Below, piece by piece: positions 1 through 64,000 of a stretch of DNA of 64,000 nucleotides. Made by a program: the position numbers and the translations under genes. The DNA comes from a virus: IMG/VR virus record IMGVR_UViG_3300022700_000177, positions 1 through 64,000 of that record, one strand, 5' to 3'. The notes under the pieces were generated by a model, which was given only the letters and a program-made list of their open reading frames with translations, was not told where the DNA came from and did not search any database. Within the stretch, counting starts at the first letter, position 1. Every line of letters starts with the position of its first letter.

Positions 1-184
1 TTTTGATTGAGCTGATTGTGGCTCTTGGTTTCTACTGACTCCCCAATCATGCTCGGCATCTTTGTAACTAACTCAAAAAATACAAGTTTTTCCCCGATTT
101 ACTATCGTATTTTTGAGTTAGAGAAGATTCGGGGTGTGATTGATAACTGTGAGCAGAGAGAAGACAAACCACGCTCAATCAAAA

Positions 185-219
185 CTTCAGTTTTAGGCTG
201 AAGGGATGTTCTTTGACAA
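185..219 (+). promoter_or_regulatory. boxB-like hairpin followed by boxA-like antitermination element
   Basis: CTTCAG-ttttagg-CTGAAG hairpin (185-203), then TGTTCTTTGACAA (207-219), resembling rrn boxA, upstream of the long early operon. Confidence 0.4.
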
Positions 220-505
220 TACAGAAGTTTTGGGGTTTTGGTAAGATTATTGTTGCTTTTCTCAGGCAAGGCAAAACAGTAACACCCTAAGTTTATTAAC
301 AGTTTTCTTTGTGTGCGAACGCTCTGCGGGGATTGTTTTACTTGTAGTTTAATAATTCTCGTTAGTACAAATTTTCGCCAAAGTGAAACGCCAACCACTA
401 CTTATCGTGTGAGTCTGCCTCCATTAGCTTGGCAAAGGCAGGCCGGGTGTCTGATGTTTCATTTTAACTGCAAGTAGCTGTTTTTCAAATCGGGGACTAC
501 TTGTT

Positions 506-561
506 TTAATTGACTCTGAGAAGGGGAGAACTGAGTTCTTCCCTTCAATTGTGTCAGTTAA
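506..561 (+). repeat. Intergenic 3x4 internal-loop hairpin, copy 1
   Basis: ttaattgac-tc-[tga]-gaaggggagaac-tga-gttcttcccttc-[aatt]-gt-gtcagttaa. Confidence 0.8.
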
Positions 562-587
562 CCATTAAAATTGGAGGTGGTTTATGT
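559..587 (+). repeat. Conserved early-gene leader/RBS, 29 bp identical to 1571-1599
   Basis: TAACCATTAAAATTGGAGGTGGTTTATGT occurs at both positions. Confidence 0.9.
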
Positions 588-910
588 TTAAAGTACAATT
601 TGATTGTCCAGTATGTGGGACCAACAAAATTGAACAGGTAGCTGAAGGGTCTTTTGTTTCTCAACTTGTAGCAATTGTGGACAATGGGGAAAACGTACAA
701 AAAGACTTGGAAATAACAGAAGAGTTTGTTCAAAGATTCCAGTGCTTTGAATGTGGTTTTGTATTAAAAGACGATAATGGGAATTACATCTCTGACCCCG
801 AAGAACTTTACGAACACTTGCTTGAAAACGGCTGGGTATCTAATGAAGAGTATGAGGACACTATTACGGCTGAACGTGCTTCTTATATGAAAGAACAGTT
901 AAACACTTAA
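584..910 (+). CDS. Zn-ribbon hypothetical protein
   Basis: CPVC and CFEC pairs; strong RBS. Confidence 0.8.
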   Translation: MFKVQFDCPVCGTNKIEQVAEGSFVSQLVAIVDNGENVQKDLEITEEFVQRFQCFECGFVLKDDNGNYISDPEELYEHLLENGWVSNEEYEDTITAERASYMKEQLNT

Positions 911-923
911 ATTGGAGGTTGTT

Positions 924-1157
924 ATGAGTAACATTATCAGCAATCGTATGGGGCACAGGCCAATGGGGTATGTAACTTCTCAGTTTTTTGGTATGAATAC
1001 TGATGGGAGTTACATGAGAGAGCTAAGGAAAATAGATAGAGAAGCTCGGGAAGCATCTTCTCGGGGTTCTGCTGTGATTCATGTACGAAAAGGTGAGTCT
1101 CGTTTAGGTGCTTATTTGAGTAGTATTCCAGAGAAAAGCAAGCGTAAGCGTGGTTAA
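924..1157 (+). CDS. hypothetical protein
   Basis: start moved to the ATG after AAATTGGAGGT (909-919). Confidence 0.75.
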   Translation: MSNIISNRMGHRPMGYVTSQFFGMNTDGSYMRELRKIDREAREASSRGSAVIHVRKGESRLGAYLSSIPEKSKRKRG

Positions 1158-1210
1158 ATAATTCTGAGAAGGGGAGAGCATTGTTCTCCCCTTTGATTGG
1201 ATCGTTTAAC
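1153..1210 (+). repeat. 3x4 internal-loop hairpin, copy 2
   Basis: gttaaataattc-[tga]-gaaggggagagc...gttctccccttt-[gatt]-ggatcgtttaac. Confidence 0.8.
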
Positions 1211-1230
1211 TTATAAGATTGGAGGTGGCT

Positions 1231-1536
1231 ATGAAACACAAAAACGGTATTTTCTTTCGTAAGGGCATGATTGTAATGATTACAAACATTTATAACAAAG
1301 ACCTTAAAAGAATACGAATAAGACGTACGGTTGGAATAATTCATCATATTGATGAAGATGGGTATGTCTCATTGTACCCACTGCATGGTACTGCGAGAAA
1401 GGTATTGCGAGAAAGGTATTGCGAGAAAGATGGTCTTGAATACCACACAAATGGAGATAAGACATACAGCGATACTTACGGACATGCTTGCCATCATGTT
1501 TCATTAAAAACCACCCGTATTCTTGGAGAGGTGTAA
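1231..1536 (+). CDS. hypothetical protein containing a 3x14-bp tandem repeat
   Basis: ATG after ATTGGAGGT (1218-1226). Confidence 0.75.
   Translation: MKHKNGIFFRKGMIVMITNIYNKDLKRIRIRRTVGIIHHIDEDGYVSLYPLHGTARKVLRERYCEKDGLEYHTNGDKTYSDTYGHACHHVSLKTTRILGEV
1387..1428 (+). repeat. 14-bp tandem repeat x3
   Basis: GGTACTGCGAGAAA GGTATTGCGAGAAA GGTATTGCGAGAAA. Confidence 0.9.
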
Positions 1537-1595
1537 TTTCAAGTAGGGAGTACTATAATACTCGACCTAATAACCATTAAAATTGGAGGTGGTTT

Positions 1596-1892
1596 ATGTC
1601 TGTTGAAGTGTTGAATATTGAGAGTGGGGTTATCTTGGATTATGGGGAAGTCTTCGGTGAAGAAGACTATACCGATTGTCTCCTCGATCCGGGGGAAGTT
1701 CAAATAACTTTAACTGATGGCAGGGTGTTCACTCTTTATAAGGGTGAACGGCTTGAAATCAACGGACAGACTTGGGAAGTTGTTAATTGCACAATCCCAT
1801 TGTATTGTCCTCAGTGTGGCTTGGCGCATACTTGGGACTCTCACAAATGCGTATATCACGATGCGGATTTAGTGACTGAACCTTTAACATAA
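1596..1892 (+). CDS. hypothetical protein, C-terminal CxxC
   Basis: ORF with conserved leader. Confidence 0.8.
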   Translation: MSVEVLNIESGVILDYGEVFGEEDYTDCLLDPGEVQITLTDGRVFTLYKGERLEINGQTWEVVNCTIPLYCPQCGLAHTWDSHKCVYHDADLVTEPLT

Positions 1893-1948
1893 AGGGAATC
1901 TTACAAGCTGTCTGCTCTCATAGTAGGCAGCTTGGATAGATTTCTTTT
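1891..1948 (+). repeat. 3x4 internal-loop hairpin, copy 3
   Basis: aaagggaatc-[tta]-caagctgtctgct...agtaggcagcttg-[gata]-gatttctttt. Confidence 0.8.
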
Positions 1949-1976
1949 TAAACCTATAAAATTTTAGAGGTGGTTT

Positions 1977-2282
1977 ATGAGTTTTAATAATACTTTATAC
2001 TTAAAACCTTTAGAAGAGCTACAAAGGAGACTTGGCGGTAAGTGCGGTGAAAATAAAAGATGCTGCCCTTATTTCATAACAAAAGGTCTTTGGATTTGTA
2101 AAGATTGTGTTGAGATGTTTAAGGATATTGCGGATCTTCAAAAAGAGGTTGGAGAATCTGAAAAGTCCCATGTAAACCCATGTCCTTGCTGTTCCAAACA
2201 ATTAAGTAGTGAAGTAGTCATAGCAAGACTGGAAGAACTTATTGAGGAATTAAGGGAAGAACTTATTGAAGGGGAAAAATAA
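1977..2282 (+). CDS. Cys-rich hypothetical protein, probable paralog of 4210-4518
   Basis: shared C..CP..CxxC..F..CPC..E..I.R pattern. Confidence 0.75.
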   Translation: MSFNNTLYLKPLEELQRRLGGKCGENKRCCPYFITKGLWICKDCVEMFKDIADLQKEVGESEKSHVNPCPCCSKQLSSEVVIARLEELIEELREELIEGEK

Positions 2283-2301
2283 AACTAAATTGGAGGTATT
2301 T

Positions 2302-2568
2302 ATGAACTGTCCAGTATGTAACTGTGCTTCATTTTGGAATGAAGAAACTGGGTTTGCTTTTGTTTGCCGAGATTGTGGTACAGAAATTCGGTGCAGTGCT
2401 TTAAATTTTCACAAAGTGAACCTTGATTCCGCTATTGATAAACAAGAGTGGATCAAGGCTATCAAAGCAATCCGAAACATTTCCTGTTCACAGGGAGGTG
2501 AAACTATTGGCTTGAAGGAAGCCAAAACCATAGTAGATGTTTTTAGGAAATACATTCCTGTAGATTAG
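2302..2568 (+). CDS. Zn ribbon plus ribosomal L7/L12 C-terminal-like domain
   Basis: CPVC/CRDC, then IKAIKAIRNI...GLKEAKTIVD typical of the bL12 CTD; start after AAATTGGAGGTA. Confidence 0.65.
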   Translation: MNCPVCNCASFWNEETGFAFVCRDCGTEIRCSALNFHKVNLDSAIDKQEWIKAIKAIRNISCSQGGETIGLKEAKTIVDVFRKYIPVD

Positions 2569-2619
2569 GAGGTTTTTAGAAGGCTTGAGTAAAATTCAAG
2601 CCTTCAATAAAACCTTTTA
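2566..2619 (+). repeat. 3x4 internal-loop hairpin, copy 4
   Basis: taggaggttt-[tta]-gaaggcttgag...ttcaagccttc-[aata]-aaacctttta. Confidence 0.8.
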
Positions 2620-2675
2620 GTTTTAACAAACCTACTGTCACTCCGGGGACAGCACAAACAAATTGGAGGTGGATT

Positions 2676-2819
2676 ATGCCAAAGAGCAAGCATAGGAAAA
2701 AAGAAAAACCTAATAGCAGAGCGAGAAAAAGCCAAAAGGTTCAAACGCCCAAACCCAACAACCAAACATATCTGGAAAAAATGTTTTTTGATGCGTTTTT
2801 TAGATTAAAGAATTTTTAA
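2676..2819 (+). CDS. small basic protein (47 aa, not in ORF track)
   Basis: CAAATTGGAGGT leader, then MPKSKHRKKEK...RLKNF*. Confidence 0.65.
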   Translation: MPKSKHRKKEKPNSRARKSQKVQTPKPNNQTYLEKMFFDAFFRLKNF

Positions 2820-2850
2820 GATTTTAAACTCACTCCTGAGGAGGTGGCTT

Positions 2851-3312
2851 ATGTGTATTGCTGTACCTGTAGAAAAAATTGATTTTTTCGATGAAACAGA
2901 AGGATTTGGTTATAAGGTAATGACTGAAAAAAATGGTTTTATTCAGCCTTTATTTCCTCGAGGACAAAAAGGATTTGGTAGGGTTCCTAAATTTTTTAAG
3001 TATGCAAAAAATAGCTTTGTCCCTTTCAAAGACAAAGCTGCTATAAGAGAGTCCCTTATTTATTTCGGACCAAAACATATGTTTGACAATTATGTTCAGG
3101 GTTTCAACTTCTTTCTATATTTTGATGAGGCAGCGAAATACCTGCGAGAAACCGGGTATTATTATTTAAATGCAGAAGTAGGTATTTATAAAATTTATTA
3201 TCAAAAAGGTATTGGCAGCTACACAATACCTTCAGGCTTAGTTGGGAATTATATGAAAACTTCTATTTGTTCTGAATTTATAATTATGAGAAGAGAAAGG
3301 GGGTTTATTTAA
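2851..3312 (+). CDS. hypothetical protein, probable tandem paralog of next gene
   Basis: GYKV...GFNFF..EA here versus GYKL...GFSFF..EA in the next gene. Confidence 0.75.
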   Translation: MCIAVPVEKIDFFDETEGFGYKVMTEKNGFIQPLFPRGQKGFGRVPKFFKYAKNSFVPFKDKAAIRESLIYFGPKHMFDNYVQGFNFFLYFDEAAKYLRETGYYYLNAEVGIYKIYYQKGIGSYTIPSGLVGNYMKTSICSEFIIMRRERGFI

Positions 3313-3314
3313 GT

Positions 3315-3818
3315 ATGTGTAACCGATTTGACGAAGCTATCCAGTGTTTCCATGATGTAAAATTGGATGTTGGGTACAAACTATTTGAATTGTGGGCTAA
3401 AGAATCTACGGGAGATATTTTATACCTCCCTCCATGGTCTTCTTATCCTTATGAATTCAATAAGGATGTTTGTACTTTCATTAAAGAAAAAGAAAGCGAA
3501 GGTGATGGCTTTTCTTTCTTTGTTGAATTAAAAGAAGCTGAACATTTCTTTAAAAACCTTAATTCATGCAATCCCCCTATTAATACCGAACAGGCAGTGC
3601 TGCTTTTTGATAAAACTACTCGTGTAACAAACGTGTTTAAAGGGATTGCTTTAGCCGAAATAGCTTTATTTAACCCCTCATTGGTAATTAGTCACAAATT
3701 GGATGGAAAAAGAAGGGTACTTGGACTTACACCTAAATTTATAATTAAGAAGATTATAGAAACTACAACTACAAACCATGAAATTACGAAAAAAAGGGAG
3801 GATCATTATGGAATGTAA
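3315..3818 (+). CDS. hypothetical protein
   Basis: ORF packed in the operon; resembles upstream gene. Confidence 0.75.
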   Translation: MCNRFDEAIQCFHDVKLDVGYKLFELWAKESTGDILYLPPWSSYPYEFNKDVCTFIKEKESEGDGFSFFVELKEAEHFFKNLNSCNPPINTEQAVLLFDKTTRVTNVFKGIALAEIALFNPSLVISHKLDGKRRVLGLTPKFIIKKIIETTTTNHEITKKREDHYGM

Positions 3819-4137
3819 AAATTGTGGTACAGAAATGTGTTTGGTGGGTTTTGAATCAGAAAAACCTAAAAGGCCAAAGTATATATGTACTGAGTGTGGG
3901 AAACAAGAGGTAAATACTGCCAGAGCTTGGGTAGCTTGGCTTGTACCTTCTATCATGATTAGACTTGACAGTACAAGTCCTGTCAATGAGACCATCCTAA
4001 ATCTTGCTGTTGAATTTTTAGGTCCAATTCATATTCAAGGAGGTAACTACAAAGAAATGATGAGGTTGGAAAGTGTGGTGAAATTCCCAAGAAAATTCTC
4101 TTCTCTTTCATTAGATAGAAAGTATTTTAGGTCTTGA
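3808..4137 (+). CDS. Zn-ribbon hypothetical protein
   Basis: CKNC/CTEC; GGAGG before ATG 3808. Confidence 0.75.
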   Translation: MECKNCGTEMCLVGFESEKPKRPKYICTECGKQEVNTARAWVAWLVPSIMIRLDSTSPVNETILNLAVEFLGPIHIQGGNYKEMMRLESVVKFPRKFSSLSLDRKYFRS

Positions 4138-4187
4138 ATCATCGGAGCCCTGAGTTATTCTCGGGGTTCCCATTGATTTAGGAACCT
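4129..4187 (+). repeat. 3x4 internal-loop hairpin, copy 5
   Basis: tcttgaatc-[atc]-ggagccctgag...ctcggggttcc-[catt]-gatttagga. Confidence 0.8.
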
Positions 4188-4209
4188 TAAACCAAATTGG
4201 AGGTGGATT

Positions 4210-4518
4210 ATGGAAGAGACAAATTTTTATGTGGGGTTTTATGCAAAGTATAACGAAAGGTTTCATGCTGAAAGGGTTCTTCACATTCTTTCAAATTTTG
4301 AAATGCCTTGTTCTATGTCTGTTTGTCCAGGAGAACCTTATTTTCGTATACCTTGGGTGGGAGGTATTGATTATTTGGAGCATAAAATAATCTTTGCTTG
4401 CCCCATTTGCCGTAAATTTGCCGGTATTGACAGAGGTGAGTGCCCTTGTCCAACCCTTGGAAAGGAAGAAAATATCAAAAGGTCTTGGTTAAAACTTAAA
4501 GAAATGGGATTAGTTTAA
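4210..4518 (+). CDS. Cys-rich hypothetical protein
   Basis: CAAATTGGAGGT leader; CPIC and CPCP. Confidence 0.8.
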   Translation: MEETNFYVGFYAKYNERFHAERVLHILSNFEMPCSMSVCPGEPYFRIPWVGGIDYLEHKIIFACPICRKFAGIDRGECPCPTLGKEENIKRSWLKLKEMGLV

Positions 4519-4527
4519 GGGGGTTTT

Positions 4528-4764
4528 ATGTACAAAATGTATGATGTTGACATTGAGGACTTAACTCAAGAAGAAATTCAAGAGTTATTCCTTAAGCATG
4601 ATGAGTCAAACCTGTGGCCTATCAAAGGAAGATTCAATGTTACTGAAAAAGCGATACAAAACCTTAAACAGTTTGAGGAACTTGGTGGTGTTTTGAATGA
4701 CGGTCTTGAGTACGCATTGGCTTTAGACAATGAAATATCTAAAATTGTAAACTCGGAGGTGTAG
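4528..4764 (+). CDS. hypothetical protein
   Basis: ORF with RBS. Confidence 0.7.
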   Translation: MYKMYDVDIEDLTQEEIQELFLKHDESNLWPIKGRFNVTEKAIQNLKQFEELGGVLNDGLEYALALDNEISKIVNSEV

Positions 4765-4765
4765 T

Positions 4766-4969
4766 ATGAAGTACATTAACCATGCAATGGATGAAAAGTT
4801 GCACAAAAAGTTGGTTAAGCTGGCTGAGGAAAGACGCTTGCCCTTACGTCACTTAATGAATAAACTGGTGGACTTGGGGCTTGATCTTGTCAAAGCCCAA
4901 AAGAAAGGGAGTAAAATTGTTGTTGTTGATAAGGAAGGCAATGAAACCCAACTCAAAATCTATCTTTAA
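4766..4969 (+). CDS. putative ribbon-helix-helix DNA-binding protein
   Basis: short N-terminal strand, then DEKLHKKLVKLAEERRLPLRHLMNKLV helices. Confidence 0.5.
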   Translation: MKYINHAMDEKLHKKLVKLAEERRLPLRHLMNKLVDLGLDLVKAQKKGSKIVVVDKEGNETQLKIYL

Positions 4970-4978
4970 GGAGGTATC

Positions 4979-5155
4979 ATGGGAGAACAAATCAATCACA
5001 AACCAAGTGAAAAAAGGCAGATCAGGAAAGCTCAAAAAAAACGTGGAATGAAATATCTTCAAGAAAAAGGTGTTGATGTCATTGAATGGTGTAGACAACA
5101 TGACCCGTTGTATCAAGTCAAGGGTATTGAACGGCACCTAAAAACAAGGAGGTAA
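4979..5155 (+). CDS. hypothetical protein (58 aa, not in ORF track)
   Basis: AAGGAGGT RBS; fills the gap exactly. Confidence 0.65.
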   Translation: MGEQINHKPSEKRQIRKAQKKRGMKYLQEKGVDVIEWCRQHDPLYQVKGIERHLKTRR

Positions 5156-5158
5156 CTC

Positions 5159-5518
5159 ATGGCACTGTATTTCAATCCCAATCCAGAGGCACAGAGGGCA
5201 ATAATGAAGACAATTTTCTTTGTCTACAACAACCACTCTTTATCATCCTTCACTGCTTTTATGGGAAAACTGTCATACCTGGATGGCTATGGTGATGATG
5301 GGGTTGATGTTATTTTGACTTCAGCTAACAGAAGGCCGGTCCAAGACAAAGAGGATTTCATTGAGTTCGGGATTCAGTGGACTCAACAAAAAGATATAAA
5401 TGAACCACATTATGAACATCCAATTTATTGTAGAGAAAACATCTTTATGGTTGGAGGTCTTGTTTATCATGGCAATGATCAATGGGGGTGTTCATACCTA
5501 AAAGTTGCTGAAAAGTAG
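5159..5518 (+). CDS. hypothetical protein
   Basis: AAGGAGGT RBS. Confidence 0.75.
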   Translation: MALYFNPNPEAQRAIMKTIFFVYNNHSLSSFTAFMGKLSYLDGYGDDGVDVILTSANRRPVQDKEDFIEFGIQWTQQKDINEPHYEHPIYCRENIFMVGGLVYHGNDQWGCSYLKVAEK

Positions 5519-5560
5519 ATGCCCTTGGCTTGTGTCAGGGGCATTTATCGTTTCAGGAAC
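5504..5560 (+). repeat. internal-loop hairpin, copy 6 (divergent loop)
   Basis: gttgctgaaa-[agt]-agatgcccttggc...gtcaggggcattt-[atcg]-tttcaggaac. Confidence 0.65.
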
Positions 5561-5583
5561 ATCAACAAATTGGGGGTGGATTT

Positions 5584-5751
5584 ATGTATGTGATTAAAAA
5601 AGGTTCATTGTATGTGGCAAAGGAAGGATTGCCTTGTTCCTACACAAAAGTTGTAAAAAAAGCAAGGAAATTCAAAACAAAAGAGGAGGCTGAACGAAAC
5701 AGATGTCCTGAAAATGAACGGGTTGTTGACTTATTGACTGACATTCTTTAA
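5584..5751 (+). CDS. hypothetical protein
   Basis: start after CAAATTGGGGGT. Confidence 0.7.
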   Translation: MYVIKKGSLYVAKEGLPCSYTKVVKKARKFKTKEEAERNRCPENERVVDLLTDIL

Positions 5752-5762
5752 GGAGTGACTGC

Positions 5763-6461
5763 ATGACCTACATTCAAATCACTACAAGGTGCAACATGCG
5801 TTGTCCACACTGCTGCTACTCATGTACAGAGGATGGACAAGACATGGACATCGAAACATTCAAAAGGGCAGTTAAGGAATCGGATGAGATTGAGGATAGT
5901 GGTATAACTATTGGGGGTGGAGAACCCACACTTCATCCCCAATTTTGGGAGTTCATGGGTATTGCTTTGAGTGCATGGTGTCTTGACGATTTGCCTTTAT
6001 TCATTGCCACTAATGGTTCAAACAAAGACATCTCCATGAGGCTTGCACACATGGCAAAACGGGGACTGATTCATGCAGCTCTGTCCGTTGATGATTTTCA
6101 CTTAGGCATAGATGAGTCAGTGCTAAAGGCTTTCGGCTATTACAGGTCCAGGAAACAGCCTTCCTGGCCTTATGTGGGGCAATACAACACTACGCCAACA
6201 GACTTACGAGAAATCAGAAATGTCTCCTCAAATGTTGCAAACATTGGGAGGGCTGTTGAGAATGGTTTAGGAGTTTCTGATCGTTGTGTATGTGAAACCC
6301 CATTCATCACACCAACAGGCGAAATTTATATGTGCGGTTGTCAAGAGTTTCTTTTAGGTGATATTTTTAATGGGTATGCTTTCCCTGAAGGTTACCATGA
6401 CTTGGATGAGAGGTGTTCAAAGGAATATTTTCAAATGTTAGAGGAAGAGGAGGCGATATGA
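5763..6461 (+). CDS. radical SAM protein with Cys-rich (twitch/SPASM-like) C-terminus
   Basis: CNMRCPHC motif, GGGEPTLHP, ATNG, C-terminal Cys cluster. Confidence 0.85.
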   Translation: MTYIQITTRCNMRCPHCCYSCTEDGQDMDIETFKRAVKESDEIEDSGITIGGGEPTLHPQFWEFMGIALSAWCLDDLPLFIATNGSNKDISMRLAHMAKRGLIHAALSVDDFHLGIDESVLKAFGYYRSRKQPSWPYVGQYNTTPTDLREIRNVSSNVANIGRAVENGLGVSDRCVCETPFITPTGEIYMCGCQEFLLGDIFNGYAFPEGYHDLDERCSKEYFQMLEEEEAI

Positions 6462-6835
6462 CTTACTATGAGTTCAAAAATGAAGAGGGAGAAGGTTATG
6501 GCAGTTTCAAAACCTTTTATTTAGATAAAACTGATAGAATGTGGGAAGATGAAGCAACTGAATGGTTTAAATCTTTAGTGGACTATACTGGAGAACACAG
6601 GGACGATATTAGCCTTCTACTCAAATTGAAAGAAAGGGCAGAATACGCAGGTTTTGACTTGGTTCTTGTCGCTGCAAAAAACGAACCTATTTACATGGAA
6701 ATCCAAAAAGCAAAGAAAGCCCTTTCAGGTTGGTATTGGGTGGCAGAATTTCCTGGCTGCCTGCCTGATGGTGACTTTTTTGGCCCTTTTGAAACTGAAG
6801 AGAAAGCTGTTAACAATGCAAGGAGTTTAGAATGA
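6458..6835 (+). CDS. hypothetical protein
   Basis: GGAGG RBS; GWYW..FPGCLPDG..GPFETE motif. Confidence 0.75.
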   Translation: MTYYEFKNEEGEGYGSFKTFYLDKTDRMWEDEATEWFKSLVDYTGEHRDDISLLLKLKERAEYAGFDLVLVAAKNEPIYMEIQKAKKALSGWYWVAEFPGCLPDGDFFGPFETEEKAVNNARSLE

Positions 6836-7143
6836 AAAAAGGAAAGTTCAAAATTAGTGTTGTGAATGATTTGACTGAAGAACAAAGTTGGCGGGAAGTT
6901 TCTGGGTTGATATCAAAATATTTAGGTATACACAAAGGTGAAGGAGGATATCAAGTAACTCATCTACCTACAGGTTTACTCGCTATTAAGTATCCGCTAA
7001 AATATCTAAGGACTGCAAAGGAAATAGTTTCTGAATATGAAAAAAAGTTTCCTTTTGCATTAGCAGAAAAAAATGTTGATAAAATAAAACCCGTTATTCC
7101 AAAAATGCTCGAAATATTTAACTATTATTTCAACAGGGAGTGA
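6832..7143 (+). CDS. hypothetical protein
   Basis: ATGA translational coupling. Confidence 0.75.
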   Translation: MKKGKFKISVVNDLTEEQSWREVSGLISKYLGIHKGEGGYQVTHLPTGLLAIKYPLKYLRTAKEIVSEYEKKFPFALAEKNVDKIKPVIPKMLEIFNYYFNRE

Positions 7144-7145
7144 CT

Positions 7146-7301
7146 ATGGAAAAGCATAAAAGTATCAGACAAGCTGTGGATTTCTTGGAGATTCAGGGGT
7201 ATAAGCCTATAGCAGGAAAGCCCTGTCATTTCTTCAAATGTAAAAAGAGGGCTGTTATTGTCATCTCCCCAAGAGCAAAGATATTTGTGGCTTACCATTA
7301 G
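7146..7301 (+). CDS. hypothetical protein (51 aa, not in ORF track)
   Basis: GGAG RBS; ends at the next hairpin. Confidence 0.55.
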   Translation: MEKHKSIRQAVDFLEIQGYKPIAGKPCHFFKCKKRAVIVISPRAKIFVAYH

Positions 7302-7364
7302 GTTGGCTGATCCTGAAAAGGGGCAAGCTACTGTTTGTCCCTTTGATTGTTTCAGTGGAACCTA
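7299..7364 (+). repeat. 3x4 internal-loop hairpin, copy 7
   Basis: taggttggctgatcc-[tga]-aaaggggcaagc...gtttgtcccttt-[gatt]-gtttcagtggaaccta. Confidence 0.8.
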
Positions 7365-7383
7365 TAACGAGTGGAGGTAATTT

Positions 7384-7842
7384 ATGAAGCTGAAACTTTC
7401 TCAAAACGGTTTTAACTATCTGATGTTCGGGCATGAAGAGGATGAAAGAGCAACCTTTAAACTCTGGGTGAACAAATACCTTACCAATGGGGAACGTGAA
7501 ATTCACTTCCCCTTAAAAGCTAAGGTGATTGTCACAGGCAAAGGTAACAAAGTTCTAAAGCCAGCAGAGGATGTTTGGACTTTGAACCTGTTTGCAGAAT
7601 GTAACTATAAAGGGGAGACTGATATTTGTGTGCTTGGCAAATCGGTCCCCTTTCTCAGATCGCTTAGTCCATACAAAGAACTGAATTGTGTACACAATCC
7701 AGCTCTTGGTATATCTCGTGGTTTACTTGTCTCTGTCTCTACCCCTGAGCTTTTCTATGAAGTGACAAGAGACAATAAAGTGTTTCAATTACACTGGACA
7801 GAAGGAGGTAAAAGCGTATTGACAAACACCTACAAAGTCTAA
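7384..7842 (+). CDS. hypothetical protein
   Basis: TGGAGGTAA RBS. Confidence 0.75.
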   Translation: MKLKLSQNGFNYLMFGHEEDERATFKLWVNKYLTNGEREIHFPLKAKVIVTGKGNKVLKPAEDVWTLNLFAECNYKGETDICVLGKSVPFLRSLSPYKELNCVHNPALGISRGLLVSVSTPELFYEVTRDNKVFQLHWTEGGKSVLTNTYKV

Positions 7843-7881
7843 GGCCAAAAACTATAAACCTTAACCAAATTGGAGGTTTTT

Positions 7882-8454
7882 ATGACTGAACAATTTCAAT
7901 CAACCTGTGGCTGCCCTTTCGATCCCAATCCAAAGTCTTCCTGTTTCACAATCTGCAAGAAAGATGATCCTGAATCTTTTAAGCAGTGTGAAGGGGCTTT
8001 TGCTTCTGCATCGGAGACAAAGAAGGCTAAACGGAAGAAAGCTGCCAAACCTAAGAAGCAGAAAAGGTATGACATCATCGGTGATGGAGTTGGCACTTCA
8101 GCATCCATGATCAACTCACTCCTCATTTGCGGGGCTACTATGCAAGAGTTTCAAGAGGAAATTGGTTGTGATGCTTCTCGTATTCGGGGTCATTTTGGTG
8201 GGCTGCGTAACGGCAACAAGAATCGTGGTCCAAAAGAAATCTTCCACTCAAAAGAGAACGGCAGGTTTTACTTTGATGATCCCAACTTGGAATACTTTGG
8301 GGAATGTGGCGAAGAGGGCGAGTTGCCCAAACCTACTCCAAAGAAAGGGAAGAAAACTTCAGCCAAGCGTAAAACGGATACGAAAGTGAAAGCCAAACCT
8401 AAAGCTAAAGCCAAACCTAAGGCGAAGAAGGAAACTAAAGCGGAAGCTAAGTAA
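7882..8454 (+). CDS. HTH-like DNA-binding protein with H1-like Lys/Ala/Pro tail; paralog of 25789-26514
   Basis: GATMQEFQEEIGCDASRIRGH core; KAKPKAKAKPKAKK tail. Confidence 0.65.
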   Translation: MTEQFQSTCGCPFDPNPKSSCFTICKKDDPESFKQCEGAFASASETKKAKRKKAAKPKKQKRYDIIGDGVGTSASMINSLLICGATMQEFQEEIGCDASRIRGHFGGLRNGNKNRGPKEIFHSKENGRFYFDDPNLEYFGECGEEGELPKPTPKKGKKTSAKRKTDTKVKAKPKAKAKPKAKKETKAEAK

Positions 8455-8460
8455 TCACCA

Positions 8461-8494
8461 CAGCCCCTGGCTCAGGCCGGGGGCTTATTTTTTT
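8461..8494 (+). terminator. rho-independent terminator
   Basis: AGCCCCTGG-ctcagg-CCGGGGGCT followed by a T tract. Confidence 0.85.
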
Positions 8495-8620
8495 CCTTCT
8501 CCAGCAAGGTAAAACCTGTATTTTCTACTGGCTTTTCTATGCAATTTTACTATTTTAGAGTGTTTGACTTTCTTTAATGCGTGGATCATCTTTCCGCGGA
8601 TCAAAACTAAGGAGGTTTTT

Positions 8621-8914
8621 ATGGGAGGAAGAGTTTGTGTGGGTTGTGGTAATGTGACAAATGACTTCCAAACCTGCGTTAAATGTAACGGTCAATATAT
8701 TTGTCCTAAATGTTCCTTTTGTAATTATTGTGGTCATGAAGATAAACACCTGTATTACATAAAAAGACAACTGCAAAGAAAAAGGGAATCAAAGGAAAAC
8801 AGAATTGAAGAATTAAAAAAAGGATACTATGTCAATTTGTTTGAATTAGCTACTTTAGAAAAACAAATAGAATTGCTTGAAAACATCTATTTTGAATTCC
8901 TTTACTATAAATAG
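8621..8914 (+). CDS. multi-CxxC Zn-finger protein
   Basis: four CxxC pairs; AAGGAGG RBS. Confidence 0.75.
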   Translation: MGGRVCVGCGNVTNDFQTCVKCNGQYICPKCSFCNYCGHEDKHLYYIKRQLQRKRESKENRIEELKKGYYVNLFELATLEKQIELLENIYFEFLYYK

Positions 8915-8922
8915 GGGTTTTT

Positions 8923-9129
8923 ATGATGACCAGAATTGAAAATGAGTTAAAAACAATTCAAGACAGTAGGGTTTTAAAGGAGGAACTCCATTGTTTCATG
9001 GATGAAATTCAAAATCATTACCTTCACATCAACGATGACCATATCTTTCTAATCTTTTTGGAATTTGTATTAGATAGGTGTAAAAAAGCTAAAAAGGAGG
9101 AGCTTAATGAACAAAGAGCAGGTAGTTAA
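8923..9129 (+). CDS. hypothetical protein
   Basis: ORF in operon. Confidence 0.65.
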   Translation: MMTRIENELKTIQDSRVLKEELHCFMDEIQNHYLHINDDHIFLIFLEFVLDRCKKAKKEELNEQRAGS

Positions 9130-9748
9130 AAAAATCCACAAGCTGTTAGCGTTGGCAAGCAACAATCCAGAGTCACACGAAGCTAAACTTGCTGGGGAAA
9201 AAGCTGCGGAGTTAATGGCTAAATACCAGATTGAAAGTATCAAGGCTGAGGGAGAGGATTCCAAAGTTTCTGAAGTTAGCACCTCAAGGTACAAAGCTAT
9301 GAATAGCTGGGAGGGGGTATTTCTTGTAAAAATCTGTGACATTTTTGAATGTCGGTGTCTTATCTCAGGGAACAGCTTTAGGATAATTGGAATGAAAGCG
9401 GATGCTGATCTTGCTTTATGGTATTTCGTTTTTATCCGCAGAACGATTATCCGACAATCAGAAGTGTACTCTAAGAAAAAGAAAGAACAGGATGACTTCT
9501 GTGTAGGAATGTCAATTCGTGTTACTGAGAGGTTGAATGAGATTTACAAAAAGAAGGAAGAACAGCAAGTAAAAGAGATGACTAAGGATCTTGTTGTTTT
9601 AAAGAAGGGCGAAGTTGATAATTATATGAAAAACAATTATAAATTGAAGAAAAATCATAGTAAAAGAAGAAGGACAGATGCTAAGGATTATTATGCTGGA
9701 TACAAAAAAGGTGATGACATTTCATTGAACAAACCAGTTGAAAAATAA
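9107..9748 (+). CDS. DUF2786-family protein
   Basis: KKIHKLLALAS..HEAKLA..KAAELMAKY N-terminus; YYAGYKKG near C-terminus. Confidence 0.75.
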   Translation: MNKEQVVKKIHKLLALASNNPESHEAKLAGEKAAELMAKYQIESIKAEGEDSKVSEVSTSRYKAMNSWEGVFLVKICDIFECRCLISGNSFRIIGMKADADLALWYFVFIRRTIIRQSEVYSKKKKEQDDFCVGMSIRVTERLNEIYKKKEEQQVKEMTKDLVVLKKGEVDNYMKNNYKLKKNHSKRRRTDAKDYYAGYKKGDDISLNKPVEK

Positions 9749-9807
9749 GGATGCTTTCACAGGGCCAGTGACTTCAAGTGTCATTGGCCCCATTGGAGGT
9801 AACCTTA
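9746..9807 (+). repeat. 3x4 internal-loop hairpin, copy 8
   Basis: taaggatgctttc-[aca]-gggccagtgac...gtcattggccc-[catt]-ggaggtaacctta. Confidence 0.8.
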
Positions 9808-9825
9808 ACCAAATTGGAGGTATTT

Positions 9826-10047
9826 ATGCCAAAAGCAGAAGTGTTTCATGGGCCAACGCTTATAACAACCCTTACATCAAAAACAGTAAAGGGGGTGTTT
9901 AACCAATGTCAAGGTTATTTTGGTCATTGTTTAGGTGCAACAAAAAACACTGAAGGAAGGAGAATAGGTTGGAAGTTCGCAAGATGCGGAACAAAAATGG
10001 AATGTGTAACTGAAATTTACAACGTTCGTTTATATGAGGAGGATTAG
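9826..10047 (+). CDS. hypothetical protein
   Basis: CAAATTGGAGGTA leader. Confidence 0.75.
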   Translation: MPKAEVFHGPTLITTLTSKTVKGVFNQCQGYFGHCLGATKNTEGRRIGWKFARCGTKMECVTEIYNVRLYEED

Positions 10048-10048
10048 T

Positions 10049-10417
10049 ATGCCAACTTATAAAAGGTCTTTGCAACTTCAAACCAGAGCAGTGAATGAGG
10101 TTAGAATGATCTATTCAATGGCGGTTACTTGCAAGGTAACACATTCAGAATTAACCAAACAAATTATGGAGGTTTACAATCACACCTTAAAAGAAGCACC
10201 GCAATGGGCGAGAGAGTATGTTCGTGGTTATGTTGCTTGTCTCTTGGATAGAATCCAAGAGGAGCATATGGAATTCTGCTATATTATCAAAGGGCATCGT
10301 TACAGTACCAGAAAAGACTCCCCTATCAATTACGAAAAACACCACATTCTCCCAAGTCAGCTTTCAGGCCAGCCAAACGGCTTTTATTGGAAAGACACAG
10401 ACAAACTTTTCTACTAA
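10049..10417 (+). CDS. hypothetical protein
   Basis: GAGGAGG RBS. Confidence 0.75.
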   Translation: MPTYKRSLQLQTRAVNEVRMIYSMAVTCKVTHSELTKQIMEVYNHTLKEAPQWAREYVRGYVACLLDRIQEEHMEFCYIIKGHRYSTRKDSPINYEKHHILPSQLSGQPNGFYWKDTDKLFY

Positions 10418-10440
10418 CCTTTAGCTGATTGGAGGTATTT

Positions 10441-11295
10441 ATGAGTTTCGTAGAAGCAATGGAAGAAAAAGCAAGGATCATTGATGGAGTCAGAGAAAGA
10501 TTCCCAGAAGTAGAATGGCCTACCCCTGTCAAGGAGCCTATTTGGACAGGGCGGTTTGACAAGAAGCCTATTGAAGGTTGGTATGCGTTAAGGGATCAAA
10601 ACAATCAAAATCTATTCCAGTTTGTGTCCGATGATTATGCTCTGGTGTTTAATGAAGAAATTGTGGACAAAGCTGTTACTGCTGTGGATGAACTTGGCGA
10701 TACTTTTGGAGAACCCAAATTCGCTTTCAAGTTCTTCAAAGATGGGGCGAGGTTTAAGCTAAACATCACATTCCCGGACGCTCAAAAGAATATAGCACTG
10801 AAAGATCCTGTTGCCCCAACATTGTCCCTTAAAAACTGCTATGACAAATCAAGGAAGTTCATCTTTGAACGTGGAGCAATGGAACTTGTGTGTACTAATG
10901 GGTTAGTCGTACCAAGATTTAAAGACATGATTCAAAAGAAACATATCGGAGACTTTGATGTTCCTGACATTAAACAGGAATTGGTTAATTTCATTGAGGG
11001 CTTTGATCACACAACAGCAATTTGGCAGAAGTGGACTCAAACAAAAATTGACAAGTTTCAGGTTGCTGAGATTTGGGAAGCGATGCCCTTCTCAGAGAAG
11101 GAACGAGAGAAAATTGAAGCGTTACCTCTCATTGGGGATGGCAAGACTTTGGGTAGCTCAACTGATGGTTCAGTACTGCTTTGGGATTTGAATCGTGCTA
11201 CCACTCAATACCTAACTCACGAAATGAAATCTTCAGTAAGGGCAGACGAAGCAGGCCCTATCATTGCCAACATTATTTCCAAGTATTCTAATTAG
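10441..11295 (+). CDS. DUF932/DUF945-like protein
   Basis: VSDDYALVFN, LKNCYD, LVCTNGLV, KH motifs. Confidence 0.75.
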   Translation: MSFVEAMEEKARIIDGVRERFPEVEWPTPVKEPIWTGRFDKKPIEGWYALRDQNNQNLFQFVSDDYALVFNEEIVDKAVTAVDELGDTFGEPKFAFKFFKDGARFKLNITFPDAQKNIALKDPVAPTLSLKNCYDKSRKFIFERGAMELVCTNGLVVPRFKDMIQKKHIGDFDVPDIKQELVNFIEGFDHTTAIWQKWTQTKIDKFQVAEIWEAMPFSEKEREKIEALPLIGDGKTLGSSTDGSVLLWDLNRATTQYLTHEMKSSVRADEAGPIIANIISKYSN

Positions 11296-11311
11296 TTATC
11301 AACTTAACAAC

Positions 11312-11335
11312 TGGGGGCTGAGAAGTCAGCCCCCA
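11312..11335 (+). other. GC-rich hairpin (possible terminator or processing signal)
   Basis: TGGGGGCTGA-gaag-TCAGCCCCCA; no + strand T tract. Confidence 0.5.
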
Positions 11336-11354
11336 TACAAAAAGGAGGTTCGAA

Positions 11355-11810
11355 TTGAGAAATCCATTTAAGAAGAAAAAACAAACACCAACAGAAAGGA
11401 AACAAAGTGAACCAGAGTTTGCAAAGCAGATGGCAGGGAAACTTCAGTTTGAAAAGTGGAAGATACTAAGAATACAAAGACCTTACGATCAACTTGAAGT
11501 CCTCATTGATGATTTTGATGCTCGATTTATTGATTGGGAATTTATCTATGGCAATGGATGGACTGCAAGAGTAACGGACTTTATCTACACCTTTGAGCAG
11601 TTGGAGAGAAAGAAGATACCGACAGCAGGAAATATTTGGACGTGTGAATGTAAAAGTAAATACCAGTTTGTTCATTCTGATTACATCAAAATATGCACTC
11701 GGTGTTTTGCAATTTTGGATGAAAAAGAGTACACTAAGAGACTCCCCTACATTGGAGATATACTCAAGGGATGGCGAAGATTTGCTGAACTTCCTAAATA
11801 TGTAAAATAA
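11355..11810 (+). CDS. hypothetical protein
   Basis: TTG start after AAGGAGG. Confidence 0.7.
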   Translation: MRNPFKKKKQTPTERKQSEPEFAKQMAGKLQFEKWKILRIQRPYDQLEVLIDDFDARFIDWEFIYGNGWTARVTDFIYTFEQLERKKIPTAGNIWTCECKSKYQFVHSDYIKICTRCFAILDEKEYTKRLPYIGDILKGWRRFAELPKYVK

Positions 11811-11861
11811 GGATACTTTAGGGGCAGAGAGTCATTCCCTGCCCCAATAAGTGGTCTTATT
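11806..11861 (+). repeat. 3x4 internal-loop hairpin, copy 9
   Basis: aataaggatact-[tta]-ggggcag...ctgcccc-[aata]-agtggtcttatt. Confidence 0.8.
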
Positions 11862-11886
11862 GTTTTAACCTAAAAAGGAGGTTTTT

Positions 11887-12204
11887 ATGAAGTACAATTA
11901 TCAGTTTGATTGTAGAGATCCTCTTATTCCTACAGAAGAAATGATTAAAGCTGTGGATGAAGCTACTGAAATTACATGGGAAACTTTTAGAAGAAATATA
12001 AACCTTGATGACCTGAAGGCTTTAATGCCCGGTCTTTATTCCTGGACAGGCAGGGGTTTACACATCAAAAATGACCCATGTGTTTCCTTTTGGAAAACAA
12101 AAATGAGGGGTTTTGTTTGTTATTTTATTTCATGGAGTTCTATAGAATTCTTTTTCACAACAAGGAGGATTTATGGCAAGGGTAAACGTATCAGTAAGGT
12201 TTAA
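11887..12204 (+). CDS. hypothetical protein
   Basis: AAGGAGG RBS. Confidence 0.75.
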   Translation: MKYNYQFDCRDPLIPTEEMIKAVDEATEITWETFRRNINLDDLKALMPGLYSWTGRGLHIKNDPCVSFWKTKMRGFVCYFISWSSIEFFFTTRRIYGKGKRISKV

Positions 12205-12382
12205 GTGCAGGGAAAAGAAAGAACAGGTGGACACTTTTGCAGGAAATTTTGAGGACATTGAATTTTATTACAACCACATAGAAGATAGATTATTTGCTGA
12301 AATTTCCGCTTTATGCCCTAAATGCGGAAAGATTCATGTGTTTAAAAAAGAGGTAAAACATATACAAGAAGCAATAAGGTAA
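12173..12382 (+). CDS. small Zn-ribbon protein
   Basis: CPKC..H; RBS. Confidence 0.7.
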   Translation: MARVNVSVRFKCREKKEQVDTFAGNFEDIEFYYNHIEDRLFAEISALCPKCGKIHVFKKEVKHIQEAIR

Positions 12383-12386
12383 TTTT

Positions 12387-12944
12387 ATGGCTACAAACAC
12401 AAGGTGGCTACTTCCAAACATAGTAATACCTAATTATTATTTTCAAGTCCATGACTGTGCAGCCCACCGATACAACCCACCTTGGTTCTTCAAATGGTTT
12501 CCAAGAAAGCCCTGTTTTTACTGTGATTCAGGTGTCATCGCTAATATACCGCACTACTCAAATAAAGTTATATACTTCAAATGGACTTACATTCAATTGA
12601 ATATTGACGCTGTTAGGGTTGGGGGAGTTCATGGATTAAACTTTGAAAAAGGCGACCCATTTAGGCTCCCCCTATATATCAGGAAGATTGTAAAAAAATT
12701 CCTGAACAGAGAAGACAAGTCAATAATGATGCTTGACATAGAAGAGTATGAGAGGCTTAGGAAAGAAGATTCCAGCCTTCCTCCCGCCCTAAAGACTGAA
12801 GAGCAGTTACTTGATGCAGTAAAAAATAGAGGCTACAGGGTTAAGGGTTATGAAGGGTTGAGAAATCGAGGGGAGAAAACAACTGAGGAGCTTTACAAAG
12901 AAACTATAGACCTCATAAAAAAAGAAGGAAAATGGGAGGAATAA
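12387..12944 (+). CDS. hypothetical protein
   Basis: ORF in operon. Confidence 0.7.
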   Translation: MATNTRWLLPNIVIPNYYFQVHDCAAHRYNPPWFFKWFPRKPCFYCDSGVIANIPHYSNKVIYFKWTYIQLNIDAVRVGGVHGLNFEKGDPFRLPLYIRKIVKKFLNREDKSIMMLDIEEYERLRKEDSSLPPALKTEEQLLDAVKNRGYRVKGYEGLRNRGEKTTEELYKETIDLIKKEGKWEE

Positions 12945-13420
12945 TGCAATTTTATGTGATTCACAAAGATCCTAGGAAGAACGCAGCATTTTTACCTGAC
13001 TACGCATTAAAAAGGGTTAACGTGCGAGAAGGCTATCAAATCCTAAGTGACATTGGACACTATTTTGGTGTTCATTGGGGAACACAAAATAAGCAGTACA
13101 ACTACAATCATCCTGCTGTGATGAGATGGTGTAAAGACGGTGAATCTTTTGACAGATTTGTGGATTATTATGAAGCTTGCCTGGATGCATATGAAAAAAG
13201 GTATAATAAGAAAACCGCGTTTCATATTGGATTTAGGGATTTTCTCCAAGGTTCCTTAAACGCTTACTCTCCATACAAATCAATCATGTTTTTAATCGAA
13301 CCTCGTATCTCCTGGGAACAACTTACAATTAGCTACCTCATGTCTGCAAAACGAGACAAACTTACAGAAGAAGAAACCAAAATTTTAGGTGAACTTTATC
13401 TACAAAAGGGGGGGTTATGA
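12944..13420 (+). CDS. pyrimidine-dimer DNA glycosylase / endonuclease V-like protein
   Basis: MQFYVIHKDP..A..LPD..K..E.YQIL..NHPAVMRW pattern. Confidence 0.55.
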   Translation: MQFYVIHKDPRKNAAFLPDYALKRVNVREGYQILSDIGHYFGVHWGTQNKQYNYNHPAVMRWCKDGESFDRFVDYYEACLDAYEKRYNKKTAFHIGFRDFLQGSLNAYSPYKSIMFLIEPRISWEQLTISYLMSAKRDKLTEEETKILGELYLQKGGL

Positions 13421-13770
13421 CTGACAAAGCATTACAACTGTATACCTTGAAAAAGGAAAAGGATGAACTTGAAAAGGAAATCAAAAAAATTCAAGAGGGG
13501 CTCATTGAAGAATGGAAAAATGAAAAGAGGATACCAATTGACGATTTAAGGTACTTTACTGTTATTGACAACACCGTATCAGTAATAAACAACTCCAGAC
13601 TTATTCAATCCATTGGTCAAACAAACTACAACAAGGTTTCTTCTGCAAAGAAATCAGCAATCCAAAAGCAGTTGGGTACTGGCAAAGTTACTGATCTTAT
13701 CAAGAAAGGCATAATCAAGATACAGGACAAAGGCAAGTATCTAAGGTTAGTTGAACAAAAGGGGGAGTAA
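13417..13770 (+). CDS. hypothetical protein
   Basis: coupled ORF, N-terminal coiled coil. Confidence 0.7.
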   Translation: MTDKALQLYTLKKEKDELEKEIKKIQEGLIEEWKNEKRIPIDDLRYFTVIDNTVSVINNSRLIQSIGQTNYNKVSSAKKSAIQKQLGTGKVTDLIKKGIIKIQDKGKYLRLVEQKGE

Positions 13771-14103
13771 ATGTATTGCAGGTATTGTGAAATTTATGCT
13801 CAGAGTAATAAGCGAAAAAAGGAAGAAAATATCCAATATCGACACTGTCCCATAAGAAAAACATTTGTTCATAAAATGGAAGTTGCTTGTGATTCCTTCA
13901 AGCGAAATAAGATTTTCTGGTGTGAAAATGACAGTAAATGGCTAACTTTTGAATCCTGTGTGAGCAGACAGAAAAGAAAGGATGAATGTTCTTCCAGATG
14001 CAGACAAAAAAGGGTTATTAACGACATAATGAAAAAGGAATTTTTTAGAGAAAAAAGGAGAAAGAGACTATCTAAAGGTACCTCTTTGAAAAGGAGAAAA
14101 TGA
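13771..14103 (+). CDS. Cys-rich basic protein
   Basis: eight Cys; ends in LKRRK. Confidence 0.7.
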   Translation: MYCRYCEIYAQSNKRKKEENIQYRHCPIRKTFVHKMEVACDSFKRNKIFWCENDSKWLTFESCVSRQKRKDECSSRCRQKRVINDIMKKEFFREKRRKRLSKGTSLKRRK

Positions 14104-14441
14104 TGTGGGATTCAATAGACTGTGCCCTAAACGCCTTCAATCCTGAAAACTACCTATCAATTCATGAATTTCCTAATATACTTAAAACCTCTGAAGAGGA
14201 GTCAATAGAAAATTCAATAGTTAATAAATTAGCATTTCTGGAGTCTATTGATGAGGATGCCTTATTCATTGTCAACCTCATAAAAGCAGACTTACCTGAA
14301 CTTTACAGTGATAAAACCGATAAGATTACAAAGTATATGCTGAGAAAATATCTAAAGAAAATGGGCTGGAGTGAAAGGAAAATATCCAGAATATTTTCAG
14401 AGTTAGGTAACCACTATAAAATGTGTTTCGAGGAGTACTGA
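14100..14441 (+). CDS. hypothetical protein, possible C-terminal HTH
   Basis: LRKYLKKMGWSERKISRIF. Confidence 0.6.
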   Translation: MMWDSIDCALNAFNPENYLSIHEFPNILKTSEEESIENSIVNKLAFLESIDEDALFIVNLIKADLPELYSDKTDKITKYMLRKYLKKMGWSERKISRIFSELGNHYKMCFEEY

Positions 14442-15811
14442 TGATTGTTGTATTAAAAATACTAAACTCCTGTATCACCGAGATAACCCCCAATGGTTAT
14501 AAGGTGTTAAAGGAAAAATTAGCGTTTGAGGATGTCTTTTATAAACCGACACCTTATGGTCCAAAGAAAGCTGTCCAGTATTATAAGACAATGGTTTCGA
14601 AATCCAAGAGTGGTTATTTCATACCTACGGGGCTTTTAATGCACGCAGTTGCAATCCTGGAGTCTGAAAAAATCAAGTATGAAATCATAGGTGAGCAAGA
14701 AAAACTTCCAGTAAAAAAGCCAAAGCTAAAAGGTATTACTTTTCGTGATGACCAGGAAAGAATGATAGACTCCGCTTTACAAAAACAAAGAGGAGTTTTG
14801 ATTGCACCTACAGGTACTGGCAAATCTATTCTTGCGTTGGGAATCATGTCAGCCCTGCCAAAGAAAGCGAAAATACTATTCCTTGCACACACAGTTGACC
14901 TCGTAAAACAATTCAAAGCCGATTGCGAAAAATATGGATTTGATACAGGACTTGTTCAGGGTCAGAGTAAAGACATTTCTAAACGAGTGACCTGTGCTAC
15001 AATTCAAACGATAAGCAAACTTGATTGGAGAGAAATTTCTGATCATTGGGACACTGTTCTCATAGACGAGTCCCATAAAGTAAGCTCTGTCAAGAACAGA
15101 TATTCAGACTTCCTACAAAGGCAGTTAGCCCCAATGAAAATTGGATTTACTGCTACTATTCCAAAAGAAGGGGAAGCAAGATGGTGTTCTGACGCTTTCA
15201 TAGGTCCCCCAATTGATGAAGTGACTATGGATGAAGGGGTTGAGAATGAAATGCTCACACCTCCAATTGTTAAAATCTTGACATACCAAAGGGTGCATGG
15301 AGATCCAAATATAAGACAGTATAAGGATTACTATAATACCTTCATTGTAAACAACCCAACAAGAAACAGATTGATTGTCAAAGCAGCAAAACATCACATA
15401 GACAAGGGCCAGTCTGTTCTTATCTTTGTTAGCAAGATTTCTCAAGGAGATATTTTACAACAATTGGCTAAAGATAAAGGCTTAACTGTCCCTTTCTACA
15501 GAGGCCAATCCCCAAGTGACGAAAGAGAAGACGCTTTGAAAAGAATGAAAAGTAAGGACATTCTTGCCTGTATATGTACCACAATTTGGAAAGAAGGTAT
15601 TAACATTCCGCCTTTGAATGTAATAATCAATGCTTCTGGTGGCAAATCTGACATTCAAACGATTCAAGTAATTGGAAGAGGCACAAGAAAATTTGAGGAT
15701 AAAGACAAACTGATCGTTTATGATTTTGTTGATCCATACAGGTATATTGCAGATCATTTTTGTTTGAGATTGCTTATGTACAAAAACTTAAAATGGGAGG
15801 TGAAGTTTTGA
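14441..15811 (+). CDS. superfamily 2 DNA helicase (UvsW/ResIII-like)
   Basis: APTGTGKS, DESH, TAT, EGINIP, QVIGRGTR motifs. Confidence 0.9.
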   Translation: MIVVLKILNSCITEITPNGYKVLKEKLAFEDVFYKPTPYGPKKAVQYYKTMVSKSKSGYFIPTGLLMHAVAILESEKIKYEIIGEQEKLPVKKPKLKGITFRDDQERMIDSALQKQRGVLIAPTGTGKSILALGIMSALPKKAKILFLAHTVDLVKQFKADCEKYGFDTGLVQGQSKDISKRVTCATIQTISKLDWREISDHWDTVLIDESHKVSSVKNRYSDFLQRQLAPMKIGFTATIPKEGEARWCSDAFIGPPIDEVTMDEGVENEMLTPPIVKILTYQRVHGDPNIRQYKDYYNTFIVNNPTRNRLIVKAAKHHIDKGQSVLIFVSKISQGDILQQLAKDKGLTVPFYRGQSPSDEREDALKRMKSKDILACICTTIWKEGINIPPLNVIINASGGKSDIQTIQVIGRGTRKFEDKDKLIVYDFVDPYRYIADHFCLRLLMYKNLKWEVKF

Positions 15812-16161
15812 CAGATTATCAAAAATACAGAGGTCGATGTAGGGAACTTGCTGAAAAAGAATGTGAAAACAACCCCAATCTTGAATTGATTAGAGGTTAC
15901 TATCATTGCCCTATTTGGGGCACACAACAACATTGGTGGTGTAAGAATAAAGTCACAAATGAAATAGTTGATCCCACAAAAAGACAATTCCCATCAAAAG
16001 GTGTTGGAGAATATGAAGAATTTAATGGTATGGTTACTTGTGCTGAATGTGGTAAAATGGAATATGAAAAAGTAGCAATGGAACAATGGCATATTATGGG
16101 AAACTATATATGCTGTTCTATGGAGTGTTGTGGGAAATTAGTCGGGGTACCAATAGGATAA
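15808..16161 (+). CDS. Cys-rich hypothetical protein
   Basis: TTG start after GGAGGTG; HWWC, VDPT, CAEC. Confidence 0.7.
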   Translation: MTDYQKYRGRCRELAEKECENNPNLELIRGYYHCPIWGTQQHWWCKNKVTNEIVDPTKRQFPSKGVGEYEEFNGMVTCAECGKMEYEKVAMEQWHIMGNYICCSMECCGKLVGVPIG

Positions 16162-16174
16162 AGGAGGTGAAGTT

Positions 16175-16483
16175 TTGAAAAGCAAGCATCCTGAAAAAGA
16201 AAAAGTATTTTTGGTTCGTAGGTGCATGAGGATGTTTAGAGACTTAAAACCTAATGAGAATACTGAATATATGTATGACGAACACATAATAAAACATCAG
16301 GGCACCCATATTAAAGTATTCCTAAGATATATGAAACTAATAGCAAAGAAATTTCAATGGGATAATTCTCAGTTGTTCAGTTTTATTGCTATCGCTGAAC
16401 GCATGGATGCATTTGATCAAGAGGAGATTGAAACCATAATAAACAGGCTGGATTATTCTAAAAATATAGAGGTTATTGTATGA
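16175..16483 (+). CDS. hypothetical protein
   Basis: AAGGAGGTG RBS. Confidence 0.7.
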   Translation: MKSKHPEKEKVFLVRRCMRMFRDLKPNENTEYMYDEHIIKHQGTHIKVFLRYMKLIAKKFQWDNSQLFSFIAIAERMDAFDQEEIETIINRLDYSKNIEVIV

Positions 16484-16743
16484 AATACCCAAGTTTGTGG
16501 ATAAAAATAAGACAAATAAACCCAATATTTCTTGCCAGAGAATGTCGCAAATGCGAAATGCTGGTAAAAAGAGAAACCTTATGGAAAACTTCAACAAATG
16601 ACGGTAATAATAGGAGAGCTGGACATTCTGGTAATGTTTACAGATACCCTGAATTTTATTGTTTTGACTGCTTCCCAACAAAAGAAAGTTTAACTGAATA
16701 TTTGTTGAAAGGGAGAGAAACTACAAAATATAGGTTTAAATGA
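16480..16743 (+). CDS. Zn-binding hypothetical protein
   Basis: CRKC/CFDC. Confidence 0.7.
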   Translation: MKYPSLWIKIRQINPIFLARECRKCEMLVKRETLWKTSTNDGNNRRAGHSGNVYRYPEFYCFDCFPTKESLTEYLLKGRETTKYRFK

Positions 16744-17645
16744 TGCAAGTAGATACCTTAGCACTACTTAGGGATCTAAATATTCCCTATAAAGAAACAG
16801 GTAAAAATGTGAGTAGTGGATGGGTTGGTGTGAATTGCCCATTTTGCACTGACCCATCATACCACATGGGAATCAACGTTGAAAACGCAACATTTTCTTG
16901 TTGGAGGTGTAGAGAACGGGGTTTTATTGTCAGATTTGTAGAAGAAATTTTGAATATCGACAACAAGGCCGCTTATGGCTATTGCTTGCAGTTCTCAGAT
17001 CGCCAGGAAGGCTTCTCCTTGAACCCACAATCACCCACAGAGTCTAAGCCTAACATAGATGCCATAACACTACCCGGAGAATCTCCTGGACCTAATTCCC
17101 AGAGTTTTAGATATTTGGAATCGAGAGGGCTCAATGCTGGGTTCGTTTCTGAATATTTTGAATTGCAGGAGACTGACTATAGTGACCCAGAGTTCAAATA
17201 TCGAATAATAATTCCAGTATATATCAAAAGAAAATTAGTTACTTTTTTAGGTAGAGATTATACTGACAAAGCAAACCTCAGGTACAAAAACTTATCAAAG
17301 GAAAAGTCAATCATTCCTGTGAAAAAAACAATACTGAACTATGACAAGATACAAAAGTCCTGCTTTATTACAGAGGGTCCTTTTGATGCGTTTGCATTAG
17401 GTGAAGATGCTACTTGCTTATTTGGATCGGAATATACAAAGGAACAAATTGAATTATTGTATAGCAAAGGTTTAGAAAGAGTGGTTGTTATTTATGATCC
17501 AGAAGCATTTCAAATAGGAGAACAATTAGCAAATGAGCTTGCAGGATTTGTACCAGATGTTAAAGAGGTTCAACTTGACCCAGGACAAGACCCAGGTAGT
17601 TTGCCAAGAAAAGAAGTATTCCAGATCAAGAGGTTACTTAGTTGA
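16740..17645 (+). CDS. DNA primase (Zn finger plus TOPRIM)
   Basis: CPFC..H..CWRC; YLESRG; ITEGPFDA; DPG. Confidence 0.9.
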   Translation: MMQVDTLALLRDLNIPYKETGKNVSSGWVGVNCPFCTDPSYHMGINVENATFSCWRCRERGFIVRFVEEILNIDNKAAYGYCLQFSDRQEGFSLNPQSPTESKPNIDAITLPGESPGPNSQSFRYLESRGLNAGFVSEYFELQETDYSDPEFKYRIIIPVYIKRKLVTFLGRDYTDKANLRYKNLSKEKSIIPVKKTILNYDKIQKSCFITEGPFDAFALGEDATCLFGSEYTKEQIELLYSKGLERVVVIYDPEAFQIGEQLANELAGFVPDVKEVQLDPGQDPGSLPRKEVFQIKRLLS

Positions 17646-17670
17646 CAAAACTAAATTTATTGTGTATCAT
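17642..17670 (+). promoter_or_regulatory. sigma70-type promoter firing into non-coding region
   Basis: TTGACA-17 bp-TATCAT. Confidence 0.75.
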
Positions 17671-17676
17671 AGATTC

Positions 17677-17792
17677 TTCCCTGCTGGAGGAGCTTTGGGT
17701 TTTACCTCCAATTTGACCAGACCTTCTCCAGTCTCTTCCTCCTTCTCCTTGTTGGGGCAGCTTTTGATCGGCTGCCCCAACCCACCTTTATT
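17677..17792 (+). ncRNA. candidate trans-acting sRNA with anti-RBS seed loop
   Basis: directly behind promoter; hairpin 17684-17731 with loop TTACCTCCAATTT; C/U-rich linker; 11-bp GC stem 17751-17781; no credible ORF. Confidence 0.6.
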
Positions 17793-17988
17793 ATCTGCAA
17801 GGTCTCACCATTATTTCCTACAAAAACAAGTGGTACTATCAAAAACCTTTTTTAGGTATCAAAGGTGCCTACCTCTCTATCTACAAGAGAGATTTTTTAT
17901 TAGTCTGGAATTTAATATCAAAGTTTATCTTTAGGAATCCGTCGTCACTCCGCAGGAGCAAGGACATATTCCTGAGAATAGCAAAGTA

Positions 17989-18148
17989 TTTCCTAATAAT
18001 ATTTTGATACCGAAGGTAGGAGCGTTACTACTCACTCCATATTCGCGTAGCGAAGCGGAGCGAATAGGAGTGTTTAACTCCGAAACGTAGCTTCGCGGAG
18101 CGAAGCAGAGTGGAGGAGTTAAGTTTGGGTTTGAATTTATTTAGGAAG
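17989..18148. other. branched hairpin cluster, possible single-strand priming signal of the origin
   Basis: CACTCC..GGAGTG and TTAACTCC..GGAGTTAA arms, each containing GTAGC and GCGAAGC. Confidence 0.45.
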
Positions 18149-18235
18149 GATGGTTTTCCTTATAAAGAACTCTTTCTTATAAGAACTTACCGAAAGGCAA
18201 TCCGCTATTGAAAACATCGAGATACCTTGATCTCA

Positions 18236-18311
18236 TTTACTTCTCAATCATCATTATTTTACTTCTCAATCATCATTATTTTTTCGCCACCTTTACTTCT
18301 CAATCATCATT
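18236..18311. repeat. three 20-bp iterons, putative replication origin
   Basis: TTTACTTCTCAATCATCATT at 18236, 18258 and 18292 (22 and 34 bp apart), followed by AT-rich DNA and the rep gene. Confidence 0.8.
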
Positions 18312-18454
18312 TTTTTTCCTTTTTTTGCCTACAATTACAAAAAAATTATTGTGAATAACCTTTGTAAATAAGCGTTTTTATAAATTAAAATTGAAAATAA
18401 GTATTGCTCTTTATCATTTTTTTATTATTCTTTAGGAATACAAATAAAATTACG

Positions 18455-18483
18455 TTGACAATGTGTAATTTTTAATATATTAT
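18455..18483 (+). promoter_or_regulatory. sigma70-type promoter of rep
   Basis: TTGACA-17 bp-TATTAT. Confidence 0.7.
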
Positions 18484-18507
18484 ATAATAAAAATAAGGGG
18501 GCTTACA

Positions 18508-19278
18508 ATGAAAGAAACAGACTATTTTTCTACAAATTTAAACTTCATAGAATATCCATTATGGGATATTGGTTATGCCAATTCAAACTATCAAACCAGA
18601 ATAATTTATTCAAAAAAAGGTACTTTTAGGAGGTCTTCATCTTTAAAACCACCTACAAGACTTGATTGGTTGTTTCTAAATTATTTATTAAAATCAATAC
18701 AAGGTGAAAAAAATAATAAAGGATTAGCACAACTCAGTTTGTCCCATAAAAATATTATAACAAACTCAGGAATCTGTTATTCCAATGAAACAATAGAAAG
18801 ATTAAGAGATTCCTTAAATAGATGGGCGCATACAACTTTAAAATTTGAAGGGAATTTGTATGAAAAAAATAAGCATGTGTTTATGACTTTCGGTATTATT
18901 TCTAATTGGGAATTTGTCAAAGGTTCAAAAAGTAAAATTTTAATAACCCTTGATAATAAGTTTTTATGGTGGGCTAATGAAGCCCGATATACAAAATCTT
19001 TTGACTTTTCTGTGATGAAAAGAATAAGTAAACCTTTGAATTTGAGGCTTTATGAATTATTTGATTCAAAAAAGTTGTTTTTAAGTCAAGGGAAAATATG
19101 GGAAAACGATGTGGAAATGTTTGGTCAGAAAACAACTATAAACTATAAACATAGCAGTGATGTTGTATTTAAGGTTAAAAGGGCCTTACCAGAAGTTTCT
19201 GAATATCTTGGATTTCAGGTTCTTCATAAAGTTAAAGCCTCAAAAACAGGCAGAAATATAATATTCTTCAGAGAATAA
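18508..19278 (+). CDS. plasmid-type replication initiator (RepA/TrfA/Rep_3-like winged helix)
   Basis: NFIEYPLW, IERLRDSLNRW, FGIIS, LRLYELF motifs; iterons immediately upstream. Confidence 0.65.
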   Translation: MKETDYFSTNLNFIEYPLWDIGYANSNYQTRIIYSKKGTFRRSSSLKPPTRLDWLFLNYLLKSIQGEKNNKGLAQLSLSHKNIITNSGICYSNETIERLRDSLNRWAHTTLKFEGNLYEKNKHVFMTFGIISNWEFVKGSKSKILITLDNKFLWWANEARYTKSFDFSVMKRISKPLNLRLYELFDSKKLFLSQGKIWENDVEMFGQKTTINYKHSSDVVFKVKRALPEVSEYLGFQVLHKVKASKTGRNIIFFRE

Positions 19279-19321
19279 TAAAACATTGTACGGTTGTAAG
19301 GGAGTTAAAACAAAAAGTCTA

Positions 19322-19350
19322 TTGACAATATATAAATAAAAGTATAAAAT
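19322..19350 (+). promoter_or_regulatory. sigma70-type promoter
   Basis: TTGACA-17 bp-TAAAAT. Confidence 0.7.
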
Positions 19351-19385
19351 ATTTCTTTATGTCTTGAAATAAATTGGGGGTATCT

Positions 19386-19553
19386 ATGCTTATAAATTAT
19401 TGGGATTGTTATTACTCATATGCAGAAGAGCAATTAAAAGATGGTAGCCTTGAATGGGTATATTATTGTGATCATCCTAAAAACCCAAGTGAATTTTGTA
19501 TTTGCGATAATCAATGGGGTGATGAAGAGGATGACTGCGAATTTTTGGATTGA
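19386..19553 (+). CDS. small acidic Cys-rich protein (55 aa, not in ORF track)
   Basis: AAATTGGGGGTA leader. Confidence 0.6.
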   Translation: MLINYWDCYYSYAEEQLKDGSLEWVYYCDHPKNPSEFCICDNQWGDEEDDCEFLD

Positions 19554-19585
19554 TAACATAAGTGATAATTGAATTGGAGGTTCAA

Positions 19586-19966
19586 ATGAAAAAAGAGGAA
19601 CTTCGCAAAAGAGTACAAGAAAGGCAACATAAAGATATGGAACCCTGCCCTTTATGTGGAGGAAAAGATTTATCTCCACAAACCCCAATACAAATGGATT
19701 CTGAAGAAATTGATTTTAATGATCCTGATGCAGCAAAAAAACTTTTAGGGTTATATGTTAGGACAATGAAAAATACAGGTGGGTTACTTAAAGGTCCCGT
19801 ATATTTCATATGTAAAAATTGCAGGTTTAAAGGTGGAGAAGTGGATTGCACAGGAAGAACATCAATAGATGTAGGAAAAGACAAAGAAGTTTACAAAAAA
19901 ATGAAACAAGAGTGGAATAAAAAAGCAAAAGCTTCAAGAGGGATTGTTGAAAATGAGAATACTTGA
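19586..19966 (+). CDS. Lar-like Zn-ribbon protein
   Basis: PCPLCGG...ICKNC...EWN; AATTGGAGGT leader. Confidence 0.55.
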   Translation: MKKEELRKRVQERQHKDMEPCPLCGGKDLSPQTPIQMDSEEIDFNDPDAAKKLLGLYVRTMKNTGGLLKGPVYFICKNCRFKGGEVDCTGRTSIDVGKDKEVYKKMKQEWNKKAKASRGIVENENT

Positions 19967-20975
19967 AATATTAGATTCCATAAGACGCTCAATAGAGGAC
20001 AACCCTTCCTTTTATTCGGAAAAAGTGGAAGAAATTTTATCAACTGCCCTCTCAGAAATCCCCGAAGATCAACGAAACCACTTAATTAAGGAAGTACAGG
20101 CCCTTCTTGTCCCTTTTGTCGGAAAAAAAGGTGAAGAGCCAAAAAAACTTAAACGCAGGAAGTTAACTAAAAGGGAAAGATTATCAAAAGTCAAAACCGA
20201 TAAAGAACCAGAAGAGAAAAAGAAACCAAGATTTAAGGAGTTAGAATATCCAGTAAAGAAATGGGTGGACTACTATATAAATCACGCAAAAGCACCAAAG
20301 CATAGAGAACATACAAGAAAAATGAACATGATTATTGCGAGGATTGAGGATTTAATGACGGCTAAATTTAAAGTTTTATCTGGTTTAACTTTTAATTATA
20401 GTTCTTTTTCTTTTGAGGACTTTCAATACTCTGTTGATAATTACAGGAAAGCTGCATTAGATTGGGCTTACAAACCAAGAAACAAACACCATTTGTTAGA
20501 TGAAAACAAAAGACTAATATCACTGGAAGCTTTTATATTCAACCCTAACAACGCCACGAGACCTTCATTATTTATGTACTTTTTAGAAAATCCAGCAGAG
20601 CTTAAACATCAATCAGAGTATCAAGAATTAGTTCAACTTATAATAAATAAATATAGGGAAAGTTTAAAAATAACAAAGGTTGAATTTAATGAGAAAGACT
20701 TAGATTGCTTTAATAAATCAGCTACGAAACTTAAGGAGTTCAAAAAAGACAATGGTATTGAAGTTAAAGACGCTCAACTTGTGGCCTATTTGATAGATGC
20801 TCTTAATAAAAGGTATAAGGATGATTTTTACATAGCTTCATTAGCAAGCCACACCACATTTAACACTGTACTACCAAACTATATGAAGAAATTGAATGTA
20901 ACAACTTCAAAGACAAGGGAAGAACAGAGGAAGAAACAAAGGGAATTTTTCAAAAACAAAAACATTGTAGGATAA
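19953..20975 (+). CDS. hypothetical protein, possible helicase loader
   Basis: long ORF directly upstream of DnaB; function inferred from position only. Confidence 0.6.
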   Translation: MRILEILDSIRRSIEDNPSFYSEKVEEILSTALSEIPEDQRNHLIKEVQALLVPFVGKKGEEPKKLKRRKLTKRERLSKVKTDKEPEEKKKPRFKELEYPVKKWVDYYINHAKAPKHREHTRKMNMIIARIEDLMTAKFKVLSGLTFNYSSFSFEDFQYSVDNYRKAALDWAYKPRNKHHLLDENKRLISLEAFIFNPNNATRPSLFMYFLENPAELKHQSEYQELVQLIINKYRESLKITKVEFNEKDLDCFNKSATKLKEFKKDNGIEVKDAQLVAYLIDALNKRYKDDFYIASLASHTTFNTVLPNYMKKLNVTTSKTREEQRKKQREFFKNKNIVG

Positions 20976-21024
20976 GGGGGATCTGATGCTTGTTACACCC
21001 AAAATGGCTGAATAAGGAAATACT

Positions 21025-22566
21025 ATGGCAATAGAGGTCCGTGCTGTTAATAAGGATTCCTCTTTAGAAAAACAAATCACACTCTCAATACTGACTTCAA
21101 CAGAGTTCTTAAAAAGGATACGTTATTCCTACAACAAGGACTATTTCCAAAATTCAGCAATGGCTTTGATCTCTTATTGGGCCATCGAATTTTTTGACAA
21201 TTACGGGGAAGCCCCTAAAGAAAACATATTTAGAATATTTGATGTAGAAAAGGAGGATTTAGACTCAAGCATTATACCTGTAATAGAAGGTGTATTGCAA
21301 AGAGTTACAAGTCAACAACCAGATGCCTTAGAATACATCCTTGAAAAGACGAAAAGCTATTTTGAGAAAAGGGATCTATTGCTGACAGCAAGGAGAATGG
21401 AAAGTCTTGCAGAGAGAGGTTTGGTTGACAAAGCTAAAGAGGTTAGGTATGACATAACAAAAAGCGTTGAATTGGTACAAGATGACTTTAGGGATATTTT
21501 AGATGAACACACGATTGAGACAGCATTAAATGCGAAGAAGGAAACAACCCTGTTTACGTTTCCAGGGGTTGTTGGCAACATTATTAAGCCATTACGCAGA
21601 GGCGAATTTATAACGTTTCAGGGTCCAGGAAAAAGGGGGAAAAGTTGGTGGCTTGTTTACACAGCAGTACAGGCATTATACCAACGAATACCTTTTGTCT
21701 ATTTCTCATTAGAATTGCCAAGAGAAATGGTTGAGACAAGAATCTATCAAGCTTTGACAGGATTTGTAGATGAATCAGATGATACGGTGTCAGATAAAGA
21801 CGTTTTTCCTGTGTTTGACTGTAACCTCAACCAAACAGATGAATGTGCGAGAAGCGAGCGAACTTGCGATGTTGGGCTTTTATTGGAGGATGGATCAAAG
21901 CCTCCCTTTGGTAATGAGGATAGAAGATACATTCCATGTTCCAGTTGTCGCAACCACCCTGAACTGAGAGAGTTCTTTGAACCTGCAGTTTGGTATGAAA
22001 GAGAATCAAGACCGGACTTATACAACACAAAGAATGTCAAGAGTAAAATAAGAAAACTCAAAACATATTTAAGGGCTTGTGGGGTTGTTGAAAGTTACCC
22101 AAAAGCTTCAGTAACCATTGAAGATATTGAAACCAGATTAAACATTCTTGAATATGAAAGGAACTTTATACCACAAGTTGTAATAATAGACATGCTTGAT
22201 AATACAGCGAAAACTGTTGCAGATCAAAGGGCTGCCACAAATCATATTTGGGAATATGCTGACAGAATATCGAAAGACAGAAAAATTCTTTTTGTAACAG
22301 CAAATCAGGGAGGCAGAGGGGCAGCAAATAAAGAAACACAGACTGAGGATGATGTATTTGAAGATATTAGGAAGCAGCATCATGTGGATGCAATGATTGC
22401 AATTAACCAGTTAAAGAAAGAAAAACTTGAAAAATGTTGGCGTATTGGGATGCTTGCTAAACGTGATGGAATGTTTGACTCATACCACCAAGCACTCGTA
22501 TTGAGTAATTTGAGTGCGGGGCAGGTAAATTTGGATTCAACGTTTTGGTTTTCTTCTGGTGGTTAA
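21025..22566 (+). CDS. dnaB: DnaB-like replicative helicase with Cys-rich insertion
   Basis: Walker A GPGKRGKS, FSLE, VVIID, TANQ, EDIRK. Confidence 0.85.
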   Translation: MAIEVRAVNKDSSLEKQITLSILTSTEFLKRIRYSYNKDYFQNSAMALISYWAIEFFDNYGEAPKENIFRIFDVEKEDLDSSIIPVIEGVLQRVTSQQPDALEYILEKTKSYFEKRDLLLTARRMESLAERGLVDKAKEVRYDITKSVELVQDDFRDILDEHTIETALNAKKETTLFTFPGVVGNIIKPLRRGEFITFQGPGKRGKSWWLVYTAVQALYQRIPFVYFSLELPREMVETRIYQALTGFVDESDDTVSDKDVFPVFDCNLNQTDECARSERTCDVGLLLEDGSKPPFGNEDRRYIPCSSCRNHPELREFFEPAVWYERESRPDLYNTKNVKSKIRKLKTYLRACGVVESYPKASVTIEDIETRLNILEYERNFIPQVVIIDMLDNTAKTVADQRAATNHIWEYADRISKDRKILFVTANQGGRGAANKETQTEDDVFEDIRKQHHVDAMIAINQLKKEKLEKCWRIGMLAKRDGMFDSYHQALVLSNLSAGQVNLDSTFWFSSGG

Positions 22567-22586
22567 AATAACATAAGGAAAGAAAA

Positions 22587-22784
22587 ATGTACTGGAAAAT
22601 AGAACCTTATCATACTAACGAAGCTGATTTCTGTGTTTTACCAGCTGAAGATGACTTAGATCATCAAATAGCTTTAGACTATGCTAAAGAAAGACTTGAA
22701 GAAGTATGGGATCAACTTGGTCCGGGGGAAAAAGCGACTGTGAATATAGAATTATGTGAAGGTGATATGCCTGAAGTAGATTAG
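22587..22784 (+). CDS. hypothetical protein
   Basis: ORF with RBS. Confidence 0.65.
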   Translation: MYWKIEPYHTNEADFCVLPAEDDLDHQIALDYAKERLEEVWDQLGPGEKATVNIELCEGDMPEVD

Positions 22785-22800
22785 GGAAGGAGAAATAATT

Positions 22801-23208
22801 ATGCCATGCATACACAAAGAAGCATTAAAGGCCATTGAAAAAGCTCATAATATGGTAGGCGATTTGGCCGCTGGCCGGAAACGCTGGATTATGACCGTAC
22901 CTGTTCGAGACGATGATACAGACATGATTCTTGCGGATGCTCTCATCAAGGCAAAAGAGGCTTTGGAGTGCAAACCCCGCACGATCACGATTCCGCAGTC
23001 AGAATTGCCAGAACCGATGCGGGAAGAGCCGGCGATAGGGTCGTATTATTTTACATGGAAGAAGCTGGGACTTTCTGTGTGCAAATATAGATGGGATGGT
23101 GATTCATCAGACAAGATGAGACTTAATGCGTGTTTGTCGTTCCACACCGAAGAGGACGCCAGGGCGTGGCGGGACTGGTGGCGAGAGAATGTTATGGGGA
23201 GGGGATAA
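22801..23208 (+). CDS. hypothetical protein (higher-GC accessory gene)
   Basis: PEPMREEP motif; composition shift. Confidence 0.7.
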   Translation: MPCIHKEALKAIEKAHNMVGDLAAGRKRWIMTVPVRDDDTDMILADALIKAKEALECKPRTITIPQSELPEPMREEPAIGSYYFTWKKLGLSVCKYRWDGDSSDKMRLNACLSFHTEEDARAWRDWWRENVMGRG

Positions 23209-23491
23209 CTATGCTATATGCGCACGATAGGGAACGGCCCTGGCCGAAGCCTGAATCTCTATATTATGTTGTCGGCGGTGTAATGATTACAATGTGATAA
23301 GGAGAGTCAAAAATGAACACTGTACCAAAGACGCAACTCACTCCAAAACAGGTACTTGAATTTATTATCCTCGGGATAGAAAAAGGAAACTATCAAGCGG
23401 CTATAGATATAGCCAAGCAGTGTATTGAACAGTTGGACGAAGAGCCTGTTAATGAAAAGCCTGACGAGCATGTGATAGGGAGGGAGTAACC

Positions 23492-23818
23492 ATGCCAACA
23501 GGATATACTTTTGACGAAATACAAGAACTTCGCTTCGAAAACCGCCGCCTTGCCACTCTCTTGGACGAGATCAAGCAGGAGAATGATACCCTCAGATCCC
23601 ATGCGCGAGATGCTGAACAAGCATTTCAGAATTATGGAGAAATCAAACAGGAGAACCAGCAGTTGCGGGAGGCGTTGAAAGTCTACGCAAACAAGAGGAA
23701 TTGGACACGGAATGGGCCTCACTTGAACATATTTACTTGCGATACAAATGGGCCATATATAGCTATAAAAGTCCTGGAGAGGGAAAAGGAGAAGAGCAAG
23801 GGAGGGAGGAAGATATGA
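23492..23818 (+). CDS. coiled-coil hypothetical protein
   Basis: GGAG RBS. Confidence 0.7.
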   Translation: MPTGYTFDEIQELRFENRRLATLLDEIKQENDTLRSHARDAEQAFQNYGEIKQENQQLREALKVYANKRNWTRNGPHLNIFTCDTNGPYIAIKVLEREKEKSKGGRKI

Positions 23819-24072
23819 TAAAGTCAACAGATTTTGAATCAGAAACCGTAGCTTTGGAAAGGTTAATTGATATTTTTAATCAAAAGATGAAAAACAAACT
23901 CATAATAAAACACATGGAAGACAAAAGAGGTTGGGACAATCCCAAATTAAAAGAAGCTATCACTGTGTCTCTTGAAGACCATGTAAGGAAGGCTAAAGAA
24001 GATCCCAGACAATGGGTAGATGTAGCGAATCTTGCTGCTATGCTCTGGAACTTTGGAGAGACTAATGGATAA
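23815..24072 (+). CDS. small all-alpha protein, possibly MazG-like
   Basis: RGW...LEDHV.K..DP..WVDVANLAAMLW. Confidence 0.5.
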   Translation: MIKSTDFESETVALERLIDIFNQKMKNKLIIKHMEDKRGWDNPKLKEAITVSLEDHVRKAKEDPRQWVDVANLAAMLWNFGETNG

Positions 24073-24526
24073 TACAACAAAAGAAGCAATCGAAAGGCTT
24101 AACCCCATAAATGAAGACTTAAAAGCTTTCTTCAAAAAACATGGGGTTGTTACAGGTTCATTTAAATTTGGGGGATTTGTAAAGGGAAAATCTGACATTG
24201 ATATAATTATACCTTACTTTTTAAAAGAAGACGGTTTCTTTCAAGACCTTATTGATAACAAACAAGGTTTTTATATTCCACATGAATATTCAAAAGAAGA
24301 ATTTCGATGTATTTATGTTAAAACAAAAGACGGTACAATACTAAATCTATTGCTTCCACATACAAAAGAGTATTATAATATAATGGTAAGAGCAACAAAA
24401 ATAACGATAGGAATTACAAAGTATTTTGAGAGTATAGGAATAAAACACCCATTTGAACAAAGAGAAACCCGGCTGAGAGTATTTGAATACTGCAAAGATA
24501 TATGTAAGGAGCTAATATGCGAGTAA
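24065..24526 (+). CDS. Pol beta-superfamily nucleotidyltransferase
   Basis: VTGS...SDIDII motif. Confidence 0.65.
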   Translation: MDNTTKEAIERLNPINEDLKAFFKKHGVVTGSFKFGGFVKGKSDIDIIIPYFLKEDGFFQDLIDNKQGFYIPHEYSKEEFRCIYVKTKDGTILNLLLPHTKEYYNIMVRATKITIGITKYFESIGIKHPFEQRETRLRVFEYCKDICKELICE

Positions 24527-24687
24527 GGATGACAATTACTTTGGATGAAAAAACAATTGATGAACTGGATTCTTTTCCGAGAAATCGTGTCAAAAACAAA
24601 TCTGCATTGATTGAGGGGTTGTTAAAAGAGTGGATTAGAAAAGAGAAAAAACTTATAGAGAAAGAGGAGGAGGAAGATGACGAGTGA
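24517..24687 (+). CDS. CopG/RHH regulator (56 aa, not in ORF track)
   Basis: MRVRMTITLDEKTIDELD...NKSALIEGLLKEW; AAGGAG RBS. Confidence 0.7.
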   Translation: MRVRMTITLDEKTIDELDSFPRNRVKNKSALIEGLLKEWIRKEKKLIEKEEEEDDE

Positions 24688-25066
24688 ACAAATCAAAGTG
24701 GGATTGAGGTTTGAAATAAGCTATGCTCATTGGCTGCCAAGACATGGGGGAAAATGTAAAAATCTGCATGGGCACAATGGAATATGTGAGATAGTGTTCA
24801 AACAATCAATAAATTATCTTGATGACGGAATGGTAATGGACTTTTCTTTAATGAAAAACAGATTTGCAGCAGAGATAAAAAACAGATTAGACCATAAATA
24901 TCTTAATGAATGTTTTGATTGGAGACCCACAGCAGAGAACACCGTAATTTTTATCAAAAATGAATTGAAAGCTATGTTGAATTGTAAGGGTACTGATCAT
25001 GTAAAACTCCATAAAGTCAAATTTTGGGAGGATAGGGATTCTTATGCAGAGTGGGAAGATAAGTGA
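24677..25066 (+). CDS. queD: 6-carboxytetrahydropterin synthase
   Basis: AHWL..H.GKCKNLHGH, LDHKYLN, PTAEN. Confidence 0.9.
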   Translation: MTSEQIKVGLRFEISYAHWLPRHGGKCKNLHGHNGICEIVFKQSINYLDDGMVMDFSLMKNRFAAEIKNRLDHKYLNECFDWRPTAENTVIFIKNELKAMLNCKGTDHVKLHKVKFWEDRDSYAEWEDK

Positions 25067-25697
25067 AATTTTTAGATCGTTTGATGGAGAGCATAACCGT
25101 TTTGGAATAGGGGCACCTTCTATCTTTATAAGATTTTATGGCTGTTCCTGCGATTGTTCCTATTGTGACACCAGACAAGTTTCCTTTAAAGAATACACAG
25201 TTGATGAAGTTTTCAAGGATATTGGGAGGCTGAAAGCAAATACCGTTAAGAAATTGACAATTACAGGAGGTGAGCCATTAGAACAACCTAAATTCTTTTT
25301 GGAATTGACAGATTTCTTGAGTTCGCAGAGATATAGCATGACAGTTGAAACAAATGGTAAACATCCAAGAACACCGTATGACCCAAATATTTCATTTGTT
25401 ATGGACTGGAAGATGCCAAGCTCTGGATGTTATGATGAAAATGATTTAACAAATATTTTGACATTAGAAGATGAGGATAGCGTAAAATTTGTGATTGATG
25501 ATCAAAAGGATTTTGAGACTGCTGTTCATTGTGCCGGTTATTTACTTAACCATGAGTTTACAGCAGAACAGATAGTATTTTCTCCAACATATTCCGCAGA
25601 TCATAATAAAGCAAAAATTCTTTCAAATCAGATGATCAGTCACAATTTGCCTTATAGGATCTCTTACCAAATGCATAAAATTATTCATATTAAATAA
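25044..25697 (+). CDS. queE: 7-carboxy-7-deazaguanine synthase (radical SAM)
   Basis: SEIFRSFDGE, CSCDCSYCDT, TGGEP, ETNG, QMHK. Confidence 0.9.
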   Translation: MQSGKISEIFRSFDGEHNRFGIGAPSIFIRFYGCSCDCSYCDTRQVSFKEYTVDEVFKDIGRLKANTVKKLTITGGEPLEQPKFFLELTDFLSSQRYSMTVETNGKHPRTPYDPNISFVMDWKMPSSGCYDENDLTNILTLEDEDSVKFVIDDQKDFETAVHCAGYLLNHEFTAEQIVFSPTYSADHNKAKILSNQMISHNLPYRISYQMHKIIHIK

Positions 25698-25713
25698 AAC
25701 CGTACAGGACCTA

Positions 25714-25753
25714 TTGACTTTATGTTACAATAGTTTTATCATAGTTTCTTCCC
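25714..25753 (+). promoter_or_regulatory. sigma70-type promoter, same class as 17642
   Basis: TTGACT-17 bp-TATCAT followed by AGTTTCTTCCC (AGATTCTTCCC at 17671). Confidence 0.7.
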
Positions 25754-25788
25754 ATCACAAATTTTTAACCCAAACGTAGGAGGCATTT

Positions 25789-26514
25789 ATGGCAATCAAA
25801 GGAGACTTTGAATCAATCAGTCTGAAAAATCTGAAAATGGTTTGTAATGAGCTGAATGATTCTGGACTGGTTGAGAAAAAGAAAAAGGTTGACACCAAGA
25901 AACTGAAGAAAAAGCTCGATCTTATCGAAGGTTTCATTGATGCAATCGAAAGTATCCCAGAGAAATCTGAGGAAGAAACCAAGCTGGAGAAGGAGCACAA
26001 CAAAGTAGTCGAGATGCACAACTCTATCACTGACATCATTGACCAAGCAGAAAACGGGGAAACAGCCGATCCTGAACCTGAGGCTGGAGAAAAAGATGAA
26101 TCTGAGCCTGAGCCTGAGAAAAAGTCTGAGAAGAAGGACAAAGGCAAGGGCAAAGCTAAAGAAAAAGCAAAGCCTAAAGCAGAGAAGAAGGAGAAGTCTG
26201 AGAAAAAGTCTGAAGGCAAAAAGAAGGGCGGGTTGCCCCACATGAACGCTCCCAAAGATGATCTCGGGGCCGTAATTGGTAAAGGAACAAATCTTATCAA
26301 TGAAGAGTTCAAAGCAGGGGCCACTTTTGAGGAGATTGCTGACAAGATTGGTTGCAAACCAGGAAGGGTACGGACTCACTATGCTTCTCTTGTGAAAAGC
26401 GGAGTTGAATTTGAAACCAAAACCCGAAAATATAAATTGATTGGAGGCAAAGAAAAGGATACTGTTTATTGGGTTAAGATCAAAAAGATCCCCAAAAACT
26501 TCAAAAAGGTTTAG
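25789..26514 (+). CDS. highly charged DNA-binding protein with HTH-like C-terminal domain
   Basis: Lys/Glu-rich linker; GATFEEIADKIGCKPGRVRTH core shared with 7882-8454. Confidence 0.65.
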   Translation: MAIKGDFESISLKNLKMVCNELNDSGLVEKKKKVDTKKLKKKLDLIEGFIDAIESIPEKSEEETKLEKEHNKVVEMHNSITDIIDQAENGETADPEPEAGEKDESEPEPEKKSEKKDKGKGKAKEKAKPKAEKKEKSEKKSEGKKKGGLPHMNAPKDDLGAVIGKGTNLINEEFKAGATFEEIADKIGCKPGRVRTHYASLVKSGVEFETKTRKYKLIGGKEKDTVYWVKIKKIPKNFKKV

Positions 26515-26516
26515 TC

Positions 26517-27071
26517 ATGCCTACGAAAGCATTTGTTGAAAATCTGGTGTCCCATTGGAAAGAAGACCCTAATCTTCAAGAGACACCAGAAAGAATTGAA
26601 CGAATGTATAGGGAAGAGCTTTTCAAAAATGTGGATAAGGAATTTACAGATTGGAAAGCATTCCCTAATGAGAAAGGTTATAATCAACTCATTGTATTTG
26701 ACAGGATTTTCTTTTCGTCAACTTGCTCCCACCATTTCGTCCCCTTCACAGGCTTTGCCTACATTGCATATATACCTGGAGATTATTTGGTGGGGGCAAG
26801 TAAGCCTATGAGAGCTGTTGAACATTACGCAGCAAGACCGCAAATCCAAGAAAATCTATGTCACGAAGTGTTACAAAGTTTCACTGAAGCAGCAAAACCT
26901 ATCGGTGCTGCTGTTATAATGAAAGCTTCTCATATGTGTGTGGTTGGTAGAGGAGCTAAACAACCTACATCAAAGATGGTTACATCTGCTTTGTTTGGAA
27001 AGTGTTTTGAGGATAAGGTAAAATGGGAAATTTTTGAACTAATTAAACTTCAAGGAGGATTACATGACTGA
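26517..27071 (+). CDS. folE: GTP cyclohydrolase I
   Basis: ETPER, STCSHHFVPF, RPQIQE, HMC..GRG. Confidence 0.92.
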   Translation: MPTKAFVENLVSHWKEDPNLQETPERIERMYREELFKNVDKEFTDWKAFPNEKGYNQLIVFDRIFFSSTCSHHFVPFTGFAYIAYIPGDYLVGASKPMRAVEHYAARPQIQENLCHEVLQSFTEAAKPIGAAVIMKASHMCVVGRGAKQPTSKMVTSALFGKCFEDKVKWEIFELIKLQGGLHD

Positions 27072-27264
27072 TTATAGCGAACTCGATACTTTGGAAGAGG
27101 TTCATAATGTAATTATGAGTGAAATGGAAGACTACCAAAACAACGCCGCAAAAGCTATTGAAAAAGGTAACAAGTCTGCTGCTCGTAGAGCAAGGTCAGC
27201 ACTTCAAAACATTACTAAGTTGAAAAAGCCTTTCAAAGAAATGTCAATGGATATAGGGAAGTAA
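27064..27264 (+). CDS. Hc1-like (histone H1-like) nucleoid protein
   Basis: EKGNKSAARRARSALQNITKL motif. Confidence 0.65.
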   Translation: MTDYSELDTLEEVHNVIMSEMEDYQNNAAKAIEKGNKSAARRARSALQNITKLKKPFKEMSMDIGK

Positions 27265-27285
27265 ATCTTCTGAAAGGTTAACTTG

Positions 27286-27320
27286 AAATGGCGGGGTTTT
27301 TCATCCCGCCATTTTTGTTT
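27286..27320 (+). terminator. rho-independent terminator
   Basis: AAATGGCGGG..CCCGCCATTT then TTGTTT. Confidence 0.8.
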
Positions 27321-27342
27321 CGGAAAAGGAGGGTAAAAAAAA

Positions 27343-27603
27343 ATGGAGATTATGGTATATAAAAACAAAAACGGACAAGAATTTATAAAACAGGTAAAGA
27401 TTTGTTGTCCAGAAATGAGTAGAATAATTTGTGAGGACCCTCAGGTTAGAGCAAATATGAATATTCCATTCTTTTCTGTGAGATCCAGGATATTATATAC
27501 TTTTGATAAAGCATCACTTCAAATTGATTATTGCCCATATTGCGGTGAAAAAATAGAGGTACTAAAAAGAGAATATGACCCAAACACAGAAAGTACAGCA
27601 TAA
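27343..27603 (+). CDS. Zn-binding hypothetical protein
   Basis: CC...YCPYCG. Confidence 0.7.
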   Translation: MEIMVYKNKNGQEFIKQVKICCPEMSRIICEDPQVRANMNIPFFSVRSRILYTFDKASLQIDYCPYCGEKIEVLKREYDPNTESTA

Positions 27604-27616
27604 AAAGGATGCTTAT

Positions 27617-28753
27617 ATGAGAATAATATATTTTCCTTTAGAGTCCTATAAAGAAAGATATACTTGCCAACTCAGTGCAGCTAATACAGGTTGGCTCCAC
27701 TCCAGATGGCTGGAAAATGAAATTCCAGTAATAAGAATAAAAGGCGATACAGCATTTTCAACAGCTATTAAGACAGGCAGCGTTCTTGATGCCACAAGAA
27801 GACCCCAATATGCTTGTTCCCAAGTAAGAGAATATTTGTACTATCTTGAGGATGAAAAATTCAGTAAAGAAGATGTAATTTACTTTGATGATTTTTTTCA
27901 TCCAGGAATTGAAGCAATTGCTTATGCTCACAATCTTATGAGCAGGTATAATAATCATTACAAGAAAAAGGGCTTGCCAAGAATGTATGCCTTGCTTCAT
28001 GCACAGTCTGTGGATGTTTATGATTTCACTTATCAGATGCGGGACTGGATGCGTTATTATGAAATGATGGTTGGCAGTATTCTTGATGGTGTTTTTGTTT
28101 CTTGTAATTTATTAAAGGAATTAGTTGATAAAGCAGGTATAAGCCATCCAACAAAGGTACATTCTGTAGGGCTGCCTTTTAATTCTGACAGAGTAAGAGA
28201 CTATTTTCCTAAAAAGATCCCAGAAAAGAAAAGACAGGTTATCTTTAGTTCCAGATGGGATGATGAAAAAGACCCTTCTTTATTTTTAGAATTGGCATAC
28301 TATGCAAAAAAGTATGACCCTACAATTAAGTTTGTTATCACAACATCCCAACCAAAATTAAGAAGTAACTTTGGGGGGCTTCTTTCTTTATTGCATAAAG
28401 CTCTTGCAGAATTGCCAAATCTTGAATTAAGGGAAAACCAATCAAAAACACAATACTATGAAAACCTTTTGGAATCAAAAATACAATTCAATTGTGCCGA
28501 TCAGGATTTTATTTCATGGACTTTATTAGAAGCATTGGTATGTAAATGTATTCCTGTATATCCAAATTTTAGGAGCTTTCCTGAAGTTTTACCTTCTGGG
28601 TACTTATATGAAAAAAGAAAGGTACAAGAGGCATTTGCTTTGATAAATTTCTTTATGGATTTAGAATTTCCAACCCCATTAATAGATGTATATAAAAACC
28701 AGGATCTTACATGGAAAAGAATGTTAGATATTATGGAGGAAGACAATGGATAG
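27617..28753 (+). CDS. GT-B fold glycosyltransferase within the deazaguanine cluster
   Basis: PLESYKERYT, FSSRWDDEKDP, LLEA..C.PVYP..RSFPE. Confidence 0.75.
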   Translation: MRIIYFPLESYKERYTCQLSAANTGWLHSRWLENEIPVIRIKGDTAFSTAIKTGSVLDATRRPQYACSQVREYLYYLEDEKFSKEDVIYFDDFFHPGIEAIAYAHNLMSRYNNHYKKKGLPRMYALLHAQSVDVYDFTYQMRDWMRYYEMMVGSILDGVFVSCNLLKELVDKAGISHPTKVHSVGLPFNSDRVRDYFPKKIPEKKRQVIFSSRWDDEKDPSLFLELAYYAKKYDPTIKFVITTSQPKLRSNFGGLLSLLHKALAELPNLELRENQSKTQYYENLLESKIQFNCADQDFISWTLLEALVCKCIPVYPNFRSFPEVLPSGYLYEKRKVQEAFALINFFMDLEFPTPLIDVYKNQDLTWKRMLDIMEEDNG

Positions 28754-29075
28754 ACATACAGAAATATTTATAACTACTTTTTTCCCTGCTTATCATAGGT
28801 GGGTTGACGCTCCTGAAAAGTATTGGGTATTGAGAGAATACCACAGACATATATTTCATGTGTCTATGAATTGGGAGGTATCCCATGCTAACAGGGAAAT
28901 TGAATTTATCGAAATGAAAAACAAAGTGGATGCGTATATTGAAAAGGAACTAAAGAATAAATATTTTAATTATTCCTGTGAAATGTTAGCTAAAATACTA
29001 TTAATGAGCTTTGAGGCTTCTTCGGTAACTGTATCTGAAGATGGTGAGAATGGGGCAACTGTAATTGTTAAATAG
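28746..29075 (+). CDS. QueD-like T-fold protein, DpdL-type (putative CDG decarboxylase)
   Basis: H.W..AP, LREYHRHIF (LxxxHRHxF), REIEF, SCEM, VSEDGENGA. Confidence 0.65.
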   Translation: MDRHTEIFITTFFPAYHRWVDAPEKYWVLREYHRHIFHVSMNWEVSHANREIEFIEMKNKVDAYIEKELKNKYFNYSCEMLAKILLMSFEASSVTVSEDGENGATVIVK

Positions 29076-29084
29076 GAGTAAGGT

Positions 29085-29348
29085 ATGTCAAGAATTACAT
29101 GGGAACCCTCAAAACGCCAATATGGTTCAGGCGAAGAAGGAAAATTAGATAAATATATAATTTTTGAATTGTTCTATGATGGGAGTAGACCAAAAAGTAA
29201 GGAAGTTCCTCCATATAAATTAGTGTGCCTACTTCCAGGAATAAAAGAGCATCTGGGACATTATAATCAAAAAGAAGGGAAAGAATTTGCTGAAAGGGTT
29301 TTAGAACATTGGCTTAAAAATGCGGGATTAATTAAAAAAGAGAATTAA
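29085..29348 (+). CDS. hypothetical protein
   Basis: AGGAG RBS. Confidence 0.7.
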   Translation: MSRITWEPSKRQYGSGEEGKLDKYIIFELFYDGSRPKSKEVPPYKLVCLLPGIKEHLGHYNQKEGKEFAERVLEHWLKNAGLIKKEN

Positions 29349-29349
29349 A

Positions 29350-29880
29350 ATGAAGAGGATTCTAAAAACAAATAGAGGAACTATTATGTCAAGAGAATTA
29401 GAGGACCTCGTCCCAAGATTACATGACGCAGCATTGAAAATGAAGGATGCGTTTGAATTAGCTTTTAAAGATGAAAATATAGAATTGTTAATTTATTGCA
29501 CATATAGATCCTTTGAAGAGCAAGCAAAACTTTATCGTCAGGGAAGGCCCTTTCATGTCATACAAGGAATGGCAATAAGGTTAAAGAAAAAATACAATAG
29601 GGAAGACCTGCATGACATTTTATTAGGAGTTGGCCCTCAATATGGAAAGAAGGTGACTTATGCAGCTCCAGGACAATCCTTGCATAATTACAGAATGGCC
29701 TTTGATGCTGTTCCTTTAAAGGCAGGGAGGAAGCCCTTATGGAGTAAAAAAGAAGAGACATGGCAAGTATATGGAAGAATAGCAACACAATCAGGACTTG
29801 AATGGGCTGGAAATTGGAAGCGATTCAAAGAGTTTCCTCATGTCCAACTTCCAAACTTAGACTGGAGACAATTAATTTGA
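29350..29880 (+). CDS. M15 family peptidase (L-Ala-D-Glu-type endolysin)
   Basis: YRSFEEQAKLY, SLHNY..AFD, EFPH. Confidence 0.85.
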   Translation: MKRILKTNRGTIMSRELEDLVPRLHDAALKMKDAFELAFKDENIELLIYCTYRSFEEQAKLYRQGRPFHVIQGMAIRLKKKYNREDLHDILLGVGPQYGKKVTYAAPGQSLHNYRMAFDAVPLKAGRKPLWSKKEETWQVYGRIATQSGLEWAGNWKRFKEFPHVQLPNLDWRQLI

Positions 29881-30842
29881 ACCACAAAGATTTCAAACTA
29901 ATGGTCGATAGTGGGGCACACGGCCTTTTCACTCACCTTGTAAGAAAAGGCCATAGAATTGATGAATCTCATAGATGGGACTGGAAAAACTATGAATCTG
30001 ATGCGTTCAAACACTATGCGGAATACTACATACAATTCCTGAAAGAGTATAAACATCTTCTGGATTACTACATAACCATTGATGCCATTTATGAACCTGA
30101 AATATCTTATAGATGGTATAGATATTTAAAAGATGAACATGGATTAGATCCTATTCCTGTTTATCATTACAATGAACCTCTAAAGTATTTTGAGAAGTAT
30201 CTACAAGAGACTGATTATGTTGCCATATCAGGACTTGGACAGGGCATACCAAAAGATAAGTATATTAAGTGGGCTGACTCTGTTTTTGATATTGTATGCG
30301 ATAATAAAGGTGCATTGCCAAAGTATAAGATACATGGTTTAGCTTTAACATCATTGCAGATTATAATGCGGTATCCATTCTACTCTGTAGACTCAAGCAC
30401 TTGGGTACGCTATGCTCAGTTTGGAAAGATAATGTTACCAAAAGTCATAAGAGGGGAGAGAAGATATGACGTTATACCAAATGTCATTCACACCTCAACA
30501 AGATCACCCTATATGTACAATGGAGACATACAACACTTTCATAATTTATCCAAAACGGAACAAAAATTTATCTTGACATATCTGAAAGAGCTTGGCATAA
30601 AGTATGGCAAAAGTCATTTCAAAACAGTAGATAAAGATTACACACCCAAAAAACACGAAAAGACATGGGGCAAGCCAAAAGATGGAAAGCGCACCATTGA
30701 AGTTATAAAAGAATACGGTGTTTCTAATAGGCATGAATACAGATGCCTTGTAAACATGATATTCTTTTGTAGAGTGGAGCACTTTCTTAAATGGCCGAGA
30801 CCTTGGCAACATAAAAAGAAGAAATTCATGAGGATATTATAA
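29877..30842 (+). CDS. TGT-fold DNA deazaguanine transglycosylase (DpdA-like)
   Basis: MVDSGA, IDAI, PIPVYH, YVAISG, IHGL, FYSVDSSTW; TTG start overlapping the endolysin stop. Confidence 0.75.
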   Translation: MNHKDFKLMVDSGAHGLFTHLVRKGHRIDESHRWDWKNYESDAFKHYAEYYIQFLKEYKHLLDYYITIDAIYEPEISYRWYRYLKDEHGLDPIPVYHYNEPLKYFEKYLQETDYVAISGLGQGIPKDKYIKWADSVFDIVCDNKGALPKYKIHGLALTSLQIIMRYPFYSVDSSTWVRYAQFGKIMLPKVIRGERRYDVIPNVIHTSTRSPYMYNGDIQHFHNLSKTEQKFILTYLKELGIKYGKSHFKTVDKDYTPKKHEKTWGKPKDGKRTIEVIKEYGVSNRHEYRCLVNMIFFCRVEHFLKWPRPWQHKKKKFMRIL

Positions 30843-31144
30843 TGGATTTGTCTCTTACAAAAATGGATTCCTTCAGTATGAAAGACCCATATACAATACC
30901 AAAAAGTGAACTTGTTCTTCAGTTTCTTAATAAAGGTGGGGTCTTTAGATATAACGATGTTGAATTATGTTTATCAGATGAAGACAAGCTTTGTGCAATA
31001 GAAATTGAAGATGATGAAGAGGTACTGTATGAATTTCATATTGGTTTCAATAACTTTGTTGGGATGTGTAATGAAATAACAGAAGAAGTAAGGTTACATA
31101 TGTTCCTTTTTATACAAGAGCCAAGAACAAAATCAGATGCTTGA
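30842..31144 (+). CDS. hypothetical protein
   Basis: coupled ORF. Confidence 0.65.
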   Translation: MDLSLTKMDSFSMKDPYTIPKSELVLQFLNKGGVFRYNDVELCLSDEDKLCAIEIEDDEEVLYEFHIGFNNFVGMCNEITEEVRLHMFLFIQEPRTKSDA

Positions 31145-31413
31145 GGTACTACATGACTAAAATTTTTCTGGTGGGCAACTACGATACCCTTATATACCTC
31201 CACAAAGAAAAGAAAGTAAAGCGATTTGTTGAAAAGCTTGGCTATAAGTATAGAAGGCTGGTATCCTTTTGGGACTTTCATAGGATGCCAAATATTATGG
31301 ATTTCAAAGAAGAAATTATAACAGGAAAAAAACCAGAGGAGGATCAGGATGAAACTACCCTTGAGAAGTTTAAAAGAATCCATAAGGAAAGTCAAAGTTG
31401 GGATATCGACTAA
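31141..31413 (+). CDS. small protein resembling the N-terminal segment of DpdA-like enzymes
   Basis: KIFLVGN...RRLVSFW. Confidence 0.45.
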   Translation: MRYYMTKIFLVGNYDTLIYLHKEKKVKRFVEKLGYKYRRLVSFWDFHRMPNIMDFKEEIITGKKPEEDQDETTLEKFKRIHKESQSWDID

Positions 31414-32386
31414 GGATTTAGTTGAAGAACTCACCCACCTTTCATTCATAAATGGTAACATTGTTGCCTATAATGACAAACTTTGTGTTATAAGCCCGTT
31501 CCCACAGATAGAGGACAATTTCAGTATCAAAGCACAGGATTTCCAAAAGATGTTGGATTCCTTTTCAGATGAAGAAATAAAATTTGAGATCAAAACTGAG
31601 AATGAAAAGCATACAGTAAAGCTTTCTTCAAAAGACACAATATCAGAAATTGAAGTCAACAAGGATTTAAGAGTCATTGAAGAGGTCTTTGATAGCTTTG
31701 ATCTAAAGAAAGGTTTCAAGAAGTTAAAAACTAAGGAATTCATGAGGAATTTAGGTCTTGTGAGTTTCAGTGCAGACAAGTCAATATCAGAACAAAACCT
31801 TCACTGTGTTGCTTTGAAAGACGGTCTTCTGATGTCAACCGATGGCTTGCGTTTTTCTTTATATGAAATTGAAGAGGATCTTGAGGGGTTCTTAATTCCT
31901 GCTGACTCAGCAAACAAAGTTTCTCATGTAGAAGCAACACACGTCAAAATTGAAAATGACTGGGCAATATTCAAAGATAATGGGGGTACTTTCTATGCTT
32001 GTAGAAATGTAGCAGGGGAATATCCTGATTTGAAAGAATATGTTAAAGGGCTGTCTTTCAAAGAAGAGGTATATGAATTTCCAAAAGGTACTCAGTCACT
32101 TATCAATTCCATTTCATTCATGTGTGATGGCGACACCCCATTTGAAAAAAGTGTAACGGTAAGTATGTCACCAAAAGGACTTGTTATTACTGCAAGAAAA
32201 TCTAATGGATATATTAAAAAGAAGCTGAAAGCTAAGTATAAAAAAGAAGTAGTATTCCAGATAAATCCAGATGCATTATATGATATATTGTCAATCACAA
32301 ATGAGGTTATGTTGAGTAAAGAAAACGACATGGCAAAGTTAAGTTCTGACAATTTTACACATATTATGAGGATTGCCATACGATGA
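31349..32386 (+). CDS. DNA polymerase III beta-like sliding clamp
   Basis: 345 aa; MSTDGLR, GEYPD; position before the polymerase. Confidence 0.8.
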   Translation: MKLPLRSLKESIRKVKVGISTKDLVEELTHLSFINGNIVAYNDKLCVISPFPQIEDNFSIKAQDFQKMLDSFSDEEIKFEIKTENEKHTVKLSSKDTISEIEVNKDLRVIEEVFDSFDLKKGFKKLKTKEFMRNLGLVSFSADKSISEQNLHCVALKDGLLMSTDGLRFSLYEIEEDLEGFLIPADSANKVSHVEATHVKIENDWAIFKDNGGTFYACRNVAGEYPDLKEYVKGLSFKEEVYEFPKGTQSLINSISFMCDGDTPFEKSVTVSMSPKGLVITARKSNGYIKKKLKAKYKKEVVFQINPDALYDILSITNEVMLSKENDMAKLSSDNFTHIMRIAIR

Positions 32387-35022
32387 CTTTTCAAAGCTTT
32401 GGTTTTGTTGATCCATATTTGCCGAAGTGCAGTAAATGCGGTCTTAATAAAGACTGCAAAACACCGAAGATGAGACATAGCGGTGAGGGCAAGCTTAAAA
32501 CTCTCATTATTGGAGAGCGACCTGGGGCTGAAGAGGACAGAGAAGGTATACAGTTTGTAGGAGAAGCTGGCTTTGCGTTTGAGAAACTTTTGAAACAATA
32601 TGGATTAAAACTCCATTATGATTTTTGGCTCATCAATGCCACAAACTGCTTTGTAAAAGGCAATCCAAAGCCCACACGAAATGAACTTTTATATTGCTGG
32701 CCTTTGGTTCAGAAAGCAATTGATACTTTGAGTCCAGATAATATATGGCTTATGGGGGGTTCTGTAATTGAAGCATTTTTTATGAAAAGGTTTTCCACTG
32801 ATACTTCAATTACAAGATTTAGAGGATTTAGAATACCAGACAGAGACTACAATGCTTGGCTTTTCCCAATGTACCATCCAAGCTATGTTCTTATTAGAAA
32901 TTCACATGACCGGCACTTAAAAACAACCTATGAAAGAGACCTCAAACATGCAATTGATCATATAAATAAAGGTAAGCCTGTATTCAATGATGATTATAAG
33001 GATGAAGCACAAATTGAAACTGAGTCTAAGGACATTATAAACCATTTAACAGAAGTAAAAAAGAAAGCCAAGTTCTTCTTTTTTGACTTTGAGACAAGCG
33101 GACTAAAGCCATATAACAAAGGACACAAGATTTACACAATAAGCCATGCTGCGCTTGACAATAAATATAACACAATTTCATTAGCTTCCTACCCACTTCA
33201 ATACCCAAATCATTTCAAAAAACAAGAAGTAATTGATATTAGGAATGCCTTTGCCACAATCTTAAAAGATAAGAGCATAAAAAAGGCCGCACACAATATG
33301 GCTTATGAAGACGTGTGGGCAGAGTTTGTTTTGAAAGCAAAAGTTAGAAATTGGTTCTGGTGTACAATGGAAATTGCACACCTAATAGATGAAAGACACA
33401 AAACATCTGGACTCGATTTTCAATCTTATGTTCATTTAGGAATACCTGATTACAGCGGATGGCTTAGTTCCTACAAAAAATCAAAGACAGCAAACAGTTT
33501 CAACAATATGCATAGAGTGGATCTGGCAAAGCTTTTGATATATGGAGGTACTGATGCTTGGGCGATGAGAGAGTTATTTTTTCTTCAATTTGATATTTAT
33601 AAACAGGAAGAATATTTACGAAGAATATGGAAGGATTTATTTAAGAATGGAACCCTTTGCTTAACAGAAACTACGAAAGATGGTATTAAGGGAGACAGAG
33701 ATTATTTTGAAGAGAAGAGGTTGGAAGTTTCTAAAAAGGCTTCGGAGTTAAAAGAAAAGCTGAACGATTCAGATATTGGTAAACAGTTTCGTAAGAGGCA
33801 GGGAACTGAGCCAAATTTACGTTCTCCCGATGATCTAAAGATTATCGTGTATGATCTATTAGGCTGTGAGTCAGAAAAGGTTACAAAGTCAGGAAACAAG
33901 TCAGTTGATCAAGAAGTTTTGGAGAGTATTGAGGATAGTACTGGGTGGGTAAAAGAATTACTTGAATACAAAAAATTGGATAAGATTGTTGGGACTTTCA
34001 TAAAGAACATGCAAGTGGAATTGAATGATGATGGTTATATAAGACCCTCTTATTATTTACTAAATACCTCCGGGAGGTCCAGTTCCTCCTCACCGAACGT
34101 TCAGCAGATCCCGAAGAGACAAGAACAGGCTAAGAAAATTATCAGGCGGGGACTTATTGTTGAAGAGGATGAGTATCCTGGAGAAGTAGACTATGGATCA
34201 ATGGAATGGAATATTGCTACTTGCCATACAAGAGACCCCGAAATGGTTAAGTATGCCAAAGACCCAACTTCAGATATTCATAGAGATACTTGCATGGGCT
34301 TGTTTTTCATTGATGAGTTTGGGACTGATAAGGTGCATAAGAAGTTGAGGCAGATTGCAAAGAACAGCTATGTTTTTCCTGAACTGTATGGTTCTTATTG
34401 GGGAAGCTGTTCCAAGTCTTTGTGGGAAGATATTGCATTTTTGTCTTTTGAGGATGGAACTACTGTTAGGCAGCACCTTGCGAATAATGGAGTTGTTTGT
34501 TTTTCAAATCGTAAGGGAAAGAAAGAAGATCCAAAGCCTGGATCATACGAGTATCACACTAAGGAATTTGAACGTAAATTTTGGAAACGGTTCTCAACTG
34601 CTAAGGAATGGCAAGAGGAACAGATTAAATTTTATCTTAAACATGGATATATTGAGAACTTTTTTGGTTTTAGAAGGCGGGGATATCTATCTAAAAATCA
34701 GGTAATTAATACTAATATTCAAGGTGCTTCATTTCATTGTCTTCTTTGGTCAATGGTAGAAACAAAAAAGCTTGAGAAAAAAGAGAAATGGAAATCTAAA
34801 ATACGTGGACAAGTGCATGATGAAATAAAATATAGTGCCCACAAAGATGAGTATAAACACGTTATGAAAACTTTACAGTATATCATGACTGAGAAAATCA
34901 GAGAGGTATATGATTGGATCATAGTACCGCTAAAAGCAGAGCATAGCATTGGCCCACTTGGGGGGTCATGGCTTGATGTTAAGGAATTAAGTGATGAAGA
35001 GTTCAAAGAATTTGTAAAATGA
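32383..35022 (+). CDS. family A DNA polymerase with N-terminal family-4 UDG-like and 3'-5' exonuclease domains
   Basis: CSKC, GERPG, HPSY; DFETSG; motif A DYGSME; AK...YG; QVHDE. Confidence 0.92.
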   Translation: MTFQSFGFVDPYLPKCSKCGLNKDCKTPKMRHSGEGKLKTLIIGERPGAEEDREGIQFVGEAGFAFEKLLKQYGLKLHYDFWLINATNCFVKGNPKPTRNELLYCWPLVQKAIDTLSPDNIWLMGGSVIEAFFMKRFSTDTSITRFRGFRIPDRDYNAWLFPMYHPSYVLIRNSHDRHLKTTYERDLKHAIDHINKGKPVFNDDYKDEAQIETESKDIINHLTEVKKKAKFFFFDFETSGLKPYNKGHKIYTISHAALDNKYNTISLASYPLQYPNHFKKQEVIDIRNAFATILKDKSIKKAAHNMAYEDVWAEFVLKAKVRNWFWCTMEIAHLIDERHKTSGLDFQSYVHLGIPDYSGWLSSYKKSKTANSFNNMHRVDLAKLLIYGGTDAWAMRELFFLQFDIYKQEEYLRRIWKDLFKNGTLCLTETTKDGIKGDRDYFEEKRLEVSKKASELKEKLNDSDIGKQFRKRQGTEPNLRSPDDLKIIVYDLLGCESEKVTKSGNKSVDQEVLESIEDSTGWVKELLEYKKLDKIVGTFIKNMQVELNDDGYIRPSYYLLNTSGRSSSSSPNVQQIPKRQEQAKKIIRRGLIVEEDEYPGEVDYGSMEWNIATCHTRDPEMVKYAKDPTSDIHRDTCMGLFFIDEFGTDKVHKKLRQIAKNSYVFPELYGSYWGSCSKSLWEDIAFLSFEDGTTVRQHLANNGVVCFSNRKGKKEDPKPGSYEYHTKEFERKFWKRFSTAKEWQEEQIKFYLKHGYIENFFGFRRRGYLSKNQVINTNIQGASFHCLLWSMVETKKLEKKEKWKSKIRGQVHDEIKYSAHKDEYKHVMKTLQYIMTEKIREVYDWIIVPLKAEHSIGPLGGSWLDVKELSDEEFKEFVK

Positions 35023-35963
35023 AGGAGGATGAAGTGGAAGAGAAAACACTGGAATTGAAGTATCGACCAAACAAGATTGAGGATGTGTTTGGTCAGGAGG
35101 AGACAAAGAAAGCCCTTCAAAAACTGCTACAAAGAAAAACCGGAGTACCAAAATCCTACTTGTTTCATGGTGATAGGGGATGTGGAAAAACAACGTTCAG
35201 CAGATTAATTGCTAAAGAGCTTGGTGTCAGTGGACTGGATTACAAAGAAGTGGATATGGCAGATAAAACAGGGGTAGAAAATATGCGTTCTATCATTGAA
35301 TCTGCCCACTGTTCACCAAATAAAAGCCCTTACAGGATATTCATGCTGGACGAGGTCCACCAAGTTAGTAAATCATCAATGAATGCCCTCTTGAAAACTC
35401 TTGAAGACCCACCAAAAAAGACAATCTTTATCCTATCCACTACAGACCCAGAACGCTTACTAAAAACCATTGTATCAAGATGCCACTCATTCCATATCAA
35501 ACCATTGAAGATGAAAGAGATGGGAAAACTTCTTATGCATATTTGCAAACAAGAAGGTATTAAAACCACAAATAAAGTTCTGAAAGCCATTGCAATGAAT
35601 ACTGAAGGTATTCCAAGAGAAGCATTGAAACTTCTTGATATGGTAAGAGATTGCGATAGTGAAGAGGAAGGGATTGCACTTGCTTCTAATGCTATTGTTG
35701 GGGAAAATACTGCTGGAATTGAAATATGTAAACAGATACTTGATAATCAACCTTGGAAAACACTATCAGAAACGTTGAAAAGCATTGAGAAAGATACTGA
35801 TTATGCGATATTGAGAAGGGCGATGCTTAACTATATTAAGAAAGTTCTGCATGACAAAGAAAATGAAAAACTTTTTGATCTATACGATATCCTTTGTGAT
35901 GAACCTTTCTACTATGTTCCCCAACATAAACTATTTAGAGCAGTTTACAGTTTGTATCATTAA
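35019..35963 (+). CDS. clamp loader, DnaX gamma/tau-like
   Basis: KYRP, GDRGCGKTT, LDEVH, LLKTLEDPP, SRC. Confidence 0.9.
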   Translation: MKEDEVEEKTLELKYRPNKIEDVFGQEETKKALQKLLQRKTGVPKSYLFHGDRGCGKTTFSRLIAKELGVSGLDYKEVDMADKTGVENMRSIIESAHCSPNKSPYRIFMLDEVHQVSKSSMNALLKTLEDPPKKTIFILSTTDPERLLKTIVSRCHSFHIKPLKMKEMGKLLMHICKQEGIKTTNKVLKAIAMNTEGIPREALKLLDMVRDCDSEEEGIALASNAIVGENTAGIEICKQILDNQPWKTLSETLKSIEKDTDYAILRRAMLNYIKKVLHDKENEKLFDLYDILCDEPFYYVPQHKLFRAVYSLYH

Positions 35964-35986
35964 CCGCACAGTAAACAATAAAAATA

Positions 35987-35995
35987 TGCTATAAT
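35987..35995 (+). promoter_or_regulatory. extended -10 promoter
   Basis: TG-C-TATAAT in intergenic gap. Confidence 0.6.
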
Positions 35996-36017
35996 ATGAA
36001 TAGCAAAGGAGAAGTAA

Positions 36018-36518
36018 ATGTTTACTCCTAACACACCAGATTTCTCACTAACTTCCTTCAACATTGACGAACAATGGTACAAGCTTCCAACAGAATTTGA
36101 TGAGTGGTTAAGCTTTTATGCAGAAATAAACAACAAAGTGGACGAACTTAAAAAGCAACTGGAAGAAAAGGATGCAGAACTTGATTTGTATTTCAGAGAA
36201 CAATGGGATTCTTTGTTTGCAATCAAGATGACTGAGACTGCAATTTCAAAAGAGATCATTGATAACAAGAGCAGAAAGGACATAAGCGAAAGGCTTTTGT
36301 CCGCAAAAAAGAAACAGAACAATGTTAAAAGTATCGTGTCAAAATTGGATCATAAGGAAAAAGCTCTGGAATACTTATCGAAACTTTATCTTGGAAACTA
36401 TTTTGTGAAAACAGGGGAGAATGAAGCAACAAAAGAAATTGCTGATGGTGCTTCTAAGAAAGAAATGAATCAGAAAACAAAAGATACTTTAAAGCGTAGA
36501 AGGGAAAATCGAGAATGA
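36018..36518 (+). CDS. putative UvsY-like recombination mediator
   Basis: helical, KMTETAI..I motif; upstream of SSB and RecA. Confidence 0.55.
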   Translation: MFTPNTPDFSLTSFNIDEQWYKLPTEFDEWLSFYAEINNKVDELKKQLEEKDAELDLYFREQWDSLFAIKMTETAISKEIIDNKSRKDISERLLSAKKKQNNVKSIVSKLDHKEKALEYLSKLYLGNYFVKTGENEATKEIADGASKKEMNQKTKDTLKRRRENRE

Positions 36519-36638
36519 TGGAATTCCTTTATTTTTGTATTCAAATATTTTGTGTGTTATTCCTATTTTTAATTTGTTGGCATATGGTTGTGGATATATT
36601 CTTTAAACGTAAAACCCAATTTTATTTGGAGGTAGCAC

Positions 36639-37748
36639 ATGGCCTTAAAAAACAGAAAGAAGGCAAAGAAGGATCTGGAGAAGAGAGTTAAGGAAAGCCA
36701 TGAACGGAAAGACATGGGCGGTACTGGACAGGGTATTTTTTCATCTGAAGCCCCATTTCAGAAATGGAAATGCTCAGAAGATGACCATGAATTGGACTTT
36801 ATTCCATGGGAAATTGAAGAGGAACCTAATGTTCCTAAATACAACGGTTTGAAAGAAGGCGAAGTCGCCCATTGCATTGACGTTTATGTTCATCAAAGTG
36901 TTGGGCCAAACAATGACAGGTATATCTGCCCTCAAAGAAACTATGGCTTACCTTGCCCAATTTGTGAGGAAAGAGACGAACTTCTGGATGAGGGATACGA
37001 TTATCAACACCCAAAAGTCAAGGCTACTGGTGCTTCAAGACGTTGTATCTATAATGTTTGGGTACATGATTCTTTGAAAGAACAAAAAGTTGGCCCGCAA
37101 GTGTGGGAAGTTGCCCATTGGTTTATCGAAAAGCATATTTCAAGTCTTGCTCGTAATGCAAAACGTGGGACTTACGTTCCTTTTGCTGATCCTGACGAAG
37201 GAAAAACTTTCTCTTTCACGAAGTCTGGTAAACAGAGAAATACTGAATATACAGGATTGAAATTCGTTGACAGGGATGAGCCAATTCCAGATGAGATTGT
37301 TGATAGTGCTTACGCTATTGAAAAGTATTTGTATCTGCCTACTTATGAAGAAATGAAAGAAAGTTTTGAGGCAGGTAAGGTTCAACAGGAAAAGAAAGAA
37401 GGTACTGAGCCTGAGCCCGATAAGGAAGAAAAGCCTGAACCAAAAGAAGAACCAAAACAGGAGGAAAAGGAAGAGGAAGAGAATGAAATTACTAAAGAGG
37501 ATGTAGAAGCCCTTAAAACAAAAGCTAAGGCCAAAAAGTTTGTTAAGGAGCACAAAGACGAAATTGACCTCGATGCCGATGATATTAAAGAAATGTCATT
37601 AGAAGACATTAAGGAATATATCCTTAGCGAACTTGGCCTTGAGGAAGATGAAGAGGAAAGGAGAGACGAGAAGAAAGAGGAAGAGAAGGAGGAAGACGGG
37701 GATGACCCCGAGGATTTCTTCAGTGACGATGATGATGAAGCGTTCTAA
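36639..37748 (+). CDS. single-stranded DNA-binding protein (gp32-like)
   Basis: H..CP..CPICE Zn site; long acidic tail ending DDDDEAF. Confidence 0.75.
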   Translation: MALKNRKKAKKDLEKRVKESHERKDMGGTGQGIFSSEAPFQKWKCSEDDHELDFIPWEIEEEPNVPKYNGLKEGEVAHCIDVYVHQSVGPNNDRYICPQRNYGLPCPICEERDELLDEGYDYQHPKVKATGASRRCIYNVWVHDSLKEQKVGPQVWEVAHWFIEKHISSLARNAKRGTYVPFADPDEGKTFSFTKSGKQRNTEYTGLKFVDRDEPIPDEIVDSAYAIEKYLYLPTYEEMKESFEAGKVQQEKKEGTEPEPDKEEKPEPKEEPKQEEKEEEENEITKEDVEALKTKAKAKKFVKEHKDEIDLDADDIKEMSLEDIKEYILSELGLEEDEEERRDEKKEEEKEEDGDDPEDFFSDDDDEAF

Positions 37749-37757
37749 GGGGGTATA

Positions 37758-38783
37758 ATGGCATTAAAAAGAAGAAATAAAAAAGAAGAACCAGAAGAAA
37801 AACAAGAATCAGCCGAGTTTTTAACAAAAATACCAATCAGCGTTGAGCATGTTATTTCTACAGGTTCTACTCTTCTTGACCTTGCCATTACTGGGGGCCG
37901 CCGCAGAGGCGGGGGCCTCCCAGGAGGTGTCTTGGTTGAGATATTTGGCAAATCAGGCAGTGGAAAGACGGCAGTATTAGTGGAAACTGCTTCTTCCGCA
38001 CAATTCAATGGTGGAAAAATTCAATTTCAAGACCCAGAAGGAAGGCTTGACAGAGAATATACGAGCCTTTATGGACTCAAGTTGGATAAGGATAATTACC
38101 ACAGACCTAAATATGTATCAGAATTTTTTGATGCAATTAATAATTGGGAAACAGATCCCGAAGCAATCAATGTCATTGCTGCTGATTCTCTTGCTGCATT
38201 TTCTACTGAAGTTGAAATGAAAGATGGGGACAAGAGAGGGCAGCTACGAGCAAAGCAATTTTCTGAAGGCACAAGAAAGATGGCATTGAAACTTGCTGAA
38301 GAAAACAGGATTGTGCTTTGTTCTAATCAGGTTCGTCAGGGAGACTTTGGAGACATCACACCCGGAGGAAATGCAATTCCCTTCTATGCTTCTGTACGAA
38401 TAAAAATGAAAGTGGATGAAAAGATAACCCCTGAAAAAACAGTAAGGGAAATTAAACAAAAGAGAGTTGTTGGAATTAAATCCACTTGCGAGATTGTTAA
38501 AAATAGTGTGGGGTCCCCTTTCAGAACAGTTCCTATATATATAATGTTCCAAAAGGGCATTGATGACGTAAGAGCAAACATGCAATGGTATAAAGATAAC
38601 ACCAAATCCACAATGTATGATGCAATTGATAAACAATTCAAACAGTTTGACGCAGCGATACGTTATGTTGAGGATAATGATCTGGAAGGTGACGTTAGAG
38701 AAAAAGTCATTGATCTTTGGGATGAAATTGAGACTGCTTTTCAAGCTGAAAAAGTAAAGCCAAAAAAACGGTTTACATTATGA
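37758..38783 (+). CDS. recA: RecA/UvsX recombinase
   Basis: STGS..LD, GKSGSGKT, DSLAA, NQVR, TPGGNA..FYASVR. Confidence 0.92.
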   Translation: MALKRRNKKEEPEEKQESAEFLTKIPISVEHVISTGSTLLDLAITGGRRRGGGLPGGVLVEIFGKSGSGKTAVLVETASSAQFNGGKIQFQDPEGRLDREYTSLYGLKLDKDNYHRPKYVSEFFDAINNWETDPEAINVIAADSLAAFSTEVEMKDGDKRGQLRAKQFSEGTRKMALKLAEENRIVLCSNQVRQGDFGDITPGGNAIPFYASVRIKMKVDEKITPEKTVREIKQKRVVGIKSTCEIVKNSVGSPFRTVPIYIMFQKGIDDVRANMQWYKDNTKSTMYDAIDKQFKQFDAAIRYVEDNDLEGDVREKVIDLWDEIETAFQAEKVKPKKRFTL

Positions 38784-39637
38784 TTAACGAAGGCCCTCCA
38801 ATAATAATTGATTCCTCTTCCCTTGCCCACCGAGCAAAACATGCTGTGAAAGACCTCTCCTATGATTTTATAAAAACCTCTGTCCTGTTTGGTTTTATGA
38901 ACCAATTGAAAAAGATTGCAGATAACCTCAAAAATGCCAATTTTGTATTCTGTTTTGATAGCAGAGAAAATTATAGGAAAAAAATATTTCCTGAGTATAA
39001 ACTTAGGAAGAGAGCAAAGGAATTAACAGATTATGAAAAGGAATTGAATGAGGCTACTTATAGACAAATCAATTTGTTAAGGGAAGAAATTCTTCCCTCT
39101 TTAGGTTTCAAGAATATTTTCATACAAGAAGGATTTGAAGCAGATGATCTTATAGCTTCGATTTGCTTTTGTAATGAAGGGCACAAGATAATTGTAAGTA
39201 GTGATGAGGATCTTTATCAACTTCTTGATACTGCGGATATGTACAAGGCTAACGGTAAGCTTTACTCAAAACAAGATTTACAAGAAGAGTTTGGAATCAC
39301 ACCTAAAGAGTGGTGGAGAGTAAAAGCTATTGCTGGATGTAACTCAGACGAGGTTCCAGGAGTACCTAAAGTAGGAGAGAAAACTGCTATTAGGTATCTT
39401 AAAGGGACTCTAAAGAAAGATTCAGTTGCTTATAAAAACATTGAGGATAGCAAAAAGCTACTAAACAGGAATGTAAAGCTTGTTAAACTCCCATTGAAAG
39501 GAACAAGGAAAATTAAATTGGATAACTCTCCTGAAAACATTTCTTTATATGAGTTCAGAAGGTTTGCAAGAATGTATAATATGCAATCTTTGCTAAATAA
39601 AACCGACCAATGGGTCTCAAGCTTTTGGATGGTATAA
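38780..39637 (+). CDS. 5'-3' exonuclease / flap endonuclease
   Basis: IIDS, FD, EADD, SSDEDL, SDEVPGVPKVGEKTA. Confidence 0.9.
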   Translation: MINEGPPIIIDSSSLAHRAKHAVKDLSYDFIKTSVLFGFMNQLKKIADNLKNANFVFCFDSRENYRKKIFPEYKLRKRAKELTDYEKELNEATYRQINLLREEILPSLGFKNIFIQEGFEADDLIASICFCNEGHKIIVSSDEDLYQLLDTADMYKANGKLYSKQDLQEEFGITPKEWWRVKAIAGCNSDEVPGVPKVGEKTAIRYLKGTLKKDSVAYKNIEDSKKLLNRNVKLVKLPLKGTRKIKLDNSPENISLYEFRRFARMYNMQSLLNKTDQWVSSFWMV

Positions 39638-39638
39638 T

Positions 39639-39887
39639 ATGGAACAGACAGTCACTTTCAAAACAACAGAAGAAACACCATCTGGCAGAAGCAAAGATAT
39701 TAATAATCAACTTTCTAAAGACAGAAGGAAAAGAAATCCTGATATTGGTTACCACTATATGGATTATTTCATAAATAGCAATGGAGATTTATCTGTTACC
39801 TATTATTTAAGAAGAAATTTAATGGATTGCAACAGTAAGAGGTATATTACCAATGGTGGCGAGGACAGTAGCATCAAGGAAAGCTAA
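39639..39887 (+). CDS. hypothetical protein
   Basis: ORF in operon. Confidence 0.55.
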   Translation: MEQTVTFKTTEETPSGRSKDINNQLSKDRRKRNPDIGYHYMDYFINSNGDLSVTYYLRRNLMDCNSKRYITNGGEDSSIKES

Positions 39888-40272
39888 AGGCAGGAATCTT
39901 CAAAAAGAGATTGCTGAAGCTATTTCTTATATATTGGATGAGGAATGTGGAAAAGATTGCCCTATTCAATCAAGGGAAATGGGCCAATCTGGCGTTGATA
40001 TTAAACTTGAAAAATGGTTACTTAAGGAATTTCCATTTTCCATTGAGGTAAAAGCTCAGGACAGATGGAGCGTGCCCGCTTGGATAAAACAAGCAGAAGA
40101 TAATGAACTTGAAAATACAAACTGGTTATTGTTTTTCCAGAGAAAAAATAAAAATCCTGTAGCTGTAATAGATGCTTATGTATTCTTTGACATTTTGAGG
40201 AGAGTTTATGGCAGGACTAAAGAGAAAGAAAAAGAATCAAAGCTCAATAGAAAAACCACCAAGAATACATAA
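39853..40272 (+). CDS. PD-(D/E)xK Holliday junction resolvase
   Basis: KAKGR, GVDI, IEVK, QAE. Confidence 0.75.
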   Translation: MVARTVASRKAKGRNLQKEIAEAISYILDEECGKDCPIQSREMGQSGVDIKLEKWLLKEFPFSIEVKAQDRWSVPAWIKQAEDNELENTNWLLFFQRKNKNPVAVIDAYVFFDILRRVYGRTKEKEKESKLNRKTTKNT

Positions 40273-40468
40273 ACCCAATAAAAAACTTCCTTGGAAAAAA
40301 GTAAAATCAAAAGAAGATTTCCCTCCAGAGACAAATGATTTGATAGTTTTTTATCAAAGTGATTATGGCTCAGAAATAGGAACTTCTGGAGTTGTGAGAC
40401 AGCACATGCTAAAAAAAGAAAATCCAATAAAAGTACTTGCATGGTTTTTGTTGGAGGAGGCTTTATGA
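40208..40468 (+). CDS. hypothetical protein
   Basis: GAGGAG RBS; starts MAGLKRKK. Confidence 0.55.
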   Translation: MAGLKRKKKNQSSIEKPPRIHKPNKKLPWKKVKSKEDFPPETNDLIVFYQSDYGSEIGTSGVVRQHMLKKENPIKVLAWFLLEEAL

Positions 40469-40686
40469 GACAAAAAAGAGTTAGGAGTTTGAGAGAAGCT
40501 TTTTTAGGTTTAGTACAGAGGATGAAAATAGCGGATAAACAGCAAACCTCTTTTTGGAGAAAACTCAAAAGAGGTTATAATGAATCCAAGCAACCAAAAA
40601 TGAAAGATCACAGACCAGAAATAAAAGCAAAAATTGAAAGGAGTAAGAGGAGAAAAAAGAAAAATGCTGAACTGGCTACATCTTAA
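40465..40686 (+). CDS. small basic protein
   Basis: GGAGGAGG RBS. Confidence 0.6.
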   Translation: MRQKRVRSLREAFLGLVQRMKIADKQQTSFWRKLKRGYNESKQPKMKDHRPEIKAKIERSKRRKKKNAELATS

Positions 40687-41698
40687 AAATTTCCAAATCC
40701 ATAAGGATTCTCTATTGGAGTTTAGTCCAGGCATAAACTTCATAAAAGGGGAAACTCACAATGGCAAATCCTCTATTGTGAGGGCATTAAGATTAATTGC
40801 TTTCAACGATCCCCTAACAGATGAATACTTACATGAAGGCAAAACCACCACAATAAAAGCTGATATTGACGGAAATACTGTAACAAAAATACGAAGTAAA
40901 TCAAAGAATGAATATAAAGTCAACAATGGCCCTTCTTTGAAAGCTTTCAGAACGAAAGTCCCGGAAGAAGTTTCTCAAGTATTGAATCTCACCACACAAA
41001 ACTTTCAAGAACAGAAGGAACCCTACTTCCTAATACAGAATACCCCTACAGAACGAATGTCAATTCTTGACAATATTGCTGGATTTGAGGAAATAAAAAA
41101 TATTCTTAGTAATGCCAATTTGGAAGTCCATAGAATTTCAAGTGGTATAAATGCTTTGAAAGAAAGGATTGAAGAACATCAAGAACAGCTTAAGGATTAT
41201 AAAGGGGTTGAGGAAAAGTATAATCAAGTTGAATCCACATTGAACAACCTTGAACTTGTAAAATATTATAAAAACTGTATTTTTGAAATTGAAAATATCC
41301 TTGAACAGTTAAGAAATTTCAAAAAGAAGGAAGCCAAATTAAAAAGGATTATAAGTAAAAAACCCGTTGTTGCAGAGTTCAAAAAAGTAAGGAACAAATA
41401 TTGGGAAATACATTCTGATAGAGTGGGCTTAATCACCATTCAAAAAGATATCATAGATGTAAAGAGAAAAATAAGTGAATCTCAAAAAGTGATTGAGAAG
41501 AAAGAAGCTGTTCAGCAAGCAAAAGATTTGATACAGAGATTGACAGAAATAGCCAAGGGCAAGGTCCTGCTGAACGATCTACTCAAACATGATAACAAAC
41601 TACAGGCAGCTAAAAAACGAGCAGAGGACCTCAAGGAGCAGAGAAAACAGCTTGAGGCAGAGGTAGAAGTATGCCCTATATGTAAGAAACCCTTCTGA
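40664..41698 (+). CDS. SbcC/Rad50 N-terminal half
   Basis: LKNFQ.H, Walker A GETHNGKSS, coiled coil ending in CPIC hook. Confidence 0.85.
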   Translation: MLNWLHLKNFQIHKDSLLEFSPGINFIKGETHNGKSSIVRALRLIAFNDPLTDEYLHEGKTTTIKADIDGNTVTKIRSKSKNEYKVNNGPSLKAFRTKVPEEVSQVLNLTTQNFQEQKEPYFLIQNTPTERMSILDNIAGFEEIKNILSNANLEVHRISSGINALKERIEEHQEQLKDYKGVEEKYNQVESTLNNLELVKYYKNCIFEIENILEQLRNFKKKEAKLKRIISKKPVVAEFKKVRNKYWEIHSDRVGLITIQKDIIDVKRKISESQKVIEKKEAVQQAKDLIQRLTEIAKGKVLLNDLLKHDNKLQAAKKRAEDLKEQRKQLEAEVEVCPICKKPF

Positions 41699-41705
41699 GG
41701 AAAAA

Positions 41706-42575
41706 ATGAAACATTTACCAGTATTTATTCCATGTTATTTTGGGGACAAATCAGTTAGAGAAAAACGAATCAAAGCATTTGAGACTCAGGTAGAATGGTT
41801 TTTATCTTTGGATGAGAGAATAGTTCTCTTTATTACTATAATGGACCCCCACTATAAACCCGCACCAAACAAAAGAATCTATTATTTTTATTCAACTAAA
41901 ATTGTGCACCCTTCAGTCATAAAAAATAGAGGGTTGAAAGAGTTTTATAATAGTGAGGCCAAGTGGTGCATACTTGCTGATAATGATTCTATACTATATG
42001 ACCACTTCATTGGAGAAAAAATATTCTCTCATATGCTTGACTACCCAAAAGAATGGTCTAAATTAGATATGTGGTATCCTATCAATCCTATAAATGAGCC
42101 TTTTAATTGGAGATACAGGAACGGTACTGTAAAGCAACTTATTTATTTTGAAACAGCAAGTGTGACTTTGAAAGGGAGCTTAATTGCTTTAAGGAATACA
42201 GGAACAAAAGTGTTTTTCAATGAGAACAGGCTTTGCTCTGAAGACACAGAGTTTCTTATCAATATGATTATGGAGGGCAAGAGGTGCTATAAATGTGTGG
42301 GTGCGGTATTAAAGGAATTAGTACAATCAAAAACACAAAGTACCTTTGAAAAACTAAAAAACCCAGAAGATAGAAAAACAATAGTCTCACAAGATAAATT
42401 AGAATTGGCAAAGAAGTACCCCCCACTGCAAGCGAAAGTTATGGAGAATGGGAATGTGAATTTTATTACCAATCAGTTTTATAAAAAATACAGGGTAGGA
42501 CCAAAGAATATAAAGATACCCATAGATCCAAATGATAACCCTGTAATATTCAAATCTATGTTCAATGGGGAATGA
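41706..42575 (+). CDS. GT-A fold glycosyltransferase
   Basis: FIPCY, ILADND (DxD), SEDTEF. Confidence 0.6.
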   Translation: MKHLPVFIPCYFGDKSVREKRIKAFETQVEWFLSLDERIVLFITIMDPHYKPAPNKRIYYFYSTKIVHPSVIKNRGLKEFYNSEAKWCILADNDSILYDHFIGEKIFSHMLDYPKEWSKLDMWYPINPINEPFNWRYRNGTVKQLIYFETASVTLKGSLIALRNTGTKVFFNENRLCSEDTEFLINMIMEGKRCYKCVGAVLKELVQSKTQSTFEKLKNPEDRKTIVSQDKLELAKKYPPLQAKVMENGNVNFITNQFYKKYRVGPKNIKIPIDPNDNPVIFKSMFNGE

Positions 42576-42786
42576 TATGGAAAACGAAGTTGATATTTTT
42601 TCACTTCCAATAGAAATGGATGAAACACACGAAAGAGGAAACGCAAGCATTTGTGTAGATAAAATAAAATGCCACCCAGATGATTATGAGTTGCTTGTTA
42701 CAGGATTAAATGGATTAAGAGGAAAGATAAATGAAAATCATGGCGTTGCCGGATCTTCATCTGAGGATTCAGAAACCAAAGAATAG
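42565..42786 (+). CDS. hypothetical protein
   Basis: short ORF in operon. Confidence 0.5.
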   Translation: MGNDMENEVDIFSLPIEMDETHERGNASICVDKIKCHPDDYELLVTGLNGLRGKINENHGVAGSSSEDSETKE

Positions 42787-43747
42787 GAAAGACCAAGATT
42801 TCTATTCTTCAGTAGTGTTAAAAAAATTACAATGGATTCAAGACTTTGCAACTGAGAATGGGATTAATTATGTGATCCAACCTGGGGACTTTTTTGATTC
42901 AGCAGAAGTCCCAAAAAGAATCATAGGTGATGTAATAAAAATTCTTTATCCTAACACATTTGCCAAAATAGACTGGTTTGTTGTTCCAGGCCAGCACGAT
43001 CTTGTCAATCACTCTCCTAATCTATCAAATACACCAATAAGGCTTCTTGAAGAGGCTAAGGTTGTCCGTATTCTCAAAAAAGATGAAGCTGTATGGCTTA
43101 GTGATGAAGTTTCCCTCCAGGGGACGGGTTGGGGAGAAGAGATTCCAGAGCCATCAGAAGATGCTGCTATAAATATTCTCACACTACATAAAATGATTGT
43201 GAATGAAGAAAAAGAATGGGATGCTCAGGAAGGACATACATGGGCATTACAACTTCTAAGAAATAGTGGGTTTGACTATATAATTTCAGGAGACAACCAC
43301 AGAAGTTTTCATATACGAAACAGAAGTAAATATTTGATTAATTGCGGCACACTCATCAGAAACAAGATTGACATGAAAGAGTATAAACCTTGTGTTTATG
43401 TAATAGACACCGAAAAGAAAGAAGTTAAAAAGCATTATGTTCCTATAAATACAGATGTATTTCAAGAGGTTGAGACTGAAGTTGAAAAATTGGCAGAAAC
43501 CTTAAAAACCTCTTTTGAAGTTTCACTAAGCTACAGAGAGAATGTTTTCAAAAGAATGGAAGAGCAAGAAATAGATGAGTTAACAAGATCCTATATATTA
43601 AAAGCAATGGAGGTTGAAGATGGCGAAGAATATAGAGGAAATGTCCCAGAGGTTTCTGGATCTGGAAGAGGAGATCAATCAAGCAGAACAAAACGTCCAT
43701 CGCTTAACAGGAGAAAGAAGCGTTTTAGTCAAGACCTTGAAAGATAA
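42731..43747 (+). CDS. SbcD/Mre11 nuclease
   Basis: DLH, GDFFD, GQHD, GDNH metallophosphoesterase motifs. Confidence 0.9.
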   Translation: MKIMALPDLHLRIQKPKNRKDQDFYSSVVLKKLQWIQDFATENGINYVIQPGDFFDSAEVPKRIIGDVIKILYPNTFAKIDWFVVPGQHDLVNHSPNLSNTPIRLLEEAKVVRILKKDEAVWLSDEVSLQGTGWGEEIPEPSEDAAINILTLHKMIVNEEKEWDAQEGHTWALQLLRNSGFDYIISGDNHRSFHIRNRSKYLINCGTLIRNKIDMKEYKPCVYVIDTEKKEVKKHYVPINTDVFQEVETEVEKLAETLKTSFEVSLSYRENVFKRMEEQEIDELTRSYILKAMEVEDGEEYRGNVPEVSGSGRGDQSSRTKRPSLNRRKKRFSQDLER

Positions 43748-43868
43748 ATATAATGTGTCCTCAAATAAAGAGACAACAGATAAACTTGAGGAATTAAAAA
43801 AGGAAGAACAAGAGGCAAAAGCGAAATTGGAGGAGTTGTATGAGCAAATTACAGAGGATGCAAGTTAG
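43620..43868 (+). CDS. short coiled-coil protein
   Basis: GGAGG RBS; heptad pattern; lies between sbcD and sbcC C-half. Confidence 0.65.
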   Translation: MAKNIEEMSQRFLDLEEEINQAEQNVHRLTGERSVLVKTLKDKYNVSSNKETTDKLEELKKEEQEAKAKLEELYEQITEDAS

Positions 43869-44457
43869 GCTTGAGGAGATACAGGATGAGTTGAAAGACA
43901 AATTAGCCAATAAGAGGTATGTTGAAGATCAGATTAAAGAAGTAGAAGAAAGGATTTCTACTGAGGAAGAGAATAAAAATGCAGCAAAGATAGCGAGAGA
44001 ATTTTTACAATCGGTTGCTACTCAAACCCAAAATCAGATTGTAGAATATTTTGAAAGTACTGGAACCCATGCAATTCAGCCTCTTTCCGTAGAACCCATA
44101 TCTGTTAAAATGGATTTTTTGGAGAAGAGGGGCAAGACAGAATGTGATTTGTATTATCAGGATAAGAATGGCAAGAGGCTGAGTCCTATGTTTTCTTCAG
44201 GATATGGACTCAATGATATGAGTTCCATAGCTTTCAGACTTCTTTACTGTAACATATTGAAAACGAATAAGATTTTAGTTCTTGATGAACCTATGAAGCA
44301 GGTAAGTGAGGGGTATATTGAGGAAGCATGTGAAATCCTAAAAACACTTGTTAAGTCAGAAGGTTTCCAAGTAATCCTAATTTCAAATGCTTACAAACCT
44401 TTCTTTGAAGAAATTGCAGATAAAGTTTTTTATGTTGAACAGGGTGAAGTTTATTAA
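43840..44457 (+). CDS. SbcC/Rad50 C-terminal half
   Basis: coiled coil, SSG signature, Walker B LVLDEP. Confidence 0.85.
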   Translation: MSKLQRMQVRLEEIQDELKDKLANKRYVEDQIKEVEERISTEEENKNAAKIAREFLQSVATQTQNQIVEYFESTGTHAIQPLSVEPISVKMDFLEKRGKTECDLYYQDKNGKRLSPMFSSGYGLNDMSSIAFRLLYCNILKTNKILVLDEPMKQVSEGYIEEACEILKTLVKSEGFQVILISNAYKPFFEEIADKVFYVEQGEVY

Positions 44458-44469
44458 AGGGGGTGGAAT

Positions 44470-45071
44470 ATGCCCCCAAAACTCAAAAGAAGGGATAAGC
44501 GACATAAATGTAAAAGATGCGGAGAAAAAACCACAAATAGAATGTATTGCTCAGATTGTTTAAGGTATTTAGAAAACAACCCAAAAGATACTTTGTATGA
44601 TGAGGAAAGCTATAAACTATCAATAGACTTTGAACTGGAGGGCTACTATGAGAATTAATAATAAAGAAGTCTCTGTTTATTGCGCACATTGTGGGCAGAA
44701 TTTTACTGTCTCAAGTAATTGTGACCATAATGATGAAGTTGTTATTTATGTGGAACCTCACCTTTGTAATATGTATGTGGATGATAGAGGAATGGTGATT
44801 GATAGGGTAAAGAAGCAAAATGAAGCTTTACAAAAAAGGAACACGGAACTTGTTGAGGAGAACAGGAAGTTAAAAGCAGGGGTTGTGCCAAGTGCCACAT
44901 AAAGGACCCCCAAAAGGATGCAAAAGAAAGCATCTTGTTTTTTGTTCTGTATGTGGAAAAGAGGTTTATCTATCACACCGTAGAATAGCAGAAGGTAGGG
45001 TATGCTCTAAATGCAGAACAGAAAAAATAGATTGGCCTGAGTGGATTCCAGAAATAATACAACAGTTTTAG
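44470..45071 (+). CDS. three small Zn-finger ORFs (44470-44658, ~44648-44902, ~44883-45071)
   Basis: CxxC pairs, tightly packed; starts uncertain. Confidence 0.55.
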
Positions 45072-45080
45072 GGGGAGACG

Positions 45081-45683
45081 ATGATGGAAGTTGACTACAT
45101 AAAGGAAGTAAAAAGGCAATTCAATTTGGAACCGGTTACTTATTTTATATTCAGGAGGGGGACTCGATTTTCACTTGAGGAACTTCAAATTTATTTAGAC
45201 CAAATAGATGGTTTAGAAAATGAAATGTTAAAAAATAACCACAAGTACATACAAGATAAAAGGTATAAAAGACCGTTGATTACTGTGGTGCTGTTTGTTG
45301 ATCAAAATAGAGAGTGCAAAGTCAAGGCTTTGTCTGTCAGGTCTCAAAAAGATGAGTTTGATGCTGAAAGGGGAATTAATGAAGCTGCCAGGCACACTTT
45401 ACGATTGTTAAAAGGAAGAGAAGAAACCCCAGTAAGAAGACCATATGCTGTTAGGACATTGATTAACTGCTGCATGAATACCACATGCCATGCAGAAGAG
45501 TATCCAAAACTCGACCTATTCGAACAGTCCCTTATCTGTTCCAAGAAAAAGGTGGTAGATATGGTTCAGAATGGAAATGCTTCATCAACACCCTGTTTTG
45601 ATGCTAAATACCCACCTATAAATGTTAACCTATCTTTAAAAAGTACTCTATTTAAAAGCCCCTTTTTAGACAAATTTTTGTGA
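45081..45683 (+). CDS. hypothetical protein
   Basis: S.KDEF...G...A motif. Confidence 0.7.
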   Translation: MMEVDYIKEVKRQFNLEPVTYFIFRRGTRFSLEELQIYLDQIDGLENEMLKNNHKYIQDKRYKRPLITVVLFVDQNRECKVKALSVRSQKDEFDAERGINEAARHTLRLLKGREETPVRRPYAVRTLINCCMNTTCHAEEYPKLDLFEQSLICSKKKVVDMVQNGNASSTPCFDAKYPPINVNLSLKSTLFKSPFLDKFL

Positions 45684-45702
45684 GATAACAGGAGAATTAG
45701 AT

Positions 45703-46539
45703 ATGAATAAAGCTGTTTTTGATCCAATTTTTATTAAAGGAATGGATCTGGATGACACATGGTTTCAATTGCTATACAACTTAAAACATCATGGAAGACA
45801 ATACTATATAGACGAAGGTTCATATGCAGGGCAGTATCGTCTGGCATTTGATTTTGTATCTGGTGTTGTACAATATCCTCATCAAAGACCACTGGCTCCA
45901 CGTATTCCTGAGTCCAGCCCTTTGCCTCCTCCAGCAACAGATGAAGAGATAGAGCAGTATTTTGCAAACTATCTTATGGATAGTGAGATTGCTGTAAATG
46001 AGGATTATCGCTATGCTACATGGATTGTTGGTGGTGAATATACTTTACCAAAAGCAAAATTGCTACTGGAGCAAACTGAGGTTGAAATAAGCAAAACCTC
46101 CCCATCCATGGAATACATAACAAGAAAATTTAAAACAGTGACCGAACAAAAAATTGAAGTCCCAAATCAGGTGCAATGGTTAATTGATCATTTCAAGGAA
46201 AAGGGTCATGGAAATGAACATGGATTTATTACTATTGGGTATCCTGAGTCTAATTTTGCTTATGACATTCCATACCAAAACGAAAATGAACGTAGGACTT
46301 CTCCTTGCTTACGTGGTCTGGACTTTCGCATTATTGATGGCAGGCTTACTACTCATGTTGTTTATAGGAGTTGGGACCTTGTTGGGGGTTGGCCCACTAA
46401 CATGGGGGGTTTTACGCTACTCAATGAATATATTGCCCAAGAAATAGGGGTTGATCCTGGACCACTCACATTTTCCTGCAAATCCCTTCATGCTTATGAT
46501 CATGCCCTCAATTTTCTAAATCAAAGGGTGGGAGGTTAA
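45703..46539 (+). CDS. thyA: thymidylate synthase family protein (dUMP-type)
   Basis: SPCLR catalytic Cys, YRSWD..GWPTN, SLHAY. Confidence 0.8.
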   Translation: MNKAVFDPIFIKGMDLDDTWFQLLYNLKHHGRQYYIDEGSYAGQYRLAFDFVSGVVQYPHQRPLAPRIPESSPLPPPATDEEIEQYFANYLMDSEIAVNEDYRYATWIVGGEYTLPKAKLLLEQTEVEISKTSPSMEYITRKFKTVTEQKIEVPNQVQWLIDHFKEKGHGNEHGFITIGYPESNFAYDIPYQNENERRTSPCLRGLDFRIIDGRLTTHVVYRSWDLVGGWPTNMGGFTLLNEYIAQEIGVDPGPLTFSCKSLHAYDHALNFLNQRVGG

Positions 46540-46673
46540 AATGAAAAAGAATAAAAAGAAAGAAATACAATGTAGGTATTGCGGTAAAAAGTATTTGGCA
46601 ACCCCTCAGAAATTGTATTATAGGGGGCCAGTATGTCATAGGTGTTTAAATACAATTAATAAAGGAGCAGTAA

Positions 46674-48908
46674 ATGGAATACAGTGATAATGCAAAGAAA
46701 ATTTATGAAAATCTTTATCTTGCAAGGAATAATAAAGATGAGATTACCGAAAACATTTATATGTGTCATCAAAGGGTGGCAAAATCTTTAGCTGTAAATA
46801 AAGAAGAGGAAAAAGAATTCCTCACCCTTTTGAATGAAAAGAAGTTCAGACCAAACACCCCTGTAATGCTTAATGCCGGGATAAATCCAGACTTGTCCCT
46901 ATTTGCCTGTTTTATCCTTGATTTAGAAGACAGCATGGAGTCCATCATCGAAATGTGGGCTACTGTTGCAAAAATATATTCAGGGGGAGGGGGCGCAGGA
47001 ATACCAATTACAAATCTTAGAGGGGCAGGGGAGAATATATCTACTGGTGGGCAAGCTTCTGGTCCAGTTTCTTATTCAAGGGTGGTTCAAAGTATTAGTG
47101 ATCAAGTACGTTCAGGAGGACGTGGAAGAAGAGCAGCAAACCTTTTATCATTTTGGTACAAGCACAAAGACATCTTTGATTTGATAAAAATGAAAGATGG
47201 AAACAATGATTTCTCTGCAATAAATATTTCAGTACTTTTGGACAATGCCTTTTTTGTCTCACCATTAAAAGAGGATGAAGAACTATTGGATGAAATTGCA
47301 AGACAGGCATGGAGAACGGGAGATCCTGGCTTGTTGTTTTATAACGCCATCAATGAAAAAAATCCATTTCCTTCTATGGGAGATATTATTTGTGGAAATC
47401 CTTGCACAGAAATAGTCCTGCCCCCTTGGTCTGCATGTAATCTTGGGAGTATGAACCTAAATAGATATTGTGGTGAGACCGCATTTGATATAAGTGAGTT
47501 TGGAAAGGATATTGATGTAGCAGTAAGATTTCTAAACAGAGTTATTGACAAAAGCAGCTATCCAAATTCTAAATTCAAAGACATGATGAAGAAAACAAGG
47601 CCAATTGGTTTGGGCCTTATGGGGTTCGCTGATTTGTTATACAGGCTTAGAATTCCATACAACAGTCAAGAAGCACGTGATCTATTCAGCCAAATAACAA
47701 TGATTCTCACCAAAAAGGCTTACAAAAGCTCAGTAAGACTTGCTCAAAAAGAAGGGAGAACTGTGTCTTGTCCAGAGATGGATAAAACCCATTTTCTCAG
47801 TCTTCAGAACAGTTTTGGGATAGAAAACCCAACCCTGGAAATTGCTAATTCAACTGTGACATGCCTGCCTCCAACCGGATCTACTGCTATATCAGCAGAC
47901 TGTTCTTATTCTTTTGAACCGCAAATGGCACTCGTATGGACTAAGAAATTAACAGACTCCAGCGACACTCTAATCTTTGTAAACGAGTATTTCCTTGACT
48001 ACTGTGCTGAACATGGCATTGGAATAGATGAAAACATCAAAGAAAGAATACGGGATAATATGGGGAGTATTCAAGGTATGGATGATGTGTTTCCAAAGGA
48101 ATGTCAGGAAATATTTGTGACTGCACATGACATTCACTGGAAAGACAGAATTGAAATGCAAGCTGAAGGTCAAAAGAACATTACAATGGCAATCTCCTCA
48201 ACAATAAACCTCCCAAATTCTTCTACAGAAAAAGATATAAAAAATGCTTACCTTTATGCCTGGAAAAAAGGACTCAAAGGTATAACAGTTTATCGTGACG
48301 GAAGCAGAGAAGAGCAACCTGTAAACTTTGGCAATAAAGTAGAAACTACCATTGAAAACTTCGATCACACCTATGTTCAAGAAAGACCACAAGAGCTTTT
48401 TGGCAGAACTGTGAAGATGAAAACTGGGAGTGGGGAATTATTCTTAACCATTAATGAGTTGAATGGTGTTCCATTTGAAGTCTTTGCTACTATAGGAAAA
48501 GGCGGTAGAAGTATGGCCGCAAAGGCAGAGGCCATTGGCAGACTTGTTTCTCTTTGTTTGAGAGCGGGAATAAATGTTGAGCAGATTGTAAAACAGCTTG
48601 AAGGAATTGGCGGTGATTATCAAATATTCCAAGAGGGAAGGCTGATAAAGAGTATTCCTGATGCAATTGCTAATGTTTTAAAGACATATAAAGATGAAAA
48701 ACCCAATGATGGGAAATGGAATGAAGATCCTGCAATGGAAGAACTTCTTCAAGACATTGCAGACATGAAAGAAACAATAAAAAACCCAGTTGGATATTCT
48801 CCAGAATCAATATGCCCCCAATGCGGTCAGCCTACATTGAAACGTGATATGGGATGTCGTGGAGGAATATGTGTAAATCCGGATTGTGGGTTCTCAAACT
48901 GTTCATAG
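46674..48908 (+). CDS. nrdJ: class II (B12-dependent) ribonucleotide reductase with TSCPD-like C-terminus
   Basis: PNTP, NPCTE, CNLGS, PPTGS, YRDGSR, SIPDAIA. Confidence 0.88.
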   Translation: MEYSDNAKKIYENLYLARNNKDEITENIYMCHQRVAKSLAVNKEEEKEFLTLLNEKKFRPNTPVMLNAGINPDLSLFACFILDLEDSMESIIEMWATVAKIYSGGGGAGIPITNLRGAGENISTGGQASGPVSYSRVVQSISDQVRSGGRGRRAANLLSFWYKHKDIFDLIKMKDGNNDFSAINISVLLDNAFFVSPLKEDEELLDEIARQAWRTGDPGLLFYNAINEKNPFPSMGDIICGNPCTEIVLPPWSACNLGSMNLNRYCGETAFDISEFGKDIDVAVRFLNRVIDKSSYPNSKFKDMMKKTRPIGLGLMGFADLLYRLRIPYNSQEARDLFSQITMILTKKAYKSSVRLAQKEGRTVSCPEMDKTHFLSLQNSFGIENPTLEIANSTVTCLPPTGSTAISADCSYSFEPQMALVWTKKLTDSSDTLIFVNEYFLDYCAEHGIGIDENIKERIRDNMGSIQGMDDVFPKECQEIFVTAHDIHWKDRIEMQAEGQKNITMAISSTINLPNSSTEKDIKNAYLYAWKKGLKGITVYRDGSREEQPVNFGNKVETTIENFDHTYVQERPQELFGRTVKMKTGSGELFLTINELNGVPFEVFATIGKGGRSMAAKAEAIGRLVSLCLRAGINVEQIVKQLEGIGGDYQIFQEGRLIKSIPDAIANVLKTYKDEKPNDGKWNEDPAMEELLQDIADMKETIKNPVGYSPESICPQCGQPTLKRDMGCRGGICVNPDCGFSNCS

Positions 48909-48917
48909 GAGGTTGTC

Positions 48918-49028
48918 ATGACAAAGAAAGGTACCCCAAAAAGAGACGGTAGTGGTAAAGGACAAAGAGCAAATAGAGGTAGGGGAGGCTGTACTCCACC
49001 AAAAGACAAGAATAAAAGGAGCAAATAA
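48918..49028 (+). CDS. 36-aa Gly/Arg/Lys-rich peptide (not in ORF track)
   Basis: AGGAGG RBS; MTKKGTPKRDGSGKGQRANRGRGGC. Confidence 0.55.
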   Translation: MTKKGTPKRDGSGKGQRANRGRGGCTPPKDKNKRSK

Positions 49029-49477
49029 TGCCAGATATCCTTATCAAAAAGCAACCCAACTTCCCTGAAGGGGCTGAACATTCTATAAAGTTTCAAAAAG
49101 AAGATGACGCTTGCTTTGATCTTGTTTGTGCTGTTTATCCATATATAGAAATCAATCATAATCAAGTTTCTAAGGTATACACAGGTATTTCAATGGAAAT
49201 ACCAAAAGGTTATGAACTTCAAATTAGGCCAAGATCAGGGTTGGCATTGAAATACGGAATAACTATTGTAAACTCACCTGGAACGATAGATTCAGGATAT
49301 AGAGGAGAAATTATTGTACCAATGATAAAGATGACCTCTGGTACTTATAAAATTTTTCCAGGTGATAGAATTGCCCAGGCAAAATTATCCATTGTACCCA
49401 ATACCAAAATAATTTTTGTAAATGAGCTTTCTGAATCAGAAAGGGGTTCAGACGGCTTTGGGAGTACAGGAGTTTAA
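49028..49477 (+). CDS. dut: trimeric dUTPase
   Basis: RSGLA, GTIDSGYRGE, RIAQ, RG.DGFGSTG. Confidence 0.95.
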   Translation: MPDILIKKQPNFPEGAEHSIKFQKEDDACFDLVCAVYPYIEINHNQVSKVYTGISMEIPKGYELQIRPRSGLALKYGITIVNSPGTIDSGYRGEIIVPMIKMTSGTYKIFPGDRIAQAKLSIVPNTKIIFVNELSESERGSDGFGSTGV

Positions 49478-49478
49478 T

Positions 49479-50738
49479 ATGGAAAAAAAGAAAGTATTAT
49501 TCATAGGGGTTCACCCATCAACTGCTACCGGAAACGGTAACATGATGATGGGAATTGCATCTCAAGTTGATAGAGAAAAGTATGAACCCTATTTCCTAAC
49601 CAATACCTTTAATATGGATTTTGAAAGGTATTTAGAAGACAAAGATATCATTGATAACATCATTCCAGCAAGAAACACTGATAACGAAGATTATTGGGGT
49701 AAGCAAACGGTTGTTAGTTTAATGGGCACTGGTTACTTCGATTTGTGTTTCTTTGTCGGTGCTGACATATGGATTTATATTGACATTTTTGATCATATTG
49801 AAAAACTCAAAAATACGGAAGGATTTGAATGGGGTTTCTTATTCCCGTATGATCTCCCCTATGCAAGAGAAGATTGGATGCAATGGATTAATACTATACC
49901 TTTTCCATATGTTTATTCCGAATTTGGTTATAATATTATAAAGGATTATGTAAAAAGAATACAATATTTCAGACCGCCAAATGGAAATAAGGAAATTCAT
50001 ACAACTGAATATGAAACTTTTAATAGAGACCACTTAAAGAAAAATTTCTTTCAAGATATTGATGTAGAAAAAACTGTTATATTGGGGACAATTGGTCCTA
50101 ATCAGAAAAGAAAGAACATAGCAAGGCAGATGAAAGGCTTTGGCATTGCCAGAAAAAAACTGAAAGAAAAGTTTCCAGAATTGGAGATGATTTACTATAT
50201 CCATGCGTCACCAACAGGATATATTGATATTAACAGGTTTGCAAAAGATTATGATTTGACTGGCGGTATTATTAGAACAAAGCCTTCTGATATAAAAGTG
50301 GATGAAAAGACAATGAAAAAGCTCATTTGTTCCTTTGACTGTTTATTGAATTGTTCTTTTCAAGAAGGCTTGTCATGGACAGTATTGGAGGCAATGCTTT
50401 GTAAAACACCTGTAATTGCATCAAAATCAACTGGGCATATTGAATTGCTTGAAGATGGAAATGGTATCTTAGTCACTCCGTACGAAACTGACTTCCTAAA
50501 CTTAATGACAAAAAGCGGACCAAATCCCATTGAAATAAAAGCTTGTGATCAACACTCTATTGCAAATGCCATTGAACAGTTTGTAACCAATTACGAACAA
50601 GTTCCGGCGTTGAAAGAAAAAGCATATAATAAAGCTATTGAATGGTTATCTGGAGTAAATGATATAAACAAAATACTTGATGATATGGTTAATAGAATTG
50701 AAAAGAGTAAAAACGAAGTATGGGGGATGGAGCTGTGA
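49479..50738 (+). CDS. GT4-like glycosyltransferase
   Basis: NQKRKN, EGLSWTVLEAM. Confidence 0.85.
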   Translation: MEKKKVLFIGVHPSTATGNGNMMMGIASQVDREKYEPYFLTNTFNMDFERYLEDKDIIDNIIPARNTDNEDYWGKQTVVSLMGTGYFDLCFFVGADIWIYIDIFDHIEKLKNTEGFEWGFLFPYDLPYAREDWMQWINTIPFPYVYSEFGYNIIKDYVKRIQYFRPPNGNKEIHTTEYETFNRDHLKKNFFQDIDVEKTVILGTIGPNQKRKNIARQMKGFGIARKKLKEKFPELEMIYYIHASPTGYIDINRFAKDYDLTGGIIRTKPSDIKVDEKTMKKLICSFDCLLNCSFQEGLSWTVLEAMLCKTPVIASKSTGHIELLEDGNGILVTPYETDFLNLMTKSGPNPIEIKACDQHSIANAIEQFVTNYEQVPALKEKAYNKAIEWLSGVNDINKILDDMVNRIEKSKNEVWGMEL

Positions 50739-51859
50739 GTAAAATAGGAATAAGATGGAAGGGGCCTTCCCTTGATCCAAGTGGTTATGGGGAGGCCACA
50801 AGGAATTATATAAAAGGGTGTTATTATTCCGGACTCTTTGATATTCAAGTAGAACCTTGGAATTTTGAAAAAAAAGACGGAAGTTTCTATGGCGATAGTG
50901 GTATTTTAGTAGAGAAACTAAAAGAAAATAAAGTAGATCATTCAGTTGTTTTTGTCCACTGCGTACCAAATCAGATTTCAGGTTTCATTGAGCCTGGAAA
51001 ACTTAACGTAGGATACTCTACTTGGGAAACTGATAGGATTCCAAAGCATTGGGTTAAAAACATCAACAACCATTTTGATCTTCAATTAGTACCATCAGAA
51101 TATAACAAACAGGTATATATAAATAGTGGAGTTACGGTTCCTATTGAAGTCCTGCCTCATTGTATTCATATGGCAGAAATAGACTCTATACCTGCTGCCG
51201 ATTTAGAAATGTATGCAAACAAATTCAAATTTATTTCGGTATTTCAATGGACAGAAAGAAAGAACCCAATAGGGTTATTGAAAGCCTATTTTGCTGAATT
51301 TTGGGAACACAATGATGTGGTTTTAATACTAAAAAGCTATAGAAGCAACGCCTCACAAATTGAGCAAGACAAAATTATTAATGACATCAAGCATTTAAAA
51401 AATGATATGGATTTACCTAAGTACCCTCCTATATATTTCATAGGGAGTTTAATTCCACATAGAAATGTATTTGAACTTTACAAAGCAAGTGACTGTTTTG
51501 TACTACCTTCACGTTCAGAGGGCTTTGGTATCCCTATTCTTGAAGCAATGTCCTGTAGTTTACCTATTGTCACAACTAATTATGGAGGAGGTAAAGAGTT
51601 ATTATATGAGAGTGCCTCAAATGTGGGTTATTTTGAAACACCCGTATGTGGAATGCCTTGGATTCCTTATTATGATTCAACACAGCTTTGGGCAGAACCA
51701 AATATTGCAGATTTAAGATTTCACATGCACAAAATGTACATTTCAAATAAGGAATCAATTGAAAAAGAAAGTAAATGGTCTTATAAACGAGCTTGGAATT
51801 TTGATATATCAACTATCTCAAAAAAATTCTATGAAATACTGAAAAAATATGGAGCTTAA
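50735..51859 (+). CDS. GT4-like glycosyltransferase
   Basis: SGYG, WETD, ERKN, EGFGIPILEAM. Confidence 0.88.
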   Translation: MSKIGIRWKGPSLDPSGYGEATRNYIKGCYYSGLFDIQVEPWNFEKKDGSFYGDSGILVEKLKENKVDHSVVFVHCVPNQISGFIEPGKLNVGYSTWETDRIPKHWVKNINNHFDLQLVPSEYNKQVYINSGVTVPIEVLPHCIHMAEIDSIPAADLEMYANKFKFISVFQWTERKNPIGLLKAYFAEFWEHNDVVLILKSYRSNASQIEQDKIINDIKHLKNDMDLPKYPPIYFIGSLIPHRNVFELYKASDCFVLPSRSEGFGIPILEAMSCSLPIVTTNYGGGKELLYESASNVGYFETPVCGMPWIPYYDSTQLWAEPNIADLRFHMHKMYISNKESIEKESKWSYKRAWNFDISTISKKFYEILKKYGA

Positions 51860-52682
51860 TATGAAAATTGCATGTGCCCTATTTGCATATAACAGACCTC
51901 ACTATTTGAAACCAGTGTTAAAATCTATAATTGGAAATACTCATTTTGATAAGGTAGACTGGTATATTATTCAAGATAGTCCAGAATATATAATGCCTAA
52001 TAAAGAAAAAAGTGTTATAAAGGAACATATAAAACCAGTTAAAGAAAGCACTGAAATTCTCAAAGATTTCAGCAACTACAAAAATGTAAAAGCCCTAAAA
52101 ATTAATCTTATAAATCAAGGAATCCCAAGAAACAAAAGTATGGTACATGATTTGGTTATCAAAGGAGGGTATGATGCCGTAATATTCTTTGAAGATGATT
52201 TGATTGTAAGCAGATATTATATAAGACTTCTGACCGAATTATTCAGTCAATTCCCCAAATATATTATTTCAGGTAGCGATTTGACAAAAGGGGAACAATT
52301 TGAAAACCCTAAACTGAATGAAATAGCAAGGTTCAATTGTCATTGGTGGGGTTATATAATGGGTATAGACGTAATTGAAATGCTACAACCCCATTTACAG
52401 GAATATATTAATGTTATTGGGCCTTGTTATCCAAAGAGACCCCATGAATTTATAAGGAAAAAATTTGGTATTCATGTTACTTCTCATGATGGATTTATTG
52501 AAAAAGTAACCAAAGACTATGGAATACAAAGGCTAAACTTTTGCTTACCAAGAAGCAGATATATTGGTGCTGTTGGAGTACATTCAAAACAAAGTATGTA
52601 TGAAGGAGCGGGTTTTAATAACTTTAAGGATTTTGAATTTGAAGAGGATGCAACCTTAACAGATTTTGTATGGAGAGATTAG
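51849..52682 (+). CDS. GT-A fold glycosyltransferase
   Basis: LFAYNRPHY, FFEDD, IGAVGVH. Confidence 0.8.
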   Translation: MELNMKIACALFAYNRPHYLKPVLKSIIGNTHFDKVDWYIIQDSPEYIMPNKEKSVIKEHIKPVKESTEILKDFSNYKNVKALKINLINQGIPRNKSMVHDLVIKGGYDAVIFFEDDLIVSRYYIRLLTELFSQFPKYIISGSDLTKGEQFENPKLNEIARFNCHWWGYIMGIDVIEMLQPHLQEYINVIGPCYPKRPHEFIRKKFGIHVTSHDGFIEKVTKDYGIQRLNFCLPRSRYIGAVGVHSKQSMYEGAGFNNFKDFEFEEDATLTDFVWRD

Positions 52683-52683
52683 C

Positions 52684-53649
52684 ATGAAGAAATCTATTGT
52701 TTGTGGTGCAGGCGGTTTTATAGGTTCTCACTTAGTCAGGGCATTGAAAGAGAGAGGTGACTATGTTATTGGGTTTGATCTTAAAAAACCAGAATGGCCT
52801 GAAATGGATTGTGCAGATCACTTTATTATCAAAGATTTAAGGAAATTAGAAAGATCCCATTTCTTTAAAAATGTGAAAGAAGTATATCAGCTTGCTGCTG
52901 ATATGGGCGGGGCAGGATTTGTTTTTACAGGTGAAAATGATGCTGCAATAATGCATAACTCCGCATTAATAAACCTAAACGTACTTGAACTTTGCAGGAT
53001 TTATAATGTAAAGAAAGTTTTCTATTCCAGTTCAGCTTGTATCTACCCAGAATACAACCAACTCGATCCCAACAACCCAATATGCAAAGAAGAAACAGCT
53101 TATCCAGCAGAACCAGATAGCGAATATGGATGGGAGAAGCTTTTCAGTGAAAGACTTTATTTGTCTTACCAAAGAAATTATGGTATGGATGTTAAGATAG
53201 CAAGGTACCATAATATATTTGGGCCTTTTGGTACATGGAGAGGAGGAAGAGAAAAAGCACCAGCAGCCCTATGTAGAAAAGTTGCAGAAGCAATACTGAA
53301 TAAAAGCAACAGCATTGAAATTTGGGGCGACGGTAACCAAACCCGTTCTTTTCTCTACATTGATGAATGTGTGGAAGGTACAATTAAACTTATGGAATCT
53401 GATCTTACAGGTCCATATAATATTGGGTCAAGCGAAATGGTTTCTATCAATGAGCTTGCTGAGGCTATTATGGTGATTGGAGGTAAACAGCTTTACCTAA
53501 AACACATTGATGGCCCACTTGGAGTTAGAGGAAGAACTTCTTATAATGAAAATATTGCAGAGGATCTTAAATGGAGACCCTCCCAACCGCTATTTAAAGG
53601 ACTGGAAAAAACTTATAGATGGATTGAAAAGCAGGTATTCCATGATTGA
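52684..53649 (+). CDS. GDP-mannose 3,5-epimerase-like SDR
   Basis: GAGGFIG, LAADMGG, SSACIYP, YGWEK, GGREKAPAALCRK, GVRGR. Confidence 0.88.
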   Translation: MKKSIVCGAGGFIGSHLVRALKERGDYVIGFDLKKPEWPEMDCADHFIIKDLRKLERSHFFKNVKEVYQLAADMGGAGFVFTGENDAAIMHNSALINLNVLELCRIYNVKKVFYSSSACIYPEYNQLDPNNPICKEETAYPAEPDSEYGWEKLFSERLYLSYQRNYGMDVKIARYHNIFGPFGTWRGGREKAPAALCRKVAEAILNKSNSIEIWGDGNQTRSFLYIDECVEGTIKLMESDLTGPYNIGSSEMVSINELAEAIMVIGGKQLYLKHIDGPLGVRGRTSYNENIAEDLKWRPSQPLFKGLEKTYRWIEKQVFHD

Positions 53650-54166
53650 TCACAAAAGAAAAGTTGTATTTGTCCATATACCAAGGACAGGAGGTTCAAG
53701 TATTGAAAAAGGCTTTGGTATGATGGATCCACCAAAAAAGCATCATACAGCAAGTAAACTTGTGAATAGCAAAATAAAAGATTACACCTGGTTCAGCTTT
53801 ATAAGAAATCCATATACCAGAGCATTAAGTGCTTTCTTCCAACCCTACTATAAACATATAGGTTACAAAAGCAACAAGAGCTTCATATATTTTCTTGAAA
53901 GATGGAAAGATAATTTACCTGAATGGGAAAAAGGGTTTACTCAATCTGACTATATTGACTTACCAAACATCCTTGTTTTCAGATTTGAAGATAGAAAGGA
54001 TATTTTGAAATTAATGTCAAAAGTTTTTAATTTAACTGGAATTTGCAAGATTCATGAAAAGGAAACAGGAAGTAACAAACATCTTAATTTGTTGGGAGAA
54101 AAAGAAAAGAAGATGATACAGAGATTATTTCAAAAGGATTTTATGAGGTTTGATTATGATTTCTAA
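53642..54166 (+). CDS. sulfotransferase (Sulfotransfer_2-like)
   Basis: FVHIPRTGGSSI (5'-PSB), IRNPYTR..S (3'-PB), DF..FDY. Confidence 0.8.
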   Translation: MIDHKRKVVFVHIPRTGGSSIEKGFGMMDPPKKHHTASKLVNSKIKDYTWFSFIRNPYTRALSAFFQPYYKHIGYKSNKSFIYFLERWKDNLPEWEKGFTQSDYIDLPNILVFRFEDRKDILKLMSKVFNLTGICKIHEKETGSNKHLNLLGEKEKKMIQRLFQKDFMRFDYDF

Positions 54167-54695
54167 TGTGTTTGTTGTAGGTACTGGAAGATGTGGTACT
54201 ACTACTTTCATCCAGGCTTGTAACCATATAGTAAACTTTACTGCTGGACATGAAACTCGGATTACCAAATTTGGAGAGTCTCGATTTAAATATTCAAGGA
54301 ATCACATTGAAGCTGATAACAGATTAAGCTGGATGCTGCCTGATTTAATAGCCAGGTTTCCTGACTCTGTCCTTGTTCATTTAAGACGTGATGTAGATGA
54401 TGTCGCAAAGAGCTATTCAAAGCGCAGAGGACCTCGTTCCCTTGCTGACAATTTGATTCGTGGCATATTATATCAAGCAGATGTTGAACAGAACAGACAA
54501 GAAGTATTGAAATTTGGAATGGCAGTTTTGAGAAACAATGTGGATTACATATTAAAAAGGGTAAATAATAAGGTTTATTTCATTGATATTGAATACCCCA
54601 ATAACTCTTTTATAGACTTTTGGAATTATATAGGTGCAAAGGGCGACATTATTGCCGCCCTTGATTGTTTCAATTATCATTTTAATCAATCATAA
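54150..54695 (+). CDS. sulfotransferase-like P-loop protein
   Basis: FVVGTGRCGTT, VHLRRD....KS. Confidence 0.65.
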   Translation: MIMISNVFVVGTGRCGTTTFIQACNHIVNFTAGHETRITKFGESRFKYSRNHIEADNRLSWMLPDLIARFPDSVLVHLRRDVDDVAKSYSKRRGPRSLADNLIRGILYQADVEQNRQEVLKFGMAVLRNNVDYILKRVNNKVYFIDIEYPNNSFIDFWNYIGAKGDIIAALDCFNYHFNQS

Positions 54696-55507
54696 AAGGT
54701 TTGATAAATGTCAAGCATTGTCTTTTCAGGAAACCTACATCTAAGGAAGTTTGTTACGTTTGAGTTTCCATGAACAATAACATCAGATACCCTACCTAAA
54801 ACAAAGGTGTCAAGTAATACTTCATATGCGAGTTGAAGCTTGACACCTTTTTTATTTTCCTCTTTCTGTCTATGGGGCTCACCGTTCTTTGGTCTGATAC
54901 ATTCAAGATAATAAACCCTATCTATGCCATACTTTTTTGTGAACATATCAATGACAAGTTTTGCATCTGTAGCAAGAAAAATAGGTCTGGTTTTGGGGAA
55001 TTTATCTATGTATTCACAAAAAGCTTTGAATGGTAGATTATTTTGTAGCTCATAATGATTTCTCATCCACGCAGTCCCACCATGTAACCTCAATGGACCC
55101 CTACAATGCACACCAATAAAAGTTTCATTAGGAAGTCTGTTTTGTGTTTTCTGTATTAAATCCTTAACATTTGGTTTTATTTTGATGAATTTTTTTGCCC
55201 CTATTTTTCCAAAAGGTTGTTTTAGGGGTAAAAGTATTTGTTCTGCTGGAGGTTTTCCTGGCTTAATCACCTTGCGTCTATCCATTGAACCCGACATTCT
55301 TGGTAATTTAGAAAAATCAATATTTTGTTTGAATGGTTGTTCAAAGAACTCTGTCCAAACATTAATAAGACCGTTACCATAGTTGTTTCTTGATTCCCAA
55401 ACTACCTTGACACCGACATTTTGCATTGCACATTGATAACACCTATCAATTACTTGGTTTACCATTGCGAAAAATCCAGGACCGTTTTTTAATCTGAACT
55501 CATGCAT
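54686..55507 (-). CDS. NodZ/GT23-like fucosyltransferase
   Basis: GFFA, IGVHCRG, IFLATD, D...L....HGNSNV. Confidence 0.7.
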   Translation of the reverse strand: MHEFRLKNGPGFFAMVNQVIDRCYQCAMQNVGVKVVWESRNNYGNGLINVWTEFFEQPFKQNIDFSKLPRMSGSMDRRKVIKPGKPPAEQILLPLKQPFGKIGAKKFIKIKPNVKDLIQKTQNRLPNETFIGVHCRGPLRLHGGTAWMRNHYELQNNLPFKAFCEYIDKFPKTRPIFLATDAKLVIDMFTKKYGIDRVYYLECIRPKNGEPHRQKEENKKGVKLQLAYEVLLDTFVLGRVSDVIVHGNSNVTNFLRCRFPEKTMLDIYQTFYD

Positions 55508-55518
55508 AAAAGCCCCTA

Positions 55519-56832
55519 TTAAATTGTGTATTGTTCAGGTTTTACTTTATCTATAATGTCAGAACTATATTCACCAGAAACATTGGAAACACATACTGCA
55601 TAGTAATACTCACCAGAAATAAGCTCACCGGAAACAAACTCACCTGATATATGGGTTCCGTCTTCTTGGTTAGACACTTCATAAGAACCGCCAACAGAAT
55701 TTGCTTTTGCAACCAAATTACCAGTGCTTCTGTTGTATATTCTTACTGGTCTATTTGACAAAACACTTTTGACCCTAACTTCTCCATATATTTTATAAGC
55801 CGTTACTGTTGCTACTTGTTCTTCCTCAGTCCCGAAGGTCAGGAGGTTGTCGGTTTGGGCGTAGTAATTGGCCTTTCTCCAGGCAGCGGATCTTGCAACA
55901 TCAGAAACTCTTAACTCATCTAAAAACCCATCTAAGTTCTCGTTTTGCTTGTTCGCATGACCGCCACCCCAATCATTTAAGGAAAAGTCAGTTCCTTGCG
56001 AAGCATTCCCTTTAGCTGAAGCATCCTGCTCGTAATAAATAGTACCAGATGAATTGTATAAAACCCCACAGACCCATCTATCCTCATCAGCACTAAAATC
56101 GGCAGGACCTAAATTTAAAGCTGAACCGCCATCGTGTTGTAAGTAAACATCATCATCATCCTTCCTTTGGAAATCAGTACTTGTTGAATCGTTATTGCCA
56201 AATATACGATGACTTGAACTTCCTGCTTGCATATAATAAGCAAACTCAAGAGTCCAATCGCCACCAGATGACAACGTAATTGTGCTATTTAAAGCAACAT
56301 GGTCTCCGTTGCCATCAAACTCTTTGCCATTTCCTAAAAGACCATCATTTCCAGTTGCATCGCAATTGTCTGTTCCGCTGTTACTGCCAACAGAATCCGT
56401 CATTCCTCCATCATGGGAAACATAAGTATAGTTGCCATCCCAAACATTCTGAGCCACAGCGTCAGTCGTATCTCCAACGTAAGTGGTGTTGTCCGCTTTT
56501 GTGGAATCGTAGTACAGGTACAGCGTTGAGGCTCCGCTGGAGGAAAGCTCCAGATCAGATTTGGATACCCACAATACCGCCTCTTCATTCGCATCGTCCC
56601 AACGCTCGATCTCAACATAAATTTGGGTTGTACCGTCATCTTTGGTGACGGCGATTTTCTTCCGGTTGGCATCAGAAGTCAGTTCATCAAAGACCGCTGA
56701 AACATCATCTGAGGATTGCCCGACAGCCGTGCCTAAAACAATAGGGATCGGAAAGTGAGTCAGATCACTGTCGATGTTGGTATTATCAACGGTGATCTCT
56801 ATTCGTTTAGCCCAATCGGAAAGCCATGCCAT
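55519..56832 (-). CDS. virion protein, DUF2341 plus LamG/ConA-like domain
   Basis: DLTHFP, LYLYYD, LDELRVS..ARSAAW. Confidence 0.75.
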   Translation of the reverse strand: MAWLSDWAKRIEITVDNTNIDSDLTHFPIPIVLGTAVGQSSDDVSAVFDELTSDANRKKIAVTKDDGTTQIYVEIERWDDANEEAVLWVSKSDLELSSSGASTLYLYYDSTKADNTTYVGDTTDAVAQNVWDGNYTYVSHDGGMTDSVGSNSGTDNCDATGNDGLLGNGKEFDGNGDHVALNSTITLSSGGDWTLEFAYYMQAGSSSHRIFGNNDSTSTDFQRKDDDDVYLQHDGGSALNLGPADFSADEDRWVCGVLYNSSGTIYYEQDASAKGNASQGTDFSLNDWGGGHANKQNENLDGFLDELRVSDVARSAAWRKANYYAQTDNLLTFGTEEEQVATVTAYKIYGEVRVKSVLSNRPVRIYNRSTGNLVAKANSVGGSYEVSNQEDGTHISGEFVSGELISGEYYYAVCVSNVSGEYSSDIIDKVKPEQYTI

Positions 56833-56841
56833 AATTTACTC

Positions 56842-57072
56842 CTAATCAATGCTCACAATAGTGGTTGTTTCAGTTCCCACTTTACCTATTATCTGATCCA
56901 TATAAACCAAAACATTATCCCCTATACCAGAAGTTCCCCATACAGTTCTGTTCATACCATTCTCAAGCAAAACCGTCCTTCTATCTCTTTTTATCCCTAC
57001 AACAGTGCCTATATGGTATTTATTTGGCTTCCTATTGATAGATTTCTGCATTTTCTTCAACAAATTGCTCAT
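56842..57072 (-). CDS. small tail-region protein
   Basis: OB-like GTVV..IGDNVLV; in late operon. Confidence 0.6.
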   Translation of the reverse strand: MSNLLKKMQKSINRKPNKYHIGTVVGIKRDRRTVLLENGMNRTVWGTSGIGDNVLVYMDQIIGKVGTETTTIVSID

Positions 57073-57383
57073 GTGTCACTCCTTTCCACTGTACAAGTGA
57101 CCATAGCACTGACACTATCTGAAAAATCAATGTTCAGTGAAAATCCAGTAAGCTTTCCTCTGAAAACTTCTCCAAGTTGGGAATCATTTACCTCAACCAA
57201 ATCCCCAATACTTTTCCAGTCCTCATAGACTTTTTCTATATCATAAATCCACTTATGGGAGCTTTCCTCGGAGAGATACATCTTCCCCCTCTCAGTTGCA
57301 ACAGGCTCGGTAGCCATAAGCTCGTCTATGATTGGGTCCGGTGCTAACTTATCCCCGGCCCCAGTTATTACTTTCACTTTCAT
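57069..57383 (-). CDS. tail-region protein
   Basis: coupled ORF in late operon. Confidence 0.6.
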   Translation of the reverse strand: MKVKVITGAGDKLAPDPIIDELMATEPVATERGKMYLSEESSHKWIYDIEKVYEDWKSIGDLVEVNDSQLGEVFRGKLTGFSLNIDFSDSVSAMVTCTVERSDT

Positions 57384-57394
57384 ACTTACTCCGA

Positions 57395-57892
57395 TTAAGA
57401 AGCAGGATAAACTACAACAACAATCATTCCCTCACCAAAATCACTTGGGGGGGTGAGCTTCATAAGAGTGTATGTTGTTGTATAGTTGACTTTTGCTACT
57501 CCAGGGTTTGTATTGGAAGGAGAACCAGAACACTGGACTTCATTAGCAGCATCAGCTTGGGTTATTGTGCCAAGACCTCCACTTGATGGATACCATGTAT
57601 AAGAATCAAGGGTGTGTATGAGTTTAGAAACTGTGTCCGTAGTATCCCCCTCTTCAGTGAAAGTAACATAATCCTCAAGCTCTTCTGTGAATCCTGTTTC
57701 CTCAGTTGTAACAGTTCCAGCAGTTGGGGTAGTAGCAAAAGTCACATTTGCATAAACCCTGAAATAAACAGAATCTCCAGGCAAAAACGTTGTTTTCCCA
57801 TTATTGTCGTCAGAATTTATTTCTGCATCAATATAAAGGTTGCTCGCTGCGTCAGCAGAAAATTGAACTTGTATGGTTGCTGAAACTGCCAT
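57395..57892 (-). CDS. tail-region beta-rich protein
   Basis: T/S/D-rich; late operon. Confidence 0.6.
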   Translation of the reverse strand: MAVSATIQVQFSADAASNLYIDAEINSDDNNGKTTFLPGDSVYFRVYANVTFATTPTAGTVTTEETGFTEELEDYVTFTEEGDTTDTVSKLIHTLDSYTWYPSSGGLGTITQADAANEVQCSGSPSNTNPGVAKVNYTTTYTLMKLTPPSDFGEGMIVVVVYPAS

Positions 57893-57894
57893 AA

Positions 57895-58926
57895 TTATTC
57901 CTCCGTATAAAAAAGAGTAGTTGTTCTCTCATCATGAGTAACTACAAATTTATGGTACTTTGTGGTGTATGTTATATTTAAAAGGGACTCACCTACAACA
58001 TTTGTATATAGATTCGTCCCATCATGTTCTAAGCTTCCAAGATTATCCCAATTGTAGGAGTAGCTATCAACACTGAATATTGGTTTTTCAGAACTACCTT
58101 GCCCCTCGACAATCTCAATGATTTCCTCAACTGACTCTGTTTGCTCACCGTAATTTACAATGCTGACTAAACTTGGATCACCCGCACTTAAAAGTTCAAC
58201 ACTGTCTTGGAATGGATAGACTCTTACAGCAAGAGTAACACTTTTGCTGTCATAATCCCAATCAATCTCCTCAATAGAGTAAGAAATATCGGAATCCAAA
58301 TCCTTATTCATCAAAATCACAGCATTGTAAAGTGATCTCAAATCCTTAGTTTCTGAAATACTGATAATATCATCTGCATCGTCTAAGGTTATTGTAGGGG
58401 TCTGGTCTGCATCATAATAATGGGATGGAGTTACACTGTATTTTGGCTGCACCTTTAATGTTCCTCCAGGTGTCGTTTGGAGTATAGCTCCAGCAGCATC
58501 AGCAATTCTACGTATAACCTCTATTGGATATTCCCCTTCAGCAATTAGAGTATTTGCGGGAATTGTCCAATCAAGAATGTCCCATGATAAAGTTATAGAA
58601 TGATCATCACAAAGACCCTGAACAATGCTTTGTGCGGTTTGGTCTGATTCCCATTCATAATATAGTTGAGAAGCATTCCCCTCCCCAAGCTTTGCTGTAA
58701 TGGATCTTCCTTCTATAGAGTACGAAGTTTCCCCGAAAGACCTTGTTCTTTCCCTATTGTCAATTATGAAAAGAAACGATGTTCCATTGATATCAATGGT
58801 TATTTCAGATCCAGTAGTGCATAAACTCCATTCATCAGGATCAAGCAATTCTGCTTTCATAGAGATGCAATAAGAATCTTCATCTGTATCTAAGGATATG
58901 GATCTGAAATCAGTTATTTGTGTCAT
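57895..58926 (-). CDS. putative tail hub/baseplate protein
   Basis: GRS.TA.L, WTIPA, PIEVIRRIADAAGA pattern. Confidence 0.55.
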   Translation of the reverse strand: MTQITDFRSISLDTDEDSYCISMKAELLDPDEWSLCTTGSEITIDINGTSFLFIIDNRERTRSFGETSYSIEGRSITAKLGEGNASQLYYEWESDQTAQSIVQGLCDDHSITLSWDILDWTIPANTLIAEGEYPIEVIRRIADAAGAILQTTPGGTLKVQPKYSVTPSHYYDADQTPTITLDDADDIISISETKDLRSLYNAVILMNKDLDSDISYSIEEIDWDYDSKSVTLAVRVYPFQDSVELLSAGDPSLVSIVNYGEQTESVEEIIEIVEGQGSSEKPIFSVDSYSYNWDNLGSLEHDGTNLYTNVVGESLLNITYTTKYHKFVVTHDERTTTLFYTEE

Positions 58927-58927
58927 A

Positions 58928-60934
58928 TCAAACCTCTGCTGACACTGTAATGGAGTAGAATGAACTTGTTCCTTTTATAAGGGAATCAATAATTGAAAAC
59001 TCCTTAGAAATTGGATTAAGACTGCTTATATCATGCTCATCAATAAATACAAGCCTTACTGTGTTGGCTATATAGTAGCTGTCCTGAACCTCTGTGCTTA
59101 CTTTTGGACGTAAGCTGTACTCAGCTTCAGTTTCATTGTTCGTTTGGTAGGAGAGCTGGAATTGCTCTTCATGCTCAGATGATACTCTTAATGAAGATTC
59201 TACTTCAAATTCAACATTTGCAGTTTCAGATAATAAATATTCCTCTTCAAATTCACTATTAACAACCAACCTCAAACTATCCTCAAAAACAAAATTCCTG
59301 GATATAATTGGAAGTGCATATCTTTCTTCAAGAAGCAGTTTAGCAGATATTCGTAAGCCACCAACCTCAATAGAGTTGTTTATATCAAAAGATTCTGAAA
59401 AAACAGATTCAATAAATCCTACTTCTCCAGTATCTATGCTTATGTTTATGCTAAATTCTGGAATCTCTATATTTATTGGGGCAAAAATCTCAACTGTTTC
59501 CCCAAGATCCCAATCCATGAGATCCGCATAAACATAAAATTCATCTGTTTGTACAAAATGATTGTATTCTGCTTCTGAAAAATAGGTAAAAGTTGAAGGA
59601 GAAGTTAGATTGTCATATTCTGTTTTATGCCAGTTTAAAGATATCGCATCATATCTGATTCTTATTTCGTCAAGAGATCCCTGCCAATGTCTATCATCTC
59701 CTGCCCTTCCACCTATATAAAAAGTTGGAGTAGAGTCTTCTACATCAGTGGGCCTCATGCTTTCTGTGGAAGACCCTTCTTCACCACCATTTATAAAAGA
59801 CTTCCAATCAACCCCATCTGCTGTCCACGAAGTGTAAAACCAAGTATTGTCAGAAGGAACCCAATTTGTAGTCGTTCTGTATGCAGAAGACCCGTTCCAC
59901 TCTCTCCAAGTCCGTATCCCATTGGAATTGTCGTCTAACCAGTAATAAAAACTATCATCTGAATTTCCGTATAAAGTAAAAAGAACTTGATTTGCGGTAT
60001 CTCCATCATCAGTTTTGGCAAAGCAAGAAAAGGTTAGTTCAGAAAATCCAAATTCTTCTAAGGTGTCATACATCCGTATATAAGGACGTGGATCGCTTGG
60101 AAAGTCTCCAGAATCCCCTATCTTTCCTGTAACTGCTGAAGGATTATCATTTGCTACAAAAACTGTATTGTCTACATGATTTGCCCTTGAAAGCATACCA
60201 TCATGAGAGACAAGCAAATAATCTTTCCAGCAAGCATCAGCTCCATAAGTACTAAAATAAACATAACCAAAGGCATCTGGATTGTCGAAATAGAGATAAA
60301 AATAGGTGTCTTCTGAGGAAGACAGATTTGGAGCAAGAAAATACATTTCTCCAGTTTTAAGTGCAGTGTCACAAGAAACAACATCTTGCGCACATTCCGT
60401 TACCTTATCTCCTTTTGTTATTCTTATGTCTGCTCCATCTTCTTTTACATAATCCCAAAATGAATCAGAAAATAAAGACAGGTCCAAATAAACCGGAAAA
60501 TCCTCTACGTCCTCCTGAACTTTGTCTTTGTCTATTGTTATTTTTATACGTCTTTTAAAATTTCCATCATACCAATGTTCTTCTACATAACCTCCCGACA
60601 CAGAAAATACAGAGCTGATATCAAAAGAGGATGATTCTACCTCTATGTCTTCTAATGTGTTCACTTCAGGAACAGGAAATTCAACCCCTACATCAAACTC
60701 CACGGAAGAAATACTTATGTCTGCTACTATTTTGTCAACAGACAATTCAGTAGTGGTAGAAAATTCCTCTGGCTCTACTGAAAAATCAGCAATAACAGAA
60801 CCAACAGAAATAGAGGAGGTTACTTCAAAGGAAGGGACCTCTATTTCTGTTGCTGCATCTCCCAAATTAAAATTAATTGGGGGGTTTGTAGTCCCAAGAG
60901 AGGAAGATGTGAGGTTGAAATCTTTAGAACTCAT
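58928..60934 (-). CDS. virion protein, DUF2341 plus LamG/ConA-like domain
   Basis: DFPVY, DGADIRIT, FYLYFDN, LDEIRI. Confidence 0.75.
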   Translation of the reverse strand: MSSKDFNLTSSSLGTTNPPINFNLGDAATEIEVPSFEVTSSISVGSVIADFSVEPEEFSTTTELSVDKIVADISISSVEFDVGVEFPVPEVNTLEDIEVESSSFDISSVFSVSGGYVEEHWYDGNFKRRIKITIDKDKVQEDVEDFPVYLDLSLFSDSFWDYVKEDGADIRITKGDKVTECAQDVVSCDTALKTGEMYFLAPNLSSSEDTYFYLYFDNPDAFGYVYFSTYGADACWKDYLLVSHDGMLSRANHVDNTVFVANDNPSAVTGKIGDSGDFPSDPRPYIRMYDTLEEFGFSELTFSCFAKTDDGDTANQVLFTLYGNSDDSFYYWLDDNSNGIRTWREWNGSSAYRTTTNWVPSDNTWFYTSWTADGVDWKSFINGGEEGSSTESMRPTDVEDSTPTFYIGGRAGDDRHWQGSLDEIRIRYDAISLNWHKTEYDNLTSPSTFTYFSEAEYNHFVQTDEFYVYADLMDWDLGETVEIFAPINIEIPEFSINISIDTGEVGFIESVFSESFDINNSIEVGGLRISAKLLLEERYALPIISRNFVFEDSLRLVVNSEFEEEYLLSETANVEFEVESSLRVSSEHEEQFQLSYQTNNETEAEYSLRPKVSTEVQDSYYIANTVRLVFIDEHDISSLNPISKEFSIIDSLIKGTSSFYSITVSAEV

Positions 60935-60943
60935 TGCACTTCC

Positions 60944-61381
60944 TTAATAGACGTTTAACCTAATTGTTTTTATCTTGAAGTCCTGTGCAGAGTCCACGGT
61001 GTAGTTCTGTCCAAAATTAATAAAACCCAAAACAGTGTCATCGTCTGTACTACTGTCATACACAATAGCGGAGCCTATTTCCCCGGAAAAACCGGAAGTT
61101 CCAGATCCAGTAAAAGTAACATCATTAAAAGACACCATAGCTTTGTCATTTGAATCATCCTCAGTATAAGAGGAAACTGTAAGAGTATTACCTCCAGTTG
61201 TATAACCACCTCCACCATTTATTTCTCCACCAGAAATATCAGAGTATGTTGCGTCCGTATCCTTATCAAAAGCATACTCACCAGACATTAAAGCACATTT
61301 AAAAGTGTCATTCAAAAGATCCACCTTTTTTGCACCTAACTGATATTTGAAATGATTTGAAACCGTTGTTGTGACTGCCAT
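60944..61381 (-). CDS. virion structural protein
   Basis: DTFKCAL, GYTTGG.TL motif common in tail regions. Confidence 0.65.
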   Translation of the reverse strand: MAVTTTVSNHFKYQLGAKKVDLLNDTFKCALMSGEYAFDKDTDATYSDISGGEINGGGGYTTGGNTLTVSSYTEDDSNDKAMVSFNDVTFTGSGTSGFSGEIGSAIVYDSSTDDDTVLGFINFGQNYTVDSAQDFKIKTIRLNVY

Positions 61382-61390
61382 AATGCCTCC

Positions 61391-62386
61391 TTATGCACTT
61401 TCCCCTGCAAAGTTGATTTTAAAAGTATTCCCACTCTGACTTGCTGCCCCAGCAGGGACAACTTGTTTTAGCCATACCGGAACCGATGCTGGATGAGTTT
61501 TAAACGTGATTGTGTCCCCACTTGCCCAAGTCCCGCTCCATCCAGCAGCCAATAATGTAAAGTATTTACCACCAACATTAGGATTGGTATATGAAAAATC
61601 AGAAGAGGTGTTTCCACTTCCAATGCTGCCAACTGCTGCACCAGAAACGTTAAATGTAGTTGCTCCTGTAAATTCAACAGTCCAAGTTTCCTCAATCGTT
61701 CCAATGTTTGTCAAAGTCGGCGGACTCCCACTTTCATCATAAGTCCCATCTCCTGCGGCAGTCTCATTCCAGTTGTCAAAACTTGGCTCAACATCCCCAT
61801 ATTCATAAACAGATGCTACGTTTGCTGTGGTTGTGACATAACTATTAGAAAGCTGGCTATTCAAATTTATAGTGCAGAGTTCACCAGAAACAACAACCTC
61901 ACCAGATATTGTACCATACTCATATGTATCAGAACCGGAAACTCCAGTACCAATAAAAACCTTATCACCATCAACAAACATATCATTAACATTTAGATGC
62001 TCAACATTTGCAACCAAAGAAGATTCACCGGCATTTACATTAGCATTTAGTGGTGCTGCTCCAAAAACTCTCTCAGAACCAGTAATATTGCCCTGAGTAT
62101 TTGTTTGAGTGCCAGCAAACATCACAACATAGTCTTCGCCTTGGGTATACTTCGTAAAATGAATCTCCCCATTATACAAAACAAGGTTGGAACTATTGGC
62201 ATTTTTGAAAAAAACTTTTCTGTACCTTGTTAAACCAGCGTTTCTTTCAGCTTGAGTAACATCTGGAAGAATAGCATTTTTTATTCCAGAAGTTGCCTGA
62301 TTAGATGACATTTTGCCACCATTGGCAGCGGTGTCATTAATTGTTGCAGCTTTATAAATCTTTAATTCCGCACTTGTAATAGACAT
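61391..62386 (-). CDS. tail-associated structural protein
   Basis: NGGKMS..KNA..PDV..AER..G..RYRKVF. Confidence 0.65.
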   Translation of the reverse strand: MSITSAELKIYKAATINDTAANGGKMSSNQATSGIKNAILPDVTQAERNAGLTRYRKVFFKNANSSNLVLYNGEIHFTKYTQGEDYVVMFAGTQTNTQGNITGSERVFGAAPLNANVNAGESSLVANVEHLNVNDMFVDGDKVFIGTGVSGSDTYEYGTISGEVVVSGELCTINLNSQLSNSYVTTTANVASVYEYGDVEPSFDNWNETAAGDGTYDESGSPPTLTNIGTIEETWTVEFTGATTFNVSGAAVGSIGSGNTSSDFSYTNPNVGGKYFTLLAAGWSGTWASGDTITFKTHPASVPVWLKQVVPAGAASQSGNTFKINFAGESA

Positions 62387-62397
62387 GCATCCCTCCC

Positions 62398-63300
62398 TTA
62401 ATCAATAACTATTGTATCGTTTGAAAGTTCATCCTCATTTGTATCCAAATACCCTGAAGCTGTTATGAGTAAATTGTGCGATCCTGCTGTTGTTTCTACT
62501 GTGATGTACCCATTTTCATCAGTCTGTCCTTTTAAATTTCCGTCAAAATAAACATAAGCACTTGCTATTGGTGTGAGTTCACTATGATCCACAACTAAAA
62601 GTTGTATGGTTCTGTCAGTTGTCTCTTCATCCTCAGTAGGCACAGACATTGTTATTGTGATTTCTTCTTGGAAAACCCCTTCCCTAAAAAGATAAAATTT
62701 ATTTACTCCAAGATTTAACAAATCATATACTTCCCAATACTTCCTATTAGATACTCTTTGATAAACAAGTTTGACAGTTCCAGAAATATTTGAACTTTGA
62801 AATGAAGGGGTTACGCATAAACCAGAAGGACTCAATTCAAAATCTTCAACTGGTATCCTCTCATCCTTTGAATACAATGTGGTCATCTGCCCACTTGAAG
62901 AAATAGATATAATTGCAGATTCAGCAGTTACAGACACTATTGATTCAGCAGGATAAGTAAGTGTCTCTTGAGCAAAAGAAACATCTGCCTCTTCACCAAA
63001 TATTAATTCGGTGTTGTCCACAGTTATATTATCAGGGGAAGAATCAAAACTAAAGGTAATGTAAGTTTCAATTTCTTCACTCGTAGCAGTATCATTGGTT
63101 CCCAGACCCAAAGCATCATCTGAATAGTAAAGGGAATATTTACTGCCCTCTTCCTGAGTTTTTGTCCATAAATATATTTTTTGGGAATAGGAAGACAGTC
63201 CCGTAAGTGTAAGATTTGTACTTATTCCATACTTTTTACTACACTCTGACCCATCACCCTCAGAGCTGTAAGTAACTTGAATTGAATCTTGTAATGCCAT
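62398..63300 (-). CDS. structural protein with PEGA/Ig-like C-terminus
   Basis: AYVYFDG..GQTD.NG..GSH.L.ITASGY. Confidence 0.6.
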   Translation of the reverse strand: MALQDSIQVTYSSEGDGSECSKKYGISTNLTLTGLSSYSQKIYLWTKTQEEGSKYSLYYSDDALGLGTNDTATSEEIETYITFSFDSSPDNITVDNTELIFGEEADVSFAQETLTYPAESIVSVTAESAIISISSSGQMTTLYSKDERIPVEDFELSPSGLCVTPSFQSSNISGTVKLVYQRVSNRKYWEVYDLLNLGVNKFYLFREGVFQEEITITMSVPTEDEETTDRTIQLLVVDHSELTPIASAYVYFDGNLKGQTDENGYITVETTAGSHNLLITASGYLDTNEDELSNDTIVID

Positions 63301-63317
63301 AAAATAAACCTGTTTAT

Positions 63318-63980
63318 TTAGGGAAAAGAAACGCCTTCTATTGGTGAAAAATCACCTTGAATGAAATAAATAAGATGCCCATTGAAGTTCTCTTCTTCTC
63401 CATCAGCCCATAAATATCTTGAAGATGGACTGGCATCATCAATCCGTATATTTATATACATAGTCGTAGAACCGCTGACATCTCCACCAGACAAATAATC
63501 TACAGTAAAAACAGCTTCATGCTGATTTACACCTGCACCTTTATTGTATTCTTTGGAGTTTGTAAAGAATGTGTCTGATTGATCCCCAACACATTCAACA
63601 TTGTTAACCTCATCACCATCGATTGTAACAATAACATTTGCATGGGTATTCGTTACATACTCTTCATCTGATACATCAGGACAACTCTTCGTAAGATTCG
63701 CAAAGTATTGAAATCCATCATATGAAAGTTTGTAATAAGAAAAGCTGCAATCTTCTCCAAGATTGTCTTTCATATTTTCCCATTCAGCATCAGTATATCT
63801 TTTTCCATAAATTGTCATTTCTGATTTGTCATAATCTGGTTCAATCCGTACTCTATATCCAATTCCAGAAATAACATCCCATGATACCGACATTTCCCCA
63901 GTGTCACCCTGATTTACTTCTCCAAAATTATTTACTCCTGTTATTCCATTATTAGTTTCTTGCCATATTGGAATTTTCAT
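63318..63980 (-). CDS. hypothetical late protein
   Basis: acidic ORF in late operon. Confidence 0.55.
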   Translation of the reverse strand: MKIPIWQETNNGITGVNNFGEVNQGDTGEMSVSWDVISGIGYRVRIEPDYDKSEMTIYGKRYTDAEWENMKDNLGEDCSFSYYKLSYDGFQYFANLTKSCPDVSDEEYVTNTHANVIVTIDGDEVNNVECVGDQSDTFFTNSKEYNKGAGVNQHEAVFTVDYLSGGDVSGSTTMYINIRIDDASPSSRYLWADGEEENFNGHLIYFIQGDFSPIEGVSFP

Positions 63981-64000
63981 AGAGGAAACAAAATCATAAG

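Follow-up and report, generated by a model that had tools for sequence, protein, structure and literature searches.

An uncultured marine-sediment phage carries nine two-tier RNA hairpins in its early gene row, at positions 506-11861 of the window (the whole stretch of 64,000 nucleotides that was analysed), and the question that this locus raises is what such a series of structures does in a row of genes. The best match of its DNA polymerase to any cultured phage has ~25% identity. The initial annotation compared the hairpins with the sites at which RNase III cuts the early mRNA of T7, and gave cassette recombination as an alternative.

In MFE folding, each of the nine sites presented a lower stem, an asymmetric internal loop and an upper stem (Table 1), at positions that had been annotated correctly to a few bases. 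The MFE is -24 to -35 kcal/mol, with z values of -4.3 to -7.3 with respect to dinucleotide shuffles, and they are the strongest hairpins in positions 1-12000. A loose structural descriptor gave 8 matches on the + strand of the 11.4-kb hairpin stretch. Outside it, the remaining 72 kb of + strand had 9 weaker, irregular matches, and the entire - strand had 6. The 3x4 internal loop attributed to the family was found in h1, h2 and h7; it is 2x3 in h3, h4, h5, h8 and h9, and 1x2 in h6. What is common to all nine is the asymmetry itself, n x (n+1), with one additional base on the 3' side. In the same way, the annotated upper stem of 11-13 bp holds for most copies, the observed range being 11-15 bp (15 bp in h6) with the exception of h9, which has 7+2 bp around an A.C mismatch. 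Upper stems by themselves are stable, at -14 to -23 kcal/mol. As first counted, the 3' loop reads NATW in eight of nine copies, h6 being the one that deviates, and an A-U directly 3' of the upper stem is present in 9/9 and also in the h1 variant of a related phage.

Table 1. Hairpins, internal-contrast terminator and gene joints of the early region. R1 and R2 are covariance models; "untrained" marks copies outside the training set of the model.
Feature	Coordinates	Strand	Structure and placement	Model match
h1	504..563	+	precedes the first early gene, without an upstream ORF; 3x4 loop TGA / AATT; 12-bp upper stem	R2 27.4 bits, E 2.6e-4, untrained
h2	1152..1211	+	stop codon 1155 at start; 3x4 loop TGA / GATT; 12-bp upper stem	R2 31 bits, E 2.7e-5, untrained
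h3	1888..1952	+	stop codon 1890; 2x3 loop TA / GAT; 13-bp upper stem	R1 20.8 bits, E 0.005, untrained
h4	2563..2622	+	stop codon 2566; 2x3 loop TA / AAT; 12-bp upper stem, 14-15-bp lower stem	R2 38.8 bits, E 1.9e-7, untrained
h5	4129..4187	+	stop codon 4135 within lower stem; 2x3 loop TC / CAT; 11-bp upper stem	R1 12.1 bits
h6	5502..5562	+	stop codon 5516 at upper-stem base; 1x2 loop in MFE, 3x4 once two weak pairs open; 15-bp upper stem	R1 12.3 bits
h7	7300..7363	+	stop codon 7299; 3x4 loop TGA / GATT; 12-bp upper stem	R2 20.1 bits, E 0.027, untrained
h8	9746..9807	+	stop codon 9746; 2x3 loop CA / CAT; 11-bp upper stem; second TTGGAGGT in the 3' lower strand	R2 23 bits, E 0.0042, untrained
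h9	11805..11862	+	stop codon 11808; 2x3 loop TA / AAT; 7+2-bp upper stem with one A.C mismatch	R1 19.2 bits, E 0.015, untrained
Canonical intrinsic terminator	8462..8494	+	10-bp GC stem and seven-T run; same gene row, outside the hairpin family
Joint	524->896		related contig: gene 584-910 missing, h1 top replaced
Joint	580->2299		related contig: leader fused to leader
Joint	4129->4979		related contig: 304 nt in place of 849 nt
Joint	7143->7338		related contig: gene 7146-7301 missing

The hairpins are placed between co-oriented ORFs, in a gene row that a canonical terminator divides at 8462. Their description as beginning at the upstream stop codon applies to all eight copies preceded by an ORF. 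In each, the stop codon is part of the 5' strand or adjoins it; seven of them have it 9-18 nt ahead of the upper stem, and h6 has it at the upper-stem base. Most copies had been described as ending shortly before the next RBS; all nine end 18-28 nt before the next ATG, or 53 nt in the case of h4, and downstream of them there is a shared leader, TTAACC...AAATTGGAGGTGG.

We then come to the relationship among the nine copies. Covariance model R2 was trained only on the divergent copies h3, h5, h6 and h9. On both strands of the 64-kb window its top nine matches were the nine hairpins, all on the + strand, and the five untrained copies were its next-best matches after the four used for training. 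Model R1, which is sequence-heavy and was trained on four copies outside the R2 set, recovered the untrained h3 and h9; a further model, R3, was built on all nine hairpins. In the nine-copy alignment, which was model-fitted (the counts are thus biased toward the structure) and which consists of paralogues from a single genome, 92% of the cells are paired versus 58% in shuffles, 25/25 pairs changed on both sides, and the covariation score is 0.953 versus 0.279 in shuffles (0/500 reach it) and 0.09-0.30 with the partners slid. In the lower stem, 13/13 pairs vary on both sides and 87% are paired. These results agree with the statement in the initial annotation that stem sequences vary and pairing is kept, but "sequence-divergent" describes five copies, given that h1, h2, h4 and h7 make up a sequence subfamily with a mean column identity of 74%. 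The nine hairpins are one structural family. A search of the entire window against Rfam gave zero matches at the gathering score, and the sub-threshold matches were only two microRNA precursors (E 0.13 and 0.53).

The nine hairpins are also sense-strand RNA structures. G-U pairs account for 33 of the 212 pairs, in line with the sense-strand bias first noticed, and both the antisense folds (-14 to -24 kcal/mol) and the hairpins folded as DNA (only -11 to -14 kcal/mol) are much weaker than the sense RNA folds (-23 to -34 kcal/mol). The annotated lack of a U tract is likewise borne out: the hairpin tails contain 2-5 T per 10 with runs of at most 3, versus 8-9 T per 10 and runs of 5-7 at the canonical terminators of this genome, of which four were compared (8462, ~27290, ~44920 and ~54800). 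An intrinsic terminator is defined by a U tract immediately behind a GC-rich stem, and none of the nine has this arrangement.

What is published on RNase III offers a framework for these structures. The ideal substrate has 22 bp and the sequence preference of the enzyme is weak (PMC3867540); the distal box is next to the apical loop, and cutting at R1.1 yields a stem-loop of 28 nt (PMC1540722). The internal loops of T7 and SP82 substrates confine cutting to the downstream strand and the cuts leave protective 3' hairpins (PMC1935012, PMC3867540); in SP82, the internal loop leads to a single cut on the downstream strand (PMC1935012). The helix length, loop position and loop asymmetry of the nine hairpins agree with these rules (PMC3867540, PMC1540722, PMC1935012). 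Each has a helix of 21-27 bp in total, which corresponds to the two turns (~20-22 bp or more) of RNase III substrates, and an upper stem plus loop of 25-34 nt, comparable to the 28 nt of R1.1. In T7-type sites, the asymmetric loop at the target site is ~11-12 bp away from the apical loop and longer on the 3' side, an arrangement that the nine share.

On balance, we consider it probable that the hairpins are intercistronic RNA processing and stability signals of the early-row sense transcript, and host RNase III is probably the enzyme that acts on them; most likely, this new phage uses a cut-and-cap signal of a type already familiar from others. We infer a single polycistronic transcript, RNase III as the enzyme, and the location of the cut. 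Each hairpin would provide about two helix turns, interrupted by the asymmetric loop 11-15 bp below the apical loop, and if it acts as in T7 and SP82, this internal loop would restrict RNase III to one cut on the 3' side, within N-A-U-W. A protective hairpin of 25-34 nt would then close the upstream message at its 3' end, and the downstream message would start ~25-35 nt before its start codon, with the shared leader at its 5' end. At h1, the effect of the cut would be a shortened 5' leader on the primary transcript, in parallel with the first early RNase III site of T7, which precedes gene 0.3. Against RNase III, the stop codon is in the lower stem, so that ribosomes terminating there would partly unfold the substrate, and the conserved A-U of the 3' loop could point to a single-strand endonuclease such as RNase E or Y, or to a binding protein. 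No RNA runs containing this stretch were found.

That the N-A-U-W next to a stable hairpin is read by some other factor is a rather unlikely explanation. Such a factor could be a single-strand endonuclease of the RNase E, G or Y type, acting after the ribosome opens the lower stem, or a phage or host RNA-binding protein (a translational regulator or an antiterminator). The A-U after the upper stem in every copy and in the relative's variant would be in its favor, as would the weak sequence preference of RNase III itself (PMC3867540) and the fact that termination would free the 3' strand of the hairpin, because the stop codon is 9-18 nt before the upper stem in seven of eight copies. However, no RNase, antiterminator or RNA-binding family was found among the ~30 early ORFs, the covarying lower stem would be unneeded for a hairpin with a single-stranded tail, and the two-turn length and the cross-matches with T7 suit RNase III better. 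A role as weak or conditional terminators, or as pause sites, is very unlikely; on this view the hairpins would grade the expression of the operon and would possibly be overridden by phage antitermination. They do follow stop codons directly, several 3' lower strands are moderately U-rich, and a simple consensus scan flags the T-rich tails of h5, h7 and part of h2, but these tails are far from those of the textbook terminators of the genome, and a conserved asymmetric loop with a covarying lower stem is foreign to terminators. Furthermore, with a series of nine terminators within 11 kb, the genes behind them would be silenced unless the phage had an antiterminator, and no such protein turned up among the ~30 early ORFs. 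There is only a remote prospect that the RNA is never cut and the hairpins are passive elements, which block 3' exonucleases, insulate cistrons, or bring stop codon and RBS close together for translational coupling. The hairpin base does juxtapose the stop codon and the next leader, with 18-28 nt between hairpin end and ATG, and the stability of the upper stems alone would serve such a role; nevertheless, the invariant loop asymmetry, the fixed distance to the apical loop, the conserved A-U and the specific likeness to the T7 cut sites would be left unexplained.

Another aspect to consider is gene shuffling. Related-phage contigs from one marine-sediment run show whole-gene differences at four joints, some of them short-sided, which are located at hairpin/leader positions (Table 1). 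In one contig, the h1 variant has a different apical stem and keeps the 3x4 architecture. The clearest breakpoint repeats are in the conserved leader (CAGTTAAMC, AAATTGGAGGT) and not in the stems. These comparisons suggest that the hairpin-plus-leader units may double, as a side effect, as joints for gene gain, loss and swap. Integron attC sites have a nearby IntI-type tyrosine recombinase, and their substrate is a folded single DNA strand. An attC identity was rejected, as the tyrosine integrase family PF00589 was not found in 84 kb (~77% of the genome) and the DNA folds are weak, weaker still on the - strand. We regard as highly improbable the wider proposal that the hairpins are DNA-level recombination sites bounding mobile cassettes, of the attC or PeSL kind, with an incidental RNA structure. 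The breakpoints of the relatives speak for it, and PeSLs are stem-loop-containing repeats linked to indels among close T4-type phage relatives (PMC4122927, PMC2839356). Against it, the 33 G-U pairs would be A.C mismatches on the other strand, and homologous recombination requires identity rather than covarying stems. The cassette alternative of the initial annotation is thus retained for the gain and loss of genes at these junctions in relatives, but not as the function of the hairpins, in which a sense-RNA structure is selected.

With RNA processing as the preferred reading, a broader proposal can be made, which we consider unlikely: the ~100-nt unit of stop codon, hairpin, TTAACC and AAATTGGAGGTGG leader would be a promoter-less portable module. 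Cleavage of the RNA would leave every early cistron with a 3' end capped by a hairpin and with the same exposed leader at its 5' end, allowing set-wide shutoff by an antisense RNA (candidate at 17642-17792), and at the DNA level the repeats would drive cassette shuffling and exchange of hairpin tops. The link between this sRNA and the hairpin leaders is speculative. No strong promoter match was found on the + strand in the hairpin modules; only two 9-of-12 matches occur close to h3, and shuffled sequences give a similar total.

If RNase III processing is confirmed, the strategy of T7 and SP82, in which a long early message is cut at intercistronic hairpins and each piece is capped and protected at its 3' end, would operate in a very distant uncultured marine-sediment phage. 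The nine-member structural alignment could be the starting point of a general model with which sites of this kind are found in metagenomic phages, and units doubling as shuffling joints would explain the fast turnover of accessory early genes. The current understanding of RNase III and of phage gene expression is unchanged by these hairpins.

In T7, the RNase III signals of the mRNA are R0.3, R0.5, R1, R1.1, R1.3, R3.8, R4.7, R6.5, R13 and R18.5. On the T7 genome, model R3 gave six matches at E<=10, five of which are in gaps named for RNase III sites: R18.5 (21.7 bits, E 0.0038), R4.7, R1, R3.8 and R0.5, with R18.5 alone individually significant. The matches are full-length alignments, with a 5' loop of 3 nt and a 3' loop of 4 nt. 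R18.5, R4.7 and R3.8 are named as strong sites in PMC5592923. Model R1 recovered zero RNase III sites on the + strand of T7. The analogy with T7 is partly supported, by the geometry and by five of the six R3 matches, and it is limited by the single significant match and by the result with model R1. Both phages present two-tier intercistronic hairpins that begin at the upstream stop codon, with an A-U-rich 3' loop, an internal loop that is longer on the 3' side and separated from the apical loop by ~10-13 bp, a 5' strand rich in purines at the upper-stem base (AAGG...CCUU in T7, GAAGG...CCUUC in h1, h2 and h4) and one copy upstream of the first gene, here h1. On the other hand, sequence homology is limited to short motifs, the lower stems described here are longer and far more stable, and T7 sites have a clear consensus whereas five of the nine hairpins are divergent; cleavage is proven in T7 and predicted for the present hairpins.

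The Bs-RNase III sites of SP82/SPO1 early mRNA were reported by Panganiban and Whiteley (1983) and Mitra and Bechhofer (1994), as cited in PMC4838370 and PMC1935012. When folded here, SPO1 early intergenic hairpins, possible counterparts of the mapped SP82 sites, had a 2x3 loop and an upper stem of 10-11 bp, similar to the present family. The SPO1 copies share a strong motif, GGUUGCUAG...CAUGGAGCC, which none of the nine hairpins has, and models R1 and R3 did not recover them when run on SPO1. With PeSLs, the hairpins share the condition of repeated intergenic stem-loop units between small accessory genes, where the indels and replacements of relatives are located. PeSLs, however, have an early promoter joined to a terminator-like stem-loop, and no promoter was seen in the hairpin modules; here, a stem with a conserved internal loop is paired with a conserved translation leader.

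All nine two-tier hairpins (h1-h9, + strand, ~504-11862) were recovered where the initial annotation had placed them, and no other hairpin in the first 12 kb is stronger; their MFE is -24 to -35 kcal/mol, with fold z scores of -4.3 to -7.3 against dinucleotide shuffles. In each one, a lower stem leads through a small asymmetric internal loop to an upper stem that runs for 11-15 bp without interruption (7+2 bp in h9). The 3x4 internal loop that had been attributed to the whole set was observed in h1, h2 and h7, whereas the loop is 2x3 in h3, h4, h5, h8 and h9, and 1x2 in h6. In all nine copies the 3' side of the loop is longer by one base and an A-U follows the upper stem, while the proposed NATW consensus of the 3' side was found in 8/9. 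A loose descriptor of this architecture, run over the 84 kb of the record, matched eight of the nine hairpins; its other matches (nine on the + and six on the - strand) were all weaker, irregular and located within genes. Rfam gave no match at gathering scores. The only sub-threshold matches there were to two animal microRNA precursor families (11796-11870 and 2559-2629, E 0.13 and 0.53), an identity discarded as not significant, the resemblance being a mere pre-miRNA-like hairpin shape. The gap from the DUF932 gene to its following neighbor also holds a plain 10-bp GC-rich hairpin (11312-11335); as it has neither lower stem, internal loop nor U tract, it is another kind of intergenic hairpin.

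Only h1, h2, h4, h7 and h9 could be aligned with MAFFT and the divergent copies could not, so the alignments were made through covariance models, trained on h1, h2, h4 and h7 (model R1), on h3, h5, h6 and h9 (R2) or on all nine copies (R3). The hairpins had been described as divergent in sequence, which is correct for five copies but not for h1, h2, h4 and h7, with 74% column identity. In the 64-kb window, R1 detected the untrained h3 (E 0.005) and h9 (E 0.015), although it is weighted towards the sequence of its own subfamily and misaligned h8. The nine top matches of R2 in the window were h1-h9, all on the + strand, and included the untrained h4 (E 1.9e-7), h2 (2.7e-5), h1 (2.6e-4), h8 (0.0042) and h7 (0.027); the tenth (E 0.085) was a training copy read on its reverse strand. 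The covariance-model searches revealed no further copies, either in the window or across the final 20 kb of the record. Within the framework of these models, cross-validation settles that h1-h9 are one family. In the nine-row alignment, standard pairs occupy 92% of the cells (58% when shuffled), 25/25 pairs vary on both sides, and the covariation score is 0.953 (reached by 0 of 500 shuffles) versus 0.279 for shuffled alignments, falling to 0.09-0.30 when partners were slid by 1-3 columns; these figures are somewhat inflated, since the alignment had been made to fit the model, while the cross-validation is independent of that fit. The conservation of structure noted in the initial annotation was borne out.

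The suggestion that G-U pairs favor a sense-strand RNA structure also found support. G-U pairs account for 33 of the 212 pairs, and folding gives -23 to -34 kcal/mol for the sense RNA compared with -14 to -24 for the antisense, the sense fold being better by 6-16 kcal/mol in 8/9 hairpins. With DNA parameters, the five copies tested gave only -11 to -14 (+ strand) and -7 to -10 kcal/mol (- strand). These weak DNA folds, together with the sense bias, make it unlikely that the hairpins act as a cruciform or as a bottom-strand substrate in DNA.

Regarding their placement, eight copies follow an ORF, whose stop codon falls within the 5' hairpin strand or at it, and h1, without an upstream ORF, is located ahead of the first gene. 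The next ATG follows 18-28 nt after the hairpin end, except in h4 (53 nt), where an extra small hairpin, ctgtcactccggggacag (2633-2654), stands before the leader of the next gene and explains the longer spacing. On the 3' side of each there is a TTAAC(C)-like motif and then a common translation leader, AAATTGGAGGTGG; gene junctions without a hairpin are either tight or contain only the leader. At 9793-9820, the 3' lower strand of h8 carries a second TTGGAGGT; this decoy lies 21 nt 5' of the genuine ribosome-binding site and is paired within the hairpin.

The record has 83,928 bases in IMG/VR (completeness rated ~77%; GC 36.7%), and the window covers its bases 1-64000. Small ORFs without known function occupy the + strand (~500-54,700), with a helicase, a DnaB-like ATPase, a UDG-PolA fusion, gp32, RNR and sugar-modifying enzymes 3' of them, and the virion genes are on the - strand. 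Many small early ORFs (584-4137 and 8621-8914) contain paired, zinc-ribbon-like CxxC motifs, for which Pfam returned only sub-threshold zinc-finger matches. In the ORF 1231-1536, the 14-nt unit GGTATTGCGAGAAA is repeated in tandem 3.1 times (1387-1429), and the frame is open even though this period is not divisible by three. The label "early operon" is one that we infer from the layout. A terminator within 8462-8620 (10-bp GC stem, then seven T) closes the first gene block and is followed by ~125 nt free of ORFs up to the next gene at 8621, so the early gene row probably comprises at least two transcription units.

Judged by its sequence, this phage is without a close relative among cultured phages or IMG/VR records. 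A megablast search of cultured phages with positions 1-12000 gave no match, and its DNA polymerase reached only ~21-25% identity with theirs and 33% with one IMG/VR fragment. Scans of IMG/VR with the DUF932 protein, a DUF932 alignment, the DNA polymerase and the leader pattern revealed no close relative, only two distant records, one of which (L008) lacks such hairpins. In JGI metagenomes, the DUF2786 protein had no matches and the leader pattern had 15 single chance matches (L024 included), none related by blastn or tblastx. No RNA run was listed with the hairpin stretch, a result without bearing on expression. The sole public run with related contigs was X1, a marine sediment metagenome DNA run, whose short contigs are 80-95% identical to the region.

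The differences between these contigs and the window involve entire genes, and their breakpoints fall at the modules formed by hairpin and leader. This pattern could indicate that h1-h9 are DNA recombination sites, and it is reminiscent of PeSL elements and their part in the gene differences of T4-type phages (PMC2839356, PMC4122927). One contig (524->896) lacks the gene 584-910 and carries 29 different bases in place of the top of h1; when this variant was reconstructed in silico, it kept the 3x4 architecture but had another upper stem, of 11 bp. At the deletion, two copies of CAGTTAAMC are joined. At other joints, one leader is linked to another (580->2299), 304 bases stand in for 4130-4978 (4129->4979), and the gene 7146-7301 is missing (7143->7338). 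Against recombination sites, no promoter was seen in the modules, unlike PeSL elements, no tyrosine integrase was found in the 84 kb of the record, and the clearest breakpoint repeats belong to the leader. In our reading, the shuffling follows from the repetition of regulatory units and is not what they are for.

Another explanation is that h1-h9 are weak terminators. However, the ten bases 3' of the upper stems contain only 2-5 T, in runs of at most 3, versus 8-9 T, in runs of 5-7, at four canonical terminators that this genome also has (8462, ~27290, ~44920 and ~54800), which upholds the earlier remark that most hairpins lack a U tract. This difference suggests that the terminators of the host polymerase are textbook-like and that h1-h9 form a class apart. 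We consider it most likely, with somewhat better than even confidence, that h1-h9 are sites for processing by a host RNase III-type enzyme and for stabilization of 3' ends. They could otherwise be read through the A-U loop by another nuclease or a binding protein, or be insulators that are not cut. No phage RNase III gene was found in the 84 kb, and the early ORFs had no Pfam match to RNase, antiterminator or RNA-binding families.

The preferred reading, RNase III-type processing, draws on the analogy with T7 already made in the initial annotation. RNase III sites are not annotated as features in the T7 and SPO1 records, so the T7 sites were located through gene names and intergenic gaps. Model R3 gave six matches at E<=10 on the T7 genome, five of them at gene junctions that bear the names of RNase III sites, an enrichment far beyond chance that lends some support to the analogy.

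Matches of covariance model R3 in T7 intergenic gaps named for RNase III sites
Site	T7 position	Location	Match
R18.5	36814-36870	gap between genes 18 and 18.5	R3, 21.7 bits, E 0.0038
R4.7	13851-13906	ahead of gene 4.7	R3
R1	3098-3152	ahead of gene 1	R3
R3.8	11160-11227	ahead of gene 3.8	R3
R0.5	1428-1479	ahead of gene 0.5	R3

Only R18.5 is significant alone. [quoted passage not shown] The alignments are full-length, with a 5' loop of 3 nt and a 3' loop of 4 nt, and the T7 R1 site shares UUA / AAUA with h4. The sequence-heavy model R1 matched none of these sites, and the likeness to T7 is thus one of shape and not of homology. In SPO1, we folded the early intergenic gaps and obtained hairpins in five of them, with an upper stem of 10-11 bp above a 2x3 loop and with GGUUGCUAG...CAUGGAGCC on the flanks; models R1 and R3 both missed them, and their geometry agrees with that of h1-h9 whereas the flanking motif does not. 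Internal loops confine cutting to a single strand, which in T7 and SP82 substrates is the downstream one, and a protective 3' hairpin is left (PMC3867540, PMC1935012). The ideal RNase III substrate has 22 bp, or two turns (PMC3867540), and in T7 R1.1, where the distal box adjoins the apical loop, cleavage frees a 28-nt stem-loop (PMC1540722); h1-h9 have 21-27 bp in total and upper stem-loops of 25-34 nt.

What the first reader, a model, noticed from the sequence alone, without database searches (positions are those of the whole stretch)
17642..17792. Candidate phage sRNA whose loop is the reverse complement of the shared early-gene RBS leader
Seen: a TTGACA-17-TATCAT promoter fires into non-coding DNA. 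The ~110-nt transcript folds as CTGGAGGAG/CTTCTCCAG plus an upper stem, exposing TACCTCCAATTTG (17703-17715) apically. A single-stranded TCTTCCTCCTTCTCCTT tract and an 11-bp GC hairpin follow. The loop's reverse complement, CAAATTGGAGGTA, matches the leaders at 9810 (13/13), 2659, 4193 and 7866 (12 nt), 2287 (12 nt), 568, 909 and 1580 (11 nt), with shorter matches at 1218, 10428 and 19572. The leaders at 5566 and 19371 have A>G, which keeps a G-U pair. The AAATT part lies outside normal 16S anti-SD pairing, so the match is not just Shine-Dalgarno. Known: C-rich loop sRNAs (S. aureus RsaE, RNAIII) repress by RBS pairing. Inference: one phage RNA shuts off a regulon of about 13 early genes that carry a common address tag; the second C/U tract could cover AAGGAGG-type RBSs.
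Basis: partly seen in the sequence, partly recalled or inferred. Interest (0 to 1): 0.92.

Follow-up and report, generated by a model that had tools for sequence, protein, structure and literature searches.

The report
Phage RNA complementary to early-gene leaders
An uncultured phage has, next to its replication origin, a promoter followed by a strongly folded non-coding stretch whose exposed loop is the exact mirror image of the ribosome-landing leader shared by about a dozen of its early genes. It probably turns those genes' translation down, but no transcript or effect has been measured.

Summary
A near-consensus promoter (17642-17670) leads into 860 bp of non-coding DNA between the primase gene and an iteron origin with a Rep gene. 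The first ~120 nt fold as described (z -5.35). TACCTCCAATTTG has a 0.70 probability of being unpaired, and the CU tract 0.85-0.93. An exact antisense copy of the leader arose in 0 of 3000 shuffles of the phage's non-coding DNA.

The phage is a singleton: its closest primase is 38% identical and its Rep has no relative. So this RNA has no covariation, no expression data and no clear 3' end. The CU tract is predicted to bind many purine-rich RBSs, so specificity is lower than claimed.

There is indirect support. Three distant relatives with differently flanked leaders each carry a matching antisense copy in non-coding DNA. In cluster K mycobacteriophages, the "single opposite-orientation SAS" sits in the loop of a conserved hairpin.

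There is also counter-evidence. One complete relative and several cluster K subclusters keep the leader without a matching loop.

Earlier AI notes of this scan describe similar anti-leader RNAs in other phages. Best reading: an anti-RBS sRNA, confidence about 0.5.

The parts
16740..17645 (+). DnaG-type primase gene; its stop codon lies inside the -35 box of the RNA promoter
   Evidence: phrog_47 E 2e-39, with weak Pfam zinc-ribbon and DnaG_N hits
17642..17670 (+). Sigma-70-type promoter TTGACA-17-TATCAT; predicted start near 17677
   Evidence: 11/12 match. Only three sites in the 84-kb record reach 11/12
17683..17732 (+). Hairpin 1: 10-bp lower stem, 5-bp upper stem, 18-nt apical loop
   Evidence: -20.4 kcal/mol alone. 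Same fold in 124-, 229- and 559-nt contexts
17703..17715 (+). Anti-leader seed TACCTCCAATTTG in the apical loop
   Evidence: Exact reverse complement of the leader at 9810. Jointly unpaired with probability 0.70. 0 of 3000 shuffles give such a copy
17733..17749 (+). Single-stranded C/U tract containing CCUCCUU (a second, generic anti-SD element); its core is a 15-nt mirror repeat
   Evidence: Unpaired with probability 0.85-0.93. Best predicted partners are purine-rich RBSs at 24677 and 23815, at -23 kcal/mol
17751..17781 (+). 12-bp GC hairpin with no adjacent U-run
   Evidence: -23.1 kcal/mol. The tail reads CCCACCTTTATTAT
17782..17870 (+). Third folded domain between the GC hairpin and the terminator-like site
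   Evidence: Fold of 17677-17905: -69.6 kcal/mol, z -5.45
17873..17900 (+). Terminator-like site: weak 6-bp stem followed by ATTTTTTATT; likely 3' end of a ~225-nt form
   Evidence: stem -7.1 kcal/mol
567..579 (+). Leader copy before ATG 584
   Evidence: 11 nt complementary to the loop
908..920 (+). Leader copy 4 nt before the ATG at 925 (my rough gene caller did not call this gene)
   Evidence: 11 nt complementary
1216..1228 (+). Leader variant AGATTGGAGGTGG before ATG 1231
1579..1591 (+). Leader copy before ATG 1596
2286..2298 (+). Leader copy before ATG 2302
   Evidence: 12 nt complementary
2659..2671 (+). Leader copy before ATG 2676
   Evidence: 12 nt plus two G-U pairs; -21.4 kcal/mol
4193..4205 (+). 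Leader copy before ATG 4210
   Evidence: 12 nt complementary; -21.8 kcal/mol
5566..5578 (+). Leader variant GGGGG before ATG 5584
   Evidence: The A>G change keeps a G-U pair; -20.5 kcal/mol
7866..7878 (+). Leader copy before ATG 7882
   Evidence: 12 nt complementary
9810..9822 (+). Leader copy before ATG 9826; a second partial copy at 9789-9801 forms the 3' arm of the upstream hairpin
   Evidence: 13/13 complementary
10425..10437 (+). Leader variant before ATG 10441
19370..19382 (+). Leader variant GGGGG before ATG 19386, behind the promoter at 19322
19571..19583 (+). Leader variant before ATG 19586 (Lar-like gene)
18236..18317 (.). Three iterons TTTACTTCTCAATCATCATTATTTT, spaced 22 and 34 bp
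18300..18450 (.). AT-rich stretch (18-19% GC) with one DnaA-box-like site at 18350-18358
   Evidence: The box count in the window is at chance level
18455..19278 (+). Promoter TTGACA-17-TATTAT and Rep gene (replication initiator protein A family)
   Evidence: PF10134 E 3.8e-9; no homologue found elsewhere

Best explanation
The stretch 17677 to about 17795 or 17900 is the gene of a small non-coding RNA. It is made from its own strong host-type promoter at the head of the origin/Rep module, and possibly also as the tail of the primase message.

The RNA displays two single-stranded anti-RBS elements. The apical loop UACCUCCAAUUUG pairs with positions about -18 to -4 of the shared leader (C/A/U)AAAUUGG(A/G)GGU(A/G) of 12-14 early cistrons. 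These lie at 0.5-10.5 kb and 19.4-19.6 kb. The pairing covers the Shine-Dalgarno sequence, keeps 30S subunits off, and so lowers translation and probably message stability. The CU linker can do the same at AGGAGGAAG-type sites.

Shown: the promoter match, the fold, the accessibility, and the non-random exact complementarity.
Inferred: that the RNA is made, where it ends, that pairing occurs in the cell, and that the effect is repression.
For: - Promoter at 11/12, one of three such sites in the genome.
- Stable fold with the seed in the loop.
- No credible ORF, tRNA or Rfam family in the region.
- Exact antisense copy of the leader: 0 of 3000 shuffles. Loop k-mers are the only ones in the RNA with 9-13 complementary sites, nearly all at RBSs.
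- Duplexes with 12 leaders are -16 to -22 kcal/mol, against -10.5 to -17 for a canonical 16S tail. After accessibility correction they are still -10 to -18.
- U stands opposite the two leader positions that vary between A and G.
- Recurrence with changed flanks in three distant relatives, two of them in a hairpin. L053 has leader ATAGGAGGATTAAT x6, with a 13-14-nt antisense copy in a hairpin just before a strong terminator. L051 has TAAGGAGGCA x6, with the copy in a hairpin loop. L073 has AAAAGGAGGATTT x10, with the copy in the non-coding head of the operon. Antisense copies number 5, against 0 for the composition-matched control.
- Cluster K mycobacteriophages: the single opposite-orientation SAS lies in the 10-12-nt loop of a hairpin that is conserved, with 6 compensatory pairs.
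Against: - No expression data and no homologue of this RNA anywhere, so there is no covariation for it.
- The 3' end is unclear: the GC hairpin lacks a U-run and the terminator-like stem is weak.
- Specificity is low. 38 of 136 start regions are predicted at -10 kcal/mol or better, and the strongest are not leader genes.
- The promoter is of the early, host-polymerase type, so the RNA would be made together with its targets.
- Leader families can exist without an antisense copy. A complete relative (L047 phage) has none at 13 nt, and the L009 phage has none at 12 nt.
- Cluster K phages Hammy and Krueger keep 13-14 exact SAS copies, but their homologous loop is only about 8/10 complementary. 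Yuna lacks the loop.
- The location beside iterons allows an origin-related role.
Confidence: 0.5

Rival explanations
1. Origin-associated transcript or structure. The promoter fires towards the iterons and AT-rich region about 590 bp downstream. It would serve to activate or prime replication, or the hairpins would act in single-stranded DNA. The match to the leader would be secondary.
For: The RNA lies between primase and an iteron/AT-rich/Rep module. The whole 559 nt up to the iterons are unusually structured, z -5.78. The terminators are weak, so read-through is likely. The three strongest promoters of the genome all sit in this 1.7-kb module.
Against: It does not explain an exact 13-nt antisense leader in an apical loop. 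A CU-rich RNA makes poor persistent RNA-DNA hybrids (established knowledge of hybrid stability). Rep-and-iteron origins do not need a primer transcript. Relatives lack this Rep and origin, yet some still carry antisense leader copies.
Confidence: 0.2
2. Relic or by-product. The loop sequence is an inverted scrap of the mobile hairpin-plus-leader cassette, and the structures are simply the 3' end or terminator of the primase operon, with no trans-acting role.
For: Leaders look like a duplicated cassette. Examples are the shared AACCTTAAC upstream element and an identical 25-nt leader-to-ATG stretch before ATG 584 and ATG 1596. A second 11-nt antisense copy sits inside the helicase ORF at 15258-15268. 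Chance 13-14-mers do occur in the region.
Against: The similarity stops exactly at the 13 nt, with no cassette flanks. The copy sits in a loop behind a consensus promoter. Antisense copies recur in non-coding hairpins of relatives, whereas the composition-matched control gives none.
Confidence: 0.15
3. General anti-SD mimic. The RNA imitates the 16S 3' tail twice (ACCUCC, CCUCCUU) and soaks up Shine-Dalgarno sequences of host and phage messages alike, or binds a factor that recognises C/U-rich RNA.
For: The CU tract is predicted to bind many RBSs, 38 of 136 at -10 kcal/mol or better. There are two CCUCC motifs in 60 nt, against only 5 sense-strand CCTCC in all 4.8 kb of non-coding DNA.
Against: The stoichiometry against all cellular messages is implausible. 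The AAUUUG extension gives specificity for the leader family.
Confidence: 0.1
4. The region encodes a small protein: the open frame 17533-17934, which could start at TTG 17695 behind GGAGGAG.
For: The frame is open for 133 codons, and an SD-like GGAGGAG lies 4 nt before a TTG.
Against: No family match. The SD is buried in the stem. The frame runs through two hairpins and a terminator. The product is the Ser/Leu/Pro-rich sequence expected from translating a CT-rich non-coding tract.
Confidence: 0.03

Closest known systems
c4 antisense RNA of phages P1 and P7
   Same: A phage-encoded small RNA whose complementary sequences sit in loops and pair around the ribosome binding site of a phage message to block translation (review PMC12197685).
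   Different: c4 has one target operon (icd/ant) and controls immunity. It is cut out of the same transcript as its target. Here there are about 13 dispersed targets sharing a tag. There is no Rfam C4 match.
C-rich anti-SD sRNAs of Firmicutes (RsaE/RoxS, RNAIII loops)
   Different: Those are cellular RNAs with short UCCC seeds. Here the seed is 13 nt and extends 5-6 nt upstream of the SD into a phage-private sequence. There is no Rfam match.
Start-associated sequences (SAS/ESAS) of cluster K mycobacteriophages
   Same: A 13-bp motif that contains the SD core and lies 3-9 bp before the ATG of 13-19 non-structural genes. It occurs in one orientation except for a single opposite copy. About half the sites have an upstream inverted repeat. 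The role was still called ill-defined in 2024-2025 (PMC3203893, PMC11373665, PMC12699233). In Anaya I find the opposite copy in the loop of a conserved hairpin.
   Different: The motif sequence is different (GGGATAGGAGCCC), and so are the host phylum and phage family. ESAS repeats are read as promoters or operators, whereas here the upstream hairpins look like RNA processing sites. In K5/K6 phages the loop is only partly complementary although the SAS is unchanged.
T4 RegB nuclease and RegA repressor
   Same: Phage-encoded shut-off of many early messages through their ribosome binding sites (T4 review PMC3014915, found; details from my own knowledge).
   Different: Those are proteins. Here the proposed effector is an RNA.
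ColE1 RNA II-type primer transcript and transcriptional activation of phage origins
   Same: A promoter several hundred bp upstream of the origin, with a highly folded 5' region (my own knowledge).
   Different: This origin has iterons and its own Rep gene. The RNA is pyrimidine-rich. No antisense partner promoter stands out.

Membership tests
Rfam families (incl. C4 RNA, RsaE) | Covariance-model match at the gathering score | tested here: not met
   No match in the window at gathering score. Only a spurious snoRNA hit at E 0.32 with lax filters.
Base-pairing anti-RBS sRNA (functional class) | Own promoter and defined terminator giving a discrete small transcript | tested here: inconclusive
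   Promoter 11/12. The 3' end is ambiguous, being either the GC hairpin without a U-run or a weak terminator at 17873-17891. No RNA data.
Base-pairing anti-RBS sRNA (functional class) | Seed is single-stranded in the folded RNA | tested here: met
   Seed unpaired with probability 0.70; CU tract 0.85-0.93.
Base-pairing anti-RBS sRNA (functional class) | Complementarity to target start regions beyond chance | tested here: met
   0 of 3000 shuffles give an exact copy. 12 leaders pair at -16 to -22 kcal/mol.
Base-pairing anti-RBS sRNA (functional class) | Seed and target co-vary in relatives | tested here: inconclusive
   There is no homologue of this RNA. Analogous antisense copies follow changed leader flanks in L051, L053 and L073. 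The L047 and L009 phages have leaders without such copies.
Base-pairing anti-RBS sRNA (functional class) | Pairing-dependent change of target translation | not testable with these tools
   Needs reporters or toeprinting.
SAS/ESAS-type leader system | 13-bp motif including the SD core, a few nt before ATG, on non-structural genes, in one orientation | tested here: met
   12 leader-position copies on the + strand, 4-7 nt before ATG, at 0.5-10.5 kb and 19.4-19.6 kb.
SAS/ESAS-type leader system | Motif sequence GGGATAGGAGCCC and cluster K ancestry | tested here: not met
   Different motif. Primase relatives are unrelated uncultured phages. This is an analogue, not a member.
SAS/ESAS-type leader system | Upstream inverted repeat at about half of the sites | tested here: met
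   Hairpins precede 6-7 of the 12 leader genes.
Iteron origin with Rep | Direct repeats, AT-rich region and adjacent initiator gene | tested here: met
   Three 26-nt repeats, 18% GC stretch, PF10134 Rep at E 3.8e-9.
ColE1-type primer RNA | Rep-independent origin; the RNA forms a persistent hybrid at the origin | tested here: not met
   A Rep gene and iterons are present. The transcript is CU-rich.

The most novel reading that the evidence does not exclude
Anti-leader RNAs are a general but unrecognised layer of phage gene control. Early or non-structural genes carry a private extension of the Shine-Dalgarno sequence as an address tag. One phage RNA with the complementary loop reads that tag to switch the whole set. 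This would also explain the start-associated sequences of cluster K mycobacteriophages, whose role has been open since 2011 and whose lone reverse copy sits in a conserved hairpin loop.
Probability: 0.3. Interest if true: 0.85.

Novelty: new variant of a known kind. Interest (0 to 1): 0.62.

Why it matters
If the pairing is real, a single phage RNA controls a dozen unrelated early genes through a shared leader. That would be an RNA counterpart of T4 RegA/RegB and a compact timing device encoded beside the origin.

The same architecture appears in a cultivable, genetically tractable system, the cluster K mycobacteriophages. There it consists of a leader family plus one antisense copy in a hairpin loop. 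So the idea, and the long-unexplained SAS motif, could be tested directly with existing tools: BRED mutants, published RNA-seq and reporters.

If the pairing is not real, the locus is still a clear example of an iteron origin with a structured upstream transcript in a large lytic-type phage.

Tried and rejected
- Megablast of 16700-19400 against cultured phages found nothing.
- tblastn of Rep found nothing. The Rep protein search found only the protein itself.
- The closest primase anywhere is 38% identical. Single-protein locus searches found nothing.
- The 18-nt loop pattern hit four viral contigs, but all lie antisense within an unrelated conserved coding gene, so they are chance matches.
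- A degenerate hairpin-1 pattern gave 0 hits in metagenome and genome collections.
- The 23-nt leader pattern gave 0 viral hits and 3 unrelated short metagenome contigs with single copies.
- The look-up of sequencing runs: no holder was listed, and no RNA holder was listed.
- Rfam and tRNA scans were empty.
- Small ORFs on both strands have no credible start or family, and there is no start codon behind the minus-strand GGAGG.
- I suspected a syntenic promoter-driven ncRNA after primase in relatives. Gaps with long hairpins exist. But they share no sequence with the window, are not C/U-rich, and have no repeated targets. Strict promoter matches are at background, 4 of 33 loci against about 4 expected. 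I dropped this as evidence.
- The opposite-orientation leader in the complete L047 phage turned out to be the RBS of a gene on the other strand, not an anti-leader.
- A first accessibility-blind duplex scan was uninformative and was replaced by a windowed one.
- The DnaA-box count in the window is at chance level.

Full report
**Where it lies.** The window is the first 64 kb of an 83.9-kb uncultured virus record, 77% complete by CheckV. Genes run on the + strand up to about 54.7 kb and have strong GGAGG-type ribosome binding sites.

The finding sits in an 860-bp gap without credible genes. On its left is a DnaG-type primase gene (16740-17645). On its right is a gene of the replication-initiator-protein-A family (18508-19278; PF10134, E 3.8e-9). 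The right part of the gap is a plasmid-style origin. It has three 26-nt direct repeats at 18236, 18258 and 18292, a stretch of 18% GC, and a second consensus promoter at 18455 for the Rep gene.

- TTGACA-17-TATCAT at 17642-17670 matches 11 of 12 positions. A scan of the whole record finds only three promoters of that quality, at 17642, 18455 and 19322, all inside this 1.7-kb module.
- The partition function gives the 13-nt seed 17703-17715 a joint unpaired probability of 0.70, and the CU tract 0.85-0.93. The competing TGGAGG/CCTCCA pairing is therefore minor.
- The GC hairpin has 12 pairs.
- The leader matches are as listed, each 4-7 nt before an ATG.

**Is it more than chance?** A single 13-mer match is not significant. 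The 271-nt region has several chance 13-14-mers in the genome. What matters is that the loop matches a repeated family. The loop k-mers are the only ones in the RNA with 9-13 complementary sites, nearly all at ribosome binding sites. In 3000 dinucleotide shuffles of the 4615 nt of sense-strand non-coding DNA, an exact antisense leader never appeared. A copy with one mismatch appeared in 0.7% of shuffles.

**What the RNA could do.**
- Duplexes between the loop and twelve leaders are -16 to -22 kcal/mol. The same leaders pair with a canonical Bacillus-type 16S tail at -10.5 to -17 kcal/mol.
- After correction for accessibility on both sides, the leader genes still score -10 to -18 kcal/mol.
- The same scan shows that the CU tract is predicted to bind purine-rich sites of other genes even more strongly (ATG 24677 and 23815, about -23 kcal/mol). 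In all, 38 of 136 start regions reach -10 kcal/mol.
- About half of the leader genes directly follow hairpins with internal loops that punctuate the early operon. The leader would then be the 5' end of processed messages.

**What is missing.**
- No transcript evidence could be obtained. No run was listed.
- The 3' end is uncertain. The GC hairpin is followed by CCCACC before any U. The only terminator-like site (17873-17891) has a 6-bp stem of -7 kcal/mol. Read-through towards the iterons is therefore plausible, and the whole 559 nt up to the iterons are unusually structured, z -5.78.
- The phage is a singleton. There is no DNA match among cultured phages. Rep has no relative among 5.8 billion proteins. 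The nearest primase is 38% identical. Pattern scans of viral, metagenome and genome collections found no second copy of the RNA.

**Indirect tests in distant relatives.** Eighty viral contigs share the helicase-primase-p513 synteny at 27-36% primase identity. None has the Rep/origin module or any similarity to the gap.

Eighteen sequences, counting the window, carry their own RBS-type leader family, defined as a 10-mer present at least 5 times before an ATG. Four of them have an antisense copy in non-coding DNA on the transcribed strand. Those four are the window, L051, L053 and L073. The window also has a fifth antisense copy, inside the helicase ORF. A composition-matched control (the complement, not reversed) gives none.
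- In L053 the copy is complementary over 13-14 nt to four of six leaders (ATAGGAGGATTAAT). It sits in a hairpin in the 3' untranslated tail of a 285-codon gene, directly before a strong terminator.
- In L051 it is the apical loop of a long hairpin.
- In L073 it lies in the non-coding head of the early operon.

The SD core is constant, but the flanks differ between phages and the antisense copy follows them. This is the kind of co-variation asked for, although between analogous rather than demonstrably homologous RNAs.

Against this, the complete genome behind L047 has ten copies of AGGAGAAGTAAAATG and no antisense 13-mer. Its one opposite copy is the RBS of a membrane-protein gene on the other strand. 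The 84%-complete L009 phage has none at 12 nt. Leader families therefore do not require an anti-leader.

**A cultured parallel.** The paper describes a 13-bp motif containing the SD core, 3-7 bp before the ATG of non-structural genes. About half the sites have an upstream inverted repeat. [quoted passage not shown] Papers of 2024 and 2025 still call the role ill-defined and mention no antisense RNA.

I located that opposite copy in Anaya. It lies in a 385-nt non-coding gap with z -5.96, in the apical loop of a hairpin. The gap is conserved in 182 phage records. In seven sequences the hairpin keeps 20 pairs, six of them with compensatory changes.

The support is mixed, however. Four K1-type phages (Anaya, Angelica, Niklas, Biglebops) keep the loop complementary to the SAS. 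Hammy and Krueger/Bryler have loops with two central mismatches although they keep 13-14 exact SAS copies. Yuna has lost the loop.

**Verdict.** The best reading is a promoter-driven anti-RBS small RNA aimed at the shared early leader, with confidence about 0.5. The main rival is an origin-related transcript or structure (0.2), and the two are not exclusive. Lesser rivals are a functionless inverted scrap of the leader cassette (0.15), a general anti-SD mimic (0.1) and a small protein (0.03).

In kind, it is a new variant of loop-mediated RBS-blocking RNAs such as c4 of P1/P7 and the C-rich sRNAs of Firmicutes. Its distinguishing feature is a 13-nt seed reading a phage-private tag on many genes. 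Earlier AI notes of this scan describe similar predicted anti-leader RNAs in other phage genomes. I did not check those, and they are not independent evidence.

Noticed in passing
window 506-11860: The early operon is punctuated by GC-rich hairpins with an internal loop, a lower stem and motifs such as CTGAGAAGG...CCTTCAATTG. Most lie right after a stop codon and before a leader. They look like T7-style RNase III or other processing sites.
   Followed up: partly
L032:800-867, 1211-1281, 2685-2750; L080:3969-4036; L052:5927-5996: Distant relatives carry type II hammerhead ribozymes (Rfam RF02276, 41-62 bits) upstream of the helicase-primase genes. This suggests self-cleaving processing of their messages in the region where this phage has hairpins.
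   Followed up: no
window 17642, 18455, 19322: The only three sites in the 84-kb record that reach 11/12, all TTGACA-17-TATNAT, cluster in the RNA/origin/Rep module. No comparable promoter precedes the early operon in the record, which is 77% complete.
   Followed up: partly
window 18236-19278: Plasmid-style iteron origin with an orphan Rep gene. It is absent from all 80 syntenic relatives, so the module looks captured.
   Followed up: partly
window 15258-15268: A second antisense leader copy of 11 nt (CACCTCCAATT) lies inside the helicase coding sequence. It is probably chance.
   Followed up: no
window 17733-17747: The core of the CU tract is a perfect 15-nt mirror repeat (CTCTTCCTCCTTCTC), a feature of triplex-prone DNA. 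It may be a coincidence of a two-letter alphabet.
   Followed up: no
window 18029-18122: Two tandem similar hairpins (GCGAAGCGGAGCGAA-type, 40-nt spacing) lie between the RNA and the iterons. Their role is unknown.
   Followed up: no
window leaders; L053 330-6181; L073 275-6781: Leaders of this phage and of two distant relatives share an upstream element TAAC(C/T)TTAA a few nt before the SD region. This suggests an old, homologous leader cassette in this phage lineage.
   Followed up: partly
L086:47683-48067 (Anaya record 59682-60066): The lone opposite-orientation SAS of mycobacteriophage Anaya lies in the apical loop of a hairpin within a highly structured non-coding gap. The gap is conserved in 182 cluster K records, and some records annotate a hypothetical protein over it.
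   Followed up: partly
L028:11067-11240, L052:10989-11130, L032:6176-6330, L080:10984-11190, L020:10921-11060: Several relatives have a non-coding gap shortly after primase that contains a very long, near-perfect hairpin (15-25 bp) around a 40-70-nt interior. There is no similarity to the window and no Rfam match.
   Followed up: partly
L021 (tandem array; coordinates not recorded): At least ten tandem copies of a 15-nt unit (TAATGATATAAAGTC) in a relative.
   Followed up: no
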